Source of the DNA: Nitrosopumilus sp.
Lineage (GTDB): Archaea > Thermoproteota > Nitrososphaeria > Nitrososphaerales > Nitrosopumilaceae
Direction of reading: 5' to 3'
NCBI GenBank assembly: GCA_965203315.1
Contig: CBDBCE010000004.1
Coordinates: 64,001 to 128,000, forward strand
DNA: 64,000 bases
Part shown: positions 1 through 64,000 of the stretch, in pieces
Layout: each line of letters starts with the position of its first letter
Numbering within the stretch: the first letter of the stretch is position 1
The notes under the pieces: model-generated
What the model saw: only the letters and a program-made list of their open reading frames with translations
Told to the model about the DNA's origin: nothing
Database searches by the model: none
Translations under genes and position numbers: made by a program

Positions 1-12
1 CCCGAGTATGCC

Positions 13-879
13 ATGCTCTTGGCAATTCTGAGACTGGTAAGTGGTCACAGTCAGTGCCATCTTGCCAGTAGATTTGGTATAGATCAGAGTAATGTATCCC
101 GGTACTGTACATACATGAATCAGTTTTTTCAGAGTTTGGGTTTTTCGCCAGACGAGTTGGCAAATGCGATAAGTAAATGCAAGACAAAGAAAGAGCTTGC
201 AAAATGGGTAAAGGATCACACATTCTTGTTCGATGGATCACACACTCGTGTTCCGACGCCCGTAGATAGAGAGATACGCAATGACTACAAATCAGGCAAA
301 AAAAAGATGCATACGGTAAATACTCTATTGATGTGTACAAAAGAGAGACTGATAGTACATGTGTCTTCTACGTTTCCTGGTAAGACACATGATTTCAGCA
401 TATTCAAAGAGCTCAAACTGAATCTTGGCAAGTGGTCCATGTCGTTAACAGATCCAAACACTCCACTTCGCCAAAGATTATACATTCTAGTAGATCTGGG
501 ATTCCTAGGGATTCGAGATATCTTTGTAGGTGCAAAGATAGGCATAAAATACAAGAAACCCAAAGGTGGGCAACTCACAAAAGAACAAGAGATATACAAC
601 AAAAAGATAGACAGTGAACGCGCTACAGTAGAACACGTAGTTGGATGTGTAAAGCAGTTTAAACTCTTGTTCAACATGTTCCGAGGAGATGACGACCAAT
701 ACAACGATGCCTTCAAGATGGCATCTACACTGGTCAACTATCACATTCTTTGGGATCATGAACACGGCAGACCTAGTCCTAGATTAGAAGAGCTTGTTGC
801 AGCATGGAGAGTAAAGATAAACCGTAAAAAACAAACTAAACTAAAAAAGATGAAATTATCTCACCGCATAGTTGCGTAA
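13..879 (+). mobile_element. IS5/ISL2-type (DDE_Tnp_4-like) transposase, probably 5'-truncated by the window edge
   Basis: HTH (LASRFGIDQSNVSR), FDGSHTRV, SGKKKMH, PGKTHD, DLGFLG, KKPKGGQLT..EIYNK..SERATVEH; element ends not identifiable. Confidence 0.85.
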
Positions 880-1008
880 ATAATACGCACCAACATTGTG
901 ATTTATAGAATGATATTGTAAGATATCAAGGTACGATTCATTGTTTTACTCACTGCGTACATGTACAATTCCACAGATCACAAGCCTGAGATCACTTTAT
1001 AATTTGGA

Positions 1009-1719
1009 ATGTCTTGGTTGCTAGGTGTCCAGAGTCTTCAAAACGACTTTCGCATGAACTCCTATGTACATCTACAACCAGAATGGTACAGTTATCCAAA
1101 CAATATACTCTTTGATGTAACCAACGTATGGTCAAATCCTGATCCAACATCTGATATGAAAGGTTACGCAATCAACCCATCTGATATATCGTCGCTGACA
1201 GATTATAATCTCAACCAACTTCAACATCAACATGGCAAGCCATATGTTGAACTCAAACACGAGTTTAGTAACTGCGAGACAAATTGGAAACCAATCTTGT
1301 ACCGTTATGCTATAGATATTCTCAGAAACAGAATCGATGTAATACAAGGCAGAGAACTCGGAGATGATCCATATGTGTCAAAGTTTCCAAACATATCTAC
1401 TAACTCGTCCATAAACTCTGGTTATGTGCAGTTTATTCCAGTATGTACCGTACATGATACTACGACATATGATTATGCTGTATCTCTAAATGATCCTTCA
1501 ATATCATTTGATGTCTACTTTGTTCCATCATCGGATATAGTTGATCAGTATCTAGAGTCTGGTATGATCGATTATTATGATGGCTGTACCGCTATGGGCT
1601 TTCATAGTTATAGTGGAAGATGCACCAATGTTGGCAAAGACTCTGGTCTGATGATAGTTTTACCAGACTCTCTTAAACAGTCGCTCACAAAGATCAAAGT
1701 TAGTATTCATGAGCAATAG
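1009..1719 (+). CDS. Hypothetical protein, Cys-containing, thaumarchaeal-like
   Basis: 236-aa ORF with normal composition; true start uncertain next to the IS. Confidence 0.65.
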   Translation: MSWLLGVQSLQNDFRMNSYVHLQPEWYSYPNNILFDVTNVWSNPDPTSDMKGYAINPSDISSLTDYNLNQLQHQHGKPYVELKHEFSNCETNWKPILYRYAIDILRNRIDVIQGRELGDDPYVSKFPNISTNSSINSGYVQFIPVCTVHDTTTYDYAVSLNDPSISFDVYFVPSSDIVDQYLESGMIDYYDGCTAMGFHSYSGRCTNVGKDSGLMIVLPDSLKQSLTKIKVSIHEQ

Positions 1720-1899
1720 TCTCTTGATCAATATGTACAAGTTATTGAGTAGTATCACTAGATGCTTGTAATCGTTAGTGTATGAGAGATAAAATATGCA
1801 TAATGCAAGTTGCTCTTGATCACAACCTGCCTCATCTCTCTCAGACACTACATCGGTTATGTCGATCTTGGTAATCGACAGTGCCTAGACATTTATACA

Positions 1900-2913
1900 T
1901 TAACTTATCCAACCCCATCGTCTAAAATAGACAAACATGGCTGTTGCTGGTATGATTGAAGCTAGAATTATCAAAATAAACGCAGTAAATGGACCTAGTA
2001 TACTCCAGTCATGGCCTATGCCTCCTGGTAGTGCTACGTTCATCCCGTAGAATGTTCCGATAACTGTTGCTGGAATCGCGAGCGTAAAGATTATCGTTAG
2101 TATAGCTAAAACCTTGTTTGTCTTTTCTGTGCTGAGTACATAATCTGTATCTTTATAGATCTCCATCGTCTCTCTAGACTCTTCTAAAGTCTCAATCACT
2201 TTATCAATATGATCGATTACATCATCAAAGTATAACACAAGTCGTTCATGACTATCTGAAAACTCTTTGAGATTCTTTGCAATCTCTACTACAAGCTTCT
2301 TCAATGGATTGGCTATCCTCCGAAGTCGATTGATCTCTCGTCGAAGTATTGCAATACTTCGTGATACTGATTTTGTCTCATCAAATACACTGTCTTCCAT
2401 CTCGTCTAGATTTGCTATTATTCGTCTTGCTGTGTGGGATAGGTCATCGACTAGGACATCAATGATCTCGTGTAAAAGAAATCCTGGTGACATATTTAAA
2501 AGTCGATCTCTTCGCTGTTCATCTGATCCAGTCTTACATGTGTTGATCAATTCGATTAGTGGTGTCAGATCGCCTTGATGTACTGTAACTAGAAAGTCTT
2601 TGCCGATAAATACTGAGAGCTGGCTATTCTTGATTACTGCTCGTTGTGATAGTGGCGGAAAATGTAATATGGCGAAAAAATGCTCTTCATATTTATCGAG
2701 CTTTGGTAACTCGAACTTTGTCATACAGTCTTCGATGTTGAGTGAATGAAAATGGTACTTTTCTGCCAAAAGTTCTACGTCATTTCGATCTGGATTTTGC
2801 ATATCTATCCATACAAAGCGATCTCCATTTATCTCCTGAATCTTGCGTTCTATATTGCTCTCTGGAGCTCGCTTTCCTGAACGTAGCCTGTTTGAAATAA
2901 ATCCTCGTCTCAT
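1900..2913 (-). CDS. corA: CorA family Mg2+/Co2+ transporter
   Basis: WIDMQNP N-terminus, GMN signature (FYGMN) between two C-terminal TM helices; ATG at 2913 preferred. Confidence 0.93.
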   Translation of the reverse strand: MRRGFISNRLRSGKRAPESNIERKIQEINGDRFVWIDMQNPDRNDVELLAEKYHFHSLNIEDCMTKFELPKLDKYEEHFFAILHFPPLSQRAVIKNSQLSVFIGKDFLVTVHQGDLTPLIELINTCKTGSDEQRRDRLLNMSPGFLLHEIIDVLVDDLSHTARRIIANLDEMEDSVFDETKSVSRSIAILRREINRLRRIANPLKKLVVEIAKNLKEFSDSHERLVLYFDDVIDHIDKVIETLEESRETMEIYKDTDYVLSTEKTNKVLAILTIIFTLAIPATVIGTFYGMNVALPGGIGHDWSILGPFTAFILIILASIIPATAMFVYFRRWGWIS

Positions 2914-2997
2914 CTGAATCAAGAAATTTTTTAACAAATTTAAAACGATCGAATATAGATTAAATATTCTACAAATCGTCTAGATGTCTATCTATTC

Positions 2998-3081
2998 TTA
3001 TGGCTTGAAAGGTAATAGATAGTTCATGCCTACCCACGTTATGCCTGATGCTATTGCCATTGCAATCCACCACAATCTCAT
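2998..3081 (-). CDS. Putative 27-aa hydrophobic micro-protein MRLWWIAMAIASGITWVGMNYLLPFKP
   Basis: Hand-translated; single TM-like helix; TATA-like TTTATTAT about 26 nt upstream. Confidence 0.35.
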   Translation of the reverse strand: MRLWWIAMAIASGITWVGMNYLLPFKP

Positions 3082-3153
3082 ATATGAATCGGCAAATATG
3101 CTCAATAATAAATCTTAAAGATTATTACTAGACTTGTATGCTCTCTAGTTTGT

Positions 3154-3226
3154 GGCCTTTGTCGTACAGTGGTTAGTATAGAGGATTGTGGATCCTTGGA
3201 CAGGGGTTCGATTCCCCTCGAAGGCC
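3154..3226 (+). tRNA. tRNA-His(GTG) with encoded G-1
   Basis: Acceptor GCCTTTG/CGAAGGC, anticodon arm GAGGA-TTGTGGA-TCCTT, T loop TTCGATT, discriminator C. Confidence 0.95.
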
Positions 3227-3705
3227 TCTCAATGTTTGAAGGCATATCTCATATTCGGATTAGGGATGAGACTAGATTCGTAATATGTTATGTGATGTGA
3301 GACTTGAGCACAAGAATCTCAATCAAAACCACGTCTAGTCATATTATGATGGTTGTCGATATTCTGATTGTTATATTTACAGAATGGATTAGTTGTTATT
3401 TATCGAGTTATCTTCTAGGTGAAAGATGAGATTTCTCGGTACAATAGACGTCGTCTTTGTGTTGTGACCGTTGTTTTCAACAAGTTCTCTTTTAACAACC
3501 ATCTCATTCTCGTATGCTTTGTATCATGATATCGAAGATTATGCCGATCACGATGATATCCTAGCGTCGTACCAAAAATGGTTTTTAGTGAGACATATTC
3601 TATATTCAATGCCCAAGAGCAGCCGTGTAGACGGATTAGGATGATGTAGATCGTAACGATGCCAATGATTTCTAATTCACCCAGATACGGTACACCATGG
3701 GCAAA

Positions 3706-3780
3706 CCCCCGGTTAAAAGATCCCGAGTGAGGTCTTAGGCTATCCGATGATCCTGTGCGAGTCAGAGCCGGGGAACAAAA
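3706..3780 (+). ncRNA. Candidate box H/ACA guide sRNA with K-turn
   Basis: Basal stem CCCCGG(TT)/(AG)CCGGGG, ACA at 3775-3777, K-turn GTGAGG/CCGATGATC; GC-rich island in AT-rich intergenic DNA. Confidence 0.7.
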
Positions 3781-3812
3781 ACCATTAAAGAGCCAAATCT
3801 CATACACGATCT

Positions 3813-4229
3813 ATGAAGTACTGGCTTGCAAAACAAGAGCCTAGTGGCCCTCGAGGATACAGTTTTGATCAACTCAAAGCAGACAAGAGTACTGTGTGGG
3901 ATGGAGTCCATAACAATCTTGCACTCAAGCACATTAGGGAGATGAGTCCAAATGATCTAGTGTTGTATTATCATACCGGAGATCAAAGACAGATAGTTGG
4001 AGTAATGCAAGTCAAATCCAAACCATATCCAAATCCCGAAGAGACTAATCCAAGGTTTGTTGTGATTGACGTGAAATATAAACGACAATTAAAGAGACCT
4101 GTGACACTTGATGAGATAAAAGCGGATAAAAGATTTCGAGATTGGGAGCTAGTAAAGATATCTCGACTCTCAGTGATGCCTGTCCCCAAAGATATCTGGG
4201 ATGCTGTATTGGATATCTCTGAGACTTGA
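3813..4229 (+). CDS. EVE domain protein
   Basis: MKYWLAKQEP, WDGVHN, YYHTG, SRLSVMPV motifs. Confidence 0.93.
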   Translation: MKYWLAKQEPSGPRGYSFDQLKADKSTVWDGVHNNLALKHIREMSPNDLVLYYHTGDQRQIVGVMQVKSKPYPNPEETNPRFVVIDVKYKRQLKRPVTLDEIKADKRFRDWELVKISRLSVMPVPKDIWDAVLDISET

Positions 4230-4650
4230 TCATGATATACACATAGTGTGCAATCAAGAGCGTCAGACGTATCACTACACATTGTAATACGTTCAACTGT
4301 ACAAATTGTAGAGGACGGTGGTATCTTGCCAGTTTATGTGTAGCATTTTACAAGATTTTTTCTATATAGTATGATGTTATGTTGTCATAGATGTCAGGTA
4401 TGATCTTTGAAAAGTTTGTTTTTCGTGCATAAACAACATGTCGACCTAATGTCATACTCTAAAAACGCATAGTACTTTTTCTACAAGTGTCTAGCTATGA
4501 CTGGCAACAAGCGCGAAATATAGAATAGTTGGTTTTGACAAAGCGTATAATTGACATAAAGTTGGCATCAGTTTTGATATCTGATATGTGGTGTCGATTA
4601 GTAAGACTCGATTAGATTTATTGATATAGGTGATTCTTTTAGATTTTGAT

Positions 4651-4890
4651 ATGGCAACAGCTTATGTCTTGATAAACTGTGAACTAGGCTCTGAGGAGGC
4701 GATCATTCACCAACTCAAGGGTCTTGATGGTGTCAGAGAGGTTCATGGAACATTTGGCGCTTACGATATTCTGGCCAAGATCGAATCAGATACAGTTGAG
4801 AAACTTAGAGAGACAATAACTTGGAAGATCAGAAAGATCGAAAAGATACGTTCAACGCTAACGCTAATGGGCATCGAAGGTCAAACTTGA
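4651..4890 (+). CDS. Stand-alone Lrp/AsnC ligand-binding (RAM) domain protein
   Basis: AYVLINCELG...GTFGAYDILAKI...IRSTLTL. Confidence 0.9.
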   Translation: MATAYVLINCELGSEEAIIHQLKGLDGVREVHGTFGAYDILAKIESDTVEKLRETITWKIRKIEKIRSTLTLMGIEGQT

Positions 4891-4897
4891 GAGCATC

Positions 4898-5470
4898 ATG
4901 CTCCTCTATTTTATTTTCGTAATACAGGAAGAAGATTATGGTAGACGTAATTTCGAGTTCAACTATATTAAAGACATGGCTAGATTTTACAGATCCTGGC
5001 TATTTAACAAATTTAAGATCAAATGTGACGTCAAGTGTGATACGATGCTTACTAGGCCACAGAGTATACTACAACGTCTAGACACTCATACTCTCTTGAG
5101 TGATCATAAACTACGTGGTTCTGGTACATTTCATTTTTATCTGACACACTTTAGACCTCTCTGGACTGATTGTACATGTGAAGGGTATCACGCACCAAAC
5201 TTTGCGATGATCTATTGGCAGAGACCTAAAGAGCCTAACGATACTCTCTTTCTTGCAGAAAAGAATTGTACTGTCGTATCACACGAACTATTACACGAAG
5301 TCTTGCGGATATCTGGAACGAAACGATATATTCAAGATGTTCATGATGTATGGACTAGACATTTTTATGACAAGTTGGAGTTTGAACAGTACGATGTGCA
5401 TCACAATACCACACTCGAAAAACCAATGTTTCTTACAATGGACACATCATCATTTGTATCTCGTAACTAG
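4898..5470 (+). CDS. Hypothetical protein with HExxH (zincin-like) motif
   Basis: SHELLHEVL; CTC motif; likely co-transcribed with the Lrp gene. Confidence 0.7.
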   Translation: MLLYFIFVIQEEDYGRRNFEFNYIKDMARFYRSWLFNKFKIKCDVKCDTMLTRPQSILQRLDTHTLLSDHKLRGSGTFHFYLTHFRPLWTDCTCEGYHAPNFAMIYWQRPKEPNDTLFLAEKNCTVVSHELLHEVLRISGTKRYIQDVHDVWTRHFYDKLEFEQYDVHHNTTLEKPMFLTMDTSSFVSRN

Positions 5471-5476
5471 GTATGT

Positions 5477-6115
5477 TCAACCTAGTCGTTTACTATCGTA
5501 GATCTTGTTCTTAAAGTTGGCTATCTTGAACTCTAGTTTATTCTCCGAGTCTCCAGACCTCTCTTTGCTAAGGTTCTCCAACTCTACCAAAGCATCTCCT
5601 TTGAAACCTACCGATGATGCATAGATTGCATCGAATAGCATTGTACCATGATCGCCTTGTTTGATATCGTTAGCTATCTCGTAAAACTGTGTGATCTGGT
5701 TCTTGTTTACAGGACGACCTGTAGGTTTATTGACTGCAACCGCGATATACATTCCATTACTCTTTACTGCTACCTGAATTTTGTGATCTTTTTTACTCTT
5801 ACCTGGAATAGTCTCGTCTACCAAGATCTCACACTTGTGGTACATACTAGATATGTACACAAAAAATCGATACTGTGCATACTTGCCTGCAGCATCCTCT
5901 TCACAATCGACAAATACTTTGTGCAATAGTTCGAGTGCTTCATCATTCATGCTTTGTAGACGATCATCGATTCTACCACGTTCCAATAGATTTGATTTAC
6001 ACTCCTTTGCTATCAGTTCTAAGATAAATTCTGGTAGGTTATAGTTTTTGAGTGTAGCAACAAAAGCACCCGCTTGAGACATACCAAATTTTGGGAACCC
6101 TTTATTGACCATCAC
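5477..6115 (-). CDS. Hypothetical protein, C-terminal restriction-endonuclease-like fold (probably inactive)
   Basis: IPGKSKKDHKIQV resembles the GKSGxxHxxD lead-in of Mrr/PD-(D/E)xK folds, with Q in place of D. Confidence 0.6.
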   Translation of the reverse strand: MMVNKGFPKFGMSQAGAFVATLKNYNLPEFILELIAKECKSNLLERGRIDDRLQSMNDEALELLHKVFVDCEEDAAGKYAQYRFFVYISSMYHKCEILVDETIPGKSKKDHKIQVAVKSNGMYIAVAVNKPTGRPVNKNQITQFYEIANDIKQGDHGTMLFDAIYASSVGFKGDALVELENLSKERSGDSENKLEFKIANFKNKIYDSKRLG

Positions 6116-6211
6116 AAAACCCCATCAAACTATTCAACAGTCTATAATATGACTCTATTAGCTTATAATTGTTAAGAATGGTTAAAATTCAAGACAATTT
6201 AGAGTTATACC

Positions 6212-8467
6212 ATGGAGATTGAGACCACCCTGCAAGATGTGTCATCCATATATGATACTATGAAGAATAACATTGCTCAATTTCGTAATATTGTCAAACG
6301 TCCACTAACTCTAACTGAAAAGATCCTTGTTGGTCACATGTATAATATCACTGACGTACCTACATCTGGCAAAGACTATGTATCTCTCAAATCAGATCGA
6401 GTTGCATTACAAGACGTTACCGGACAGATGGTAATGCTGCAGTTTATGCAAGCTGGTATAGAACGAGTTAGATTGCCTACGACTGTCCACTGCGATCATC
6501 TGATCAGAGCTGAGGTTCAAGGAGACGTTGACATGAAGGTGTCATTAAATGAGAACAATGAGGTCTTTGAATTTTTACAGTCTGCTGCAGCAAAGTATGG
6601 CTGTGGATTTTGGAAACCTGGTGCTGGAATAATACACCAGGTAGTTTTAGAAAATTATGCATTTCCAGGTGGATTGATGATTGGAACAGACTCACATACT
6701 CCAAATGCTGGTGGATTAGGAATGATTGCCATCGGAGTTGGTGGTCTAGACGCTGCAGAGGCGATGGCTGGAATGCCGTTTGAACTATTGTATCCGAAAC
6801 GAATTGGTGTTAAACTCGTAGGCAAACTTGGAGGATGGACTGCACCAAAAGATATCATCTTAAAGATCGCAGAAATATTGACCGTATCTGGAGGAACAAA
6901 TGCTATTGTTGAGTACTTTGGTCCTGGTACCAGCTCTATCAGCTGTACAGGAAAAGCTACTATAACAAATATGGGCGCAGAGATTGGGGCTACATGCTCG
7001 ATCTTTCCATATGACGAACGGATGGCTACATATCTCAGATACACCAATCGCTCATCTATTGCAGATATTGCAGACAAGAACATATCTCTCTTGACGCCTG
7101 ATCCAGAGATCAATGATGATCCAGAACGCTTCTATGATCAAGTTATAGAGATCGATCTAGACAAACTTGAACCACACGTTGTTGGACCACACACTCCAGA
7201 TCTTGCAAGACCTATATCTGATCTTGCTAGTGATGTTGCTAAACATGAGTACATTGATCAAATATCTGTTGCACTAGTTGGCAGCTGTACAAACTCTTCC
7301 TATGAAGATATGTCAAGAGCTGCTAGCATAGCTATTCAAGCAAAACTACATGGAGTATCGTCAAAGATTCCATTACTGGTTACACCTGGCTCAGAGCAGA
7401 TTCGTGGAACCATCGAGCGTGATGGTCAGATGGATAGCCTCAAAGAGATCGGTGCAACAGTTCTTGCAAACGCATGTGGTCCATGTATTGGACAGTGGAG
7501 TAGACCAGAACTTGGTGAGCGTGAAGCTAACACAATCATTACCAGCTTTAACAGAAACTTTCCTGGACGAAATGACGGTCATCGTAGCACATTAAACTTT
7601 ATTGCCAGTCCTGAGATGATAGTTGCTCTATCGCTTGGTGGTAGACTATCATTCAATCCCTTGGATGACGAACTTGTAGCAGATGATGGCACAAAGTTCA
7701 AACTTGAACCACCAAAACCTGCACCAGAAGTTCCTCCAAATGGATTTGTAAGACCTATTGGCGTATATGTTGCGCCACCAAGTACATCTGACGTAGATGT
7801 TATCTTGGATCCGAATAGCAATAGACTCCAACGTCTAGAACCATTTGATCCATGGAATGGCAAAGACTTTGAGAGGCTGCCTATACTGGTAAAAGCAAAA
7901 GGTAAATGTACTACCGATCATATCTCGCCTGCCGGCGCATGGTTGTCTTTACGTGGGCATCTCGATAATCTTAGCGATAACATGCTCTTGGGAGCTGTCA
8001 ACGCATTTGATGACAGAGTTGGTTCTGGTAAGAATGTCTTGTCGGGAGAGATTGAGCCTTTTGCAAAGATTGCTCGACACTACAAAAAGGAGCAGATTCG
8101 TTGGGTTATCATCGGTGATCACAACTATGGTGAGGGCAGTAGTCGTGAACATGCTGCAATGACCCCAAGATATCTTGGTTGTGCTGCAGTTATTGCAAAG
8201 AGCATGGCGCGAATACACGAGACCAATCTAAAAAAGCAAGGAATACTCGCATTGACATTTGCCAATCCAGACGACTATGACAAGATATGTGAAGACGATA
8301 AACTAAGTCTGATTGATCTCTCTTCAATGAAGCCACAAGAACCTATCCGTTGTATATTGTATCATGCTGACAATACTCGAGATACTATTGTACTGAATCA
8401 CTCGTACAATACATCGCAGATAGCATGGTTTCGAGCAGGTTCTGCACTAAACATTCTACAAAATTGA
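6212..8467 (+). CDS. acn: Aconitate hydratase
   Basis: DRVALQD, HCDH, DSHTPN, GSCTNSS, ACGPCIGQW, TTDHISPAG, GSSREHAA. Confidence 0.97.
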   Translation: MEIETTLQDVSSIYDTMKNNIAQFRNIVKRPLTLTEKILVGHMYNITDVPTSGKDYVSLKSDRVALQDVTGQMVMLQFMQAGIERVRLPTTVHCDHLIRAEVQGDVDMKVSLNENNEVFEFLQSAAAKYGCGFWKPGAGIIHQVVLENYAFPGGLMIGTDSHTPNAGGLGMIAIGVGGLDAAEAMAGMPFELLYPKRIGVKLVGKLGGWTAPKDIILKIAEILTVSGGTNAIVEYFGPGTSSISCTGKATITNMGAEIGATCSIFPYDERMATYLRYTNRSSIADIADKNISLLTPDPEINDDPERFYDQVIEIDLDKLEPHVVGPHTPDLARPISDLASDVAKHEYIDQISVALVGSCTNSSYEDMSRAASIAIQAKLHGVSSKIPLLVTPGSEQIRGTIERDGQMDSLKEIGATVLANACGPCIGQWSRPELGEREANTIITSFNRNFPGRNDGHRSTLNFIASPEMIVALSLGGRLSFNPLDDELVADDGTKFKLEPPKPAPEVPPNGFVRPIGVYVAPPSTSDVDVILDPNSNRLQRLEPFDPWNGKDFERLPILVKAKGKCTTDHISPAGAWLSLRGHLDNLSDNMLLGAVNAFDDRVGSGKNVLSGEIEPFAKIARHYKKEQIRWVIIGDHNYGEGSSREHAAMTPRYLGCAAVIAKSMARIHETNLKKQGILALTFANPDDYDKICEDDKLSLIDLSSMKPQEPIRCILYHADNTRDTIVLNHSYNTSQIAWFRAGSALNILQN

Positions 8468-8473
8468 TATACG

Positions 8474-8628
8474 TGGGGCCGACCGGAATTGAACCGGCGA
8501 CCTACGGGTCACTACAGCTCCAAACTTACATCATCCAAGAGTCAGTTTAGCATAGTTTAACCTCTGGAGCCCTTTGCGGTGAATCTATTCGTAGTCACTG
8601 TCGCCCTACCAGGCTAGGCTACGACCCC
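8474..8628 (-). tRNA. tRNA-Trp(CCA) with two introns (27 nt at 28/29; 54 nt at 37/38)
   Basis: Removing both introns gives a 74-nt cloverleaf: GGGGTCG/CGGCCCC-A, anticodon arm ACGGG-CTCCAGA-CCCGT, T arm GCCGG-TTCAATT-CCGGT. Confidence 0.9.
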
Positions 8629-8959
8629 ACCGATACTTGATACATATGACTTGAATTTTAATCTATTTTAAATTCAGTTTTCCCAAATGTGTATTTCGTC
8701 TATGATCAGTTAGCCTAACAACAATCCTGTTTTCTGAGTACTGGCGACTTGGATACTACATGACACATGACATCTAATTCTGATGTTTATGTAGCCTGAG
8801 TTAACGACTTGTATTTGACGCTTTTGTTACGCTTACGGTATGAATGTATGGTTGTCAACTAATTCGGCAAAGTTGTTCTAGATGGCGTTCTCACAAGTAA
8901 TCACTACTGCGCAACTTGAGACAATAGTTGTGGTGGCAATAGTTTACAGTAGGCGCTAC

Positions 8960-9075
8960 GGATCTCTTCGATTTGTGTGGGATGAATGATTACAGAAAAA
9001 GCATTACAAGATTCTATGAGAGAAAATTAGAAAAAAGCCTTGCGAAACGTCATCCCACATAAGCCGAAAAGATCC
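8960..9075. mobile_element. MITE family A, copy 1 (116 bp)
   Basis: ~25-bp imperfect TIR GGATCTCTTCGATTTGTGTGGGATG / CATCCCACATAAGCCGAAAAGATCC; homologous copies at 17133, 44501 and 45703. Confidence 0.85.
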
Positions 9076-9110
9076 AAAAAACATAAATTTATACAACATC
9101 AGTCAAATTT

Positions 9111-9872
9111 ATGTTTATTTCTTATATAGATTCAACAGGAACAACCTCATTTAGCAAAGCAGAGAACTATGTTCTTGCATCAGTTACAATTCATGAACAA
9201 TCATGGTATTCGATAAATAAGAAAGTTGAAGATCTGCAACTAAAATATTTCCCAAATACTAATCTCGATCAAATTGAGTTTCATGCAAAGGATATGACTA
9301 ATAAACATGGAATATATGAGGACATGTCTGAAGAAAAGATTTTTTCGATTTTAGATGACATATTCACTATCATTTCAGATAAAGATACAGATATCACTAT
9401 AATTGCAGTACTCGTACAGAAATCCAAGATGACGAAGAGGACAGATTTAGAAAAGATTAGTCACGCATATTTGTTTGAAAGACTAAATCTATACATACAG
9501 AAACAAAACAAAAATTCTATAAATGCTGAACTTTCTGAATACGGAATTATGGTGTTTGATACTGAGGGAAACAAAAAAGAAGATCAAAAACTTCGTGACA
9601 AACTATTAACCATACTTAAAGAGGGAACTCCTTATTCAAAATTGGATTGCTTAATAGAGGATCCATTCTTCACAGATTCTAAATGGAGAAATCTAATACA
9701 AATAGTTGATTGTGTTGCTTATTGTATCAGAAAGAAATATCGAGTAAATACACCATCAACACATACAGCTAATTGGGCTCGGTACTATGATATGATCGAA
9801 ACAAAATTTGACAGCAAATATGGAAAATACTACGGATGTGGATTGAAGATTATTCCACAACAAGGAGACTAG
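9111..9872 (+). CDS. DUF3800 family protein (RNase H-like fold)
   Basis: N-terminal YIDSTG, EFH, central FD, C-terminal QxxD (LIQIVDCVAY) and GLKIIP end; visibly more AT-rich than neighbours. Confidence 0.82.
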   Translation: MFISYIDSTGTTSFSKAENYVLASVTIHEQSWYSINKKVEDLQLKYFPNTNLDQIEFHAKDMTNKHGIYEDMSEEKIFSILDDIFTIISDKDTDITIIAVLVQKSKMTKRTDLEKISHAYLFERLNLYIQKQNKNSINAELSEYGIMVFDTEGNKKEDQKLRDKLLTILKEGTPYSKLDCLIEDPFFTDSKWRNLIQIVDCVAYCIRKKYRVNTPSTHTANWARYYDMIETKFDSKYGKYYGCGLKIIPQQGD

Positions 9873-9933
9873 TGGTAATACCACATAGCCCTCCTAGCGT
9901 GACTAATTGTGCGCACAAGTTAGCCACTCGCTC
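9856..9933 (-). ncRNA. Candidate DUF3800-associated structured RNA (two tandem hairpins), convergent with the gene
   Basis: Hairpins at 9896-9932 and 9863-9895; + strand A-C mismatches become G-U on the - strand; TATA box 26 nt upstream on the - strand. Confidence 0.7.
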
Positions 9934-9953
9934 ATATACTGATTATGTACGCT

Positions 9954-9970
9954 CATTTAAAAACTATTGG
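9954..9970 (-). promoter_or_regulatory. TATA box (TTTTTAAATG) for the candidate RNA
   Basis: Centred about 26 nt upstream of a T-G initiator step at 9934/9933, the first base of the hairpin. Confidence 0.6.
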
Positions 9971-10234
9971 CTGTCAAATGTAGATCGTCTTAAACGAAGA
10001 TTGAGTAATACAAAAAGTCGTATGTTGTACAAAAAGTTGTTCACCTCTAGCCAAATGGCTAGGTCAAGCAGACAATTCGAGTTGCAGTGGAAATAAAGGT
10101 GTGTGGGTAAGAGGTGTTGAGACATATGGTTCACGCGTACAGACGCGAGATGCTACAATAGCGAATGCGATAGTAATATGTGCAATAATAGAGATACGGA
10201 AAACCAGTTGCAATACTTGTGGATCGTGGGATAC

Positions 10235-10409
10235 GGTTCTGTTCAATTGATGGGGGGTTGAGATCGTGATGACGTTATCTCAAAGAACGCACAATATGAG
10301 ACTCAACAGCAGAATTTACGATAGCCAGTATGGGACCGTTTCCATATTTTGCAAAACTTTTCGAGAATTTTGTGCAGAAAATGCTACCTCTTGTCAAGTT
10401 GAAAGAACC
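10235..10409. mobile_element. MITE family B, copy 1 (175 bp)
   Basis: TIR GGTTCTGTTCAATTGA / TCAAGTTGAAAGAACC; inverted homologue at 45497-45674. Confidence 0.88.
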
Positions 10410-10451
10410 TAAAAAACAGTTTAATATCAAAGGCTAGTATCTATTGTTATT

Positions 10452-10525
10452 GCAGTTATAGTATAGTTTGGTTAATATGCGAGCTTGCCAAGTTCGCGAC
10501 CCGGGTTCAAATCCCGGTAACTGCA
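10452..10525 (+). tRNA. tRNA-Gly(GCC)
   Basis: GCAGTTA/TAACTGC-A, anticodon arm CGAGC-TTGCCAA-GTTCG, T arm CCGGG-TTCAAAT-CCCGG. Confidence 0.96.
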
Positions 10526-10527
10526 TT

Positions 10528-10950
10528 CTATCTCTGTTCTAGCTCACGGCATATGATATCAAACGATCTTCTAATGTTATCGATTCGTGGCATCTGGATT
10601 GTAAATATATCCGATGTGTCGTGTTCGGAATTTGATGAGGCTATTCCAAGCATTCCAGACTTTGCAAAGGCGGCAAAAAAATCCAAATGCTGACTTGCAT
10701 CTATCAAAAACTCTTCGATAATATCAAACTCTGGAACAGTAAATTGTAGATCGACAAACACATGCCCTTCTTTATCATACATTACATTCATCTTGCCATC
10801 AACTTTGGTCATCTTGTGTTTGCATTGTGATACTATCTCATTCAATGTACTTGGATCTACAATTATGCATGGGATATCTATTCCATCTTGATCATGTATG
10901 GCAAGATCGTCATGTACGCGCTCACGCATTCTCTCTAGCTCATTTGACAT
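10528..10950 (-). CDS. Hypothetical protein
   Basis: 140-aa ORF overlapping the antiporter stop codon. Confidence 0.7.
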   Translation of the reverse strand: MSNELERMRERVHDDLAIHDQDGIDIPCIIVDPSTLNEIVSQCKHKMTKVDGKMNVMYDKEGHVFVDLQFTVPEFDIIEEFLIDASQHLDFFAAFAKSGMLGIASSNSEHDTSDIFTIQMPRIDNIRRSFDIICRELEQR

Positions 10951-12277
10951 CTCTATTCTCCAATGCTGGAATGATCTTGCTACCAGCTTTCATCAAAAAC
11001 GGGGACAAAAATGCAGTAATTATACATATGACTCCAATCAATGGAAATAGAAACGCGCTCACTACTCCAATATCCACTCCAAGCTTTACTATTATGATTG
11101 AAAACTCTCCGCGTGGTGCAGCTAGTGCAAACGCAGGACGTAATGACTTTGACTTTTGTTGCCTAAATAGAATACCTCCTAGAATACTTCCACCAAACTT
11201 GACGCCGGTCGCGACAGCTATGAGTATGATGGCAATAACAATATAATTTTCTAGAAATGATATATCCATCAATGCCCCTGTTGATATGAAGAATATTGCA
11301 ACAAACATGTCCTTTATAGGACTAGATATCAGTTTGGCAACTTCTGCTGATTTGGACTCTGCTACTAGTACGCCTGCTAGAAATGCTCCTATGGCCACCG
11401 AGAGTCCTACAATATTTGAGAGAAACGCATATCCAAAACAGACTCCTAAAACACTGAGTAATAAAATCTCACGGTGCTCAGATGCTGCAGCTTTATCTAT
11501 CAATTTGGGAATAGTTTTAGTTCCAATCGTAAACGTTCCTGCGATAAGTCCAATTGCGACTAAAATTACAACAACGATAGACTCTATCGATACTGTCTCA
11601 ACTAGAGCTACAGATTGTAGTGACGACAACAAGATTACCGCTATGACGTCTTCAACTATGAGGATTCCTAGTATGAGAATAGAAGACTCGTGTTTGATTC
11701 TTCCCATCTCTTCTAACAACTTTACAATTATTGCTGTACTTGTTATGGACAGTGCTGCACCAATAAACAACGAATCCATAAATCCCATCCCAAGTGCACT
11801 TGCGACATAAAATACCGCTCCCAGTGTTGTAACGAGCCCAACGGTTCCTATTCCTACTGCGACACGACCAATGCTACGAATCTTTGCATACGGAAATTCT
11901 ATCCCGATCACAAATAATAACAATATTACACCAATCTCTGCAAAGAGATTTAGACTAGAGATATCAGATAGTATGCCAACTCCCAAACTATCTATCGCTG
12001 GATTGTCTGGTAAAATCCATGACCAAAAAGGTGAGAGAGGACCAATCAACATACCTGCAAATAGATATCCTATGATGAGTGGCTGTCGTATCTTAAAGAA
12101 TGCTAGTGTGACGACTGCGCCGATGATCATGATAAACGCAAGATCTGTAACAAAGCTGGTGTGTCGAAGTTCGGGTGTTATCTGATCTATGATGGTATTT
12201 ACTGTATTGTTTAATGAACTCTGAATTCCATCCGAACTAAGTTGCAACGATAAATCTTGCATACTTTGATTTGTCAA
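10940..12277 (-). CDS. CPA2 family cation:proton antiporter (Kef/NapA-like)
   Basis: Many TM helices; GYLFAGMLIGP, LLLFVIGIE, SITSTAII, IVEDV, GAFLAG, RGEFS. Confidence 0.92.
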   Translation of the reverse strand: MTNQSMQDLSLQLSSDGIQSSLNNTVNTIIDQITPELRHTSFVTDLAFIMIIGAVVTLAFFKIRQPLIIGYLFAGMLIGPLSPFWSWILPDNPAIDSLGVGILSDISSLNLFAEIGVILLLFVIGIEFPYAKIRSIGRVAVGIGTVGLVTTLGAVFYVASALGMGFMDSLFIGAALSITSTAIIVKLLEEMGRIKHESSILILGILIVEDVIAVILLSSLQSVALVETVSIESIVVVILVAIGLIAGTFTIGTKTIPKLIDKAAASEHREILLLSVLGVCFGYAFLSNIVGLSVAIGAFLAGVLVAESKSAEVAKLISSPIKDMFVAIFFISTGALMDISFLENYIVIAIILIAVATGVKFGGSILGGILFRQQKSKSLRPAFALAAPRGEFSIIIVKLGVDIGVVSAFLFPLIGVICIITAFLSPFLMKAGSKIIPALENRDVK

Positions 12278-12347
12278 CTCAACTTAAAACAATTACTAGT
12301 AGTGATCTAATGACTAGCCTATTATTGACATCTTGTACATGAATTAC

Positions 12348-12413
12348 TGCAGAGTGATGAATAGGTCTACTGAATATGCTATGTGGATATATGACCTGGG
12401 GTATCTGACTGCA
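12348..12413 (+). ncRNA. Candidate box C/D sRNA
   Basis: Terminal stem TGCAG/CTGCA, box C GTGATGA 12354-60, D' CTGA 12370-73, degenerate C' ATATGA, D CTGA 12405-08, then TTTTT. Confidence 0.72.
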
Positions 12414-12622
12414 TTTTTGAATTATTTCACAATAACCTACAACTTAATAGTACGGTAATATACTGTAGTATATGATCAAATGTGGCTACTGTAACAAGAG
12501 GTTTGTCAAGACAACAAATCTCTTGATCGAGAAGACGATCCATGAATTACTACATGGTGCTAAAGTCGTAAACAAATGATCTCAACCTAACTTTTTTATC
12601 ATCAGGTATATCATATACTTGT

Positions 12623-14047
12623 ATGGTAGCCAAGAGCACAAAGACCAAATCTACCAAACCCAATACAAGATCTAAATCTACTACCAAATCTGCTAAAACA
12701 ACTAGTACGAAACGTGAGCCAACTCCTGCTGCTATATTAAAAAAAGTAGCTACAATATCTGACTCGAACAAAACTCTTCAAAAAGAGATCAAGTCTATGA
12801 CAAAGATCTTTGGTGAGAATCAAAAAGTTCTAGTCGCAATGAAAGGAATGATCGATACCCTCGTATCAACCCTTGAAGAGATCCAAAAACAGTCAAGGCA
12901 GATCAATAATATCGAGATTGACACACAAAAGATGTATTCTGATTTAAACCAAGTTAGAGCTCAATCCAATATCATCGCCAAACTCAACACCCAGACTGCA
13001 AAACTACAAAATGACTTACAAAAGATAACCGAGGAACAGCGAGCTATCAAATCATCCAAACTAGTATCACGAGTAGAAGAGAGTACAAACTCGATTAAAA
13101 ATAACTCTCAAATGATAATCAAGGTTGGACAGTACGTCGATGAGATTAGAGACAACTTGCGCACTGTAACTAAAAAGACAGATCAAGTTCTTGAAACAAA
13201 ATCTGATCTAGACAATCTTCGCTCCTCAATAAACGAGATTGCATCAAAGACATCAAAGATGGATGCTACTAGTCAAGTGGTTGAGAGCTTGCGACAAGAG
13301 CTGGGAGATATTGCATCAAAGATAACTGCACATGACAATCTTGTATCTGATCTAACTGCTATCAAAGTGATGATAGATTCGCTAGCGTCGAAAGCATCAA
13401 AGATCGATTCGGTTGGTCTTGTAATGGACTCATTAAAGCAAGAGTTTGCTACGATATCATCTGATGCCATCTCTGCCAAGAACCAAAACTCTAACGCAAT
13501 AGACGAGCTAGGCAGCAAGATAGACAAGATCGAATCCGACATAAGTACAGTATCTAGCACACTCAAAAAACAAGACGAGTCAGTCACAGAATTTCACAAT
13601 ATCTCAAACCAACTAAAAGAGGATATCAAAATATTACATAACGTAACATCAAAGTCATCCGACACCTCTTCAAAGGAGATGATGGCGCTCCTACGACTAG
13701 CCGAGTATCAATCATCGATGCGGATGAATGGAGAATCAAAGTATGGTAATACATCTGATCTTGAAAATATGGCAAAACAGACAGTTGCGATAGCAACTCT
13801 CTTCGACAAGGTATCTGAAGAGTCTAATCAACAATTACCACTTCCAGATGAGGTACAACGGTGGGCAGTATCGAAGATTCTAGATTGTGCTGACAAATGG
13901 GATGTTCGATTTAGTGATGTGTATAATATACTTGCAAACACACTCGGACGTGACATGTTAAAAGATGTAATACGAATATCTCAAGTTCGAGACATCTATG
14001 GAATTCGTGCACTAGATGAGCTAAGGCAAGACCTAAACATGCCCTAG
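12623..14047 (+). CDS. Long coiled-coil protein with Lys/Thr/Ser-rich basic N-terminal tail
   Basis: Heptad-rich ~300-aa central region and a globular C-terminus. Confidence 0.8.
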   Translation: MVAKSTKTKSTKPNTRSKSTTKSAKTTSTKREPTPAAILKKVATISDSNKTLQKEIKSMTKIFGENQKVLVAMKGMIDTLVSTLEEIQKQSRQINNIEIDTQKMYSDLNQVRAQSNIIAKLNTQTAKLQNDLQKITEEQRAIKSSKLVSRVEESTNSIKNNSQMIIKVGQYVDEIRDNLRTVTKKTDQVLETKSDLDNLRSSINEIASKTSKMDATSQVVESLRQELGDIASKITAHDNLVSDLTAIKVMIDSLASKASKIDSVGLVMDSLKQEFATISSDAISAKNQNSNAIDELGSKIDKIESDISTVSSTLKKQDESVTEFHNISNQLKEDIKILHNVTSKSSDTSSKEMMALLRLAEYQSSMRMNGESKYGNTSDLENMAKQTVAIATLFDKVSEESNQQLPLPDEVQRWAVSKILDCADKWDVRFSDVYNILANTLGRDMLKDVIRISQVRDIYGIRALDELRQDLNMP

Positions 14048-16101
14048 TGTTCTTGCTGAAATTGTTCGCGTTTCTTCTTTAACGCAACAAATATGCCAAT
14101 TATCCCAACCAACCAGATCGTTCCAAATATCATATTTGCAATACTGATATACATGTAAGGAGTTGCATCTAGTATATTCTCGCGAATCAGTATCGCTCTA
14201 GAACTGATATCTAACATTCCAGTATGAAAGTCTGAACTCTCTTCTCCAACATTTGATATTCTAGCAACGCTGACAACCATAGTCTCTATATCTTTCTGTA
14301 TGCGAACAAAGTTGGTTGACTCTGTAGAAAAGATCCAGACCGGATTCTGAGACAGTTGACCTTCAGAGTTGGTCGTTTGTGGAAGTTTCTCCAAAACAAT
14401 GTCCATATCTTTTTGGATCGCGGCTAGATGCATGCTAATCGCAACTGGATCAGACGATGCGACTATTCCGTCTAAATGTCCACGTATTCTGTCTAGTGGA
14501 TAGATATCGGCATTGTACCCAGATATGACCATGTATACACCAAATATGATGATTCCGATTATTCCGATCATCGCAAGTTTGTAGATATTGTTTGCCATCT
14601 TTTCCTTCTTGGTCATTACTGTTTTTGTACTTGATTTATTTCTTTTAAATCGAGTATGACTAAAACTCATCAATGCAATATACAAAAATCCCACAGTCTG
14701 TAGTCCTATTATTGGTACAAAGACAGGATTTCTTGTGACGATCGCGATAAATATTCCAACTATGCCATAGATTCCAAAAAAGATCTCTAAAAGTGTCACT
14801 TGGGTAAAAGGTAGATTATACGCGTTTTCTTTCCAGTCGTTCTTTGTCCTTAGTATGCCGTATTTGGGTGTGCGAAGAAACTCATTTCTCTTTCCTAATA
14901 CGGCATCAAATACCGCAACTGTGTTGTTTACAGATAGACCAGCATTGTATATCAGTAGAGCTGGTAGTATCTTTATTCTAGACTTCCATGACTTTTGATA
15001 CATCTGTTGTATGATCATGATGTATGCGCCGGGTCCCATAGCAAGATATATGCAGACTGTAAGTGCCGGTATGAAACTTAATAGATATACGTTTATGTCT
15101 CCTGCAAGTAGAATCGGTAGCGCCAAGAATTGAATTAACATTAATGGATACACAACATGGCGTGTAGTTTGAACAAATGCCTGTATCTTTGTATCTACCG
15201 CAAGATTACGTTTTACGATGATATCTGAGAGTAGCTTTATTGCACATTGGATAGATCCCTTTGCCCATCGAAACTGTTGCCTCTTTGCTGCATTGATCTG
15301 AACTGGCAACTCTGCATCTACTACAATATCTGGTACAAATACACACTGCCAACCTCTCATCTGCGCTCGATAACTTAGATCTAGATCTTCAACTAGAGTT
15401 GCTGTGTGCCAACCGCCCGAGTCTTCGATACAGTCACGTCTCCATACACCTGCTGTTCCATTAAAGTTCATAAATAGATGCGAATTGCTCTTTGCTTTCT
15501 GTTCTATTAGAAAATGAAAGTCTAGGCTTAGTGCTTGTGCTTGTGTTATTGCGGAATAGTTTTCGTTTACATGGCCCCATCTGCATTGAACTAGACCAAT
15601 CTTTGGTTTTGCAAAGTATGGTATAGATCGTTTTAGGAACCATCTTGGTGGAATAAAGTCTGCGTCAAAGATTGCGACAAGTTCCGTATCTGTTGTCTGC
15701 ATTGCATACTTTAATGCACCTGCCTTGTATCCTGTTCTGGTCCCGCGTCTAATATGTTCTATGTTGAATCCTTGTTGCTTGTAGTCTGTTACTGCATCAG
15801 ATAAGATTTGGACTGTCTCGTCGTCAGAGTCGTCTAGTACCATTATCATCATCTTCTCTTTAGGATAGTCTAAATTACATACGGCATCAACTAGTCTCTT
15901 TGCTACGTATTTTTCATTGTATACTGGTAGCTGTATTGTAATTGATGGATCGCCTAACTCTGTGGTACTGAGTTTGACCATTCGTTTCCCTGATAGATAT
16001 GCAAGATAGTAAAAGTTGCACGTATATGCGGTTATGATTATAGCTGAGAATAGAAAGAGACTAAGAACAAACTGCATCAAAGGACTAACTACTGGCTCCA
16101 C
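14044..16101 (-). CDS. GT2 processive, cellulose-synthase-like glycosyltransferase
   Basis: QLPVYNE, DDS, YKAGAL, DADF, FNGTAG, VEDLD, QQFRW (QxxRW), multiple TM helices. Confidence 0.92.
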   Translation of the reverse strand: MEPVVSPLMQFVLSLFLFSAIIITAYTCNFYYLAYLSGKRMVKLSTTELGDPSITIQLPVYNEKYVAKRLVDAVCNLDYPKEKMMIMVLDDSDDETVQILSDAVTDYKQQGFNIEHIRRGTRTGYKAGALKYAMQTTDTELVAIFDADFIPPRWFLKRSIPYFAKPKIGLVQCRWGHVNENYSAITQAQALSLDFHFLIEQKAKSNSHLFMNFNGTAGVWRRDCIEDSGGWHTATLVEDLDLSYRAQMRGWQCVFVPDIVVDAELPVQINAAKRQQFRWAKGSIQCAIKLLSDIIVKRNLAVDTKIQAFVQTTRHVVYPLMLIQFLALPILLAGDINVYLLSFIPALTVCIYLAMGPGAYIMIIQQMYQKSWKSRIKILPALLIYNAGLSVNNTVAVFDAVLGKRNEFLRTPKYGILRTKNDWKENAYNLPFTQVTLLEIFFGIYGIVGIFIAIVTRNPVFVPIIGLQTVGFLYIALMSFSHTRFKRNKSSTKTVMTKKEKMANNIYKLAMIGIIGIIIFGVYMVISGYNADIYPLDRIRGHLDGIVASSDPVAISMHLAAIQKDMDIVLEKLPQTTNSEGQLSQNPVWIFSTESTNFVRIQKDIETMVVSVARISNVGEESSDFHTGMLDISSRAILIRENILDATPYMYISIANMIFGTIWLVGIIGIFVALKKKREQFQQEH

Positions 16102-16141
16102 GTTCTCTTGACACTATTCTTTGCTATTTATATTTGAAATA

Positions 16142-17089
16142 CTATTTTTGCTCAAATATCTTAATTGCTTGAGGTGGACATACTCCTTCACACGCAAGAC
16201 AAAAGATACAGTCAGGTTCTTTAGACATTAGTGGTTTCTTTTCTGATGCAGGATTACCTGGCGTATCAAACCATTCGTATACGCTTACTGGACATGCTTC
16301 TATACAACCTCCATCTGCCACACAAATATCATAATCTACCGAGACAAACTCTCCCCAGACTCCCATTATTCCGTTGTTGGTTCCCTTTCGTCCCCACGTC
16401 TTGATAGTGTGTTCTGGAGCTTCGTATGATGCAGACGGTTTCATCTTTGACTTGTAATCTACATCTATTGGACCTGGCTTTGCACCATCTGGAATCTCAA
16501 TCTCTCCTTCGTCTTCCTCGATATCTTCTTCACTGGCCTCTATCGGTTTTGGCTTTGCACCGAGAACAATCTTTGCTAGTGGTGTAAGCTCTTCAAGCCT
16601 CTGAATTGCTGCAACCTCTGATATCTTTTCTGCCTTTACTAAATACGAGATCATCTTGTCGGCAAGTATCGTATTTCTCAAGATAGTGTCGATTACCATC
16701 TTTGCAAAGTGATCGGCTTTTTTCCGATAGTCTTTGACCCAGTTGGGATCTCCAAACTTTTCTATTGGAAATATTTGATATATTATGTCAACCACTTCGC
16801 CTGTAACGATCTCAACCGTAACGGAGAGCTCGACTTTTTCATATCCTTTCTCATAAGGATCATCTGTCTTTTGTTCTGTCCAACGATATGTGGCAAAAAT
16901 TCGATCTGCATACATATCCATCTCAAATGTCTTTTTTAGACCATCATGAACTGATCTAAGTTCGTTTGGTTCATCAAGCTTTACCGGCAGTCTGTATAGT
17001 CCGAGCTTGAATCCATGTAATGGATATACGCCACGTTTTGCTGTCGGTGCCTCCATAGACCAGACTCGATCTTTGAGTAATAATGACAT
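16142..17089 (-). CDS. Fe-S ferredoxin (C-terminal dicluster domain) with a large N-terminal extension
   Basis: CVADGGCIEACP and CIFCLACEGVCP motifs. Confidence 0.88.
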   Translation of the reverse strand: MSLLLKDRVWSMEAPTAKRGVYPLHGFKLGLYRLPVKLDEPNELRSVHDGLKKTFEMDMYADRIFATYRWTEQKTDDPYEKGYEKVELSVTVEIVTGEVVDIIYQIFPIEKFGDPNWVKDYRKKADHFAKMVIDTILRNTILADKMISYLVKAEKISEVAAIQRLEELTPLAKIVLGAKPKPIEASEEDIEEDEGEIEIPDGAKPGPIDVDYKSKMKPSASYEAPEHTIKTWGRKGTNNGIMGVWGEFVSVDYDICVADGGCIEACPVSVYEWFDTPGNPASEKKPLMSKEPDCIFCLACEGVCPPQAIKIFEQK

Positions 17090-17132
17090 CTACATCTTAC
17101 TTTGCCAGTTTTATTTAAAAAGGTTTCAGATT

Positions 17133-17246
17133 GGTTCTCTTCGATTTATGTGGGATGCATTTTACAAGACTTTTCCTAAATCTTCCATACAGAATTTTGC
17201 GTGCTTTTTCTGTGAAAATTCTATTCCGCATAAATCGAAGAGATCC
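17133..17246. mobile_element. MITE family A, copy 2
   Basis: GGTTCTCTTCGATTTATGTGGGAT ... TTCCGCATAAATCGAAGAGATCC. Confidence 0.85.
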
Positions 17247-17615
17247 TTCAGATTATCTCTCTATTGCGGGAATTGATGATCTTTTATCTGTGTGATTCAA
17301 TCGACATCATGCTTTGATGATCTAAACGTGTTTGATATAGGCGATTAGTTATCAATTGCCCCCAAATGACCCTTGAACTACGTACGAATTTAATGTCCGA
17401 AATCCGTCAAAAAATGAAGAGATGCGTCAGTAACTGATTGAAAGTCAATCGATTCTATCTCAACATGTTCGAATTTCGTATCTGTTTTACCGTGTTATCG
17501 ATCAGCAGGTTTGGGGGCTTGATATCCCACATCGCCTTTTTTTTATGTACATGTCGTGTCGACTCGATATCGTACTTGCGAGTACTTGCCACAAGTTGAA
17601 TAGCATACAAGATAC

Positions 17616-17648
17616 TTTTATAAGATACGGGGGGGGGGGGGATAATTA
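17616..17648 (+). promoter_or_regulatory. TATA box followed by a G13 homopolymer (17629-17641)
   Basis: TTTTATAAG-ATAC-G13-ATAATTA-TTG start. Confidence 0.8.
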
Positions 17649-20600
17649 TTGAGTAAACGTCGTCTAATGCCTATTCTAGCTTTGATAACAGTTGTACCGT
17701 TTCTGGTGGTTGATCTAGACGATGCGTTTGGGGCGGTTATACCTCCACTTGATTATCCTGCCATATCGAGTTTAGGTCATCCAGGAGGTTTACGTTCTGA
17801 TATTCACTCTAGCGGAATCCCACTTGTCAAACATAGCAACAATAGCGCAACTATTAATCTTGACACATCTTATGATCACTATAGAATTGACCCTGTCTAT
17901 CAACCTGAAGGAGATATTACAATAGACAAGGTCACAATGATACTACCAAACCCTAAATTGACATCAATTGGCTGTACAGTCAAGTTTGGAGTAAACAACG
18001 TTGGTGCCAATCCATCTAATGCAATTCACGAGTATGCTAAACTACCTACTAATGTCGATGGTAGCATCTATACCAATTTAGCTGAAAGCGATGTTAAAGT
18101 AATCGGTGTAGACTTTAAAGACTATTCCTCTGGCTGCGACGTCTCTACTCTTACCACTGCAAACTCTACAAATGAACCACTACTCACAGACAAATCTATG
18201 AGAGTTACCATTTATGGTCAGGCTGGCAAAAAGGCGTTCTTTTCCTCACACTTTGAAAATATCACCAAGGCTCAACTGATCCCAGAGTGTACTAGTGCAA
18301 ACTTTGACAACAGTACCAAACAACTCAAAGGACAAACTCGTATGTGTTCTGGTACGTATAACAATGATCTAGTCATAATAACAACGCAAATAGGAGAGTA
18401 TGGTGCTACTAGTACAATTCTTCCGCCCGATACACTGCCTATAATACCGCCTAGCAGTTTCCCTACCACAGTTACTACATCTCGTATACCGTTGTCAAGT
18501 GCAGCTAGCAGCGACAATGCAACAATTGGCAGTACCAATAACACTCGATATCAGATAGATGGTACTCTTACTCAAGCACAGGTCAAGGCCGGTGATATCT
18601 ATATGCAAGGTACAACAACGATACTCTCAAATCCATTCTTTACCGGAAAGAGTTACTCTTGTAATTTCGAGGCACTCTCGATCCATGCTCAAGGTGCGTG
18701 GCGAGGAGGTAATTTTGATTACCCTGCTAATATACAACCAAAAGGTAACGCAAACAATCCTGCATCGCTGTCATTTAATGGACTTGGTAATTGTGCATTT
18801 TGGTCTCCTACACACTCGATGATAACAGACAAAGAGATGCGAATCACCATATACGACAAGTCAGGCAGTAAAGCATGGTATCTATCCCCTAGTCAGAACA
18901 TAACACAAGCGCAACCAATTCCTGCATGTACAACCGAGACACTTGACACAAGCGACAATACTCTCAAAGGCAACACAAAGATGTGTTATGGTGTGTATAG
19001 TGATCATTTGATAATTGTTACAAAGAGATTCATTGGAGCTTATGGATCTGCTACTACGATCACACCACCACAGAATCCCGTAGATCTTGATCTAGTATAC
19101 CCAATCCCTCCAGGTACACTGTCCATACCACCACCTAGTGGTTTTCCTACTTCCCTTACTAGTAGTGATGCTCCATACATGTCAGCTCAACTAGCTAGCG
19201 ACAATGGAACAATTGGTGCTACCAGCCCCAAACGATATCAGATAGATGGTAATCAAAACGTACCGGTCAGGGCAGGCGATATCTACATACAGGGTACCAC
19301 AACGATACTCTCAAATCCATTCTTTGTAGGAAAGGGTTACACATGTCCTTTTAATATATTCTCACTCCATACTGAACGCACTTTTCACGGAGGTGGTTTT
19401 GCTTATCCGACCAATGTACAACCGACAGGTAATGCAACCAATCCTGCATCACTGACATTTCATGGAGACTCTACTTGTGCAAACTGGTCTCCAACACATC
19501 CAATGATCACAGACAAAGAGATGCGAATCACTCTAGACAATAAAACAGGCAGTAAAGCTTGGTATGCGTCACCTCGTCAAAACATAACAGAAGCGCAACC
19601 AATTCCTGCATGTACTACCGATACAATAAATGTCAGTACCGGTAAACTCAAGGGCAACACAAAGATGTGTTATGGTGTATACGAAGGTGAACTGATCATC
19701 ATAACCAAGAGATTCTTGGGATACTATGGATCTGCTGATACAATCACGACACCACAGAATCCAGTTGACCTCGATTCCGACAGACCTACGCTTGCACCCA
19801 CAACACCAGATCCAGGCAGTTCAGGCACATTAACAATACCACCACTAACCAATTCGAGCAGTTCTTCTGCAATGAATTTTGATTCAGACACAGAACACGA
19901 TGGTTCGATATACTATGATGGCGACTCTAAAAGATACACAGACGAAAGTGGCAACGATGCTACCGCTGATCTCTATGTGGCACGAGGTACTGAGACACTC
20001 CCACGCGCTCTATTTGAAGGCACTGGTGATTATCAGTGTACTGGAAATTTTGAACGTGTTGAATTCCTCGGCAAAAAGCGTGTTCCAGGCTTTGCCATAC
20101 CAGATAATGTAACTCCTGATAAAAAGAAGCAACTAGCTGCATATGGACTAGACTTTTACAACAATACAGTATCATCAACAACATCATGCAGACCAAATCC
20201 TGAAGCCGTCTCTGATCAAACACTGATAACCGACACTGCACTGCGAATCACCATATACGGCAAGGCAGACAAAAAGCCTATCTACTTTTCACCACGTGAC
20301 GGAATACTCAAAGCTCAACCAATACCTGCATGTACAACTGACATGATCGACACAAGTAACAACAATGCTCTCAAAGGCGGCAATACTGTATGTTATGGCG
20401 TACACGGTAATGACATGGTAATCATAACAAAACGACTGACTGGGTTTTATGGTGCTGCAGACAGCGTTACAACACCCGCAAATCCTATAGACCTCAATCC
20501 AGCTACAGTCATTAATATCGATCCAAAGATATTGTCTATACCATCGGTAACCGAAACGAAACGTTATAGTCAAGCGACTTTTCAGTCAAATTCAGCTAAT

Positions 20601-23600
20601 GACAGCAAGATATTCTATGCCGGACCCTCTTCTAGATTCACCGATCATGGTACAAAACCAACTGGTGATATCTATCTCGTACAAGATACTACAACACTCG
20701 TACATCCACTGTTCAGCGGCGCCGGCGACTATAGATGTTTTGCAGGTTTAGCACATGTTGTAACTCTTAACACAACCATGGTACCAAGCTTTGCCCTACC
20801 AGATAATATAGTTCCTAAAACACCTCTGCGTAGTGTATATGCATACGGACTAGACTTTTTTAACGACAATACTAATACAACAACAAAATGTTCACCAGAT
20901 CCCGAAGCTGTACATAGCCAACCACTAGTAACCGACAAAGAGATGCGATATACGATATATGGCAAGGCAGAGAAAACACCCTACTACTTTTCTCCACGTG
21001 ACGGAATAACAGAGGCTCAACCAATTCCAATGTGTACCACCGACATGATCGACACAAGCAACAATGCTCTCAAGGGTAACAATACTGTGTGTTTTGGTAG
21101 AAACGGCACAGATATGGTCATTATAACAAAACGACTGACTGGGTTTTATGGCGTAGCAGACAGCGTTACAACACCTGCAGATCCAACAGATCTCAATGCC
21201 GCTATACCTGTTGCATCTCTTACCAATCCCATAACCGGTAAAATACAAACACACGAATACTATACTGAAAAGATAAACAGTACATCTCTGATAGAATATC
21301 CCAACCCTGTCTTTTTGTACAACACGTTACCTCTTTGCGAGGACTCTGTTCATGGCACACATCAGACAATACAAATGACAACAAAAGGAGATATTTTGTT
21401 CAAGTATGCTCTAAACGGAGTACAGTTTGATGGCAGGCTATTCCTGACTCTGACAGATCACACTCCCAAAAAGACCATATCGCTAGACTCTAACTTTGTC
21501 CAACAGCGTGGTAATTGGTACAACTATAACAGTACTCTTCCAAAGAGTATACTGGATCAGTTTGGCAACTTTACCAGCATAAACGCCAGACTGTTTGTGA
21601 CCAATGACACCATACCAGACCAGAATATTTTCAGCAACAGCTCTACAGGTTCGCCTCTATACTATAAAAGCCAGAAAAAGGCTATCATGGAGTTGCCAAA
21701 TGCTGCAGATACAGTGACCTTTGTACCTGGTAAAGTACCAGGTGTCCGTGGCAATGTACATGTTCCACAGGGTGATACCGTACCACTAACCGCAGAGATA
21801 CTGTGCCAGTTTGGTCATATACAACCATCTCCCTCAGCTCAGGTATTTGATCTAGATATATCTGCAGATAACGCAACAAACGGTCTCGAGATAAAGTATG
21901 AATTTACATCAAAGACGTTCTATCAAGGTGCAAAGGAACAGAAACCCACAAAGTTCTTTTGGATTGCAACCGACTCTGACGGCAACTCTGTCAACGGCGA
22001 TACAACTCGTACCATAACCAATTCATACAACTTTGTCATTCCTCTAAATTCATCTGGTACATATGATATAGTGATGTATGGCTCTGATGCTGAACGTACA
22101 CTCATAGGTACACATGCCGGTTCGTACACGTTTGCAGCTAGTACATCAACACCTAGCCAAACACTAACGATAACCATACCAAATACCACTCCGTCTACTG
22201 CAACTATTGGTCTCAATACTCAGACAGCAAACGAGATAAAGTTCATCACTAGAGAGACCTCTCAAGGCAGCGGTACTAGATATCATCACCATGATGATGA
22301 TTCTGATGATACTAGGGCCGACATTACCATCCATTATAACACAAAGATAACCAGCAAAACATTCAGTGTCACATCAAATTCATTCTGTTATAATGCTGAA
22401 GTAAAAGTTGGCGATGATATTACGATACCAAAGTTGAACAACTATACGGCATTGGCACTAGAGATCACCGACTTTACTCCCAAATGTACCAACTATCCCA
22501 ATATATCATTTGACGGTAAACTGGTATTAAACAAAGAGGTCTATATACGATTAAATGGCACAGACGGTCAAAACATCTTTTATCATGTGAACGGCACAAA
22601 CGACATTGTACAGATACCAAAGTGTACCAGTACCAACTTTAATTCCGCCGACAATACCCTAAAGGGCAGTACGGAAATATGTTACGGCAAAGACGGTACA
22701 GACACCGTCATCGTATCCAAGATACTTGCAATCTTTGGAGCGACAACAGAGTCTATTCCAAAGCCTGGTACTTCGACTGGTCCAGGTACAACAAAACCTA
22801 CGACTGGAGATGATCAAGACGACAAAGACTCTGATACATCAAGAGATCTAGCAAATGCGCCAACCTTTGGTGTCTCACAGCTTACCGGTGAACAGTTGGT
22901 AACATGTGGTTATAAAATGGACGACACATGTCGTGATATTACTGCATATCACGTCCAGTACGAACGAGACACAATCCAAACCAACACAACGCACACATTT
23001 GCAATAAAGACACTGGCACCAAACATGTTACACAATGTTATACTGGCATTTAGTGTACCTACAGTAGGCTCTCCGGTGAGTGCAGCAGAAGCATACATTT
23101 CTGTACATCTTGGAATAAACTATAGTGAACCATCGCACTATTACATCGAGAATGTACTAGTACACGATCCAAACAACATCATCGACTATGACACACAAAA
23201 CACAACAGTATCTAGGGTGTCATGTTCAGGTGACGATCTACAGTGTACACAAGTGACATTCCCAGATGTGCTGTTCCGTGATATGATGAACCATGAACCA
23301 TTTGCAATACAAGTAACTGATACTCTACGATTCACATCCATAAACTACATGAACGAAGGTGTCTTTGTTACTGGTACATCCCTAAACGCACCACCAACTG
23401 TACAACCAGGACTCACACTATCGGGTGACGATGGTAGACCAGTAAATCTCGTTCTAGTCCGTACAGACAAGGTCTCTGATCTGTGGGCAGATGCATTCGG
23501 CAACACTTGGAGTCGCAACTCGTTTGGCAACTTTGTCATTGTACAATATGCACCATACGCAGGTACTACTCCAGTATGTACAGACATCAACGACAGAATA

Positions 23601-23783
23601 TGTGCACCATTCAAAGCTAAACTCGACTGGCACAATCAAAAGATGATCGAACTACGTGACTCGCTATACGATGCATACAAGACAAAGGCATACGCCGAGA
23701 TCGACAACATATTCACATACGAGTTTGGTGATGTAGACTCTCGCACTAGAACACTGATCAACCTAGGCTGGCTGACCGAATAA
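17649..23783 (+). CDS. Giant secreted/surface protein (2044 aa) with six related Cys-containing modules
   Basis: Signal-peptide-like N-terminus; repeated TDKxMRxTIYG..AQPIPxCT..LKGxTxxCYG..IITKR motif; Thr/Pro linkers. Confidence 0.9.
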   Translation: MSKRRLMPILALITVVPFLVVDLDDAFGAVIPPLDYPAISSLGHPGGLRSDIHSSGIPLVKHSNNSATINLDTSYDHYRIDPVYQPEGDITIDKVTMILPNPKLTSIGCTVKFGVNNVGANPSNAIHEYAKLPTNVDGSIYTNLAESDVKVIGVDFKDYSSGCDVSTLTTANSTNEPLLTDKSMRVTIYGQAGKKAFFSSHFENITKAQLIPECTSANFDNSTKQLKGQTRMCSGTYNNDLVIITTQIGEYGATSTILPPDTLPIIPPSSFPTTVTTSRIPLSSAASSDNATIGSTNNTRYQIDGTLTQAQVKAGDIYMQGTTTILSNPFFTGKSYSCNFEALSIHAQGAWRGGNFDYPANIQPKGNANNPASLSFNGLGNCAFWSPTHSMITDKEMRITIYDKSGSKAWYLSPSQNITQAQPIPACTTETLDTSDNTLKGNTKMCYGVYSDHLIIVTKRFIGAYGSATTITPPQNPVDLDLVYPIPPGTLSIPPPSGFPTSLTSSDAPYMSAQLASDNGTIGATSPKRYQIDGNQNVPVRAGDIYIQGTTTILSNPFFVGKGYTCPFNIFSLHTERTFHGGGFAYPTNVQPTGNATNPASLTFHGDSTCANWSPTHPMITDKEMRITLDNKTGSKAWYASPRQNITEAQPIPACTTDTINVSTGKLKGNTKMCYGVYEGELIIITKRFLGYYGSADTITTPQNPVDLDSDRPTLAPTTPDPGSSGTLTIPPLTNSSSSSAMNFDSDTEHDGSIYYDGDSKRYTDESGNDATADLYVARGTETLPRALFEGTGDYQCTGNFERVEFLGKKRVPGFAIPDNVTPDKKKQLAAYGLDFYNNTVSSTTSCRPNPEAVSDQTLITDTALRITIYGKADKKPIYFSPRDGILKAQPIPACTTDMIDTSNNNALKGGNTVCYGVHGNDMVIITKRLTGFYGAADSVTTPANPIDLNPATVINIDPKILSIPSVTETKRYSQATFQSNSANDSKIFYAGPSSRFTDHGTKPTGDIYLVQDTTTLVHPLFSGAGDYRCFAGLAHVVTLNTTMVPSFALPDNIVPKTPLRSVYAYGLDFFNDNTNTTTKCSPDPEAVHSQPLVTDKEMRYTIYGKAEKTPYYFSPRDGITEAQPIPMCTTDMIDTSNNALKGNNTVCFGRNGTDMVIITKRLTGFYGVADSVTTPADPTDLNAAIPVASLTNPITGKIQTHEYYTEKINSTSLIEYPNPVFLYNTLPLCEDSVHGTHQTIQMTTKGDILFKYALNGVQFDGRLFLTLTDHTPKKTISLDSNFVQQRGNWYNYNSTLPKSILDQFGNFTSINARLFVTNDTIPDQNIFSNSSTGSPLYYKSQKKAIMELPNAADTVTFVPGKVPGVRGNVHVPQGDTVPLTAEILCQFGHIQPSPSAQVFDLDISADNATNGLEIKYEFTSKTFYQGAKEQKPTKFFWIATDSDGNSVNGDTTRTITNSYNFVIPLNSSGTYDIVMYGSDAERTLIGTHAGSYTFAASTSTPSQTLTITIPNTTPSTATIGLNTQTANEIKFITRETSQGSGTRYHHHDDDSDDTRADITIHYNTKITSKTFSVTSNSFCYNAEVKVGDDITIPKLNNYTALALEITDFTPKCTNYPNISFDGKLVLNKEVYIRLNGTDGQNIFYHVNGTNDIVQIPKCTSTNFNSADNTLKGSTEICYGKDGTDTVIVSKILAIFGATTESIPKPGTSTGPGTTKPTTGDDQDDKDSDTSRDLANAPTFGVSQLTGEQLVTCGYKMDDTCRDITAYHVQYERDTIQTNTTHTFAIKTLAPNMLHNVILAFSVPTVGSPVSAAEAYISVHLGINYSEPSHYYIENVLVHDPNNIIDYDTQNTTVSRVSCSGDDLQCTQVTFPDVLFRDMMNHEPFAIQVTDTLRFTSINYMNEGVFVTGTSLNAPPTVQPGLTLSGDDGRPVNLVLVRTDKVSDLWADAFGNTWSRNSFGNFVIVQYAPYAGTTPVCTDINDRICAPFKAKLDWHNQKMIELRDSLYDAYKTKAYAEIDNIFTYEFGDVDSRTRTLINLGWLTE
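18440..21200 (+). repeat. Two pairs of intragenic tandem duplications (periods 687 bp and about 700 bp)
   Basis: CGATATCAGATAGATGGT at 18546 and 19233; ATAACAAAACGACTGACTGGGTTTTATGG at 20424 and 21123. Confidence 0.9.
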
Positions 23784-23827
23784 ATGCAGTAACCAGACCT
23801 AGTCTTACGACTAGCATAAATGTCATT

Positions 23828-25073
23828 CAGACATCGCAAATGTACGTGTAAATTTTGGCATCTAGGGTGCAATCGGCTCAGGCGGAGGCTCAGGTGGGAT
23901 CTCGATCAATGTTTGCACTGTTTTAAGAAACAAGCTTTGGTACATCTTGTGAGATGTGATACCTTCAACCAACAATACAAGATTGAATATAGTCCACAAG
24001 TTTAGCAACATTTGTGCAGACATGAACATGTATGTTCTACACGGTGTTGATCTACTGTGAGTTCTAACACGCATATTTCGAGTAAATTTGAATCCATTCT
24101 CAATCTCCCAACGATCGCGATATTTCTCTAGATCAATATTTGGATCATTTGTTGCAAATGCTCTATACTCTTCTGGGTCATCTCTGTCACGAGTTATTAT
24201 GATGTAACATCCTGCTTGATCCTTGTTGTTCTTTATTACATATTTTGACACTCTAACTCGTTCTCCTCGTTTGTATTCCTCTATTGCTTTTTTTATGCCA
24301 GAAGTGTTTACGCATGGCATCAGATATTTGTGTCTAGTTCCATTCAAGAATTTGATCATAGCAACTGAATAAAACCCACGATCGGCAACAAACAGCGCTG
24401 GTCTTGTAGAGTTTATTTCGTAAAAATCTACAATTTTAGGCATAAAATCAGCATTTTTTTCCCCTTTTTTGACTGAAAATGTAGATAAAACAAGTCTTGT
24501 GCCGGGGTTGACCAGCTGTGCAGAGATGTGTGTCTCAAATACAGTCGTACCATCTTTCGCTCTACCCTTAATCAGATCTGGATTATCTTTATCATATCTT
24601 GAAAAACTCGTTCTGTCTACTCCAATGATAGGATGTCGAGGAAAGCGACCAAGCCGTTTTAGCTCTGACAGGTGTTGCGTCACGGCATACTTGAATATCT
24701 CATCTATCGGTTTCTCACACGTCTCTTCGATCCTCTTCCTAATCCATTCGCCTGTAGGTGCATAACCATCACTATCTCTGATCAATCTGGAACGATCAGC
24801 AGGAGATTTGTTTGCTACTGCCGCATCTATGATGATCTTGAGTCCGTCCCATTTTGTGTATTTGGCATTGTGATAATTAGATACTTTGAATGGTATCTGA
24901 TCCATAGCGTTTATGAAAATATATCTATAAGTAGAACGGTTTCTAGATACTGCTTGTCTCAGCGAGTCTGATTGTTTGCGCATTAGATTCCTGAGACATG
25001 CAATCCTTATTGACTTTGTTTGATCGATATTTTTGATCTTTTGGTTAAATTATAGTTACTTTTGCGATGTCTG
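23828..25073 (-). mobile_element. Complete IS (ISH3/IS4-like), 1246 bp, with 6-bp target-site duplication GTCATT
   Basis: TIR CAGACATCGCAAA(T/A)GTA at both ends; GTCATT at 23822-27 and 25074-79. Confidence 0.92.
23862..24983 (-). CDS. DDE transposase (ISH3-like)
   Basis: IIGVD, ADRGFYS, YRDRWEIENGFK (YREK-type motif). Confidence 0.92.
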   Translation of the reverse strand: MRKQSDSLRQAVSRNRSTYRYIFINAMDQIPFKVSNYHNAKYTKWDGLKIIIDAAVANKSPADRSRLIRDSDGYAPTGEWIRKRIEETCEKPIDEIFKYAVTQHLSELKRLGRFPRHPIIGVDRTSFSRYDKDNPDLIKGRAKDGTTVFETHISAQLVNPGTRLVLSTFSVKKGEKNADFMPKIVDFYEINSTRPALFVADRGFYSVAMIKFLNGTRHKYLMPCVNTSGIKKAIEEYKRGERVRVSKYVIKNNKDQAGCYIIITRDRDDPEEYRAFATNDPNIDLEKYRDRWEIENGFKFTRNMRVRTHSRSTPCRTYMFMSAQMLLNLWTIFNLVLLVEGITSHKMYQSLFLKTVQTLIEIPPEPPPEPIAP

Positions 25074-25109
25074 GTCATTATGTCGACTTTAAATTCTATT
25101 AACCGAGAT

Positions 25110-25177
25110 CGACAGTTTTGTACAATCTCAAATCCAAAAGATGAAAATTGTCATGTATTGGCCATTGTAGACTGTCG
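25110..25177. repeat. Short IR-bounded dispersed repeat (family C), copy 1
   Basis: CGACAGT...ACTGTCG ends; aligns by eye with 60871-60945. Confidence 0.55.
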
Positions 25178-25598
25178 TTTACTATAATTGTGCCAAGTCA
25201 CATAATATGCATTAACTGTGATGGCGCCGTCTAGATCTCAACCTGTGTCTAGCAGAGCCGACATAGTTCCATGAATGTGGTCTGGTAGTTTTATCATGAT
25301 ATAAGAAAAACAAATAGTGATCTTTGTTATCTGTGGATTATGCCGAGCATTGTGTCGTGATATTGTACATCTATTATCAAAATCTTCAGGCCTTAGACGA
25401 GTCATTGAATATATGTACAATTTTGATAGACCTGATACATGAATATCTGGGGTCTCTACATTTTAAATTGTCATTACATTCGAGTATGATTTTTGATATG
25501 TTTGGTTTTTGTCTAATGTTATATCATATCACACAAACAACTTTACAGATTGAAGAATCTTTTTGTATAGTGTATCTGTTATCTGGTGTGTATATTAG

Positions 25599-26465
25599 AT
25601 GACAAGGCACAAGGTCGTAGTTACTGGAGCTAGTGGATTTGTAGCAAAAAACCTCCGAAGATATCTGGTAAAGAACAACGTCGATGTAGTCTCTATATCT
25701 CGTCACAAGTTTAGATCACTACATAATGAGACAGCAATAGTAACTGATACATACGAATCAAGATTAATTCTACCAAAGATTCACAATGCTGATGCACTGT
25801 ATCATCTTGCCGGTATAGGACGCCAGTCTGTTACACATGACTATAATGCAGTAAACTTTGAGCTTACCAACCATCTAGTCAATATTGCCAAAACAGCTAA
25901 CGTCAAGAGGTTTGTCTATACTAGTGGACTTGGCGTATCTTCGTCTTCCACGGTTGGCTATTTTATATCAAAGTACAAAGCAGAACGATGTATAGCAAGA
26001 TCAAAGATTCCTTATACAATACTCCGACCATCATATATTATAGGTAGAGATGACTCGTTTACAAAATATCTCAAACAGTCCATCAAACGTAAAGTTGTCC
26101 AGATTCCGGGTTCGGGTAGATACATGATACAACCTGTATACATCAACGATGTGACCAAGCTCTTCTACTCTTGTATTAAATACAATACTCTCAAAGATAG
26201 TATAATTGATCTAGTCGGACCTGAGACTCTCGAGTTTATAGAGTATGTAAAACTATTCATAAATAATACTAAAACTCGAGTATCTCATATTGATCTAGAT
26301 CGTGTATACAGTACATCGATAAATGATATTGACTCTGACTTTGGGGTAGATGATCTAACTATTCTTGTTGGCAACTTTGTTGGTGATCACAATAGACTAA
26401 CTAAACTTACTGGTATGCAATTTCATAAAGTTACTCATCTCTTAGAGTCCGGCACTCTGTTTTAG
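25599..26465 (+). CDS. NAD-dependent epimerase/dehydratase (atypical SDR)
   Basis: [23 protein letters not shown]. Confidence 0.9.
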
Positions 26466-27629
26466 GACTGATACCTTGTCCAACTTTTCCCATGTAAACT
26501 CTGGTTCGTCTCTTCCAAAATGACCATACGCTGTCGTCTTTTTGTAGATCGGCCTCTTTAGATCCAACTCTTTGATAATTCCAGTTGGTCTAGTATCAAA
26601 GTTTATTCGAACCAACTCTTCAATTTTATCTTCTGGAATCTTGTTTGTTCCAAATGTGTTTACATGTAGAGAAACTGGTTCTGCAACACCTATGGCATAT
26701 GCAAGCTGTACCTCACATCGATCTGCCAGTCCTGCTGCGACTAGATTCTTTGCGATATATCTACACATGTAGCATGCTGATCTATCTACCTTTGATGGGT
26801 CTTTGCCTGAAAATGCACCTCCTCCGTGCCTTCCAAATCCTCCGTAGGTATCTACGATAATCTTTCGTCCTGTGAGTCCAGCATCTCCATGTGGTCCGCC
26901 AATCACAAACTTGCCGGTTGGGTTGATGTGAACCTTGATATCGTCGTGCCATAGATCACTCAAGACCGGCATGATGATCTCTGACATTACATCTTTGGTA
27001 ATCTCTTCTTGTGATATGTCTGGTATATGTTGAGTCGATACAACTATGGTCTCGACTTTTACGGGCTTGTCATTCTCGTATCGTATAGATACTTGCGACT
27101 TGCCGTCTGGTCTTGCCCATTTTATCAATCCATCCCGTCTAGCTCTCGATAATCTTTGGGTAATCTTGTGTGCAATCAAGATCGGCATAGGCATCAGTTC
27201 AACAGTCTCATTTGTTGCATATCCGAACATCAGTCCTTGATCTCCTGCACCTTGTTCCTTTGCTTGAGTTGCTGTAACACCTTGACTAATATCCGGACTC
27301 TGTGAATGAAGTCTCATCTCTACTTTGCACGTATCTGCATCGAACATCAGTGCCTTGTCATTATATCCTATATCTCGTATAGTATCTCGGACTAGCTGTT
27401 CTTGTGACTGTTTATCCAGTATTGCATTTGATGTCACCTCTCCGGACACTGCAACAAAGTCTGTAGTTACCATCGTCTCGACTGCAACTCTCGAGTCTGG
27501 ATCTTGAGTCAAGAACGCATCCAAGAACGCATCCGATATGGCATCACAAATCTTATCGGGATGACCTTCAGTAACAGACTCTGATGTAAAGAGAAAATTA
27601 CCTGCCAAGCTAACATCACTAGAGTTCAT
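26442..27629 (-). CDS. metK: S-adenosylmethionine synthetase, bacterial/eukaryotic type
   Basis: [28 protein letters not shown]; start may instead be TTG at 27608. Confidence 0.97.
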
Positions 27630-27864
27630 TTTCGAGTTTGATAAACAAGACATTATTTCCTCGAACTATAACTCGTCCATAATTTGCAACTACCTTGCCA
27701 TCATGAATCTCTTCTGCATCGGTCATTATTAGATTCATATAAGAGTCAACATTATCCATCTTTCCCTTGTATTCTACCTCATTCTTTAGTCTGACCGTGA
27801 CTCCCTTTTTGGTACTCTTTTGAAGCATAGTTAGAGGTCTTTTTGCGCTGTTCGTTTGAGACAC
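27619..27864 (-). CDS. Sm-like archaeal protein (SmAP/Lsm)
   Basis: Sm1 (DSYMNLIM) and Sm2 (IVRGNNV) motifs. Confidence 0.95.
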
Positions 27865-27970
27865 TAATTATTCACTTATCTTGGTTTGGCTGTTCCCTTG
27901 AATAAAAGCCTTACCTATTAACCCCTTATTCAAAACTCTTTAAATTTTTCACTCTTGGTATACAACACAA

Positions 27971-28618
27971 ATGATCCCAACTGGCATAAGAGATCTAGAC
28001 GACTTTTTAGGTGGTGGCATATCTGTTGGCATAATTTTAGATGTGTTTGGAGCTAGTGGTACAGGTAAGACTCAGTTGTTACTCCAACTCTTGGCAAAGA
28101 CTATCCAAGATGACAAGACTGCATTATACATAGATACAACAGGCAACTTTCGACCTGAACGTGTCCTAGAGATGTGCGATAGTAATGATCCAACCATTCT
28201 TCAGAGAATAACCGTCTCTAGAGTAAGAAACACGTTTGAGCAGATCCAGAGTATATCTAGTATAGATGATCGATATGCATTGATCGCAGTGGACAACATT
28301 ACCGATCTCTTTTCATACGAGTATCCTGGAGATACTCATCTGTTAGAACGCAACTCACTGTTCATGAGATACATGTATGATCTATCACATGCTATTCTTG
28401 ATACAAACAGTACAGTTGTTATATCCAATATGATACGAACCATAAATGTAAATGACATTGAAAATATGCGTAATGCAATAAGCCCATTCACACACATAAA
28501 GATTCATCTCTCAAAATTACATAAACGCTATCAATGTCATGTATATTGGGCATTGGGCAGTCACACATTTGATTATCACATTAAAGAGTGTGGACTAGTT
28601 GATGCTCAAGATATTTAA
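27971..28618 (+). CDS. RadB/Rad51-paralogue ATPase
   Basis: IPTG..LDDFLGGG, GASGTGKTQ, YIDT..FRPER; lacks the RadA N-terminal domain. Confidence 0.88.
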   Translation: MIPTGIRDLDDFLGGGISVGIILDVFGASGTGKTQLLLQLLAKTIQDDKTALYIDTTGNFRPERVLEMCDSNDPTILQRITVSRVRNTFEQIQSISSIDDRYALIAVDNITDLFSYEYPGDTHLLERNSLFMRYMYDLSHAILDTNSTVVISNMIRTINVNDIENMRNAISPFTHIKIHLSKLHKRYQCHVYWALGSHTFDYHIKECGLVDAQDI

Positions 28619-28640
28619 CTATCTGAACCAAAGTTGAACA

Positions 28641-28760
28641 ATGGCAGGAATTTTTGACTCGATTCCAGTAATCACTGTTGCTATGTTTGTAATTGGTATG
28701 GTTGGTGTAATTGTTTATGAACGAACACGATCAAACGAGCCAGACAAATCCAACTCTTGA
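28641..28760 (+). CDS. Putative 39-aa single-TM micro-protein
   Basis: MAGIFDSIPVITVAMFVIGMVGVIVYERTRSNEPDKSNS; TATA-like TATTTAAC about 26 nt upstream; overlaps the 5' end of lhr. Confidence 0.55.
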   Translation: MAGIFDSIPVITVAMFVIGMVGVIVYERTRSNEPDKSNS

Positions 28761-31449
28761 ATTGTTTACGCGCTTTGGTTTTTCACAACTCACCGAGATT
28801 CAAAAGAGAGCAGTACCAAAGATTCTCCAGAAACGAGACTCGTTAATTGTTGCACCCACTGGTTCAGGCAAAACCGAATGCTCTGTGATACCGATCTTTG
28901 AAATGCTGTCACGCGTCTCGGAGCTAGGAAAGATAAAGGCACTTTACATTACTCCGCTCCGTGCTCTTAACCGAGACGTCTTTCGCCGTATAACAAAGTA
29001 TGCACAAGGAAACAGTCTTGCAATTGATATTCGACATGGAGATACATCACAACGAGATCGCAAACGAATAAGTGACAACCCTCCAGATGTCTTGATAACC
29101 ACTCCTGAGACTTTGGTTATACTACTCACTCAACCAAAGATGCTTGCTGCTCTTGCTGCCCTTGAATGGGTTATAATAGATGAAGTGCACGAGTTACTGT
29201 CTAGCGAGCGAGGTTCTCAGTTGTCGTTGACCATTGAACGACTCGAGATAAATTCCAAGTATCCATTGACCAGAGTCGGACTCTCTGCAACCGTTGGCAA
29301 CTTTGAAGAAGCGGCCAAGTTTGTAGTGGGCACTAAAAGACGTTGCGAGATCATTCGTGATACCTCTGTTCGTAAATATGATGTCGATATTAGATATGTT
29401 GACGGTACAATATCTGATGTTGCTCAAAAGATCCTTGACTATGTATCTGAGATGAATTTAGACTCACCTGTTTTACTCTTTACGAATACACGAGGTGAGG
29501 CAGAGTTTTTGGCATCTGTGTTACGCGAACGTGCAGAGATTCCGATCGAGATGCATCATGGATCACTATCCAAAGAGGTACGAGAAGAGACCGAGTCATC
29601 GCTTCGACTTGGCAACAAAGGTATTGTTGTATGTACCTCGTCTCTAGAGTTGGGACTGGATCTTGGTTCAATCGAACTTGTTATTCATTATGGTTCACCC
29701 AGACAAGTATCAAAGTTTGTACAACGCATAGGTCGCAGCAGACATAATCGTCACTCGTCAGCACGTGGATTGATCGTAACAAATAGCGCCGATGATGAGT
29801 TTGAAGCAAATGCGATTCTAGCAAGAATTCGACTGGGATCGATAGAAGATCAAAAGATACACCACAAATCACTCGACGTGCTTGCTCACCATCTAGTTGG
29901 GTTGGTAATGCAGATGGGAGAGATGACCGTCGGTACCACCCTCGATATACTGACTCGAGCTTACCCATTTCGTGATCTGACGTATAAAGAACTAGTCGAT
30001 GTTTTGAGTCTACTTGATTCTAACAACTTGATATACTTTGATCAAGGTACGATGACCTTCAAGAAGAGAGGCTACTCTTTCAAGTATCACTTTGAGAACC
30101 TATCTACGATTCCTGACATACTGCGATTCAAGGTCTTTGATAGTGTAGGTAAGAAGATCATCGGCTCGCTAGATCAACGATTTGTAGGCGATTATGGTGA
30201 CTCTGGCAATATCTTTGTACTGCGTGGAATGAAATGGAGGATTCTGAGTGTAGATGAAAAGTCATTTACGGTCAACGTTGAACCATTTCGAGGTGGTGGA
30301 ATTACCGTCCCTTACTGGGAAGGAGAGAGTATTCCAATAGATTACAATACTGCAAGAAAGGTTGGACAGTTTCGAACTGGACACGATCCTAAATTCAAGA
30401 TACATAACGATATCATCTCAAATCTCGACATCACGGTTCCAGACCAAACTTGCATGGTTGTAGAGTCAAATCGTTCTGAAGGTTCGATTGTAATACACGC
30501 TTGCTTTGGTACCAAGATCAATACAACACTGGCAGCACTCTTGTCATCGATGTTGTCATCCATATTGGGCTCGACTGTGGTCTCTCGCTCTGATGCGTAT
30601 AGGATCGTACTTTCATCTAACTCTCGTATATCTAGACAGTTATTTCTAAACGTAATTGTAGATGAGTATGATCTCTATGCAATAATTCAAGCATCTCTTG
30701 TAGGAACACATAACGTCAATTGGCGTACATGGTGTGTAGCAAAAAAGTTTGGTATAGTGGGACGTGGTGCCATATATGACAAGAGATCGGCTCGATTCTT
30801 GTATGAGCGATATGTAAAGACTCCTCTAGTTGACGAAGCCCTTCGTGAACTCTTTCATGATAAATATGATGTGCCAAGTTGTACCAAGATACTAGATGAC
30901 ATACGTCACAGTCTGATCAAGATAGAGTGGATCGAGGTTGACAAATTTACTAGACTTGCTGAACCGATACTAGATCACACAGCTAAATACTACTCTTCAC
31001 CTACAAACCTAGATCAAGGAATCTTGAATCTAGTCAAAGAACGACTATACTCCACCAAACATCGTCTGATATGTGCAAGGTGTGGTAGATGGGAGTCTAT
31101 TCTAGAGACGCGTCAAGTTGTTGGCACACTTGCATGTCCGTACTGTAAAGGTAGACAGATCACTGCCACATTCTACTCTGATCATGATCTATCAAAGATA
31201 ATCAGAAAGAGATATGATGGTTCTAAAGTATCTGCAGATGAATCACACCGACTTGCTCGTGCATGGAAGGTTGCATCACTTGTAGAGAGTTTTGGCAAAA
31301 CTGCAATAATCGTCATGTCAGGATATGGTATAGGTGCTGACACTGCAGCTCGAATTCTTCGGAATATGGTAGATGAAGAGTATCTCTTTCGACAGATATA
31401 CGAAGCAGAGCGCAAGTATGTCATGAATCGAGGCTTTTGGGACTCGTAG
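28717..31449 (+). CDS. lhr: Lhr-like SF2 helicase with C-terminal Zn finger
   Basis: APTGSGKT, DEVH, SAT, HHGSL, SSLELGLD, QRIGRS, CxxC..CxxC. Confidence 0.93.
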   Translation: MNEHDQTSQTNPTLELFTRFGFSQLTEIQKRAVPKILQKRDSLIVAPTGSGKTECSVIPIFEMLSRVSELGKIKALYITPLRALNRDVFRRITKYAQGNSLAIDIRHGDTSQRDRKRISDNPPDVLITTPETLVILLTQPKMLAALAALEWVIIDEVHELLSSERGSQLSLTIERLEINSKYPLTRVGLSATVGNFEEAAKFVVGTKRRCEIIRDTSVRKYDVDIRYVDGTISDVAQKILDYVSEMNLDSPVLLFTNTRGEAEFLASVLRERAEIPIEMHHGSLSKEVREETESSLRLGNKGIVVCTSSLELGLDLGSIELVIHYGSPRQVSKFVQRIGRSRHNRHSSARGLIVTNSADDEFEANAILARIRLGSIEDQKIHHKSLDVLAHHLVGLVMQMGEMTVGTTLDILTRAYPFRDLTYKELVDVLSLLDSNNLIYFDQGTMTFKKRGYSFKYHFENLSTIPDILRFKVFDSVGKKIIGSLDQRFVGDYGDSGNIFVLRGMKWRILSVDEKSFTVNVEPFRGGGITVPYWEGESIPIDYNTARKVGQFRTGHDPKFKIHNDIISNLDITVPDQTCMVVESNRSEGSIVIHACFGTKINTTLAALLSSMLSSILGSTVVSRSDAYRIVLSSNSRISRQLFLNVIVDEYDLYAIIQASLVGTHNVNWRTWCVAKKFGIVGRGAIYDKRSARFLYERYVKTPLVDEALRELFHDKYDVPSCTKILDDIRHSLIKIEWIEVDKFTRLAEPILDHTAKYYSSPTNLDQGILNLVKERLYSTKHRLICARCGRWESILETRQVVGTLACPYCKGRQITATFYSDHDLSKIIRKRYDGSKVSADESHRLARAWKVASLVESFGKTAIIVMSGYGIGADTAARILRNMVDEEYLFRQIYEAERKYVMNRGFWDS

Positions 31450-32836
31450 ATTTCTTCATGATCTTGGAGAAATGATTCAACATTAACTCTAAACTTCCAT
31501 CAGGTCCGGCCTTTGCATTGGCACCAATAATCTGTACGATATCACCGCTCTCAAACTTTGTTATCTCTCTTGCCACATCACGCCATCCTTTTATCCATAT
31601 GCTCTTGGACTCATCTTCTATGAAAGCTTCTGCTAATGAGACGGTCTCACCATTCTTTGTCTGAATCTCTCGCATCTCGGGCGGTTTTAAGATTATTCCT
31701 TCGACGCAGTATGTGCCGTTGATCTTTACATCTTGGATCCTAGTTCGCAGCTTGTCGATATTTGGAATAGAACCGTCGTCATCTAGTTTTCTTACCAACG
31801 AGTCGACATCAATAGTTATGGCACTACCATATGCTTTCGATGGCATACAATCTATGATGTCTCCTTCTTCAAAACTTGCCTGTCTTGCATAATCAGTAAT
31901 GTTGTATAGACTCTCATTTTTGTCCACAGCGAGGATCACGTCTCTGTCATCTCGCTGTACAATAGTTAAGACTCGTACTGTTATTGGTTCCGAGTCTTTG
32001 GATCCCTCGACATTAATTATGGTTGCATCATCGCCATGAACCTCCAATCCCATATTTCCCTGTTTTACACGAACTCCAAACAATTCTACTCTTGCATCTT
32101 TTGCGACTATGTTTGGAATATCAGACTCGTCCTTTCCCCAGATTACTACGCCCGTGGTGTTGCCTTGTCCGCCCTTTAGTTTCATCTTTAATGCCTTGCC
32201 TTGTCTACCTTTTGTCGTAGTAAACTTTATTCCTTTGATCTCTCCGTCGTTTGTTCCAAATATGGCGATGTTCTTGTCCCCTTCTTTTACATCACTGATA
32301 TCTTTTACAATCTTGTCGATGCTCTGAATATCGCTCTCAGAGTTGACGAGTTCTATACTAGATCCATCTCCCATGTTTATTGTAGGCGATCCGTCGATAT
32401 CAGCTTTAACATATGCCTTTATTATCTTGACAAGATCGCCTGGCTTTAGGTTATCAATTACAGCAAGTTTTGCTTGGTCGTTCCACAACCTTACGCTTGC
32501 CGTTGCGTCTGTATCGTATACGGTCATTGTTCGTAGGGTTGTAGGCGAACCATCTTTTCTAGAAAACTCTTTGGGACCTGATAGATTCATTACTCTGGCC
32601 TCTATGGATACCTCCTTTGCTCCGCCATACAGATCCTTTATCTTCATCTCTGTCTTGAGCGGTTTCTCCAATTTTATGCCATAGTCTCCAGCAATCAAGT
32701 GTACCGCGCCACTATCGGTCAGATATCCGGCACCAATCTTGTCTTTCTTTATTTTTATCTGTTCGTTGATGTACTCTTTTGTAAGATCTGGTTTCTGATT
32801 ACAAAGTATCTCAATAAGCTCTTCTGCCTCTGCCAT
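31421..32836 (-). CDS. rpa: Replication protein A (multi-OB-fold ssDNA-binding protein)
   Basis: Repeated OB motifs (MKIKDL..V..F.RKDG..DT..VRLW). Confidence 0.88.
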   Translation of the reverse strand: MAEAEELIEILCNQKPDLTKEYINEQIKIKKDKIGAGYLTDSGAVHLIAGDYGIKLEKPLKTEMKIKDLYGGAKEVSIEARVMNLSGPKEFSRKDGSPTTLRTMTVYDTDATASVRLWNDQAKLAVIDNLKPGDLVKIIKAYVKADIDGSPTINMGDGSSIELVNSESDIQSIDKIVKDISDVKEGDKNIAIFGTNDGEIKGIKFTTTKGRQGKALKMKLKGGQGNTTGVVIWGKDESDIPNIVAKDARVELFGVRVKQGNMGLEVHGDDATIINVEGSKDSEPITVRVLTIVQRDDRDVILAVDKNESLYNITDYARQASFEEGDIIDCMPSKAYGSAITIDVDSLVRKLDDDGSIPNIDKLRTRIQDVKINGTYCVEGIILKPPEMREIQTKNGETVSLAEAFIEDESKSIWIKGWRDVAREITKFESGDIVQIIGANAKAGPDGSLELMLNHFSKIMKKSTSPKSLDS

Positions 32837-33472
32837 GATATTGTATGAATTACTCTACTATTAATAAGAATTTCATTCAATCGGTACACAGTTGCATGTA
32901 TCTTTTTGTTATTATCACTCTTGGTTATGATTGTTGTCGTACTGACTTTTGTAACTAATTGTTAGACTAGACCAAACATCTTAATTATATCAATATCAAT
33001 ATCATTTTGTACCTCGTTGTCGTAAAATGATGGCGTTGTAAATGGTTGATTTTACGCTTTGGTCTACTGGACATGATATCCGTCTTTGACAGCTGCATTT
33101 TACGTATCTATACTGGATGTTGATAATTCTAGTCCCTACAATGCTATTTGTGACTCGACAAGATTGGAAAGAATCAAACATCTGATCACTAATAATTGTC
33201 GTCATATTGATTTTTGATGGGATGTATTGTTGACTTTATTAGACAAGATTGTCGTCTGACGATAAGTATCTTGTTTTTGCATAAATATGCATTTTAACAT
33301 ATTTGTATAACTGGTATTTTTTCATATACACGACGATAAAATTATCTCATCTAGTATTTATTGAAATGATTGGGCGCTGTCAAGATAGTATTTTGACGAA
33401 TCATGAATTGGTATTCTAAACTATACATGAATGTCTAACATGCATGCAAAAACACTCAATCGAGTATAATCC

Positions 33473-35158
33473 CTATGACTCTACGTTTGGGAAGCAATTT
33501 GCCTTGTCTATTAGGATATTATATTCACCAACTAGTGGATTTATCTCATCTACGATATTATTGATCTTGTCTACTAGGGGGTTAGATTTGGCTACTAGTC
33601 CCCTATAGTCTACACTGGGGTCTCGTTCAATATCCTCTGGTGTTAATCCATACTTGGCCAACACGTCGATATATTCTTGGAACAACATGTTGTACTCGTC
33701 ATTGAGTAGTTCCAATCGTTGATCCAACCTATCGATCTTATCCTGATTCGCTTTTTGACCTATATAGTGATCATATTTGCTTGAAATTGGTGGTATCTCG
33801 TATCCCATATCATCAAATGATATTTGTGTGAACTCGTCAGATCCGTACATCAAATGTGATTCAGATGAGTGATGAGCAAGACCTAGAGCATGACCAATCT
33901 CGTGCATTATTGTATCGGACACACTGTTTGTATCAAGCTGAATATATGATCCTGTACAATCTCGATTGCCTAGCGAGATTAAAAGTTCACAGTAGGCATA
34001 TTCGCAGATTGCCAATCCAACGTGTTCATCTTGTACAAATCTATCCCACGATACTATGATATCTGCATCAGGATGTTTTATTTGAATAAAGGTTAACGTG
34101 GGATTTAGCGACTGCCAGATTGCAAATGCTTGATGTGTGGCAACAATTGGTATTGTTTTATTTGTTACAGGAATTGATGAATTGATATAGTATGTGATTG
34201 GACTGTATTCGGAATCTACCGGTACGACTGTTATGGTACTATTCGTTGCGCGTATGTTGAGAAAACACTCTGCCCGTTCTACCAAAATAGATCGCTTGCT
34301 GTCTAGAATATTCATCTGTACGTTTATCTCGTCGATCTTGTCTTGAATGGGATTTAGTCGATGTACCATACTAGAGGGATAATTGTAGATACTATCTTTG
34401 ATATCTTTAAGAGTCACTCCATACTCTGCTAGTATCTTGTTGTATTGTTGTTCTAAATCTTTACGTTTTTGTTGTAATTGCGTCCGCTGCTCATCCAATG
34501 CATTGATATCATCTAGTATGGGTTCTTGCTCTGTATAGTATGCAGAGTCGAGTGGCTTTGGTATTGTGTATAAAGTATTTAGTGTATCTTTGGTATTTGT
34601 GCCATACATTAGATGAGATTTGTCATCGGTGTTACTGATACCTAAAAGATGTCCGATATCCTGCATGATCTCTGTAGTAATACTATCCGAGCTTCGATGT
34701 ACATATCTTCCATTACAGTCAGTTGTACCTAACAATACTATTATCTTACATTTGCTATAATCACATTCGATGTTTGAATATTCTCGATCTGTAGACTTGA
34801 TCCCTGATACTATGATATCTGCATCATCTGATGCTAAATGAGTAAAGGTTAGCGATGGGTTTAGTTCTTGCCATGATACAAATGCTTTATGTACTGCATC
34901 TGTTATACTGCTTGATGTGGGTGATGGATCTATATAGTATGTGTAAGATCTAGATTGTGTGTTATCTGGACTCTGACCGTATATTGGAGTGATAAACTCA
35001 TCTGTGCTTAGTATGACTGTGAATATCAGCATAACAAATGATGTTGTCATAACTGCTCTATCTCTAAATTCATTCCGTACTATACATTTGCTCACAATCT
35101 GTTCTAAATGATTAGATGCGTAAAAACCATCCTGTCTTAATCTATTCATGTCCGTCAT
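33473..35158 (-). CDS. Secreted/membrane-anchored matrixin (M10-like) metalloprotease with duplicated domain
   Basis: HEIGHALGLAH plus Met-turn HLMYG in domain 2; QDIGHLLGISN in domain 1; N-terminal hydrophobic segment. Confidence 0.88.
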   Translation of the reverse strand: MTDMNRLRQDGFYASNHLEQIVSKCIVRNEFRDRAVMTTSFVMLIFTVILSTDEFITPIYGQSPDNTQSRSYTYYIDPSPTSSSITDAVHKAFVSWQELNPSLTFTHLASDDADIIVSGIKSTDREYSNIECDYSKCKIIVLLGTTDCNGRYVHRSSDSITTEIMQDIGHLLGISNTDDKSHLMYGTNTKDTLNTLYTIPKPLDSAYYTEQEPILDDINALDEQRTQLQQKRKDLEQQYNKILAEYGVTLKDIKDSIYNYPSSMVHRLNPIQDKIDEINVQMNILDSKRSILVERAECFLNIRATNSTITVVPVDSEYSPITYYINSSIPVTNKTIPIVATHQAFAIWQSLNPTLTFIQIKHPDADIIVSWDRFVQDEHVGLAICEYAYCELLISLGNRDCTGSYIQLDTNSVSDTIMHEIGHALGLAHHSSESHLMYGSDEFTQISFDDMGYEIPPISSKYDHYIGQKANQDKIDRLDQRLELLNDEYNMLFQEYIDVLAKYGLTPEDIERDPSVDYRGLVAKSNPLVDKINNIVDEINPLVGEYNILIDKANCFPNVES

Positions 35159-35227
35159 TGTATACTAGTCAGATTTAAAACAGTACTCATGTAAAGTCGC
35201 ATCGATCTTGAGTAGAATATCTATTCT

Positions 35228-36130
35228 CTATATCTTTTGTGTTGGAATCTTTCTCCATTTGGGAATCGCACTGTCCTCCCTCTCGAACTCGAGTGTGATC
35301 GACTCATCTCGTATATGTGGTGGTTCATCGAGACGCATATTGGCATAATCAACATATGATTGCTGAATATCTATTCCATAGAATCGACGTTTTAGATATC
35401 TGGCAACCTTTGTTGTTTGACCTGCGCCATTAAAAGGATCTAGCACTAGATCGCCTTCATTAGAGTACAGGCTCAGTAACCTATATGGAATCTCTTCTGG
35501 ATAGGGACACGGATGCTGTAAAAAACCTGGAGGTACAGGCGCTATATGCCAAACAGAATTTGCTATCTCTTTCCATGTGATATCTTGGTTTATGTTAGTA
35601 AATGCGTGTTTTATCTTTCGTAGTCTGTTGTCACCTTTTCTCATCACTAGAATCACTTCGTGCATTATATTTGCACGAAAATATGACGGGTATGGATATT
35701 TTACAAAACTACCTGCTCTGTTTGCACCTCCAGTAACTTTATGCCATATGATCTCTTCATGCAGAGACCAACCTCGCTCATACATTTTTGATACGAGAAG
35801 TGCAGGGAGTGGTTCAAGTGTCCCTTTGTTTATCTCGTTTCCAATAACTATGCAACAGTATCCTCCGTACTTTGTTGCCTTGTACACTTTATCAAATGTC
35901 TGGACCATGTCGTCCATATATTCCTGTACTGTGATCGCAAGTTTGCCTCTATAGTTCTTGTCTGGATCGTTACCATATTTGGTATGCATAGAATAGTCGA
36001 TAGCATTTCGATATGGTGGAGATGTAATTGTAATATCGATGGTCTCTGGTTCCAGCTCCGCAAGTATGGTGCTATTGTCACCACATATGATCTGATCAAC
36101 ATTCAACTTGCACAACAGACCAAATATCAT
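35228..36130 (-). CDS. Orphan beta-class amino-DNA methyltransferase (probably N4-cytosine)
   Basis: TSPPY before DPFNGAG; HPCPYP; no adjacent nuclease gene. Confidence 0.9.
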   Translation of the reverse strand: MIFGLLCKLNVDQIICGDNSTILAELEPETIDITITSPPYRNAIDYSMHTKYGNDPDKNYRGKLAITVQEYMDDMVQTFDKVYKATKYGGYCCIVIGNEINKGTLEPLPALLVSKMYERGWSLHEEIIWHKVTGGANRAGSFVKYPYPSYFRANIMHEVILVMRKGDNRLRKIKHAFTNINQDITWKEIANSVWHIAPVPPGFLQHPCPYPEEIPYRLLSLYSNEGDLVLDPFNGAGQTTKVARYLKRRFYGIDIQQSYVDYANMRLDEPPHIRDESITLEFEREDSAIPKWRKIPTQKI

Positions 36131-36277
36131 TTACTTAAATTTTTATTCTTGTGTGTAGTGAGTAGTTAGGCTGTCACTAGCAACAAGTTACTGAAATACA
36201 GAATAATTGATCTTGGCACTCAAGCGTATGATCGACCTAGTCGCTTGTAAACCCTTTAATTATGCACAAAAATTACC

Positions 36278-36883
36278 TTGTTTATGTCAATGATGTATAT
36301 GCCTGGCGCAACAGCAGTAGGTGTAACATTCGATACCGGTGTAGTCTTTGCAAGTGAGAGAAGGATCGCCATGGGAACTTTTTTGACGAGCAAGTCTACC
36401 AAGAAGACCTTTCCAATAACTCCCAAGGTAGGAGCTACTTGTGCTGGTCTAGTCGCTGACATGCAGATCTTGACTCTCCAGATATCAGCTATGGCAAAGA
36501 TTCGAAAGATGGAGTTGAAGCGAGATGTTCCACCAAATACTATAGCAAAGATGATATCAAATATGCTCTATGAACGTAGATACTTTCCTATCCTAACTCA
36601 AGTGATCGTTGGCGGTCTGATCGATAAACCAACTCTGTATACTCTTGATCCAATAGGTTCACTTCTTCCTGAACCGTATGCAGCAGTAGGTACCGGTGCA
36701 GAGATAGCACTAGGTGTACTGGATCCAAAATTTGATAAAAATATGAAACGAGATCAGGCAATAGATCTCGTACGTGAATCGGTGAGAGTTGCAACTCTTC
36801 GCGATGCATCAAGTGGCGATGGTCTAGATATATTGGTCATTACTGATCAAGGAATCGAAGAGTTTAGTGAAGATCTATCCTAG
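36278..36883 (+). CDS. psmB: Proteasome beta subunit (non-catalytic type, GAT instead of GTT)
   Basis: PGATAVG, AGLVADMQ, LDPIGS, RDASSGDG; start may be a downstream ATG. Confidence 0.93.
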   Translation: MFMSMMYMPGATAVGVTFDTGVVFASERRIAMGTFLTSKSTKKTFPITPKVGATCAGLVADMQILTLQISAMAKIRKMELKRDVPPNTIAKMISNMLYERRYFPILTQVIVGGLIDKPTLYTLDPIGSLLPEPYAAVGTGAEIALGVLDPKFDKNMKRDQAIDLVRESVRVATLRDASSGDGLDILVITDQGIEEFSEDLS

Positions 36884-37354
36884 TCGTAAACTCTTTCCAA
36901 TCTCCCAAAATTTATCCGATATGTAATGCAAGTTTTTCAGTACCTCTCCCTTTACCATTGTGTCGAGTTCCACACTAGATACCAGTGTCTTTCCAACTGC
37001 TAAGAACTTGCCATGCTTTTCTTCTACTATGCAGACCAATCTATCTAGTTCAAATTCATCAAACTCTGTGATGCCAGGTCGCATCAAGTTTGCCCCTTTG
37101 CACATGAACTTGACTGCTCCCATGTCTATCGTGATTCTTGGAAATCTCTTTAGAGTCTCAACCTCTGTCAAAAATGGAATATAGGTTTGATCTATCTTTA
37201 GGATCTTGAGTTCGCTTGCAGTAATAATCTGCTCACTAGCTGATATGTGATAGACATTAAAGTTTTTGATCTTTGGAATATCGATCGCCCATTGCTCTGT
37301 GACGTCATTGATTATCTTGACAGTCTCTCGCTTTGATATTAGATTTGATTTCAA
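36875..37354 (-). CDS. PUA-domain RNA-binding protein (MCTS1/Tma20-like)
   Basis: DMGAVKFMCKGANLMRPGI, HYISDKFW; TTG start overlapping the hom stop. Confidence 0.88.
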   Translation of the reverse strand: MKSNLISKRETVKIINDVTEQWAIDIPKIKNFNVYHISASEQIITASELKILKIDQTYIPFLTEVETLKRFPRITIDMGAVKFMCKGANLMRPGITEFDEFELDRLVCIVEEKHGKFLAVGKTLVSSVELDTMVKGEVLKNLHYISDKFWEIGKSLRLG

Positions 37355-38358
37355 GTCTGTACTATCTCTTTTCTGATGTCTAAAAGATCTCGCAAGATGG
37401 AACTTGCAGTCTCTATACCTCCTGCACCTCGTCCGATGATGGTTTGTATTCCAGAATGCTCTGAAGTAAAAGAGATTGCATTGAGTGTACCGTTGACGCA
37501 TAATGGATCATCTTTTTGGATCTCCCTGGGTTGTACAGTCAATTCTTTGTTACAAGATGCAACAAGTTTTACCACACAATTATTCTTTGCGGCATTCTTG
37601 ATATCTGTGCTAGATATATTGCGTATTCCAGTACGACAAATATTTGGTAGAGTGACCTTCATGTCCATTACCCAGTTTGCTAGTATGACGAGTTTTGCAG
37701 CTGCATCTAAACCGTCCAGATCTAGAGATTCATCTGCCTCTACATAACCTCGTTCTTTTGCATCCAACAATGCAGCCTTGAAAGATAGTCCTGTAGCCAT
37801 ATTTGAGAGAATATAGTTTGTAGTTCCATTGAGTATCCCGGCAAATGATACTATACGTTCGCCTCTGAGACTATTCTTGGCATAGTCGAGTATCGGAGTT
37901 CCGCCACCGACTGTCCCACTAAACTTGAGGATCACTTGATTGTATGTTGCAAGCTCTAGTAGTGATGGAAACGCAAGAGCGAGTGGACCCTTGTTTACAG
38001 TGATAACATGCAGTCCACGCTTCATCGCAGTTATGATATGAGACATGCCTGGTTCTGCATCGTGATAGTTACTTGCAGTAGTCTCGATTAGGACATCTGC
38101 ATCTACATTCTTGATGATATCTGGGCCAGAAATCCTACTCTTGAAGTTATATCCTCCTACTGTTCCTGCTTGTCTCTTTACGTCGACAAGTTTATTCAAC
38201 TCCAATCCTAGCGAGTCAACTGCACTACCCTTGCTATCAAATACCGCAACAACTCTTGGTTTGAGTCCATACTTTGCATATAGATCATCCATTCTAGACT
38301 CAAATAGTCGTACTAGACTCTGTCCTACGACACCAAATCCGCAGAGTATTATTCTCAA
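37351..38358 (-). CDS. hom: Homoserine dehydrogenase
   Basis: GFGVVG, NKGP, GILNGTTNYIL, DLDGLDAAAK, GRGAG. Confidence 0.96.
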   Translation of the reverse strand: MRIILCGFGVVGQSLVRLFESRMDDLYAKYGLKPRVVAVFDSKGSAVDSLGLELNKLVDVKRQAGTVGGYNFKSRISGPDIIKNVDADVLIETTASNYHDAEPGMSHIITAMKRGLHVITVNKGPLALAFPSLLELATYNQVILKFSGTVGGGTPILDYAKNSLRGERIVSFAGILNGTTNYILSNMATGLSFKAALLDAKERGYVEADESLDLDGLDAAAKLVILANWVMDMKVTLPNICRTGIRNISSTDIKNAAKNNCVVKLVASCNKELTVQPREIQKDDPLCVNGTLNAISFTSEHSGIQTIIGRGAGGIETASSILRDLLDIRKEIVQT

Positions 38359-38410
38359 TATTTGCCTCCTCTATTCATTGTATAGATCTGTATTATTATT
38401 TTTTGATAAA

Positions 38411-38812
38411 TCATCTCTTAGCATCATTCTCATGTATCAGTGAGATAGAGTTGATGCAATATCTCTGGTTTGTAGGTGCTGGACCATCATCAAATACATG
38501 GCCTAGATGGGATCCGCATCGTGCACAATTGACTTCTACTCGTACCATCCCATATGATGTATCAGATATGTATTGTATCTTTGTTTTGTCGATAGGTTTT
38601 GTAAAACTAGGCCATCCAGAACCGGAATCAAATTTGGATGTGGATTCAAAGAGATCTTGGCCACAGCACACACATCGATATGTGCCTGGTTCTTTACTCG
38701 TGTTATATTCGCCAGAAAAGGGAGGTTCTGTTCCATGATTTATGCATATTTCATATTGTATATCTGTTAACTCTTCTCGCCACTCTTGTGGTGTCTTTAC
38801 AATCTTTTCCAT
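38411..38812 (-). CDS. msrB: Methionine-R-sulfoxide reductase
   Basis: GTEPPF, KFDSGSGWPSF, HLGHVF, RYCINS. Confidence 0.97.
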   Translation of the reverse strand: MEKIVKTPQEWREELTDIQYEICINHGTEPPFSGEYNTSKEPGTYRCVCCGQDLFESTSKFDSGSGWPSFTKPIDKTKIQYISDTSYGMVRVEVNCARCGSHLGHVFDDGPAPTNQRYCINSISLIHENDAKR

Positions 38813-38834
38813 GGCACAGTTTTAGTACAACATG

Positions 38835-40445
38835 CTATATCTCTTCTTGCTTTCGTTTCATCTCGGTTCGTTTCTCTGCTTCGAATCTCTCGAGATCATA
38901 GTCTTTTAGATCAACAAATTTGATAACTTGACATATATTTGGATGTACTTTTTTGATCTCTGCAAACATCGTTTGTGCCACTCGTCTATAGTCCGCATGG
39001 CCTTGTGGTATTGTACGCAATTCGATGAGGTGACAGGCCTCTCTTAGATTCAGTCGTAACATGTACTGGTAATTGAACGCAAAGTTTACAACATACTGTG
39101 CTTGTTCTGGATACTTTGTTCGAATCTCCGTAAACGTCTTCTTTGTATCTCTCATACATTGTTCATAGGAACGATCTAGTCCCAAGATCTTGATCTCTTT
39201 TGGCACAGCATATCCAAGATCTGTTGTAAGTAGTTGTCTCTGTAGTGTTAAGAGTCGATGGCGATGCAGATCGCGAAACATACCAAAGTTGTTACATAGA
39301 TCAAACGTATAGTATATTCCCTCAAAAGCACGTGGTAGTCTATGTCTTCTGTTTCCTCGCTGTGCAGCAATACTGCATATTATCGATGTCTTGTCTTTTG
39401 GTGGCATTGAGCTTACTCGATCCTTGATATCTCTGTATCTCTGGGTAGCATTGTCGTACACTATCCCTGCCACCAATCTATTCATCGCTTCACTCTCTGG
39501 GATCCATTCTACCAAATCTACCAGGGGACCGAGTCTTGAATCTATACTTTTTATTGTACGCTTGGATTCAGATCGAACATTCTTGATATATTGCACAAGC
39601 TCTAGTCCATATCTATCTTCAACGCGTCTTACGAAAGCCTTTATCGTCATATCGAGCTCTCGTTTTATCTGTTGAGATAATCGACGTTCTTCGTCCAACT
39701 CTGACGACATGAGAATAGTTAAGAGATATTCGAACGCACGTCCATTTCCAGTTATGCCCACATTTGTGAGCGTTGCTGCAGGTAATAGACCTCGAAGGAT
39801 ATCGAGTGCTTTTGCTCTAGTTGATCCATTGTAGATTCGTACTGCAGACTCGACATCGTCACCAGCAAGTCTAGAGAATGACTCTTCAAGTTTGGTACTA
39901 GAATCCACAAACTTGTACATCTCGATAGGATATCGTTCTCGTATGTACTCGATCATGGGTTTGATATTTTTTGAATATGTCTCAAATGACTCGTTACATG
40001 TATCTTCGTACATGTCTGCAAATTTTGATTCCATTATTACTGGATCACGATAGAATCTATACTTGCCATGTACCTTCTTGTCTAGTTTGACATATCTGGA
40101 AGACTTTTCTAAAAAAGATAGACCGATACGACGATCTTGTATCTTCTTTACTGCAATGTTTGATAGACCTTCTATTGCTATCTGTGCTTCACCCAACTCT
40201 GCTACAGAGTCATCTCCGTACTCTAAGAGAACTCTATTGTAAAACACATCTCCTCTATCTCGATCTCTTAAAAACTCGTCAAGAAATACACGTCTCATAC
40301 TCTTGTCTGTTCTACTGTATCTGGACATGAGTGCCCCACGATCTACTTGTCTGGGGGTGATTATAGCAAAGACGTTACGATCTGTATTGGAAAAGTGTTT
40401 TGAGAGTATCTCTTTTTCATCTGCTGTAAACTCTGGCAATAACAC
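38835..40445 (-). CDS. thyX: Flavin-dependent thymidylate synthase, tandem-domain
   Basis: [28 protein letters not shown]. Confidence 0.92.
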
Positions 40446-40469
40446 CAGATAAGACTATTCATCATTAAA

Positions 40470-40757
40470 CTATTTCTTTCTCTTGATCTGAATTAGATCA
40501 GGTCCCTTGTCTCTCTCATTGCCCTTTGTCTGCCATCGCAGTAATACCTCACGAAATGCAGCAGCGTCTGCCTCGTTTTCTGTGTACATTAGTGTAGTTA
40601 CCCAAAACCCTTTCTTTGCGGTTCTTCCGCCAACAGAGTTCATCCAAAAGTCATCTGGAAGTCCTTGTAAGACTCTACTCTTGGGATCTTTGGTCTCATC
40701 TATCCATCGTTGACCAACAAAGTTGAGTATCTGCTCCATCTCTTCCCTCTGAATCAT
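40470..40757 (-). CDS. Hypothetical protein
   Basis: 95-aa ORF collinear with thyX. Confidence 0.65.
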   Translation of the reverse strand: MIQREEMEQILNFVGQRWIDETKDPKSRVLQGLPDDFWMNSVGGRTAKKGFWVTTLMYTENEADAAAFREVLLRWQTKGNERDKGPDLIQIKRKK

Positions 40758-40886
40758 AGATGTGATGTAGAACGTCTCTAAATTTTAAAATTTCTACTCG
40801 TTATCATGGTGGTAAAAATTATCTTACCAAAACCAGAAACATTTCTTACTTTATCTTGGTTATATGGGAGCTCGAGAGTATGATAC

Positions 40887-41705
40887 ATGACCAAAGACGA
40901 TATCGATGTAATCGGTAAAAAAGTCAAAGACATGTATGGAACATTCATGGGCAAGGTTGCAGGAACGATAACGGACATTGATGGCAGCATTCAAACTGTC
41001 GGAATCGATACAGGTTCTATGGGATTACAGCAGATCCCATTTGAGCAACTCGTAGTACAACAAGAAGTCGTTATCTTTATTCCAAAGTGGAGACTCGATT
41101 CACAACGACTCATCCACGAGAAACAACTAACACTGCGTCGTCTCAAAGCATTGCTAGAGATTGTCTCTGAGAACGATGACATAAAGTCAGACGCAGAGAT
41201 CATCCATGAAAAGTACAGATCCAAACTTGCTACTTTGAATGAGACCGAGAGATCGATCAAAGATAAACTCGATGTGAGACTAGCCGAGTTAGACGAACAG
41301 ATAAAGTCTGCAAAGATGTTGGTCTTTGACGCACGAGTTCAGTTCAAGAGCAACGAGATCTCTGATACTGTATTTGAGACTGTGAGTTCTTGTACAAACG
41401 AGATCATCGAACACATAGATCACGAGATTGCTGAGATCAAAAACGTGAAACAGAGGATTGCAGATCTCGAACTCGAGGCACAAGAATTGACACCTAGTGT
41501 AGAATCTACACAACACATCGAAACAGATCCACGACAAACTGTACTTCCAGAAGCACCCACTGAGGCAGAGACACTCGCAATGAGTGAATCAAAGATACCT
41601 GAGCCACCTACAGAATATGCTATACCGTTTCCTGAACCACCAAAACAGGAAGTAGCAAAGAATGATGGCAGCAGTGATTGGCTTAAAAGAATGGAAGCAC
41701 AATAA
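40887..41705 (+). CDS. cdvA: Cell division protein CdvA-like
   Basis: PRC-barrel N-terminus (IGKKVKDMYG..G), IPKWR, coiled coil. Confidence 0.88.
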   Translation: MTKDDIDVIGKKVKDMYGTFMGKVAGTITDIDGSIQTVGIDTGSMGLQQIPFEQLVVQQEVVIFIPKWRLDSQRLIHEKQLTLRRLKALLEIVSENDDIKSDAEIIHEKYRSKLATLNETERSIKDKLDVRLAELDEQIKSAKMLVFDARVQFKSNEISDTVFETVSSCTNEIIEHIDHEIAEIKNVKQRIADLELEAQELTPSVESTQHIETDPRQTVLPEAPTEAETLAMSESKIPEPPTEYAIPFPEPPKQEVAKNDGSSDWLKRMEAQ

Positions 41706-41749
41706 TCTTTTTTTTAACATTTAGATAGTATTGTTGAACATTCTTCCTA

Positions 41750-43660
41750 ATGTCTGATGGTTATCTAATTGGATTAGGAAACAACGATACAGATACACGC
41801 AGACGGGCAGATAAAGATTACATATCTTTTTGGAATAGAGAGGCAAAAGGGATTCGATGGTTTAAAGATTGGGACAAGACACTTGATTGGCAACTTCCAT
41901 TTGCAAGATGGTTTGTTGGCGGAACCACAAATGCAGCATACAACACACTTGATATTCATCAGAGTACAATACCTGACAAACCCGCTATCATATGGGAGAC
42001 CGAAGGTGGACAGTCTCGCATACTATTGTATTCTGAGTTGTTTACACGGGTCAAACGATTTGCAAATGTGCTTAAATCATTGGGAGTGACTAGAGGAGAT
42101 CGTGTAACGATCTATATGCCGATGGTACCAGAGCTTGCAATTGCAATGTTGGCATGTGCAAGAATAGGTGCAGTTCATACGGTCATATTCTCTGGATTTA
42201 GTGCTACATCTATAAGAGATAGAGTTCATGACTCTGGTTCTGAGATCATCATCACATCTGACGGTGGATACCGCAGAGGCAAGATAGTAAATCTCAAAGA
42301 TACAGTTGATACGGCGATCAAAGACTTGGACTCGGTTAGATGTGTAGTGGTACTAGAGTATACTGGAACGCCAATTACCATGACTCTGCGAGATAAACTC
42401 TGGTCAGAACTAGAGTCTGACGTGTCGGATATCTGCCCTGCTGAAGAACTAGATAGCAACCATCCATTGTTCTTGTTGTATACATCAGGAACTACAGGCA
42501 AACCAAAAGGTGTACTACACGGAACTGGAGGATATCTTGTACATCTATGCTCTACAATGCATTGGACATTTGATATCCAAGACTCTGATATCTTTTTCTG
42601 TACAGCTGATCTTGGATGGGTTGCAGGGCACAGCTATATACTTTATGCTCCGTTATTATGTGGCGGAACCACACTGATGTATGAAGGTGCACCCGACTTT
42701 CCAGACGAGAAGAGAATTTGGGAGATACTAGAGAGACACAGAGTTACAATCTTTTACACTACGCCAACAACACTACGAATGTTTATGAAGTTTGGTGATG
42801 ATATCCCGAGATCCTTTAATCTCGACTCGTTGCGTCTACTAGGAACAGTTGGTGAACACATCAATCCTGAGGTCTGGAGATGGTACTATGATGTTGTGGG
42901 TAAAAATCGATGTCCTATAGTCGATACATGGTGGCAGACAGAAACAGGTGGTATAATTATATCACCACTACCGGGTCTGGAGACAATTCCACTAAAGCCT
43001 GGATCTGGTACATTGCCGATTCCTGGCATAGATGTCGATATAGTCGATGATGACGGAAGACAAGTTCCTCCTAACACAAAAGGCTCACTAGTTATAAAAA
43101 ATCCATGGCCAGGCATGCTCTTGACACTATGGAATGATGACCAAAAGTATCGCGATGTATACTGGACTAAATATGAAGACTGTTACTATCCTGGTGACTA
43201 TGCACTACGGGACGATGATGGATACTTGTGGTTGCTTGGACGCTCAGATGACGTGCTCAAAGTTGCAGGTCACCGTATAGGTACAGCAGAGATTGAAAGT
43301 TGTCTGGTGTCCAATGATGCTGTTGCAGAAGCAGCAGTATGTGGTATATCTGATGAGATCAAAGGTGAAGCAATAATTGCATTTGTGGTCCTAAAACATG
43401 GTATATCTAAAACTACTGCACTAGAGTCAGAACTAGCTACAGATGTTCGTACCGCTGTAGGTGCGATTGCAACTCTAAAACAGATCTACTTTGTAGACAC
43501 TCTTCCAAAGACGCGTAGTGGAAAGATCATGAGAAGACTACTAAAAGCAATTGCTAGTGGTGAAACGATTGGTGATACAAGTACACTTGAGGATGGTATG
43601 GCAATAGATGAGGTCCAAAAGGTCTTTGATAATATGAAACAATCACTTGGACAATGCTGA
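41750..43660 (+). CDS. acs: AMP-forming acetyl-CoA synthetase
   Basis: YTSGTTGKPKG, DTWWQTETG, GRSDD, PKTRSGKIMRR. Confidence 0.94.
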   Translation: MSDGYLIGLGNNDTDTRRRADKDYISFWNREAKGIRWFKDWDKTLDWQLPFARWFVGGTTNAAYNTLDIHQSTIPDKPAIIWETEGGQSRILLYSELFTRVKRFANVLKSLGVTRGDRVTIYMPMVPELAIAMLACARIGAVHTVIFSGFSATSIRDRVHDSGSEIIITSDGGYRRGKIVNLKDTVDTAIKDLDSVRCVVVLEYTGTPITMTLRDKLWSELESDVSDICPAEELDSNHPLFLLYTSGTTGKPKGVLHGTGGYLVHLCSTMHWTFDIQDSDIFFCTADLGWVAGHSYILYAPLLCGGTTLMYEGAPDFPDEKRIWEILERHRVTIFYTTPTTLRMFMKFGDDIPRSFNLDSLRLLGTVGEHINPEVWRWYYDVVGKNRCPIVDTWWQTETGGIIISPLPGLETIPLKPGSGTLPIPGIDVDIVDDDGRQVPPNTKGSLVIKNPWPGMLLTLWNDDQKYRDVYWTKYEDCYYPGDYALRDDDGYLWLLGRSDDVLKVAGHRIGTAEIESCLVSNDAVAEAAVCGISDEIKGEAIIAFVVLKHGISKTTALESELATDVRTAVGAIATLKQIYFVDTLPKTRSGKIMRRLLKAIASGETIGDTSTLEDGMAIDEVQKVFDNMKQSLGQC

Positions 43661-44188
43661 ATCTCTTATCTTTCGGAGATCAACTCCACACAATACATCG
43701 AACATCTTTTGTAGGCCGTTATACTCTGATCTAGACTCTTCATCTAAATCTGCATACTCGACATCTCGTACGTGTTCTAACTCTTTACTAGACTTGTTAA
43801 AGAATATCTCATATTTTGTAATCTCGTCATCGGACATTGCTTGTAGATCAAAGATTATTGTATTACTGCCAAGCAAATCCCCGCCTTCGTCATACAAACT
43901 AGTCGCTTCAAGTAAACCTGGAAATGTTGTTCCGTCAGATCGTTGAAATGTTATTCTACGATCTATAACCTTGCCTGTCTCAAACCATGCTTGTAGAGAT
44001 CTGTTCATGGATTCCCATGACTCTTTTGGAACGTGTTCGAATATGGTTCTTCCGAGAATCTCCGATTTGGCATATTTGAGGTGTGCCGCATACGTCGAGT
44101 TACAGTCCAAAATTATTCCAATAGAGTTTATTCTTCGCCACATCACTGGCGCATCTTTTAATGTTCTTCTAGCTCTGGTCTGAACCAT
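43643..44188 (-). CDS. Stand-alone PAS domain protein
   Basis: GIILDCN..Y.KSEILGR..; RSDGTTFP PAC-like motif. Confidence 0.85.
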   Translation of the reverse strand: MVQTRARRTLKDAPVMWRRINSIGIILDCNSTYAAHLKYAKSEILGRTIFEHVPKESWESMNRSLQAWFETGKVIDRRITFQRSDGTTFPGLLEATSLYDEGGDLLGSNTIIFDLQAMSDDEITKYEIFFNKSSKELEHVRDVEYADLDEESRSEYNGLQKMFDVLCGVDLRKIRDSALSK

Positions 44189-44237
44189 TACTTGGCGAAT
44201 GCCGTCTAGATATATTTAGATACAGTTTACATGTCAA

Positions 44238-44372
44238 CTAGTGTTTGTCGCCTATTGGGTGTGGTTTTGTGTTCTCGTCGTGGCAATCACATGAGCATAG
44301 GTATGTCTTGTGATTGTTCAAACAATCGATACACTCGTAGTGTCTTCTAGACTCACACGCTGCACAGATCAT
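44238..44372 (-). CDS. 44-aa Cys/His-rich micro-protein (putative metal-binding)
   Basis: MICAACESRRHYECIDCLNNHKTYLCSCDCHDENTKPHPIGDKH; TATA TTTAAAAA about 27 nt upstream. Confidence 0.65.
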   Translation of the reverse strand: MICAACESRRHYECIDCLNNHKTYLCSCDCHDENTKPHPIGDKH

Positions 44373-44500
44373 CGTATCTGTGTTGATCTTTTGTTATTTT
44401 TAAAAATTATGATAGATTTTCTACCGACATGATGCCAAGTTTGACTCTGATGCACCTTTGCTATCTTGTAATTACTCTTGATGAGTAGTGTTATCTTGCC

Positions 44501-44620
44501 GGATCTCTTCGATTTATGTGAAATGACGTTTCACAAGGCTTTTTTTACATAATTTTTCTCTATAGGCTAGTGCAGTGCTTTTTCTATACCCGTTCTCTCT
44601 CATGTACACCGAAAAGATCC
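44501..44620. mobile_element. MITE family A, copy 3
   Basis: GGATCTCTTCGATTTATGTG ... CCGAAAAGATCC. Confidence 0.85.
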
Positions 44621-45344
44621 TTATGACGATCTAACATCCTACGATTTGTGCATATTCATCGACTCAATGTATACTCTAACGCAATAGATGCAGGGAGGGC
44701 GACGATTCCAATCACAAAAATCCTATGGATATCTTTAACTGCTTTGACTTGGAATCAATCTTTGACTCTAGACTATATGCGTATTATTAAGAGTGCTCAT
44801 GTCCGACCATCAAACATGACCACAACGAATCAATTTGCCTCTAGAAATCACATGTGTGTTTGATTGTGTCTCAAAATATGCACAAGACATAAGAAATACG
44901 CATACAGTCTTCTGCATCCTTCAAACAGTTGATGTACTCGTCATATAAAAATTCATAATAGTTGTCAGGCATCTCTAACCATCCCTGAAATTCTGTCTCT
45001 TTTTTTATTTCAGCTAGTTTTTCGCCCAAGAAAGGAACTCTGTGATTCAGGACTGTTTAATCTTATGCATGACAAAATAGTTGTTAATAGTAATACGGTA
45101 CTGACTAAAATGCCTACATGCCAGTATGTGAAAACACCCTCTTGGTCTAGTGTCGGTATGGAGAATCGAAGAAATATGGCAAGATAATTCCGGCAATTGT
45201 CATCACATTTGTTGCTTTTTTGTCAAATATTCGGATGATATGTTGTGTCGATCAAGCTGTAGTCTTAACTCCTCTAGAAATGTCTTGCCCATAGAACTAG
45301 GAGCAAGTACAAACATTGATAAGTTTAGTAATGAATATAGTATT

Positions 45345-45452
45345 ATGGGTAAAGTAGATTTGTCTAAAATCAAACCAACAAGTGTTGGTGGTTACTTGAA
45401 GAAATCACTTAATAAAAAAGAGGAATCAGAGAAGACTGATAAAGACAACTAG
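45345..45452 (+). CDS. Possible 35-aa Lys-rich micro-protein
   Basis: MGKVDLSKIKPTSVGGYLKKSLNKKEESEKTDKDN; protein-like 3' end of ORF 45150-45452. Confidence 0.3.
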   Translation: MGKVDLSKIKPTSVGGYLKKSLNKKEESEKTDKDN

Positions 45453-45496
45453 ATACCAAATTTCCTAGTATCGCATACTGATAACGAGTTACATGA

Positions 45497-45674
45497 GGTT
45501 CTGTTCAATTGACGGGTGTTGCCATTTTTTGCACAAAATTCTTGAAAAATTTTGCAAAATATAGAAACGACATCATGTCGGCTATCGTAAATTGCTACTG
45601 TTTTGAGTCTCATATTGGGCGTTCTTTAAGATAACGTCATCATCCTCTCAACCCCCCGTCAATTGAACAGAACC
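45497..45674. mobile_element. MITE family B, copy 2 (inverted relative to copy 1)
   Basis: Perfect 20-bp TIR GGTTCTGTTCAATTGACGGG / CCCGTCAATTGAACAGAACC. Confidence 0.9.
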
Positions 45675-45702
45675 CAATAAAGTTTCTGAGATTATCCTCT
45701 AT

Positions 45703-45821
45703 TGATCCTTTTCGGTTTGATATTGTCCTAGCGGTTAAATTTTACTAACACTTGCGATGCCGTTATGGAATCTTGTAGTGCTTTTTGTAACCATTCTATT
45801 CCATGTAGATCGAAGAGATCC
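45703..45821. mobile_element. MITE family A, copy 4 (left interior divergent)
   Basis: GATCCTTTTCGG ... GAATCTTGTAGTGCTTTT ... ATCGAAGAGATCC. Confidence 0.7.
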
Positions 45822-45864
45822 TTTGACGATCATACAACTAAAGATACTAAACTAAACATGTACA

Positions 45865-46095
45865 ATGATCAATATGGATAGAGAACGTACTGCCGATTAT
45901 CAAACAACCAGAGGGATCTTGGATATACTTGATCATGATGTAGATGATATTATGGCCAAAAAATTAGCAGAAGAGATATTGGAAAAACCACCAAATCAAG
46001 GGTACTTGACAATATCAAGCGCATTGCAGTGGAGACTTCAATATGGTAGAATCATTAACAATACAGATACAATCTCTGGAATTTGGAGGTACTAG
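45865..46095 (+). pseudogene. C-terminal remnant of a type II restriction endonuclease
   Basis: RTADYQTT..GYLTISSALQWRLQY recalled as the C-terminus of REases paired with this MTase type; overlaps the MTase start; MITEs lie where the 5' part should be. Confidence 0.6.
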
Positions 46096-47588
46096 AGATC
46101 GTGAAGAACATAAAAAGATGGCAGTTTGGTGACTATCAAACCCCACGAGATCTGGCAGATGAATCTCTAAAATATCTTAAAGGTGTTATTGATATTCATC
46201 CTAAAAGCATAGTTGAACCAACATGTGGTGTTGGAAATTTCTTACTATCGGCGGCGGATAATTTTACAACTGTGGACAAACTTCTCGGTCTTGATATTAA
46301 CAATGAGTACTTGACAAAACTATACACAATAGTTCATAGTAGATCTGATTCGGACAAGTTTATTCTACAAAATAGAGACTTTTTCAAGGTTGACTGGGAC
46401 GTACTGCTCTGTTCACTACCTAAACCAATTCTCTTGGTTGGAAATCCTCCATGGGTTACCAACTCTGACCTTGGTAAGGTTGGTGGATTTAATCTTCCCA
46501 CTAAATCAAATTTTCAAAAATATGATGGCATAGATGCGATTACTGGAAGATCAAACTTTGATATTTCTGAATATATGTTGATGAGACAGTTAGGATGGGT
46601 CACTAGATATGCAATCTGTATCACTGTCTTGTGTAAAATATCTGTAGCTAGAAAGATTCTGTACAATGCATGGCGATCTAAAATTCCAATAAAATGCAGA
46701 ATAGTTCATATCGATGCTATGAAACATTTTAGAGCAGCTGTAGATGCATGTCTGTTTATTATTCAACCTATGTCATGTGTGGATAAGCAGATATGTAATG
46801 TGTTTGCTAATTTTACAGACAAGGCGTCAATCCAAACTATTGGACTATACAATGATATCTTGTTATCAGACGCATCTGGTTTTCACGAAAATAGAGATAT
46901 CTTAGGCGTGGATCCAAACTTTGTTTGGAGATCAGGAATAAAACATGATTGTTCTAAAGTAATGGAACTGACTATAAACGATGGAGTGTTGTTCAATGGT
47001 TTTGGCGATACCGTAGATATTGAAAGAGATCTCTTGTTCCCACTTTTAAAAGGAAGCGACATAGGAAATGGTCGTACCATAAATACCGACAAAGTAGTAA
47101 TTGTACCGCAACGTCGAGTAGGTCAAGATACTAACCACATTCAACGTACATATCCCAAGACGTGGGAGTATCTTGTGAAGCATTTGAAATATTTTGAGAG
47201 TAGAGGTAGTAGTATTTATCGAAATAAACCACCCTTTTCAATATTTGGAGTTGGTGATTATACGTTTTCTAATTGGAAGGTTGCAATATCTGGATTTTAC
47301 AAGAAATTGAACTTTCGTATAGTTGGGCCAATCGATCATAGCCCTGTTGTCTTTGACGATACTGTCTACTTTCTTAGTCTGAATACAGAGCTCGATGCAG
47401 AGTCTATATCTGCACTACTCAACTCGACTACATCCAAAGCTTTTCTCGAATCAATGATACTGTGGTCGAACAAACGACCAATCACTAGAGATCTGTTAAA
47501 GCGTGTACACATAGGCAAGCTTGCTACAAAACTTGGTTACTCGATCCATACATCGCACGAAAACAAACTTGTTGCAGAGATCAAATGA
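46083..47588 (+). CDS. Gamma-class N6-adenine DNA methyltransferase
   Basis: FGDYQTP, EPTCGVGNF (motif I), GNPPW (motif IV), C-terminal TRD. Confidence 0.9.
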   Translation: MEVLEIVKNIKRWQFGDYQTPRDLADESLKYLKGVIDIHPKSIVEPTCGVGNFLLSAADNFTTVDKLLGLDINNEYLTKLYTIVHSRSDSDKFILQNRDFFKVDWDVLLCSLPKPILLVGNPPWVTNSDLGKVGGFNLPTKSNFQKYDGIDAITGRSNFDISEYMLMRQLGWVTRYAICITVLCKISVARKILYNAWRSKIPIKCRIVHIDAMKHFRAAVDACLFIIQPMSCVDKQICNVFANFTDKASIQTIGLYNDILLSDASGFHENRDILGVDPNFVWRSGIKHDCSKVMELTINDGVLFNGFGDTVDIERDLLFPLLKGSDIGNGRTINTDKVVIVPQRRVGQDTNHIQRTYPKTWEYLVKHLKYFESRGSSIYRNKPPFSIFGVGDYTFSNWKVAISGFYKKLNFRIVGPIDHSPVVFDDTVYFLSLNTELDAESISALLNSTTSKAFLESMILWSNKRPITRDLLKRVHIGKLATKLGYSIHTSHENKLVAEIK

Positions 47589-47851
47589 TCACAGTTTAAC
47601 AACAAATGATCTCTTTTGTCTATTCTGTATCTGCAGATTAAGACGTTTCTTGATTAGCAGATCACTACCTTCCTAGATTAGAGTCGTAAAAAATATTCAG
47701 TATTGTAAGAAATTATGAAATAGTGAAGTTATTTCTGCACATGACCTAGTCTTTATTGGGAAAATCTGATGAGGCGATATTTTGAGATGATCATTGTCAT
47801 TGCATTACATTTGAAATTATTAAAGTTTTAATCATTACTAAATGGTAAACA

Positions 47852-48913
47852 TCACAAATCAAGTGAATCTAAAATATCGTGTATGTTATTTGGACCGACT
47901 TTTACAGACACCGTCTTTTTAGTTTCGAGTATATCTGCTATATTCTCTGATGATGTAGTGCTGCGTTTGGTTGTGGTCTTGATAACTCGATCAATATTGG
48001 CACCGATCTGTGTAGCATCCGCAGATAGATCACTCTCTGCTCCTGAAAGAGGTAACGCAAGGGTCTTTTTTGCAGATAAAACACATTTTATCGCATCATC
48101 GATATCTGTGTGTTGATGTAGTAGAGGTGACAATGCGAGAGATACTCGTTCTGATTCTTGTGATAGCAGCGTCATTAGGATCAGATTATAGTTACGGTTA
48201 TCCATACAAAAGAAGTTGAGATCAATAGAATCTTGAATCATTCTGGGAATTATTCTGTTTATCATCTTTACCAGAGTCATCAATTCAGATTTGAGTCGAT
48301 AACAGATTATTATCTCTGTGTTGTATCCTTGTCTTATTGTTTCATAACATGCTATTGCAGATAGATCATCATATACCGCACAAACAGTATCTCTTTTATC
48401 TCCAAACGGAACACCTCCGTTTCCATCATCTATATAGATACAGACATATGCACTAGTCTTTGTCAAGTATGTGTATAGTCGCTTGTCATGATCATGAATA
48501 GTTCCTGGTCGAGCTCCGAGATTTGATCTCTTTTCAATAATACTAGATGTTGCCGCCATCTCTACATCTTTTGTCAGGAATCCTTTAGATACTCCTTCTA
48601 CTTGTACAACAAATCTTTCGCCACGTAACAACAAGTTACCGCCTAACGATGTTATTGTAGATACTATGTCGTCAAAGTTGTTGTTGGTCTTTCTTGTAAT
48701 GGCAATCTTTTGTATGCCAAACAAGAGGTTTATGGCAGACGACGCAAAGACGGGATCATTTGCGCGAACAATAATTATGTCTCCATCACGCTTTACTGTC
48801 TGAAACTTTTGATTCTTTAGTTTAAGGATCTCTTTAATGTTTGATATGAGAAGTGGAATCTTTTTCTTTGCAAACATGGTTGGAAATACTACCACATATG
48901 ATGTTTCATCCAT
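47852..48913 (-). CDS. THUMP-domain ThiI-like protein
   Basis: N-terminal ferredoxin-like plus THUMP region (LFGIQKI, GNGGVPFG); PP-loop degenerate. Confidence 0.72.
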   Translation of the reverse strand: MDETSYVVVFPTMFAKKKIPLLISNIKEILKLKNQKFQTVKRDGDIIIVRANDPVFASSAINLLFGIQKIAITRKTNNNFDDIVSTITSLGGNLLLRGERFVVQVEGVSKGFLTKDVEMAATSSIIEKRSNLGARPGTIHDHDKRLYTYLTKTSAYVCIYIDDGNGGVPFGDKRDTVCAVYDDLSAIACYETIRQGYNTEIIICYRLKSELMTLVKMINRIIPRMIQDSIDLNFFCMDNRNYNLILMTLLSQESERVSLALSPLLHQHTDIDDAIKCVLSAKKTLALPLSGAESDLSADATQIGANIDRVIKTTTKRSTTSSENIADILETKKTVSVKVGPNNIHDILDSLDL

Positions 48914-49162
48914 GATACGTATAGTAAATCCCCGTTTATAACTCAGAATGGATATGTAATGTCTTGTTCACACCAGATCCATGTTTTATGTGATTTAGAA
49001 CGTAATCTATCATCTCCTAGTCATCTATGGGTAAGACTATCTCGAGCGACTAGAATCACATACTATGAGATCAAATCGGCTTGGATTATACCTAGATATC
49101 TGTTAGACGATCTTTCTATTGACACTTGTAAAACAGATTTATTCGTCATATGACATGTCTAT

Positions 49163-50029
49163 ATGTTGATTCATGATATTGATCTAGAGACGGTTAAAAA
49201 TTTCATACCGCCACGAAGGCTATCTTCTCGCAAGGGCGAGAACGGTTCAGTCCTAGTTGTTGGTGGTAGTTATATGTATCACGGCGCACCAATACTCTCA
49301 TCGATAGCAGCACTTCGTTGCGGAACAGATCTAGTGTATACTTGTGTTCCAAAGATCAATGTAACACCAACTCGTGCAATGATGCCAGATCTGATAGTGA
49401 TACCTCTAGCTGATCAAAAGCTTACGCGTGGAGCAGTAAACAAACTAGTTGGTGTACTACCTCGTCTGGATTCTGCTACAATAGGGATGGGTCTTGCGGT
49501 ACAGGAACGTACAGCACTATTACGTCTAATAGAGTCACTGCTGAATAGAGATATTCGTATATCTCTAGACGCATCAGCCCTTGTCCCAGAGATTCTTCCT
49601 ATAATTCAAGACAAGGGTGTTGTAGTTACACCACATGCAGGTGAGTTTAGACGACTCTTTGGTAGAGAGATGCCAAAGTCTAGAGACGAACAGATCAAAC
49701 TGGTAGAGAGTTGTGCTGAAAAGTATGGTATAACAATACTGTTCAAATCTAGAACCGATATCATCTCTAATGGTACTATGACATACTTGAATGTAAAAGA
49801 GACACCTGCAATGACTGTTGGTGGTACAGGAGACGTTCTCTCTGGACTGGTCTCTGGAATGTTATCGAAGAACCGAGATGCACTCGAGTCTGCAGTCGCG
49901 GCTGCGTTTGTAAATACTATAGCAGGCAGAGCAGCACAAGATAGGCTGGGTCTTCACATCACATCGTCTGATCTCTTGACCGAGATTCCAAATGCAATGA
50001 AACCATTTGATAGGATGATTTCAGAATGA
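49163..50029 (+). CDS. nnrD: NAD(P)HX dehydratase
   Basis: SRKGENG..GGS..Y.GAP, DASAL, TPHAGEF, GGTGDVLSG. Confidence 0.94.
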   Translation: MLIHDIDLETVKNFIPPRRLSSRKGENGSVLVVGGSYMYHGAPILSSIAALRCGTDLVYTCVPKINVTPTRAMMPDLIVIPLADQKLTRGAVNKLVGVLPRLDSATIGMGLAVQERTALLRLIESLLNRDIRISLDASALVPEILPIIQDKGVVVTPHAGEFRRLFGREMPKSRDEQIKLVESCAEKYGITILFKSRTDIISNGTMTYLNVKETPAMTVGGTGDVLSGLVSGMLSKNRDALESAVAAAFVNTIAGRAAQDRLGLHITSSDLLTEIPNAMKPFDRMISE

Positions 50030-51366
50030 CTCCCTTTCAATACGTCGACAGAAATATGCCTAACATGATATCTGATCTCCAAGAGCTGATACGACAACCT
50101 AGCATCTCTGCGACAGGTGAGGGAATAGAAGAGTGTGCATTGCTTGTAAAAGAGATGCTTGAGAGACATGGTATCTCTACTGAGATACTACGTTTGGGCA
50201 AAGCACCGCCACTCGTGTACGGTCATGTCGAATCGAAACAGAATCCATCCAAGACGATTCTATTTTACAATCACTATGATGTCCAACCTGCTGAACCGCT
50301 TGAACTCTGGCAGCATCCTCCATTCAGTGGAACTAGATGTGGTAACAAGATCTATGGTCGTGGCGCCACTGATGACAAGGGCGAACTTGTAACTAGAATT
50401 AACGCGGTATCTGCTTGGCTCAAGACCACCGGTGATGTACCATGTAACATCAAATTCGTAATAGAGGGAGAAGAAGAGACTGGTAGTGTAAACATTGCCA
50501 AATATCTGAAGAGATATCGTAAGAGATTCTCATGTGGTGGTGTAATCTGGGAGTTTGGATATGTAGACGTAAAGAACCGTCCAATAATTGGTTTGGGCAT
50601 GAAGGGATTACTCTACGTCGAACTAGTGTGTCAGGGCCCAAAACGAGATGTTCACTCTAGCCTAGCTGTTCTAGTAAAGAATCCTGCATGGCGATTGATT
50701 GAAGCATTAAAGACACTCTATAGCTCTAGTGGTAGAATTCTCATCCGAGATTGGTATGCTGATGTTAAACCATTCTCTGCTCTAGAATTAGATCTGATAA
50801 GACGTGAACCATTTGATGCAGAAGCATTTAGTCGAGAGTTTGGTATAGATTCTTTTGTTGGCAACATGCATGGTCTTGCTGCAAAAAAGGCACTAGTTGG
50901 TAACTCTACATGTAATATAGCTGGTCTGATATCTGGATATGCCGGCAAAGGCGCAAAGACTGTCTTACCTTCTATGGCAACTGCCAAGATCGATTTCAGA
51001 TTGGTACCGAACATGGATCCAACAAAGCAGATATCTAGACTACGTTACCATCTCAAATCCAAAGGGTTCAATGATATCAAAGTACGAGTTCTCAATGCCG
51101 AGGCAGCTGCGCGAACCAGTCCTACTCATCCTCTAGTTGGTCATGTCCAGAGAGCTGCTGATTATGCCTTTGGTAGTTCAATAATCAACATATCCAATGC
51201 AGGAACTGGTCCCATGTCTGCATTTGTTGATATATTACAAGTGCCCTGTGTGTCTATCGGTAGCACATACCTGTTTGCGCGAATCCATTCTCCAAACGAG
51301 TTTGCTAGAGTTGATCTACTTAAAAAAACTACAAAGTGTATGTGCAAACTAGTCGAACTAGTGTAG
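50026..51366 (+). CDS. M20 family metallopeptidase/deacylase
   Basis: HYDVQP, GRGATDDKG, EGEEE, HSPNE. Confidence 0.93.
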   Translation: MTPFQYVDRNMPNMISDLQELIRQPSISATGEGIEECALLVKEMLERHGISTEILRLGKAPPLVYGHVESKQNPSKTILFYNHYDVQPAEPLELWQHPPFSGTRCGNKIYGRGATDDKGELVTRINAVSAWLKTTGDVPCNIKFVIEGEEETGSVNIAKYLKRYRKRFSCGGVIWEFGYVDVKNRPIIGLGMKGLLYVELVCQGPKRDVHSSLAVLVKNPAWRLIEALKTLYSSSGRILIRDWYADVKPFSALELDLIRREPFDAEAFSREFGIDSFVGNMHGLAAKKALVGNSTCNIAGLISGYAGKGAKTVLPSMATAKIDFRLVPNMDPTKQISRLRYHLKSKGFNDIKVRVLNAEAAARTSPTHPLVGHVQRAADYAFGSSIINISNAGTGPMSAFVDILQVPCVSIGSTYLFARIHSPNEFARVDLLKKTTKCMCKLVELV

Positions 51367-51774
51367 TATACGTGGAATCTTTTTGATCCCTTGTACTAGC
51401 GATATTCTTCCTGGACCTGCAACCATTATCAATAGAGATGCTGCAAGAAGGATCAGATCTAACTCTACCCCTCTATCTCCAACAATACTGCCTGCTCCCT
51501 TTACATGAAATATTGCTCCTAACATAATTATCGACAACAATGCACCAGAGAATCTACTCAAGACTCCTATGATCAATAATATTCCGGGAACTACTTCTGC
51601 TAACACGATCAACATCTGCATCTCTGGAGGCAGACCCAATCTGGGTAAAAATTCAGCAAACCCTGGATTGAGCTTTTGCATTCCATGCAAAATGAATATC
51701 ACTCCGATCGATGCTCTCACACCCATGAATACTGCATCATTGAAGATCTTTTCTTTTATCTCGGCTGTCGCCAT
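51358..51774 (-). CDS. DoxX family membrane protein
   Basis: R..IG.IF..HG.QK, AE...G, GPGRISL. Confidence 0.9.
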   Translation of the reverse strand: MATAEIKEKIFNDAVFMGVRASIGVIFILHGMQKLNPGFAEFLPRLGLPPEMQMLIVLAEVVPGILLIIGVLSRFSGALLSIIMLGAIFHVKGAGSIVGDRGVELDLILLAASLLIMVAGPGRISLVQGIKKIPRILH

Positions 51775-51944
51775 AAACTGACTTGTACTCGTTGCTATTT
51801 ATCTCTATATCGTATTGCTGGTTGTCTAGTTGTCTGTATACTTGTCTGTGCACTTACCGTCTAGTTGACTAGACCTGTAAAGATATAGATCGTATATTCT
51901 ATGTAAGCCACAAAACAAAAATTCTAGGCATATCTGATACTAAT

Positions 51945-52871
51945 ATGGATCTGCGAGTACACAATCTAAATGCCACATATGAATCGACTAGGGGAGAGAT
52001 ATATGCAGTGGACGACGTTGACTTTGATATCTTTGACGGTCAGTCTATAGGGATTGCTGGTGAGAGTGCATGTGGAAAGAGCACACTTGGTCTATCTATA
52101 ATTCGAGTATTGGACTCGGCGCAAGTTGACGGTCAGATAACTATAGATGACGTTTCTATTCTCGATATGGATGAATCTGAGTTTAATTCAAAGTACCGAT
52201 GGCGACAGATATCTATGATCTTTCAAGGAGCAATGAACTCTCTTGATCCTGTGTTTACTATAAAAGATCAGTTTGTTGAGATCTTGGAAGAGCATGATTT
52301 TGCAGGAAACTATGATCAAGTAGTCTTGGATGCAGTTAGATCAGTCGGTCTTGATGATACTGTGCTGTCACGATATCCACACGAACTTAGTGGCGGAATG
52401 AAACAACGAGTCATCATCGCAATGGCACTATTACTAAAACCAAAGTTTGTGATTGCAGATGAACCTACTACTGCACTAGACGTATTAATTCAAGCTCAGA
52501 TAGTAAATCTACTCAAAGATCTCAAAAAGGAAGGAATGGCATTCATGCTCATAACTCATGATCTTGCAGTTCTCTCTGAGATATCAGATGTGATCGGAAT
52601 CATGTATGGAGGTCAGATGGTCGAATTTGGTAGTTCTTTAGAGATATACAACTCTCCAAAACATCCCTATACTCAAGCCTTACTCAAATCAATTCCAACT
52701 TTGCATGGTGAGCGACCATCCTATATTGGTGGTATGCCCCCGAGCTTGTCTGCTCCGCCAACACAATGCAGATTTCTAGACCGATGTCCACAAGCTGTTG
52801 AAAAGTGTAAACAGAATCCACCTAAATTTAAGACTAAGACTGGTTATGTTCGGTGTTGGCTGTATGAGTAG
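51945..52871 (+). CDS. Oligopeptide/dipeptide ABC transporter ATP-binding subunit
   Basis: GESACGKS, LSGGMKQR, ADEPTT, HPYT, CRF..RC. Confidence 0.94.
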   Translation: MDLRVHNLNATYESTRGEIYAVDDVDFDIFDGQSIGIAGESACGKSTLGLSIIRVLDSAQVDGQITIDDVSILDMDESEFNSKYRWRQISMIFQGAMNSLDPVFTIKDQFVEILEEHDFAGNYDQVVLDAVRSVGLDDTVLSRYPHELSGGMKQRVIIAMALLLKPKFVIADEPTTALDVLIQAQIVNLLKDLKKEGMAFMLITHDLAVLSEISDVIGIMYGGQMVEFGSSLEIYNSPKHPYTQALLKSIPTLHGERPSYIGGMPPSLSAPPTQCRFLDRCPQAVEKCKQNPPKFKTKTGYVRCWLYE

Positions 52872-53250
52872 ATTTTAACAAGCCTTGAACAATAGGCATA
52901 CATGCATCGATTACTCGAAGCACCTCACTTCTAATCACATCTTTGTCTATCGAGACCCAAACCCTGTCTGACCTGATTGCAAACGATATGGTCTGAACCT
53001 TTTTGCGTTCCTCCCAAACAAAGTCAATCGTACCTAGACTCTTGTCAAAGTAACTCTCCATATCTGTTCTGAGCGAGATGTGTGAAAATTGATACTTTGT
53101 ATTCTTGGCATCTAGTAGAGGCACCAAATCCTTTCTTCTTGTGTATTTCACCAGTTCTCCATCTTCGTTGATTACCCCTACAAATCGAATATATGGACTA
53201 ATGGACATAATATCATCACATATCTTTTGAAACTCTTCGTTACTCATCAC
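52834..53250 (-). CDS. Thaumarchaeal roadblock/profilin-like family protein
   Basis: C..I..I.P.IRFVGVIN..G..LG..WEERKK pattern. Confidence 0.7.
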   Translation of the reverse strand: MMSNEEFQKICDDIMSISPYIRFVGVINEDGELVKYTRRKDLVPLLDAKNTKYQFSHISLRTDMESYFDKSLGTIDFVWEERKKVQTISFAIRSDRVWVSIDKDVIRSEVLRVIDACMPIVQGLLKSTHTANTEHNQS

Positions 53251-53553
53251 TAATAGTAAATAGTGATCATATTTTAATTATAGGTATGAGTAATAATGTC
53301 TGGAACATTTACTATTTAATCCGTACATCACATGGATGGTCTAGACGTCAGGTTATCCAAAATGAAGACTTGTACCAGTCATGAAACTATCTCTTGCAAT
53401 CATACCTCGTGTCTATAGATGCCTTTTTGTGTTGTCTGGCGATTCATGGAGTTATTGGTGCGCAATCAGGATATCATGTCCGATCAGAGACGAATCTGAT
53501 ATCACCCCAAACTGATCATTCCTATTAAATAAAGCACTAGTTCAGATCAATCT

Positions 53554-54183
53554 GTGGATCTGGCAGACCTATTTCCATTTGCTCCTGAGATAGGTTATCT
53601 CAGTCTCGGGTTGGTAAACTTTGTTGGTTCATTGGTACCTTTTGTTCCACTACCTGGATTTCTACTCTTGGCCACAATGTCTGTGGGAGACAAATTTGAT
53701 CTACACGTACTAGCACTCGTGTCTGCCGTCACTGCAACGATTGCCAAACAGATAATATTTCTTGTAAGTTATGGTGGCAGTAACATACTCAGCGAGACGA
53801 CTAGAGCAAGGATGCGTCCATTTGAGCGTCTAGTAAAACGTTATGGTGCAGCCGCTGCATTCTCTGCAGCTGCGACTCCAATTCCTGACGATCTAGTTTA
53901 TGTTCCACTTGGACTAGCAAAATATAATCCGAAACGATTCTTTATAGCGACATTTGCCGGCAAACTAGTTCTCAGTTATACTATTGTCTTCGTATCCAAC
54001 TATCTGGGAATATCTCTGGTAGAGCCGTTCATAAAAGATCTTGATAGCGCGACGCCGATATATGTTGGAATTATTGTATTTGGCGCGTCGATGACAGCTG
54101 TTGTGATATTGTTACTGCGACTTGACTGGGCGCGAATTCTAGGCAGATTTGCTCCTTGGACTCTAGATGAACGTGACGACTAG
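53554..54183 (+). CDS. DedA/VTT domain membrane protein
   Basis: PFVPLP, ATPIPDD..PLG, F..GK. Confidence 0.85.
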   Translation: MDLADLFPFAPEIGYLSLGLVNFVGSLVPFVPLPGFLLLATMSVGDKFDLHVLALVSAVTATIAKQIIFLVSYGGSNILSETTRARMRPFERLVKRYGAAAAFSAAATPIPDDLVYVPLGLAKYNPKRFFIATFAGKLVLSYTIVFVSNYLGISLVEPFIKDLDSATPIYVGIIVFGASMTAVVILLLRLDWARILGRFAPWTLDERDD

Positions 54184-54728
54184 TTTATGGTAAAGTTCCA
54201 CCTCTTTGGTACCGACTCTTTAACTCCAATTCGATGCGATGCGGTTATCTCGCCCTTGATGCGACCATGTGTGATGTATAATGTCGGATCTGATGTGAGA
54301 TCAACTCCATACTGTAGTTTGGTAATGGATAGAGCCTTTGCAAGTTTTGCAGGGCCGTTTGTAAGATTTGTTTGATCTTCAAATCCTCGATTCTTCATCA
54401 TCATATCTACTCCAGATTCTGGTTTGATCGAGCGAATCAAGACTGCTCCAGCTATGGAGTCTCTATCTCTTGCAACAACATTGAAACAAAAATGCATTCC
54501 ATATGTAAAATAGACATACGCGGTTCCTACCGTTCCAAACATCGCCTTATTCCTCTCTGTCATGCCACGAAAAGCGTGACTTACAGAATCATTGACATGT
54601 CCATATGCCTCAGTCTCTGTTATTATTCCTGATAGCGTCTTGTCTTTTATCACTCTGACTAGTCGTTTTCCTAGTAGGCTCTTTGCTACCGTTACAGTAT
54701 CTCTGTGATAAAATCTCCTAGAGATCAA
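54180..54728 (-). CDS. mpg: 3-methyladenine DNA glycosylase (AAG/MPG family)
   Basis: LLGK, ETEAY, YVYFTYGMH, AVLIR, NGPAKL. Confidence 0.94.
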   Translation of the reverse strand: MISRRFYHRDTVTVAKSLLGKRLVRVIKDKTLSGIITETEAYGHVNDSVSHAFRGMTERNKAMFGTVGTAYVYFTYGMHFCFNVVARDRDSIAGAVLIRSIKPESGVDMMMKNRGFEDQTNLTNGPAKLAKALSITKLQYGVDLTSDPTLYITHGRIKGEITASHRIGVKESVPKRWNFTIN

Positions 54729-55299
54729 TATCTGGTTTGATCTTGTTGCCTTTTTTTAACCGTGCTACTATGTTGACCAACTTTGTGATATCGCTGTTGA
54801 GTACATCAATTAGAGATTGATTGTATATTGTAGCTGCAGGATGGATGGTCAGAAAGTATAACTGTTCTCTACTCTTTACTATCTTGCCACGATACTTTGT
54901 AATCTCAGATCCGCCCAAGATCGAACCAAACGCTGTATTCCCTAGAATGCATATTATCTTTGGTTCAACTATTGCGATCTCGTCATTCAAGTATGCTGAG
55001 CACATATCTCGTTCTGTTGTGTTTGGGACTCTATTGTTTGGCGGTCTACACTTTACGACATTTGTGATGTATATAGAGTCGCGTTGTATTCCAGCATTGG
55101 CTAGTGCTTCATCTAGTCTCTTTCCTGCCGCACCAACAAACGGGACACCTTGTGCATCTTCGTTCCGCCCTGGCGCTTCTCCAACAAACATGATATCTGA
55201 CTTGGAGCCCTGACCGGGAACCGCACAAGTTCGAGTCTTGTATAGATCGCACTTTGTACATATCGTGACTGACTGTTTTATCTCTAATAGATTTGTCAT
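54718..55299 (-). CDS. udg: Family 4 uracil-DNA glycosylase
   Basis: CTKC, GEAPG..ED, PFVG.AG, NVVKCRPP.NR, HPAA. Confidence 0.95.
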   Translation of the reverse strand: MTNLLEIKQSVTICTKCDLYKTRTCAVPGQGSKSDIMFVGEAPGRNEDAQGVPFVGAAGKRLDEALANAGIQRDSIYITNVVKCRPPNNRVPNTTERDMCSAYLNDEIAIVEPKIICILGNTAFGSILGGSEITKYRGKIVKSREQLYFLTIHPAATIYNQSLIDVLNSDITKLVNIVARLKKGNKIKPDIDL

Positions 55300-55492
55300 G
55301 TATGTTGTTGTTACCTGCCTTATAATTGCGTAACATTGGTATTCAAATATCAACATGACCGTGAATTCGATCAAGTTACTAGACAACTAGATATCTAGTG
55401 AGATGATAGCCACACTAGCTCAAACAAAACAGACTCTCTACACTAAAAATTCTCACAACGATTCTATTATGTATTCATAGATAGTGAGAGTT

Positions 55493-55627
55493 ATGAAGAG
55501 TACAAGAAATGACGAGTTTTACAGCAACTGCACAAAATACTTTGAGCATCTGCGAGGCAAGGGTGATACAGACTTTGGGTTTGAAGATGAATACTATTTT
55601 ACTCTGCCTGCAATATCGCGTAGTTGA
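55493..55627 (+). CDS. 44-aa aromatic/acidic micro-protein
   Basis: MKSTRNDEFYSNCTKYFEHLRGKGDTDFGFEDEYYFTLPAISRS; TATA-like CTATTATG about 26 nt upstream. Confidence 0.6.
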   Translation: MKSTRNDEFYSNCTKYFEHLRGKGDTDFGFEDEYYFTLPAISRS

Positions 55628-55783
55628 TGTATTCGCCTCTAAATGACATGATCTGTATTCATCAGTACACTATGTTGAGTTGATATCTATGCTGGGCGTA
55701 GTTTTTGATGATAACTTATGTGCCTGCGTGGCGCATCTTTTTTCTCTCTTTGGAAAGCTAATTAGGATAGATACTATGAATCT

Positions 55784-57583
55784 ATGATTGAGTTGACCAT
55801 AGTTGTTGATACGAGCATTATAATTAACGGTGAGATCATACCCTATATCTCTGACACTCTCTCAGGATCTCAACTGATCATACCTCAGGTTGTCATTGAT
55901 GAACTCCAATCCCAAGCTATCTCTAAAAAGGCACAGGGATTTGTAGGACTAGAGAATCTAAAACATATCCATACTCTGGCAACTAAATGTGGTATTGATA
56001 TAGTGATATCTGGGAACCATCCATCATCTGAAGAGATCAGACTTGCAGATATGGGTAGGCTCGATGGGATTATAGTCGATCTAGCAAAAAAAGAGAATGC
56101 AACACTTTACACATCTGATACTGTTCAAAGTCTTGTCGCTCAAGCACAGGGTGTTAAAACGATCTTTGTTGCTCCAAAACCTCAAGGTGATCTGGAATTC
56201 GTAAAGTTCTTTGATTCAAATACGATGAGCGTTCATCTCAAGCAAGGTCAACGACCTCTAGCAAAGCGCGGTAGACCAGGTAGTTCATCCCTTGATATCA
56301 TCCAAGATGAACCTCACTCCAAAGAGTATTTGGAGATGATCGTATCGCAGATACTCGATGTGGCACACTCTGACAGTAACACGATCGAGATATCTAAACT
56401 TGGAGCATCAGTCGTTCAACATGATAACTATCGAATTGCAATAACCAGACCGCCTCTATCAGAATCTTTAGAGATAACAATAGTTCATCCTACTGTTCAG
56501 CTCTCACTAGATGACTATTCTCTTAGTGAAAAGATGCTTGAACGTCTAACTGATCGTGCTGAAGGAGTAGTGATCTCTGGAGCTCCAGGTTCTGGCAAGA
56601 GTACACTTGCGTCAGGGATTGCCAACTTTTATCATCGGCAAGGCAAGATCGTGAAAACATTCGAATCACCTAGAGATCTTCAGGTAGATTCTGGGATTAC
56701 GCAATATGGTAAACTCGATGGCAGCTTTGACAATACTGCTGACATGTTACTTCTTGTTAGACCAGATTATACAATATTTGATGAGGTACGTAGGAGAGAA
56801 GATTTTAGAACGTTTGCTGATCTACGTCTAACTGGAGTTGGGATGGTCGGCGTGGTTCATGCAAACTCGCCTCTTGATGCAATACAACGATTCATTGGAA
56901 AGATAGAACTCGGTATGATCCCTAGCATCTTGGACACTGTCATCTTTGTCAAGAATGGTATGATCGACAAGGTATACGAGTTGGCTCTAAAGGTAAAGGT
57001 TCCATCAGGAATGACCGAATCTGATCTAGCTCGTCCTGTAATTGAGATTCAAGACTTTGAGAGTGGTAAACTAGAGTACGAGATCTATACGTTTGGTGAA
57101 GAGAATGTGATCGTTCCTGTATACGATGAAGAACGTTTTGGGATTGAAGGAATTACCGAAGAGAAGATTCGTGAGGTCTTTGCTAGATATGATCCACACG
57201 TCAAAGTTCACATCAGATCCAAGAATCGTGCTCAAGTTGTAGTAGATGAACAATACATTCCAAGTATAATTGGCAGAGGTGGATCGAACATAACCGATCT
57301 CGAGAAACAACTTCATATTCGCATAGACGTCGTTTCAAGACAAGACTCGCCCACACACGACACTGATATTCCTTTTCAACTCACCGAGTCCAAGACTATG
57401 TTGATGTTGACTGTTTCAAGACAATACTCGTCAATGCGTGCACTACTATACCTTGATGATACGTTGTTGACATCTGTCAAGATTGGACGACGTGGAAGGA
57501 TAAAGATCCCAAAGCGTTCAGAGACCGCACGCAAGATTACCTATATGCCTGATAGTCTCAAAGTTCTTCTCAGAGACTCTTAA
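55784..57583 (+). CDS. pinA: PINA ATPase (PIN + P-loop ATPase + KH)
   Basis: VDTS PIN start, GAPGSGKS, ESPRDL, DEVR, IIGRGG KH loop. Confidence 0.92.
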   Translation: MIELTIVVDTSIIINGEIIPYISDTLSGSQLIIPQVVIDELQSQAISKKAQGFVGLENLKHIHTLATKCGIDIVISGNHPSSEEIRLADMGRLDGIIVDLAKKENATLYTSDTVQSLVAQAQGVKTIFVAPKPQGDLEFVKFFDSNTMSVHLKQGQRPLAKRGRPGSSSLDIIQDEPHSKEYLEMIVSQILDVAHSDSNTIEISKLGASVVQHDNYRIAITRPPLSESLEITIVHPTVQLSLDDYSLSEKMLERLTDRAEGVVISGAPGSGKSTLASGIANFYHRQGKIVKTFESPRDLQVDSGITQYGKLDGSFDNTADMLLLVRPDYTIFDEVRRREDFRTFADLRLTGVGMVGVVHANSPLDAIQRFIGKIELGMIPSILDTVIFVKNGMIDKVYELALKVKVPSGMTESDLARPVIEIQDFESGKLEYEIYTFGEENVIVPVYDEERFGIEGITEEKIREVFARYDPHVKVHIRSKNRAQVVVDEQYIPSIIGRGGSNITDLEKQLHIRIDVVSRQDSPTHDTDIPFQLTESKTMLMLTVSRQYSSMRALLYLDDTLLTSVKIGRRGRIKIPKRSETARKITYMPDSLKVLLRDS

Positions 57584-58028
57584 ATTTTGATATGATATCT
57601 GGATTTGCTTTGAGAAATGCGATGAACTTTCGTAGTTGTTTTATGGTCTTTGGGTTGAGGTGGTGTTCGATCCCCTCAATATCTTCATTTGCGGTATTGA
57701 ACTCGATCCCAAGTATATCAAAGAATTCTAATAATATTCCATGCCTCTGTCTTATTCCTTCTGCCACTTGAATCCCCTTTTGTGTGAGATTTATGCCATG
57801 ATACTTTTCATACTCTAAAAATCCTCCATCATCTAGCTTTTGTAACATCTTTGTGACGCTAGGAGCACTCACATTCATGTACTTTGAGATATCTAATGTG
57901 GTCGCATATCCTTTCAGATCAACCAACTCTGATATTATCTCCAAATAGTCTTCTACTCGTGAGCTGGATCTTGTCTTTTCTGAACGATGGGCAGCCTTTA
58001 TCGAATCAAGCCTCTTTGAGCTCTTCAT
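57570..58028 (-). CDS. DtxR/MntR family metal-dependent repressor
   Basis: EDYLE, VSAPSVTKM, LT..G...RH..LE.F, EGIEH. Confidence 0.92.
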   Translation of the reverse strand: MKSSKRLDSIKAAHRSEKTRSSSRVEDYLEIISELVDLKGYATTLDISKYMNVSAPSVTKMLQKLDDGGFLEYEKYHGINLTQKGIQVAEGIRQRHGILLEFFDILGIEFNTANEDIEGIEHHLNPKTIKQLRKFIAFLKANPDIISKFKSL

Positions 58029-58209
58029 ATGACTATATGGGTCGATTCTAGTATAATTGACTGTTGGTATGACGTTGGGCGATGTTCTCAGGCACGAGTG
58101 TCTACTGATCCCCTTCATGACACCGCCTAGTTTTAGATTAGGTTACTCTTTATTGACTACAAAGTTATAGTTGTTGATCCTTGTGCCTTAATTATATGGT
58201 ATTTGATGT

Positions 58210-58569
58210 ATGTCTGTTATGGAGGACCCGTTAAAGGAGCGTCTGACGAAACTACGTCAATTCTCAGACTCTGTGAATAGACGAGCCGAACTGTATAATG
58301 ACATCGCAAAGTTTGACGACAAGAGTACGGCTAGTTCGCTTGGGGCATTACGAAAGGCACCTGCGCCTGGTAAAAAGCTCCAAAAGATCGGATTCTTGAT
58401 GCTCTGGATTCCTGAACCGACTGGAGTGACCTGCGCGGTTGGTGGACCATTAATAGTGGCTGGGCGTTATCTGGACAAAAAGTACAATGGCGCCACAATC
58501 AATGATATCGGTCACGAGACCAAGAATACGATATCTACGATTAGCGACTTTAAACAGTCTATATCATAG
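58210..58569 (+). CDS. Hypothetical protein
   Basis: 119 aa with a hydrophobic hairpin (IPEPTGVT..VGGPLI). Confidence 0.7.
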   Translation: MSVMEDPLKERLTKLRQFSDSVNRRAELYNDIAKFDDKSTASSLGALRKAPAPGKKLQKIGFLMLWIPEPTGVTCAVGGPLIVAGRYLDKKYNGATINDIGHETKNTISTISDFKQSIS

Positions 58570-58887
58570 AGCACATCCATGTACTGGTGACAAAAGTGAG
58601 ATATCCAAGACTTCTATTAACTTGTCAGAGTTTGTAACATTGTTCCTAAATTCTCGGAGGACTCTCTCCGAGTCAATGTAAGCATGTTCTCGTATACACT
58701 ATTTGATCGTTTGATTCACAAACGCATGTTTTGTGGATTTGTTGCTATGAGGGATGGGCTTCAAATCACAAGTTGAGGGACTGAAACTGGACAGAACTTG
58801 AGGACTCGCTGATGTCTAAGACAAGAGACACCCATAAACTATCGAGACACAAACGAACTTGACTGTTTACTGTTCTGTTTTGGTAAT

Positions 58888-58915
58888 TGTTATAAGGGGG
58901 GGGGGGAGTTCTTTT
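58888..58915 (+). promoter_or_regulatory. TATA box followed by a G11 homopolymer (58896-58906)
   Basis: GTTATAA-G11-AGTTCTTTT-GTG start. Confidence 0.75.
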
Positions 58916-59776
58916 GTGAAATTTCTCATTGGTATCCTTGTTACAGTATCTCTTATTGGAGTTATAGGTCTAGTCGATAACGCTGAAGCAGAATCATATC
59001 AAGAAGTAGATTTAGGATTGATATTGTCTACTTGTAATACAAAACCAATAGAACTAACTTCAAAGTTCATTCACTTAACAAATCATACTGACATATACAT
59101 TAGTAATCTAAATTCTCATAGTTTTCTTAGAAATCACTATGAAGGAAAGGAAACTGAAGGACTAAAAAACATACAAACGGAAAGACCAAATCAACATTGG
59201 CGTGATAGTGAAAGGATAATAATAATAATTTCTGAAGAAGCTGTTTATTGGGATATTGGATATTATCATAATGATAGTAATTACAGACATTCGTATTGTG
59301 AAAGAACTTATTATGACAAATTTGGAAATTTAGGGAATCAAACTAAAGAACATTATGAATATTATGGAGATTATGAAATAAGCGGATTACTAAAACCTAT
59401 AACATGGAACTTATCAGATGAACCTCAAATACAAAAACGGAACAAAATTAATGATGAGTATATCATAAACCTGATAGCAAAAACTTTCAACTTGACACCA
59501 GATAACCAACCAGATAGAACAGAAACAGTATCTAATGAACAGATCCAGAAACTCAAAGACAAGAACAAGGAACTCAAGAACAAACACCAAGCTTGTAATA
59601 ATGATAAAGATAGAGTAGTATCTGAACTATCTGAACTGCAGTCTAGATTTACTATACTGGAAACAAACTCTAATCAAACTCAATCTCAACTGAATGAAGC
59701 CTTATTCACAATAGAGAAACTTACAACTCAACTGAATGAAGCCAAGAAAAAGATAGAGGAGTTAGAATCGCCATGA
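58916..59776 (+). CDS. Secreted protein with C-terminal coiled coil
   Basis: GTG start gives signal peptide MKFLIGILVTVSLIGVIGLVDNAEA; heptad tail. Confidence 0.8.
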   Translation: MKFLIGILVTVSLIGVIGLVDNAEAESYQEVDLGLILSTCNTKPIELTSKFIHLTNHTDIYISNLNSHSFLRNHYEGKETEGLKNIQTERPNQHWRDSERIIIIISEEAVYWDIGYYHNDSNYRHSYCERTYYDKFGNLGNQTKEHYEYYGDYEISGLLKPITWNLSDEPQIQKRNKINDEYIINLIAKTFNLTPDNQPDRTETVSNEQIQKLKDKNKELKNKHQACNNDKDRVVSELSELQSRFTILETNSNQTQSQLNEALFTIEKLTTQLNEAKKKIEELESP

Positions 59777-60837
59777 AGGTTCTAATTTTGAGTCTTACTA
59801 CAGTATTTACTATCATGCTATTTGGCATATCTGATGTATATGCAGATCATTCACTTAACTATCAATCACATGGAACATTAGATGTTAGAATTAACAACTG
59901 TACTAGTTTTACCGTATTCGGAAATACAGATGAACCAAACCACCCTTTCCGTTTTGGATATGAGTTTTATGAATATCTTGGTAAAGATGACAACAACCAG
60001 CCTCATTTTATTAGCTATGAAGAACTTTCTAACTGGTCACATTCATTTTTTCCTAACAAAGATGGAAGTTTTGAGTTTACAGTATCAGTACCCATGACAA
60101 AGACTGTAAAGAATTATGGTTTCAATGAACGTACAGGTAATTGGGTTTCTACAAATACATATGACATTACACTATCAAAACTTTATCAAGGACATGTAGA
60201 CTTATACTTTAGTCAAAGTCATTACAAACCACATAGATCAGATTTTGTAGTTGATAATACTATATTTGATGTTATTGGTAATAGTACAAAAATAAATGTT
60301 AGAAACAACACAGATACAAATCAATTATGTTTCTATAAGATTACTTGCCCTTACAAATACTGTAATTATCCAGATGATTATACAGAAGTTGAAAACACAC
60401 CATCTATACAAGAACCAACTGCACCAAAGACCAAACTGCAGATAGCTAACGAGAATATCACAAATCTTGAAACCCAGATAGATAAATTTGAAACCAAGAA
60501 AGATAAACTCAAAGGCTTAAAGGACAACTGGAAAGAGAAATTTAAGCAATGCAAAGATGATAGAAAGGATCTAAGAACTGAAGTTGAATCATACAAGTCT
60601 AAATTCAACACAATAGAATCTCTATACAACACAACAGAAACGCAACGATCAGAACTTGAGAGACTATACACAGATTTAGATTTAGAACATGATAGAGTAA
60701 AACAAGAACTAGATGAAGCTAAAAATACCATATCTGGTCTATACTCACAATACTATGATTTACAATCCATACACAACTCAACCTTGAATGAACTGAATGA
60801 ACTTAGGGATCGAATGCAAGAGTTAGATTCTCAATAA
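59773..60837 (+). CDS. Secreted protein with long C-terminal coiled coil
   Basis: Signal peptide MKVLILSLTTVFTIMLFGISDVYA; ATGA overlap with the upstream gene. Confidence 0.85.
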   Translation: MKVLILSLTTVFTIMLFGISDVYADHSLNYQSHGTLDVRINNCTSFTVFGNTDEPNHPFRFGYEFYEYLGKDDNNQPHFISYEELSNWSHSFFPNKDGSFEFTVSVPMTKTVKNYGFNERTGNWVSTNTYDITLSKLYQGHVDLYFSQSHYKPHRSDFVVDNTIFDVIGNSTKINVRNNTDTNQLCFYKITCPYKYCNYPDDYTEVENTPSIQEPTAPKTKLQIANENITNLETQIDKFETKKDKLKGLKDNWKEKFKQCKDDRKDLRTEVESYKSKFNTIESLYNTTETQRSELERLYTDLDLEHDRVKQELDEAKNTISGLYSQYYDLQSIHNSTLNELNELRDRMQELDSQ

Positions 60838-60870
60838 CTACAATTGTGATCATAAATTATTGGTGGGGAT

Positions 60871-60945
60871 TGACAGTTTTGCACAAGACTCAAAGTTATG
60901 CAATATATAAAATGGTCGTGTATCAATTATTATGAATTACTGTTG
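60871..60945. repeat. Short IR-bounded dispersed repeat (family C), copy 2
   Basis: TGACAGTTTTGCACAA..CTCAAA..AAAATGGTCGTGTAT..ACTGTTG. Confidence 0.5.
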
Positions 60946-61074
60946 AATTGCATGATGTATGTTGCTTGAGATAGAATCATCACGATCCCAATCTCTTGCC
61001 AAGTTCAGACCCTAAGGTACACTAGACTAGTATTCCATCATGATTTTTTAAACAGAACTCTCTCTATTGTAATA

Positions 61075-61566
61075 TTGGCTACTAGATCTCAAACATTGAT
61101 TCCGATAATCATTGCTGCCGTGATAATTGGTATAGTTGGCTTGTACTCTATTCCGAGTGATACCAAACTAGAGTCTGTAGAATTTCCGCGAGGGACGATC
61201 CAAGTTGATGACATAACTTTGGAGGTTCAGATAGCAGACACCGAACCACGTCGAGTCCGTGGATTGATGTTTCAAGATGAACTGCCTCTAGATCAAGGAA
61301 TGATCTTTGTCTTTGACGAACCCAGTAAATATTCGCTATGGATGTTAAACATGCAATTTCCATTAGATATGATCTGGTTTGATGAGGCTGGAAGAGTGGT
61401 CCATATTGAGCAAGATATTCCTCCATGTATTACGGTAGTAGAGATAGCATCATGTACGAGTCTTGCACCAAACTCTGATGCAAAATATATTCTAGAAGTC
61501 ACAGCCGGTTTTGTCAAAACAAACAACATAACCCATGATTCTGTATTGGAGATTATATCGATCTAG
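61075..61566 (+). CDS. DUF192 family protein
   Basis: IADT..R..GLMF, GMIFVF, WM.NM.FPLD, YILEV.AG. Confidence 0.92.
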   Translation: MATRSQTLIPIIIAAVIIGIVGLYSIPSDTKLESVEFPRGTIQVDDITLEVQIADTEPRRVRGLMFQDELPLDQGMIFVFDEPSKYSLWMLNMQFPLDMIWFDEAGRVVHIEQDIPPCITVVEIASCTSLAPNSDAKYILEVTAGFVKTNNITHDSVLEIISI

Positions 61567-61663
61567 TGTGCGTCTACACAAACGACAGTAATTACATCTC
61601 TCTTGTGTCGATCTGCTAGAACTTTATACTCTGCTATATATTGGATAATATGAGTAGCGATCT

Positions 61664-62452
61664 ATGACAGATCCATATCTGCTTATCTTGATTGGATTTG
61701 TTTCTGGTATATTTGGTTCCATGCTGGGTCTAGGTGGAGGATCAATCAATGTGATGCTTCTTACCTTGTTAGGTGTCCCACCAACTACTGCTACGAGTAG
61801 TAGTCTCTTTGCAATTCTCGGAAACGCAACATCATCAACTGTATCATACGCAAAGCAGAAGCGAGTAGAGTTTAAACTTGGCATAAAGATGGGTTTGCTG
61901 GCAGTACCTGGTACAATAGTAGGTCCACTGATTCTAGCTAATACACATTATCAAGTATTTGAGATACTCTTTGCTATAGTGCTAATCTTGTCTGCATTGT
62001 ATGTTGTATTGCAACGAGAGATGCATTCTAGACAAAAGTCAGAATCTCTGGCATTGATCATAATCATTCCGATTGCGAGTTTTGGTGCTGGAATGATTGC
62101 AGCATTCTTTGGAATTGGTGGTGGAATAATCTTTGTACCTTTGATGATAATTGGACTGGGTCTAGGAATAAAACGAGCTGCACCTACATCTCAACTGATT
62201 CTTTTATTTACCTCTACTGCGGGATTTCTGACTCATCTTCTTTTAGATCATCCAGATCTATTCCAAGCAGGGTTTTTGATGGCTGGTTCTATTGCAGGTG
62301 GAATAATGGGGTCAAGACTGTCACTAAATATCAAAGAGCGATACCTTCGAATAATGTTTGCAATCGTACTCATCGTATCTGCAATTGAGTTGATGTTTGA
62401 TGCGACTATTCATGTCTCTGATCTCTTGCGCGCATGGGTACTGGAACAATAA
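61664..62452 (+). CDS. TauE/SafE (TSUP) family exporter
   Basis: GLGGG and GIGGG repeats, multiple TM helices. Confidence 0.9.
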   Translation: MTDPYLLILIGFVSGIFGSMLGLGGGSINVMLLTLLGVPPTTATSSSLFAILGNATSSTVSYAKQKRVEFKLGIKMGLLAVPGTIVGPLILANTHYQVFEILFAIVLILSALYVVLQREMHSRQKSESLALIIIIPIASFGAGMIAAFFGIGGGIIFVPLMIIGLGLGIKRAAPTSQLILLFTSTAGFLTHLLLDHPDLFQAGFLMAGSIAGGIMGSRLSLNIKERYLRIMFAIVLIVSAIELMFDATIHVSDLLRAWVLEQ

Positions 62453-62483
62453 ACAACAATAAATGACAATATTTGACATATTG

Positions 62484-62915
62484 CTATCTCTTGAGCCGAT
62501 AGATGTTCTTTCTTGATATGACTATTGTGGTATCGTCTCTAGTGCCCTCATAGTCTAGTACGATATTGCCAAATGTATCATCGACGTTGATCTTGTCTGA
62601 TACTGTGAACTTTATCTTTAACACCTCGTCTGTGTATAGAGGGTTGAGAAATCTGACTGATCTGTTACTCCATGCTTGATCCCCATCAACTCCTACTAGA
62701 ACTATCTGGTTTCCATATATCTGACTCAGTCTGGTGAACTCACCTTCAATTCTTGCTAATATCGCTCTGCCTGGCACTATACGTCCATCTACATGGTTGT
62801 CCAGAAATGTATTCTTTATTCTTGAAAAATTCAGATATGTCTCTAGTTCGTTCTCTGATATACTACATGTAGAGTGAAATGATTCGCCTATCTTAAATTC
62901 ATCAAATCGTTTCAT
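62484..62915 (-). CDS. MaoC-like hotdog-fold protein
   Basis: FDEFKIGE, IVPG, VRFLNPLY.D. Confidence 0.75.
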   Translation of the reverse strand: MKRFDEFKIGESFHSTCSISENELETYLNFSRIKNTFLDNHVDGRIVPGRAILARIEGEFTRLSQIYGNQIVLVGVDGDQAWSNRSVRFLNPLYTDEVLKIKFTVSDKINVDDTFGNIVLDYEGTRDDTTIVISRKNIYRLKR

Positions 62916-64000
62916 CTCGACTCATCGACGAGTATTACCTCAGACGAGTTTGTCGATCTATCTGATACGATGTAATCGAACGCAGCTGCAACTCGTTTGT
63001 TGTCTATTTCGGCACCAGTGACCGATCCTTGAAGAAGTGTAAATACTCTGATCTTTGATCCTAGAACGTCACTCAACTCTTGATTTATCGTTGTAGTGAA
63101 TGGTCGTATTGCTCCTCTAAAGATCTCGATCTGTGCTCTTCGTGTTCCTGTAACCTTTCCAGCTGGTAGTTCAGGACCAATTATCAAGACTCTCCCAGTC
63201 GTCTCTTTGTATAGTCTAGGATCTATGCCGCCTCCTGGTACAAACTGCTCTAATGCCGATTGAAGTAGTGTCGCTGGCTTTGTGATGAACTTTTCTACTA
63301 GTCTATCCCATTCTGCTCTACTCTGAGATGTGATCGATGCAATGTCGGGCATCTTGCCTGTATCGTATATGACACATCTGATCTTACCTATCTTTGTACT
63401 TGCTGTGTTTAGCCATCTCTGCATCTCTTTTGGATCACCAGTATCGACCTCATGGCAATGAAATCTCTCACTGATGTATGCTCTAGCCTCATCTGGAGCA
63501 AGTTTGGATACAAAGAATACAATCTCCCCACCACACTCTTTAATGTGAGTCGCCAACTCTACAACTCTATAAACATCTGACATGTCTGTAGGATCCACAA
63601 CTAGAACTATTAAGTCACCTCCAAGTTCTGGTTTACGTGAAGTTGGTATAGTTCCAACATGTGGTTTCACTGGATAGAATACTCGATCACCTGGAATGAC
63701 CTTTCCGTTGAGTATAGTTGCAATCTCTTCGTCACAAAGGTTTAGAATGGATTCTGCAACTTGGTCCTGTGAAAGAAATTCACGATTTGCAATCATGTGT
63801 GATGTGTTCTTTTGAATCTTTGCAGCAATGGTCTGAATCTTTGCAAGTAGGTTTTGTAGGGTCTCTGCAAACTTTGTCTGTTCGTACTCGCCCCCAAGAT
63901 CTTTTGTTATTTCAGATATGCCTCTAGATATGACTTGTTCATCTTCACCTAATAACTCTAACAGCTGTTTGCTCGCCTTTTCTACCGTTGACGGCGACAG
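62912..64000 (-). CDS. SDR-like oxidoreductase, C-terminal part (5' end outside the window)
   Basis: Frame stays open to base 64000; C-terminal degenerate SDR/Rossmann domain. Confidence 0.7.
   Translation of the reverse strand: MSPSTVEKASKQLLELLGEDEQVISRGISEITKDLGGEYEQTKFAETLQNLLAKIQTIAAKIQKNTSHMIANREFLSQDQVAESILNLCDEEIATILNGKVIPGDRVFYPVKPHVGTIPTSRKPELGGDLIVLVVDPTDMSDVYRVVELATHIKECGGEIVFFVSKLAPDEARAYISERFHCHEVDTGDPKEMQRWLNTASTKIGKIRCVIYDTGKMPDIASITSQSRAEWDRLVEKFITKPATLLQSALEQFVPGGGIDPRLYKETTGRVLIIGPELPAGKVTGTRRAQIEIFRGAIRPFTTTINQELSDVLGSKIRVFTLLQGSVTGAEIDNKRVAAAFDYIVSDRSTNSSEVILVDESR

Follow-up and report, generated by a model that had tools for sequence, protein, structure and literature searches.

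G tracts between the TATA box and the start codon of thaumarchaeal surface-protein genes as candidate expression switches

Promoter homopolymers in bacteria and the present tracts

In the interactions of bacteria with hosts, phages, and the immune system, simple repeats that switch surface structures stochastically are a central theme. The fim promoters of Bordetella carry a poly-C tract. In Mycoplasma hyorhinis, the vlp genes form a variable surface-protein family with near-identical 5' ends, i.e., promoter and signal peptide, and a promoter homopolymer switches the members independently. In Neisseria meningitidis, a poly-G tract lies between the -35 and -10 elements of porA, and a poly-C tract lies over the -35 element of opc (PMC7864442). 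The tpr promoters of Treponema pallidum contain poly-G tracts, the length of which varies within isolates (7-11 G) and sets transcription; at tprL, the poly-G ends 3 nt before the start site, and 8 G versus 10 G changes the reporter output (PMC7864442). In Helicobacter pylori, a variable G repeat within the leader of tlpB, just upstream of the start codon, is the target of the small RNA RepG and gives graded expression (PMC8295292). For archaea, no precedent for simple-repeat switching of surface structures was found in the literature searched, which agrees with the earlier note on this DNA, where no description from these archaea was known. In a 2025 review, archaeal phylogenies are listed as work still to come (PMC11868660).

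In the window, i.e., the whole 64-kb stretch of thaumarchaeal DNA that was analysed, two G tracts were found within the predicted core promoters of two genes, between the TATA box and the start codon. Site 1 precedes the gene of a giant protein and site 2 precedes the gene of a smaller secreted protein. The layout was found in three instances in total, the third being locus L034 of Cenarchaeum, a distantly related archaeon. The tracts look like expression switches, and a slippage-prone tract layout of this kind has so far been described only in bacteria in the literature searched.

The tpr genes and tp0126 of T. pallidum share with the present genes a G tract within the promoter of surface-protein genes of a multigene family. 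The promoter there is of the sigma-70 type, the tract acts through the distance from -35 to -10 or through the binding of a regulator, and a ribosome-binding site is present on the mRNAs (PMC7864442). In contrast, the promoters here are of the TBP/TFB type, with the tract placed after the TATA box and before the start site, and a leaderless mRNA is predicted, so that the tract length here would also determine if the transcript includes the start codon. Length variation was demonstrated in T. pallidum, whereas the present layout is known from assembled sequence. The porA, opc, and Bordetella fim promoters are alike in the G/C homopolymer and in spacer-length control of surface-protein transcription, the latter being predicted here. 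However, the spacing in these bacteria is that between two elements of one sigma factor, whereas the TATA-to-start distance in archaea sets where transcription starts, not polymerase binding. The H. pylori repeat is transcribed and acts post-transcriptionally (PMC8295292), and it is comparable only if the present tracts are leader elements, a reading that is weighed below.

Tract promoters and their genes in the window

The giant-gene promoter (17616-17651, + strand) was read base by base as TTTTATAAG-ATAC-G13-ATAATTA-TTG, i.e., TTTTATAAG at 17616-17624, ATAC at 17625-17628, G13 at 17629-17641, ATAATTA at 17642-17648, and TTG at 17649-17651. This confirms the layout claimed earlier base for base. 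The TATA box, TTTTATAA (17616-17623), has its 5' edge 33 nt before TTG. Just 5' of the box, AGATA (17610-17614, + strand) is a possible TFB-recognition element; it falls at -36 to -32 if the TATA box is set at -30 to -23, and it matches four of the five positions of the P. furiosus consensus RRAAA (PMC6640164). The transcription start is predicted within ATAATTA, on the basis of a distance of about 30 nt from the TATA box and of the YR initiator rule (PMC6640164). The YR steps are T17643/A17644 and T17647/A17648, and the G13 tract spans about -17 to -5 relative to the predicted start at 17646. The second promoter (58888-58918, + strand) consists of the TATA-like element TGTTATAA (58888-58895), with its 5' edge 28 nt before GTG, the directly abutting G11 tract (58896-58906), AGTTCTTTT, and GTG at 58916. 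ATAC precedes the TATA box in site 1 and L034, and no clear purine-rich BRE was seen upstream of the site 2 TATA.

Both window tracts are uninterrupted and on the + strand, and the G11 tract of L034 is likewise uninterrupted. All three (G13, G11, and G11) exceed the slippage threshold of about 8 or more, the window lengths of 13 and 11 being as assembled, so that each may be off by a base or two. The TATA box is separated from the tract by 5, 0, and 5-6 nt at site 1, site 2, and L034, and the tract end is separated from the start codon by 7, 9, and 6 nt, respectively. That these are the only two long G runs of the window was also confirmed: no other G or C run is longer than 6. At 39.6% G+C, 7e-4 G runs of at least 11 are expected per 64 kb with independent bases and 1.3e-4 with a first-order model, and two were observed. 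In Monte Carlo simulation with 200,000 placements per run length, a randomly placed intergenic run fell wholly within the 30-nt spacer upstream of a gene, on the sense strand, with P = 0.039 (13 nt) and 0.043 (11 nt). For both runs, P was ~0.0017, given intergenic location and taking no account of both genes encoding signal-peptide proteins. The placement within the window is thus non-random, and the earlier note had named random genomic placement of such runs among the outcomes that would speak against a switch. Frames read across the tracts to reveal length variants in protein databases gave none useful.

TATA positions were scored by a fixed-motif positional count; EM motif discovery on the upstream regions drifted to a GATC-containing motif. 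TATA-like 6-mers in the window cluster at -32 to -26 from start codons (14 of 28 matches against 3.2 expected; 12 of 51 genes), and the G+C content before the window's start codons has its minimum, 0.16-0.27, at -28 to -24. The TATA 5' edges at -33 (site 1), -28 (site 2), and -31 (L034) lie inside the window's own distribution. In a published classification, all 11 thaumarchaeal genomes were leaderless-prevalent, with a promoter box about 26 nt from gene starts (PMC6028130). Both tract genes look leaderless or nearly so; this had been suggested before, and it is supported by the TATA spacing of the window and by that classification. The promoter geometry, together with N-terminal signal segments in the products, also bears out the claim that both runs occupy the TATA-to-start spacer of a secreted-protein gene.

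A canonical archaeal promoter is composed of BRE, TATA box, AT-rich melted region, and YR initiator, and the tract promoters are alike in the consensus-form TATA box, its usual distance, and the YR steps at the predicted start (PMC6640164). Characterised archaeal promoters are AT-rich at -11 to -2 (PMC6640164), whereas the tracts lie at about -17 to -5 (site 1), -20 to -10 (site 2), and -16 to -6 (L034), and about half of the normally AT-rich -11 to -2 is made of G:C pairs here. In the tract promoters, AT-rich sequence is confined to the 4-9 nt that directly precede the start. A G:C tract in the melted region was seen at no other gene start of the window, the nearest case being TTATAAAcGGGG before 48913 (- strand). 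Other secreted-protein genes of the window, e.g., 33473-35158 and 61075-61566, are without a tract.

The giant gene (17649-23783, + strand) starts with TTG and encodes a 2044-aa secreted or surface protein with a signal peptide. The TTG start is supported by its relatives P0004 and P0007, which begin with MSKRRL/MSKHRL at the same position. The protein has about five tandem repeats of roughly 230 aa, a conserved 310-aa C-terminal module, and 36 N-X-S/T sequons, and its only hydrophobic segment is found at residues 3-31. In Pfam and NCBIfam, no match was found for the protein or the module. The model of the module reached a pLDDT of 88.7 with a 36-sequence alignment, against an unusable 41.5 with 12 close sequences, and Foldseek against PDB returned generic tandem Ig-like matches only (TM 0.25 or less) and no specific family. 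Two peptide patterns from the module alignment matched 17 stretches and no relatives, because they fitted the close family too narrowly, the homologues from Cenarchaeum being just 44% identical. The giant genes are members of multigene families in which the ends are conserved and the bodies vary, and a transposase gene (23862-24983) is placed just downstream of this one. The paralogues P0003, P0005, and P0014 are encoded on the same contig as the window, and P0004, P0007, and P0016 come from one relative's genome.

The second tract gene (58916-59776, + strand) starts with GTG and encodes a 286-aa protein, the same as P0015, which has the signal peptide MKFLIGILVTVSLIGVIGLVDNAEA and, at its C terminus, a coiled coil. 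The relatives P0016 and P0017 start at the same position, supporting the GTG start. Residues 1-23 are hydrophobic, family-library matches to coiled coils were sub-threshold only, and the Atlas search with this protein gave no match. A downstream paralogue of 354 aa (59773-60837, + strand), with the signal peptide MKVLILSLTTVFTIM..., overlaps the preceding stop by 4 nt and has GAGGAG 12-17 nt upstream of its ATG (59773). It is probably co-transcribed with the 286-aa gene, i.e., the two would form an operon headed by the tract gene. Each product of a tract promoter has a single N-terminal hydrophobic signal segment.

The Cenarchaeum counterpart

A DNA scan of public genomes with TTATAA-N0-6-G10 gave at least 114 matches, which are a sample, not a census, and give no taxonomic distribution. 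Among the matches listed, one was thaumarchaeal, i.e., L034, on a Cenarchaeum sp. chromosome of 55% G+C. The locus reads TTTTATAAG-CAGTT-G11-TTGTAT-ATG before the gene of P0033, a 2409-aa secreted protein with the signal peptide MQKSMMVAFLLPLLVLIPVSAYAQ. The search pattern dictated the closeness of TATA box and G run at this locus but not where the gene starts, its signal peptide, or its protein family. The C-terminal module of P0033 aligned to that of the window giant with an E of 4.4e-60 and 44% identity. The same layout recurs in a second thaumarchaeal genus, before a protein of the same superfamily. The L034 protein had appeared unrelated to the window giant in BLASTP against its first 1997 aa (best E 0.73), and this was overturned by the full P0033; the kinship was missed because the C-terminal module lies beyond the end of the L034 locus. 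When the upstream-extended L034 ORF was used as the query, to catch relatives annotated through the tract, all relatives started at ATG. A promoter cassette common to both genera was rejected, because the similarity in the three-promoter alignment was confined to ATACTTTTATAAG and the G run.

The control set was comprised of 95 evaluable matches of the 114 listed; 19 were dropped for a run longer than 20 nt or less than 250 nt of downstream sequence. Among these 95, an ORF of at least 80 aa started within 15 nt in 13, and a strongly hydrophobic N-terminus together with a giant ORF was seen in L034 only. Archaea accounted for 5/114 of the matches listed, and four of the five archaeal ones were without the layout. 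This share roughly equals that of archaea among species, so the matches listed gave no sign of archaeal enrichment.

The same Cenarchaeum chromosome encodes 8 giant paralogues with a near-identical signal peptide that begins with MQKSM (P0032, P0033, P0169-P0171, and P0174-P0176). With one signal peptide in common, they resemble the vlp organisation of M. hyorhinis, as in bacterial phase-variable surface-protein families. However, the vlp tract is poly-A, is placed between -35 and -10, and belongs to a bacterium, whereas in Cenarchaeum the promoter DNA of one paralogue of the 8 was seen and the tract is known at that one.

Candidate function of the tracts

The reading that we favour, at a probability of about 0.5, is that the tracts are a hypermutable core-promoter spacer that would produce heritable variation in surface-protein expression. 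The switch proposed in the earlier note is partly supported, i.e., by the tract placement, the probable leaderless geometry, and the recurrence in a second genus, and phase variation itself would be a prediction of the model. Each G tract would be a part of the archaeal core promoter, filling most of the space from the TBP/TFB site to the start. By its nature, a run of 11-13 G is liable to slip during replication, and the tracts would be hypermutable in this organism as well. The slippage rate to be expected is set by mismatch-repair genes (MutS/MutL, NucS). Archaeal RNA polymerase initiates at a roughly constant distance from the TATA box, so that each G gained or lost would shift the transcription start relative to the start codon. 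G losses would put the start inside or beyond TTG/GTG and silence the gene; in the giant gene, the alternative would be an in-frame ATG at 17667, without the charged KRR part of the signal peptide. G gains would add a few untranslated bases and give graded translation. In leaderless haloarchaeal mRNAs, expression is strongly affected by GUG starts and by the length of very short 5' UTRs (PMC4574771). The tract would also swap the upstream half of the AT-rich melted region for G:C pairs, so that it probably sets promoter strength too. Both the start-site position and the effect of tract length on expression are what we infer from promoter sequence. The outcome would be a heritable, reversible, cell-to-cell variation of surface proteins, i.e., a contingency locus. 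Contingency loci would be expected to be several and to encode surface or secreted products, and two tract loci with signal-peptide products were found in 64 kb and a further one in Cenarchaeum.

Several observations count against a switch, among them the small number of instances, three, and the secreted-protein genes of the window that are without a tract. TTG and GTG, which are poor or avoided as start codons on fully leaderless mRNAs (PMC7531240; PMC4574771), are the starts of the supposedly leaderless mRNAs of the two tract genes. All three TATA-to-start distances are in the working range, as a fixed functional spacer would also give. A G:C-rich melted region should weaken the promoter, so the true promoter might lie elsewhere.

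A broader proposal, which we regard as tentative and rather doubtful, is a thaumarchaeal 'phasome', in which the members of the giant-surface-protein family would each be switched independently by a G tract in the TATA-to-start spacer. The members would have the conserved C-terminal module in common and, in Cenarchaeum, the signal peptide also. Slippage would move the start relative to a 5'-terminal start codon, and one base would decide the presence of that codon on the transcript. If true, this would be a mechanism without bacterial counterpart and the first simple-sequence contingency system described in Archaea.

The tracts could instead be selected for themselves, as fixed cis-regulatory elements in which length changes are deleterious noise. 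The run could act as a G:C clamp over the upstream melted half, giving a weak promoter that needs an activator, TFE, supercoiling, or temperature. Alternatively, it could be bound by a regulator that is specific for G tracts and acts on surface-protein genes. The similar tract lengths (13, 11, and 11), TATA-to-start distances within the normal range of the window, and the overlap with positions that are AT-rich in characterised archaeal promoters (-11 to -2; PMC6640164) are in line with such an element, and the tie to one protein superfamily in two genera fits a shared regulator. However, a run of 11-13 G would be a costly clamp or binding site because it mutates quickly, and an interrupted G-rich sequence would be equally good and stable, yet none of the three tracts is interrupted. 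There is also no fixed register, since the TATA-to-tract and tract-to-start distances vary among the sites. We consider a fixed element unlikely. Another reading places the transcription start upstream of the tract, and the G run would then be a strong Shine-Dalgarno-like site for the weak TTG/GTG, with GGGGG pairing with CCUCC, including one G:U pair, or a small-RNA target, and its length would tune translation. The tract-to-start distance of 6-9 nt is the classic Shine-Dalgarno spacing, GGAGG-like sites are used in this genome, e.g., GAGGAGG before 38358 (- strand) and GAGGAG before 59773, and a variable G repeat in an mRNA leader is targeted by RepG in H. pylori (PMC8295292). A leader element is nevertheless improbable: each window tract has a canonical TATA box 0-5 nt upstream, at a start-codon distance typical of leaderless genes here, and transcription from it would begin after the tract. 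No equally good TATA-like element was found 25-35 nt upstream of either window tract, the best site 2 candidate being ATAAACTA at 58834-58841.

The tracts could also be without function, i.e., an assembly or sequencing artefact or a neutral slippage accident. Poly-G artefacts are common in public assemblies, runs of 19-123 G were found at contig ends among the matches listed (L010, L014, L016, L019, L049, L108, and L109), and homopolymer lengths are error-prone on several platforms. However, both window tracts are internal and correctly spaced, with coherent promoter and coding sequence on each side, two chance events in the same functional slot have a P of ~0.0017 or less, and the third instance, in which the tract precedes a superfamily member, comes from another genus and an unrelated assembly. 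This reading is very improbable. In Neisseria, a pilE-linked G4 promotes gene conversion. A G-quadruplex or other non-B structure at the present tracts would likewise be a recombination signal, leading to gene conversion among giant paralogues and to antigenic variation, not on/off switching. Eleven G is the minimum for two tetrads with one-base loops, which all three tracts reach, the giant genes belong to multigene families with conserved ends and variable bodies, and a transposase gene lies a short way downstream of the giant gene. Yet the proteins under site 2 are small, with coiled coils, and are no members of the giant family, and the precise TATA-to-start placement would be left unexplained. 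Two-tetrad structures, the only ones that G11-G13 could form, with one-base loops, are weak, and no silent donor cassettes were seen in the window. We give this reading the least credence.

If the tracts vary, as expected of the hypermutable promoter spacer that we favour, the outermost proteins of ammonia-oxidising archaea and of the related sponge symbionts would be under a bet-hedging system. This would bear on virus resistance, host recognition, and population structure. Varying tracts would also be a natural experiment on the TATA-to-start distance and the melted-region sequence in archaeal initiation, and on how far leaderless translation tolerates 5' displacement.

The tract may act on promoter melting as well as on spacing. 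Two points of the promoter geometry were absent from the earlier note, i.e., the Shine-Dalgarno-like spacing of the tract end (6-9 nt) and the overlap of the tract with the initially melted region.

G tracts between TATA boxes and start codons

Two long G tracts were found in the window, each between a TATA box and a start codon. At site 1 (17616-17651, forward strand), the sequence was read as TTTTATAAG, ATAC, G13 (17629-17641), ATAATTA, and TTG, exactly as given in the earlier note. At site 2, TGTTATAA is followed by G11 (58896-58906, forward strand), AGTTCTTTT, and GTG. The runs had been claimed as the only two long ones in the 64 kb, and the run count agreed, i.e., every other G/C run was of six bases or fewer, at a G+C content of 39.6%. 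G runs of at least 11 bases are expected 7e-4 times per 64 kb from base composition and 1.3e-4 times by a first-order model; two were observed. Both tracts carry G on the sense strand (forward) of the downstream gene. The probability that a random intergenic run lies wholly within a sense-strand 30-nt upstream spacer was 0.039 for 13 nt and 0.043 for 11 nt. Given intergenic position, the joint probability for both tracts was 0.0017, a value which counts spacer placement alone and leaves the signal-peptide status of the genes aside. Four G in the same slot after a TATA box (TTATAAA-c-GGGG) were also seen at 48914-48945, upstream of a minus-strand gene (47852-48913) with a sub-threshold ThiI-like match and without a signal peptide. 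This may be a coincidence.

A small set of TATA-like 6-mers was counted in the aligned 100-nt regions that precede 51 ORF starts. At -36 to -26, 14 of 28 hits were located (12 of 51 genes), against 3.2 expected under uniformity, and the G+C content upstream of the window's gene starts had its minimum, 0.16-0.27, at -28 to -24. This TATA pile-up and AT peak are, as far as sequence can tell, the signature of leaderless transcription in this genome. The geometry agrees with the classification of Thaumarchaeota, 11 of 11 of which were classed as leaderless-prevalent with a promoter box approximately 26 nt from gene starts (PMC6028130). The window also encodes CdvA, whose nearest Atlas cluster is mostly Nitrososphaerota, which makes it likely that the DNA is thaumarchaeal. 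As a side observation, many genes have ATCT or GATCT immediately before their start codon, e.g., at 3813, 25324, 40757 (minus strand), 53554, 55784, and 61664, and an EM motif search on upstream regions converged on a GATC-containing motif. It may be the initiator context of the leaderless genes of this organism.

The 5' edge of the TATA box was at -33 in site 1, the commonest register, at -28 in site 2, the short end, and at -31 in L034, a Cenarchaeum locus with the same layout. The consensus of P. furiosus comprises a BRE at -36 to -32, TATA at -30 to -23, a YR initiator, and an AT-rich melted region at -11 to -2 (PMC6640164). When it was applied, the predicted starts were pyrimidine-purine steps 0-5 nt before the start codons, and the tracts spanned approximately -17 to -5 (site 1), -20 to -10 (site 2), and -16 to -6 (L034) relative to them. 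Because they lie upstream of the predicted starts, the tracts would not be transcribed. Instead, their G:C pairs would occupy the upstream half of the melted region, which is normally AT-rich.

Products and neighbourhood of the two genes

The giant gene of site 1 (17649-23783, forward strand) encodes 2044 aa from a TTG start. An in-frame TAA at 17643-17645 makes a start further upstream impossible. The two closest full-length relatives have the N-termini MSKRRL and MSKHRL, aligned with (M)SKRRL of the window, and carry Ile at the position of the next Met; therefore, TTG and not ATG 17667 is the conserved start. The gene of site 2 starts with GTG at 58916 (forward strand) and encodes 286 aa; the database protein P0015 is identical, and relatives start at the same residue. 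A 354-aa paralogue (59773-60837, forward strand) overlaps it by 4 nt and is probably co-transcribed. Each of the three proteins has a single hydrophobic segment, N-terminal and of signal-peptide form, which together with the TATA positions bears out the earlier claim that both runs occupy the TATA-to-start spacer of a secreted-protein gene. The site 2 proteins combine the signal peptide with a C-terminal coiled coil, for which the matches were sub-threshold only.

The giant protein matched no family in Pfam and NCBIfam. It has 36 N-glycosylation sequons, and its secreted or extracellular nature is well supported. At 18184-21204, the gene contains approximately five tandem units of about 230 aa, spaced at 684-720 nt with 60-82% DNA identity, and this array could vary in copy number. 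A 1728-aa protein of another assembly (P0002) agreed in 1692 of 1695 positions across residues 7-1701. Past residue ~1701 (window ~22750), its reading frame changes and an early stop follows, so that the C-terminal module is missing. A long homopolymer was looked for at this frame break and none was found; strain variation, pseudogene formation, or an assembly error could explain P0002.

The C-terminal module, i.e., the last 310 aa (22851-23780, forward strand), showed 76-94% identity in the 11 close relatives aligned. It was detected in 470 representative proteins (E ≤1e-3), 266 of them at 1e-10, nearly always as the C-terminal end of proteins 300-7,500 aa long, and had no match in Pfam and NCBIfam. 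The structure predicted from a 36-sequence alignment (pLDDT 88.7) shows two beta-sandwich domains and then a long helix, and the PDB search with this model gave generic tandem Ig-like matches only (TM ≤0.25). In archaeal surface proteins, the module probably acts in anchoring or assembly, as a domain so far undescribed.

DDE transposase genes were found at 13-879 and at 23862-24983. The second comes directly after the giant gene, on the opposite strand, which places the giant gene in a neighbourhood rich in mobile elements. Two inverted copies of an element of about 175 nt are separated by 35 kb (10235-10410 and 45496-45674, 79-92% complementary), and the element holds the only G6 and C6 runs of the window. 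A shorter motif, GGATCTCTTCGATTTATGTG..., was seen at six places (9031-9075, 17133-17166, 17213-17246, 44501-44545, 44581-44622, and 45782-45823), with an inverted pair upstream of the G13 promoter, at a distance of approximately 400 nt. Both the element and the motif are MITE-like.

The same layout in Cenarchaeum

No relatives came from a protein-guided scan (one genome per species), as its peptide patterns were too narrow. The DNA pattern scan (TTATAA, 0-6 nt, G10) gave at least 114 matching stretches, which are a sample and not a census. As TTATAA is its own reverse complement, gene orientation relative to the tract was not fixed by the search. The listed matches were mostly bacterial, and five were archaeal. 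The layout was absent in four of these five: in Halorubrum the run lies at a contig end, in Methanobrevibacter the G10 is within a coding region, and the other two loci are short and have no ORF that fits. The fifth, L034, on a 1.76-Mb chromosome of Cenarchaeum sp. (locus G+C 55%), reads ATACTTTTATAAG-CAGTT-G11-TTGTAT-ATG. From this ATG, an ORF with the signal peptide MQKSMMVAFLLPLLVLIPVSAYAQ runs without a stop through 1997 codons to the end of the locus. A control covered the 95 evaluable matches among the 114 listed; the 19 excluded had a run above 20 nt or downstream sequence shorter than 250 nt. An ORF of at least 80 aa starting within 15 nt of the run was present in 13 of the 95, and a strongly hydrophobic N-terminus with a giant ORF in L034 only.

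The first 1997 aa of the L034 protein showed no similarity to the giant protein of the window (best E 0.73) and gave weak matches of the beta-propeller lactonase-like kind. The full protein is P0033 (2409 aa, 100% identical), and its last 275 residues aligned with the C-terminal module (E 4.4e-60, 44% identity). This similarity places P0033 and the giant protein in the same superfamily. N-termini were examined in 16 relatives; 11 begin with MQK(S/T), and eight of these are encoded on the chromosome of L034 (1,764,220 bases), i.e., P0033, P0169-P0171, P0032, and P0174-P0176, of 1476-2838 aa. In all eight, the signal peptide, MQKSM..LLPLLVLIPVSAYAQ, is nearly the same, but the bodies diverge and the C-terminal ends fall into two or three kinds. 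Two of the eight are no more than 3 kb apart, and the ORF upstream of the L034 tract is the C-terminal part of P0169. These shared N-termini and the adjoining P0169 indicate a clustered multigene family whose members are almost identical at the 5' end and diverge in the body. In the alignment, which included the promoter of one family member (L034), the promoters of both genera had only ATACTTTTATAAG and the G run in common. An inherited promoter cassette was ruled out by this limited similarity, and the likeness between the genera is one of architecture.

A candidate switch and its alternatives

The tracts are proposed, with a probability of about 0.5, to be contingency switches for secreted or surface proteins. 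This reading follows from tract placement, TATA geometry, slippage proneness, and start effects in leaderless genes. A run of G11-G13 is intrinsically prone to slippage. Slippage occurs in vitro with archaeal replicative polymerases (PMC4134008), and the tracts would be hypermutable in this organism as well. The TATA box sets the position of the transcription start, so each G lost would move the start codon one base toward, then past, the start site, and one G gained would add one extra untranslated base. Expression would then depend on tract length. In haloarchaeal leaderless mRNAs, shortening or deleting a 4-nt 5' UTR or using GUG changed expression strongly (PMC4574771), and fully leaderless transcripts of Sulfolobus avoid UUG (PMC7531240). 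Where the TTG of site 1 was lost, the in-frame ATG 17667 would remain and give a protein lacking the KRR part of the signal peptide. Open-complex formation, too, would be depressed by the G:C pairs in the melted region.

A fixed regulatory element, i.e., a G:C clamp or a regulator-binding site, would fit the similar tract lengths and in-range spacings but leaves the choice of an uninterrupted, unstable run unexplained, and is regarded as rather unlikely. A transcribed element, either Shine-Dalgarno-like or an sRNA target, would suit the 6-9-nt spacing from tract to start and the GGAGG sites in use in this genome, but it is improbable, because the canonical TATA box next to the tract speaks against transcription of the tract. 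Contig-end runs of 19-123 G among the listed matches (L010, L014, L016, L019, L049, L108, and L109) look like typical poly-G artefacts of two-colour chemistry. Unlike them, the window tracts are internal and well flanked, and an artefact or neutral accident is very improbable. A quadruplex or recombination signal is less probable still.

The preferred contingency switch has its nearest analogue in the promoter poly-G of tpr/tp0126 in T. pallidum, followed by porA and opc; Bordetella fim and Mycoplasma vlp are further analogues. In T. pallidum, the poly-G of tprL ends 3 nt before the start site, within isolates its length ranges from 7 to 11 G, and reporter output differs between 8 G and 10 G (PMC7864442). 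At the sequence level, the window loci share with a promoter contingency locus the tract length, the core-promoter position, the surface products, and the occurrence at more than one locus, and they would work like one; they are likened to this class and not filed as proven members. A full-text literature search, with subscription journals outside it, found no description of homopolymer or promoter phase variation in archaea, as the earlier note had supposed. A 2010 survey of 18 archaeal genomes covers coding-region tracts only (PMC2831843), and a 2025 review names archaeal phylogenies as future work (PMC11868660). In the Methanobrevibacter sp. contig of the DNA pattern scan (L060), the G10 (5957-5972) lies within the 3' part of a 322-aa ORF (5884-6852, minus strand), and a 125-aa ORF (5423-5800) comes next on the same strand. 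This G10 is a possible site of homopolymer frameshifting within a coding region of a methanogen.
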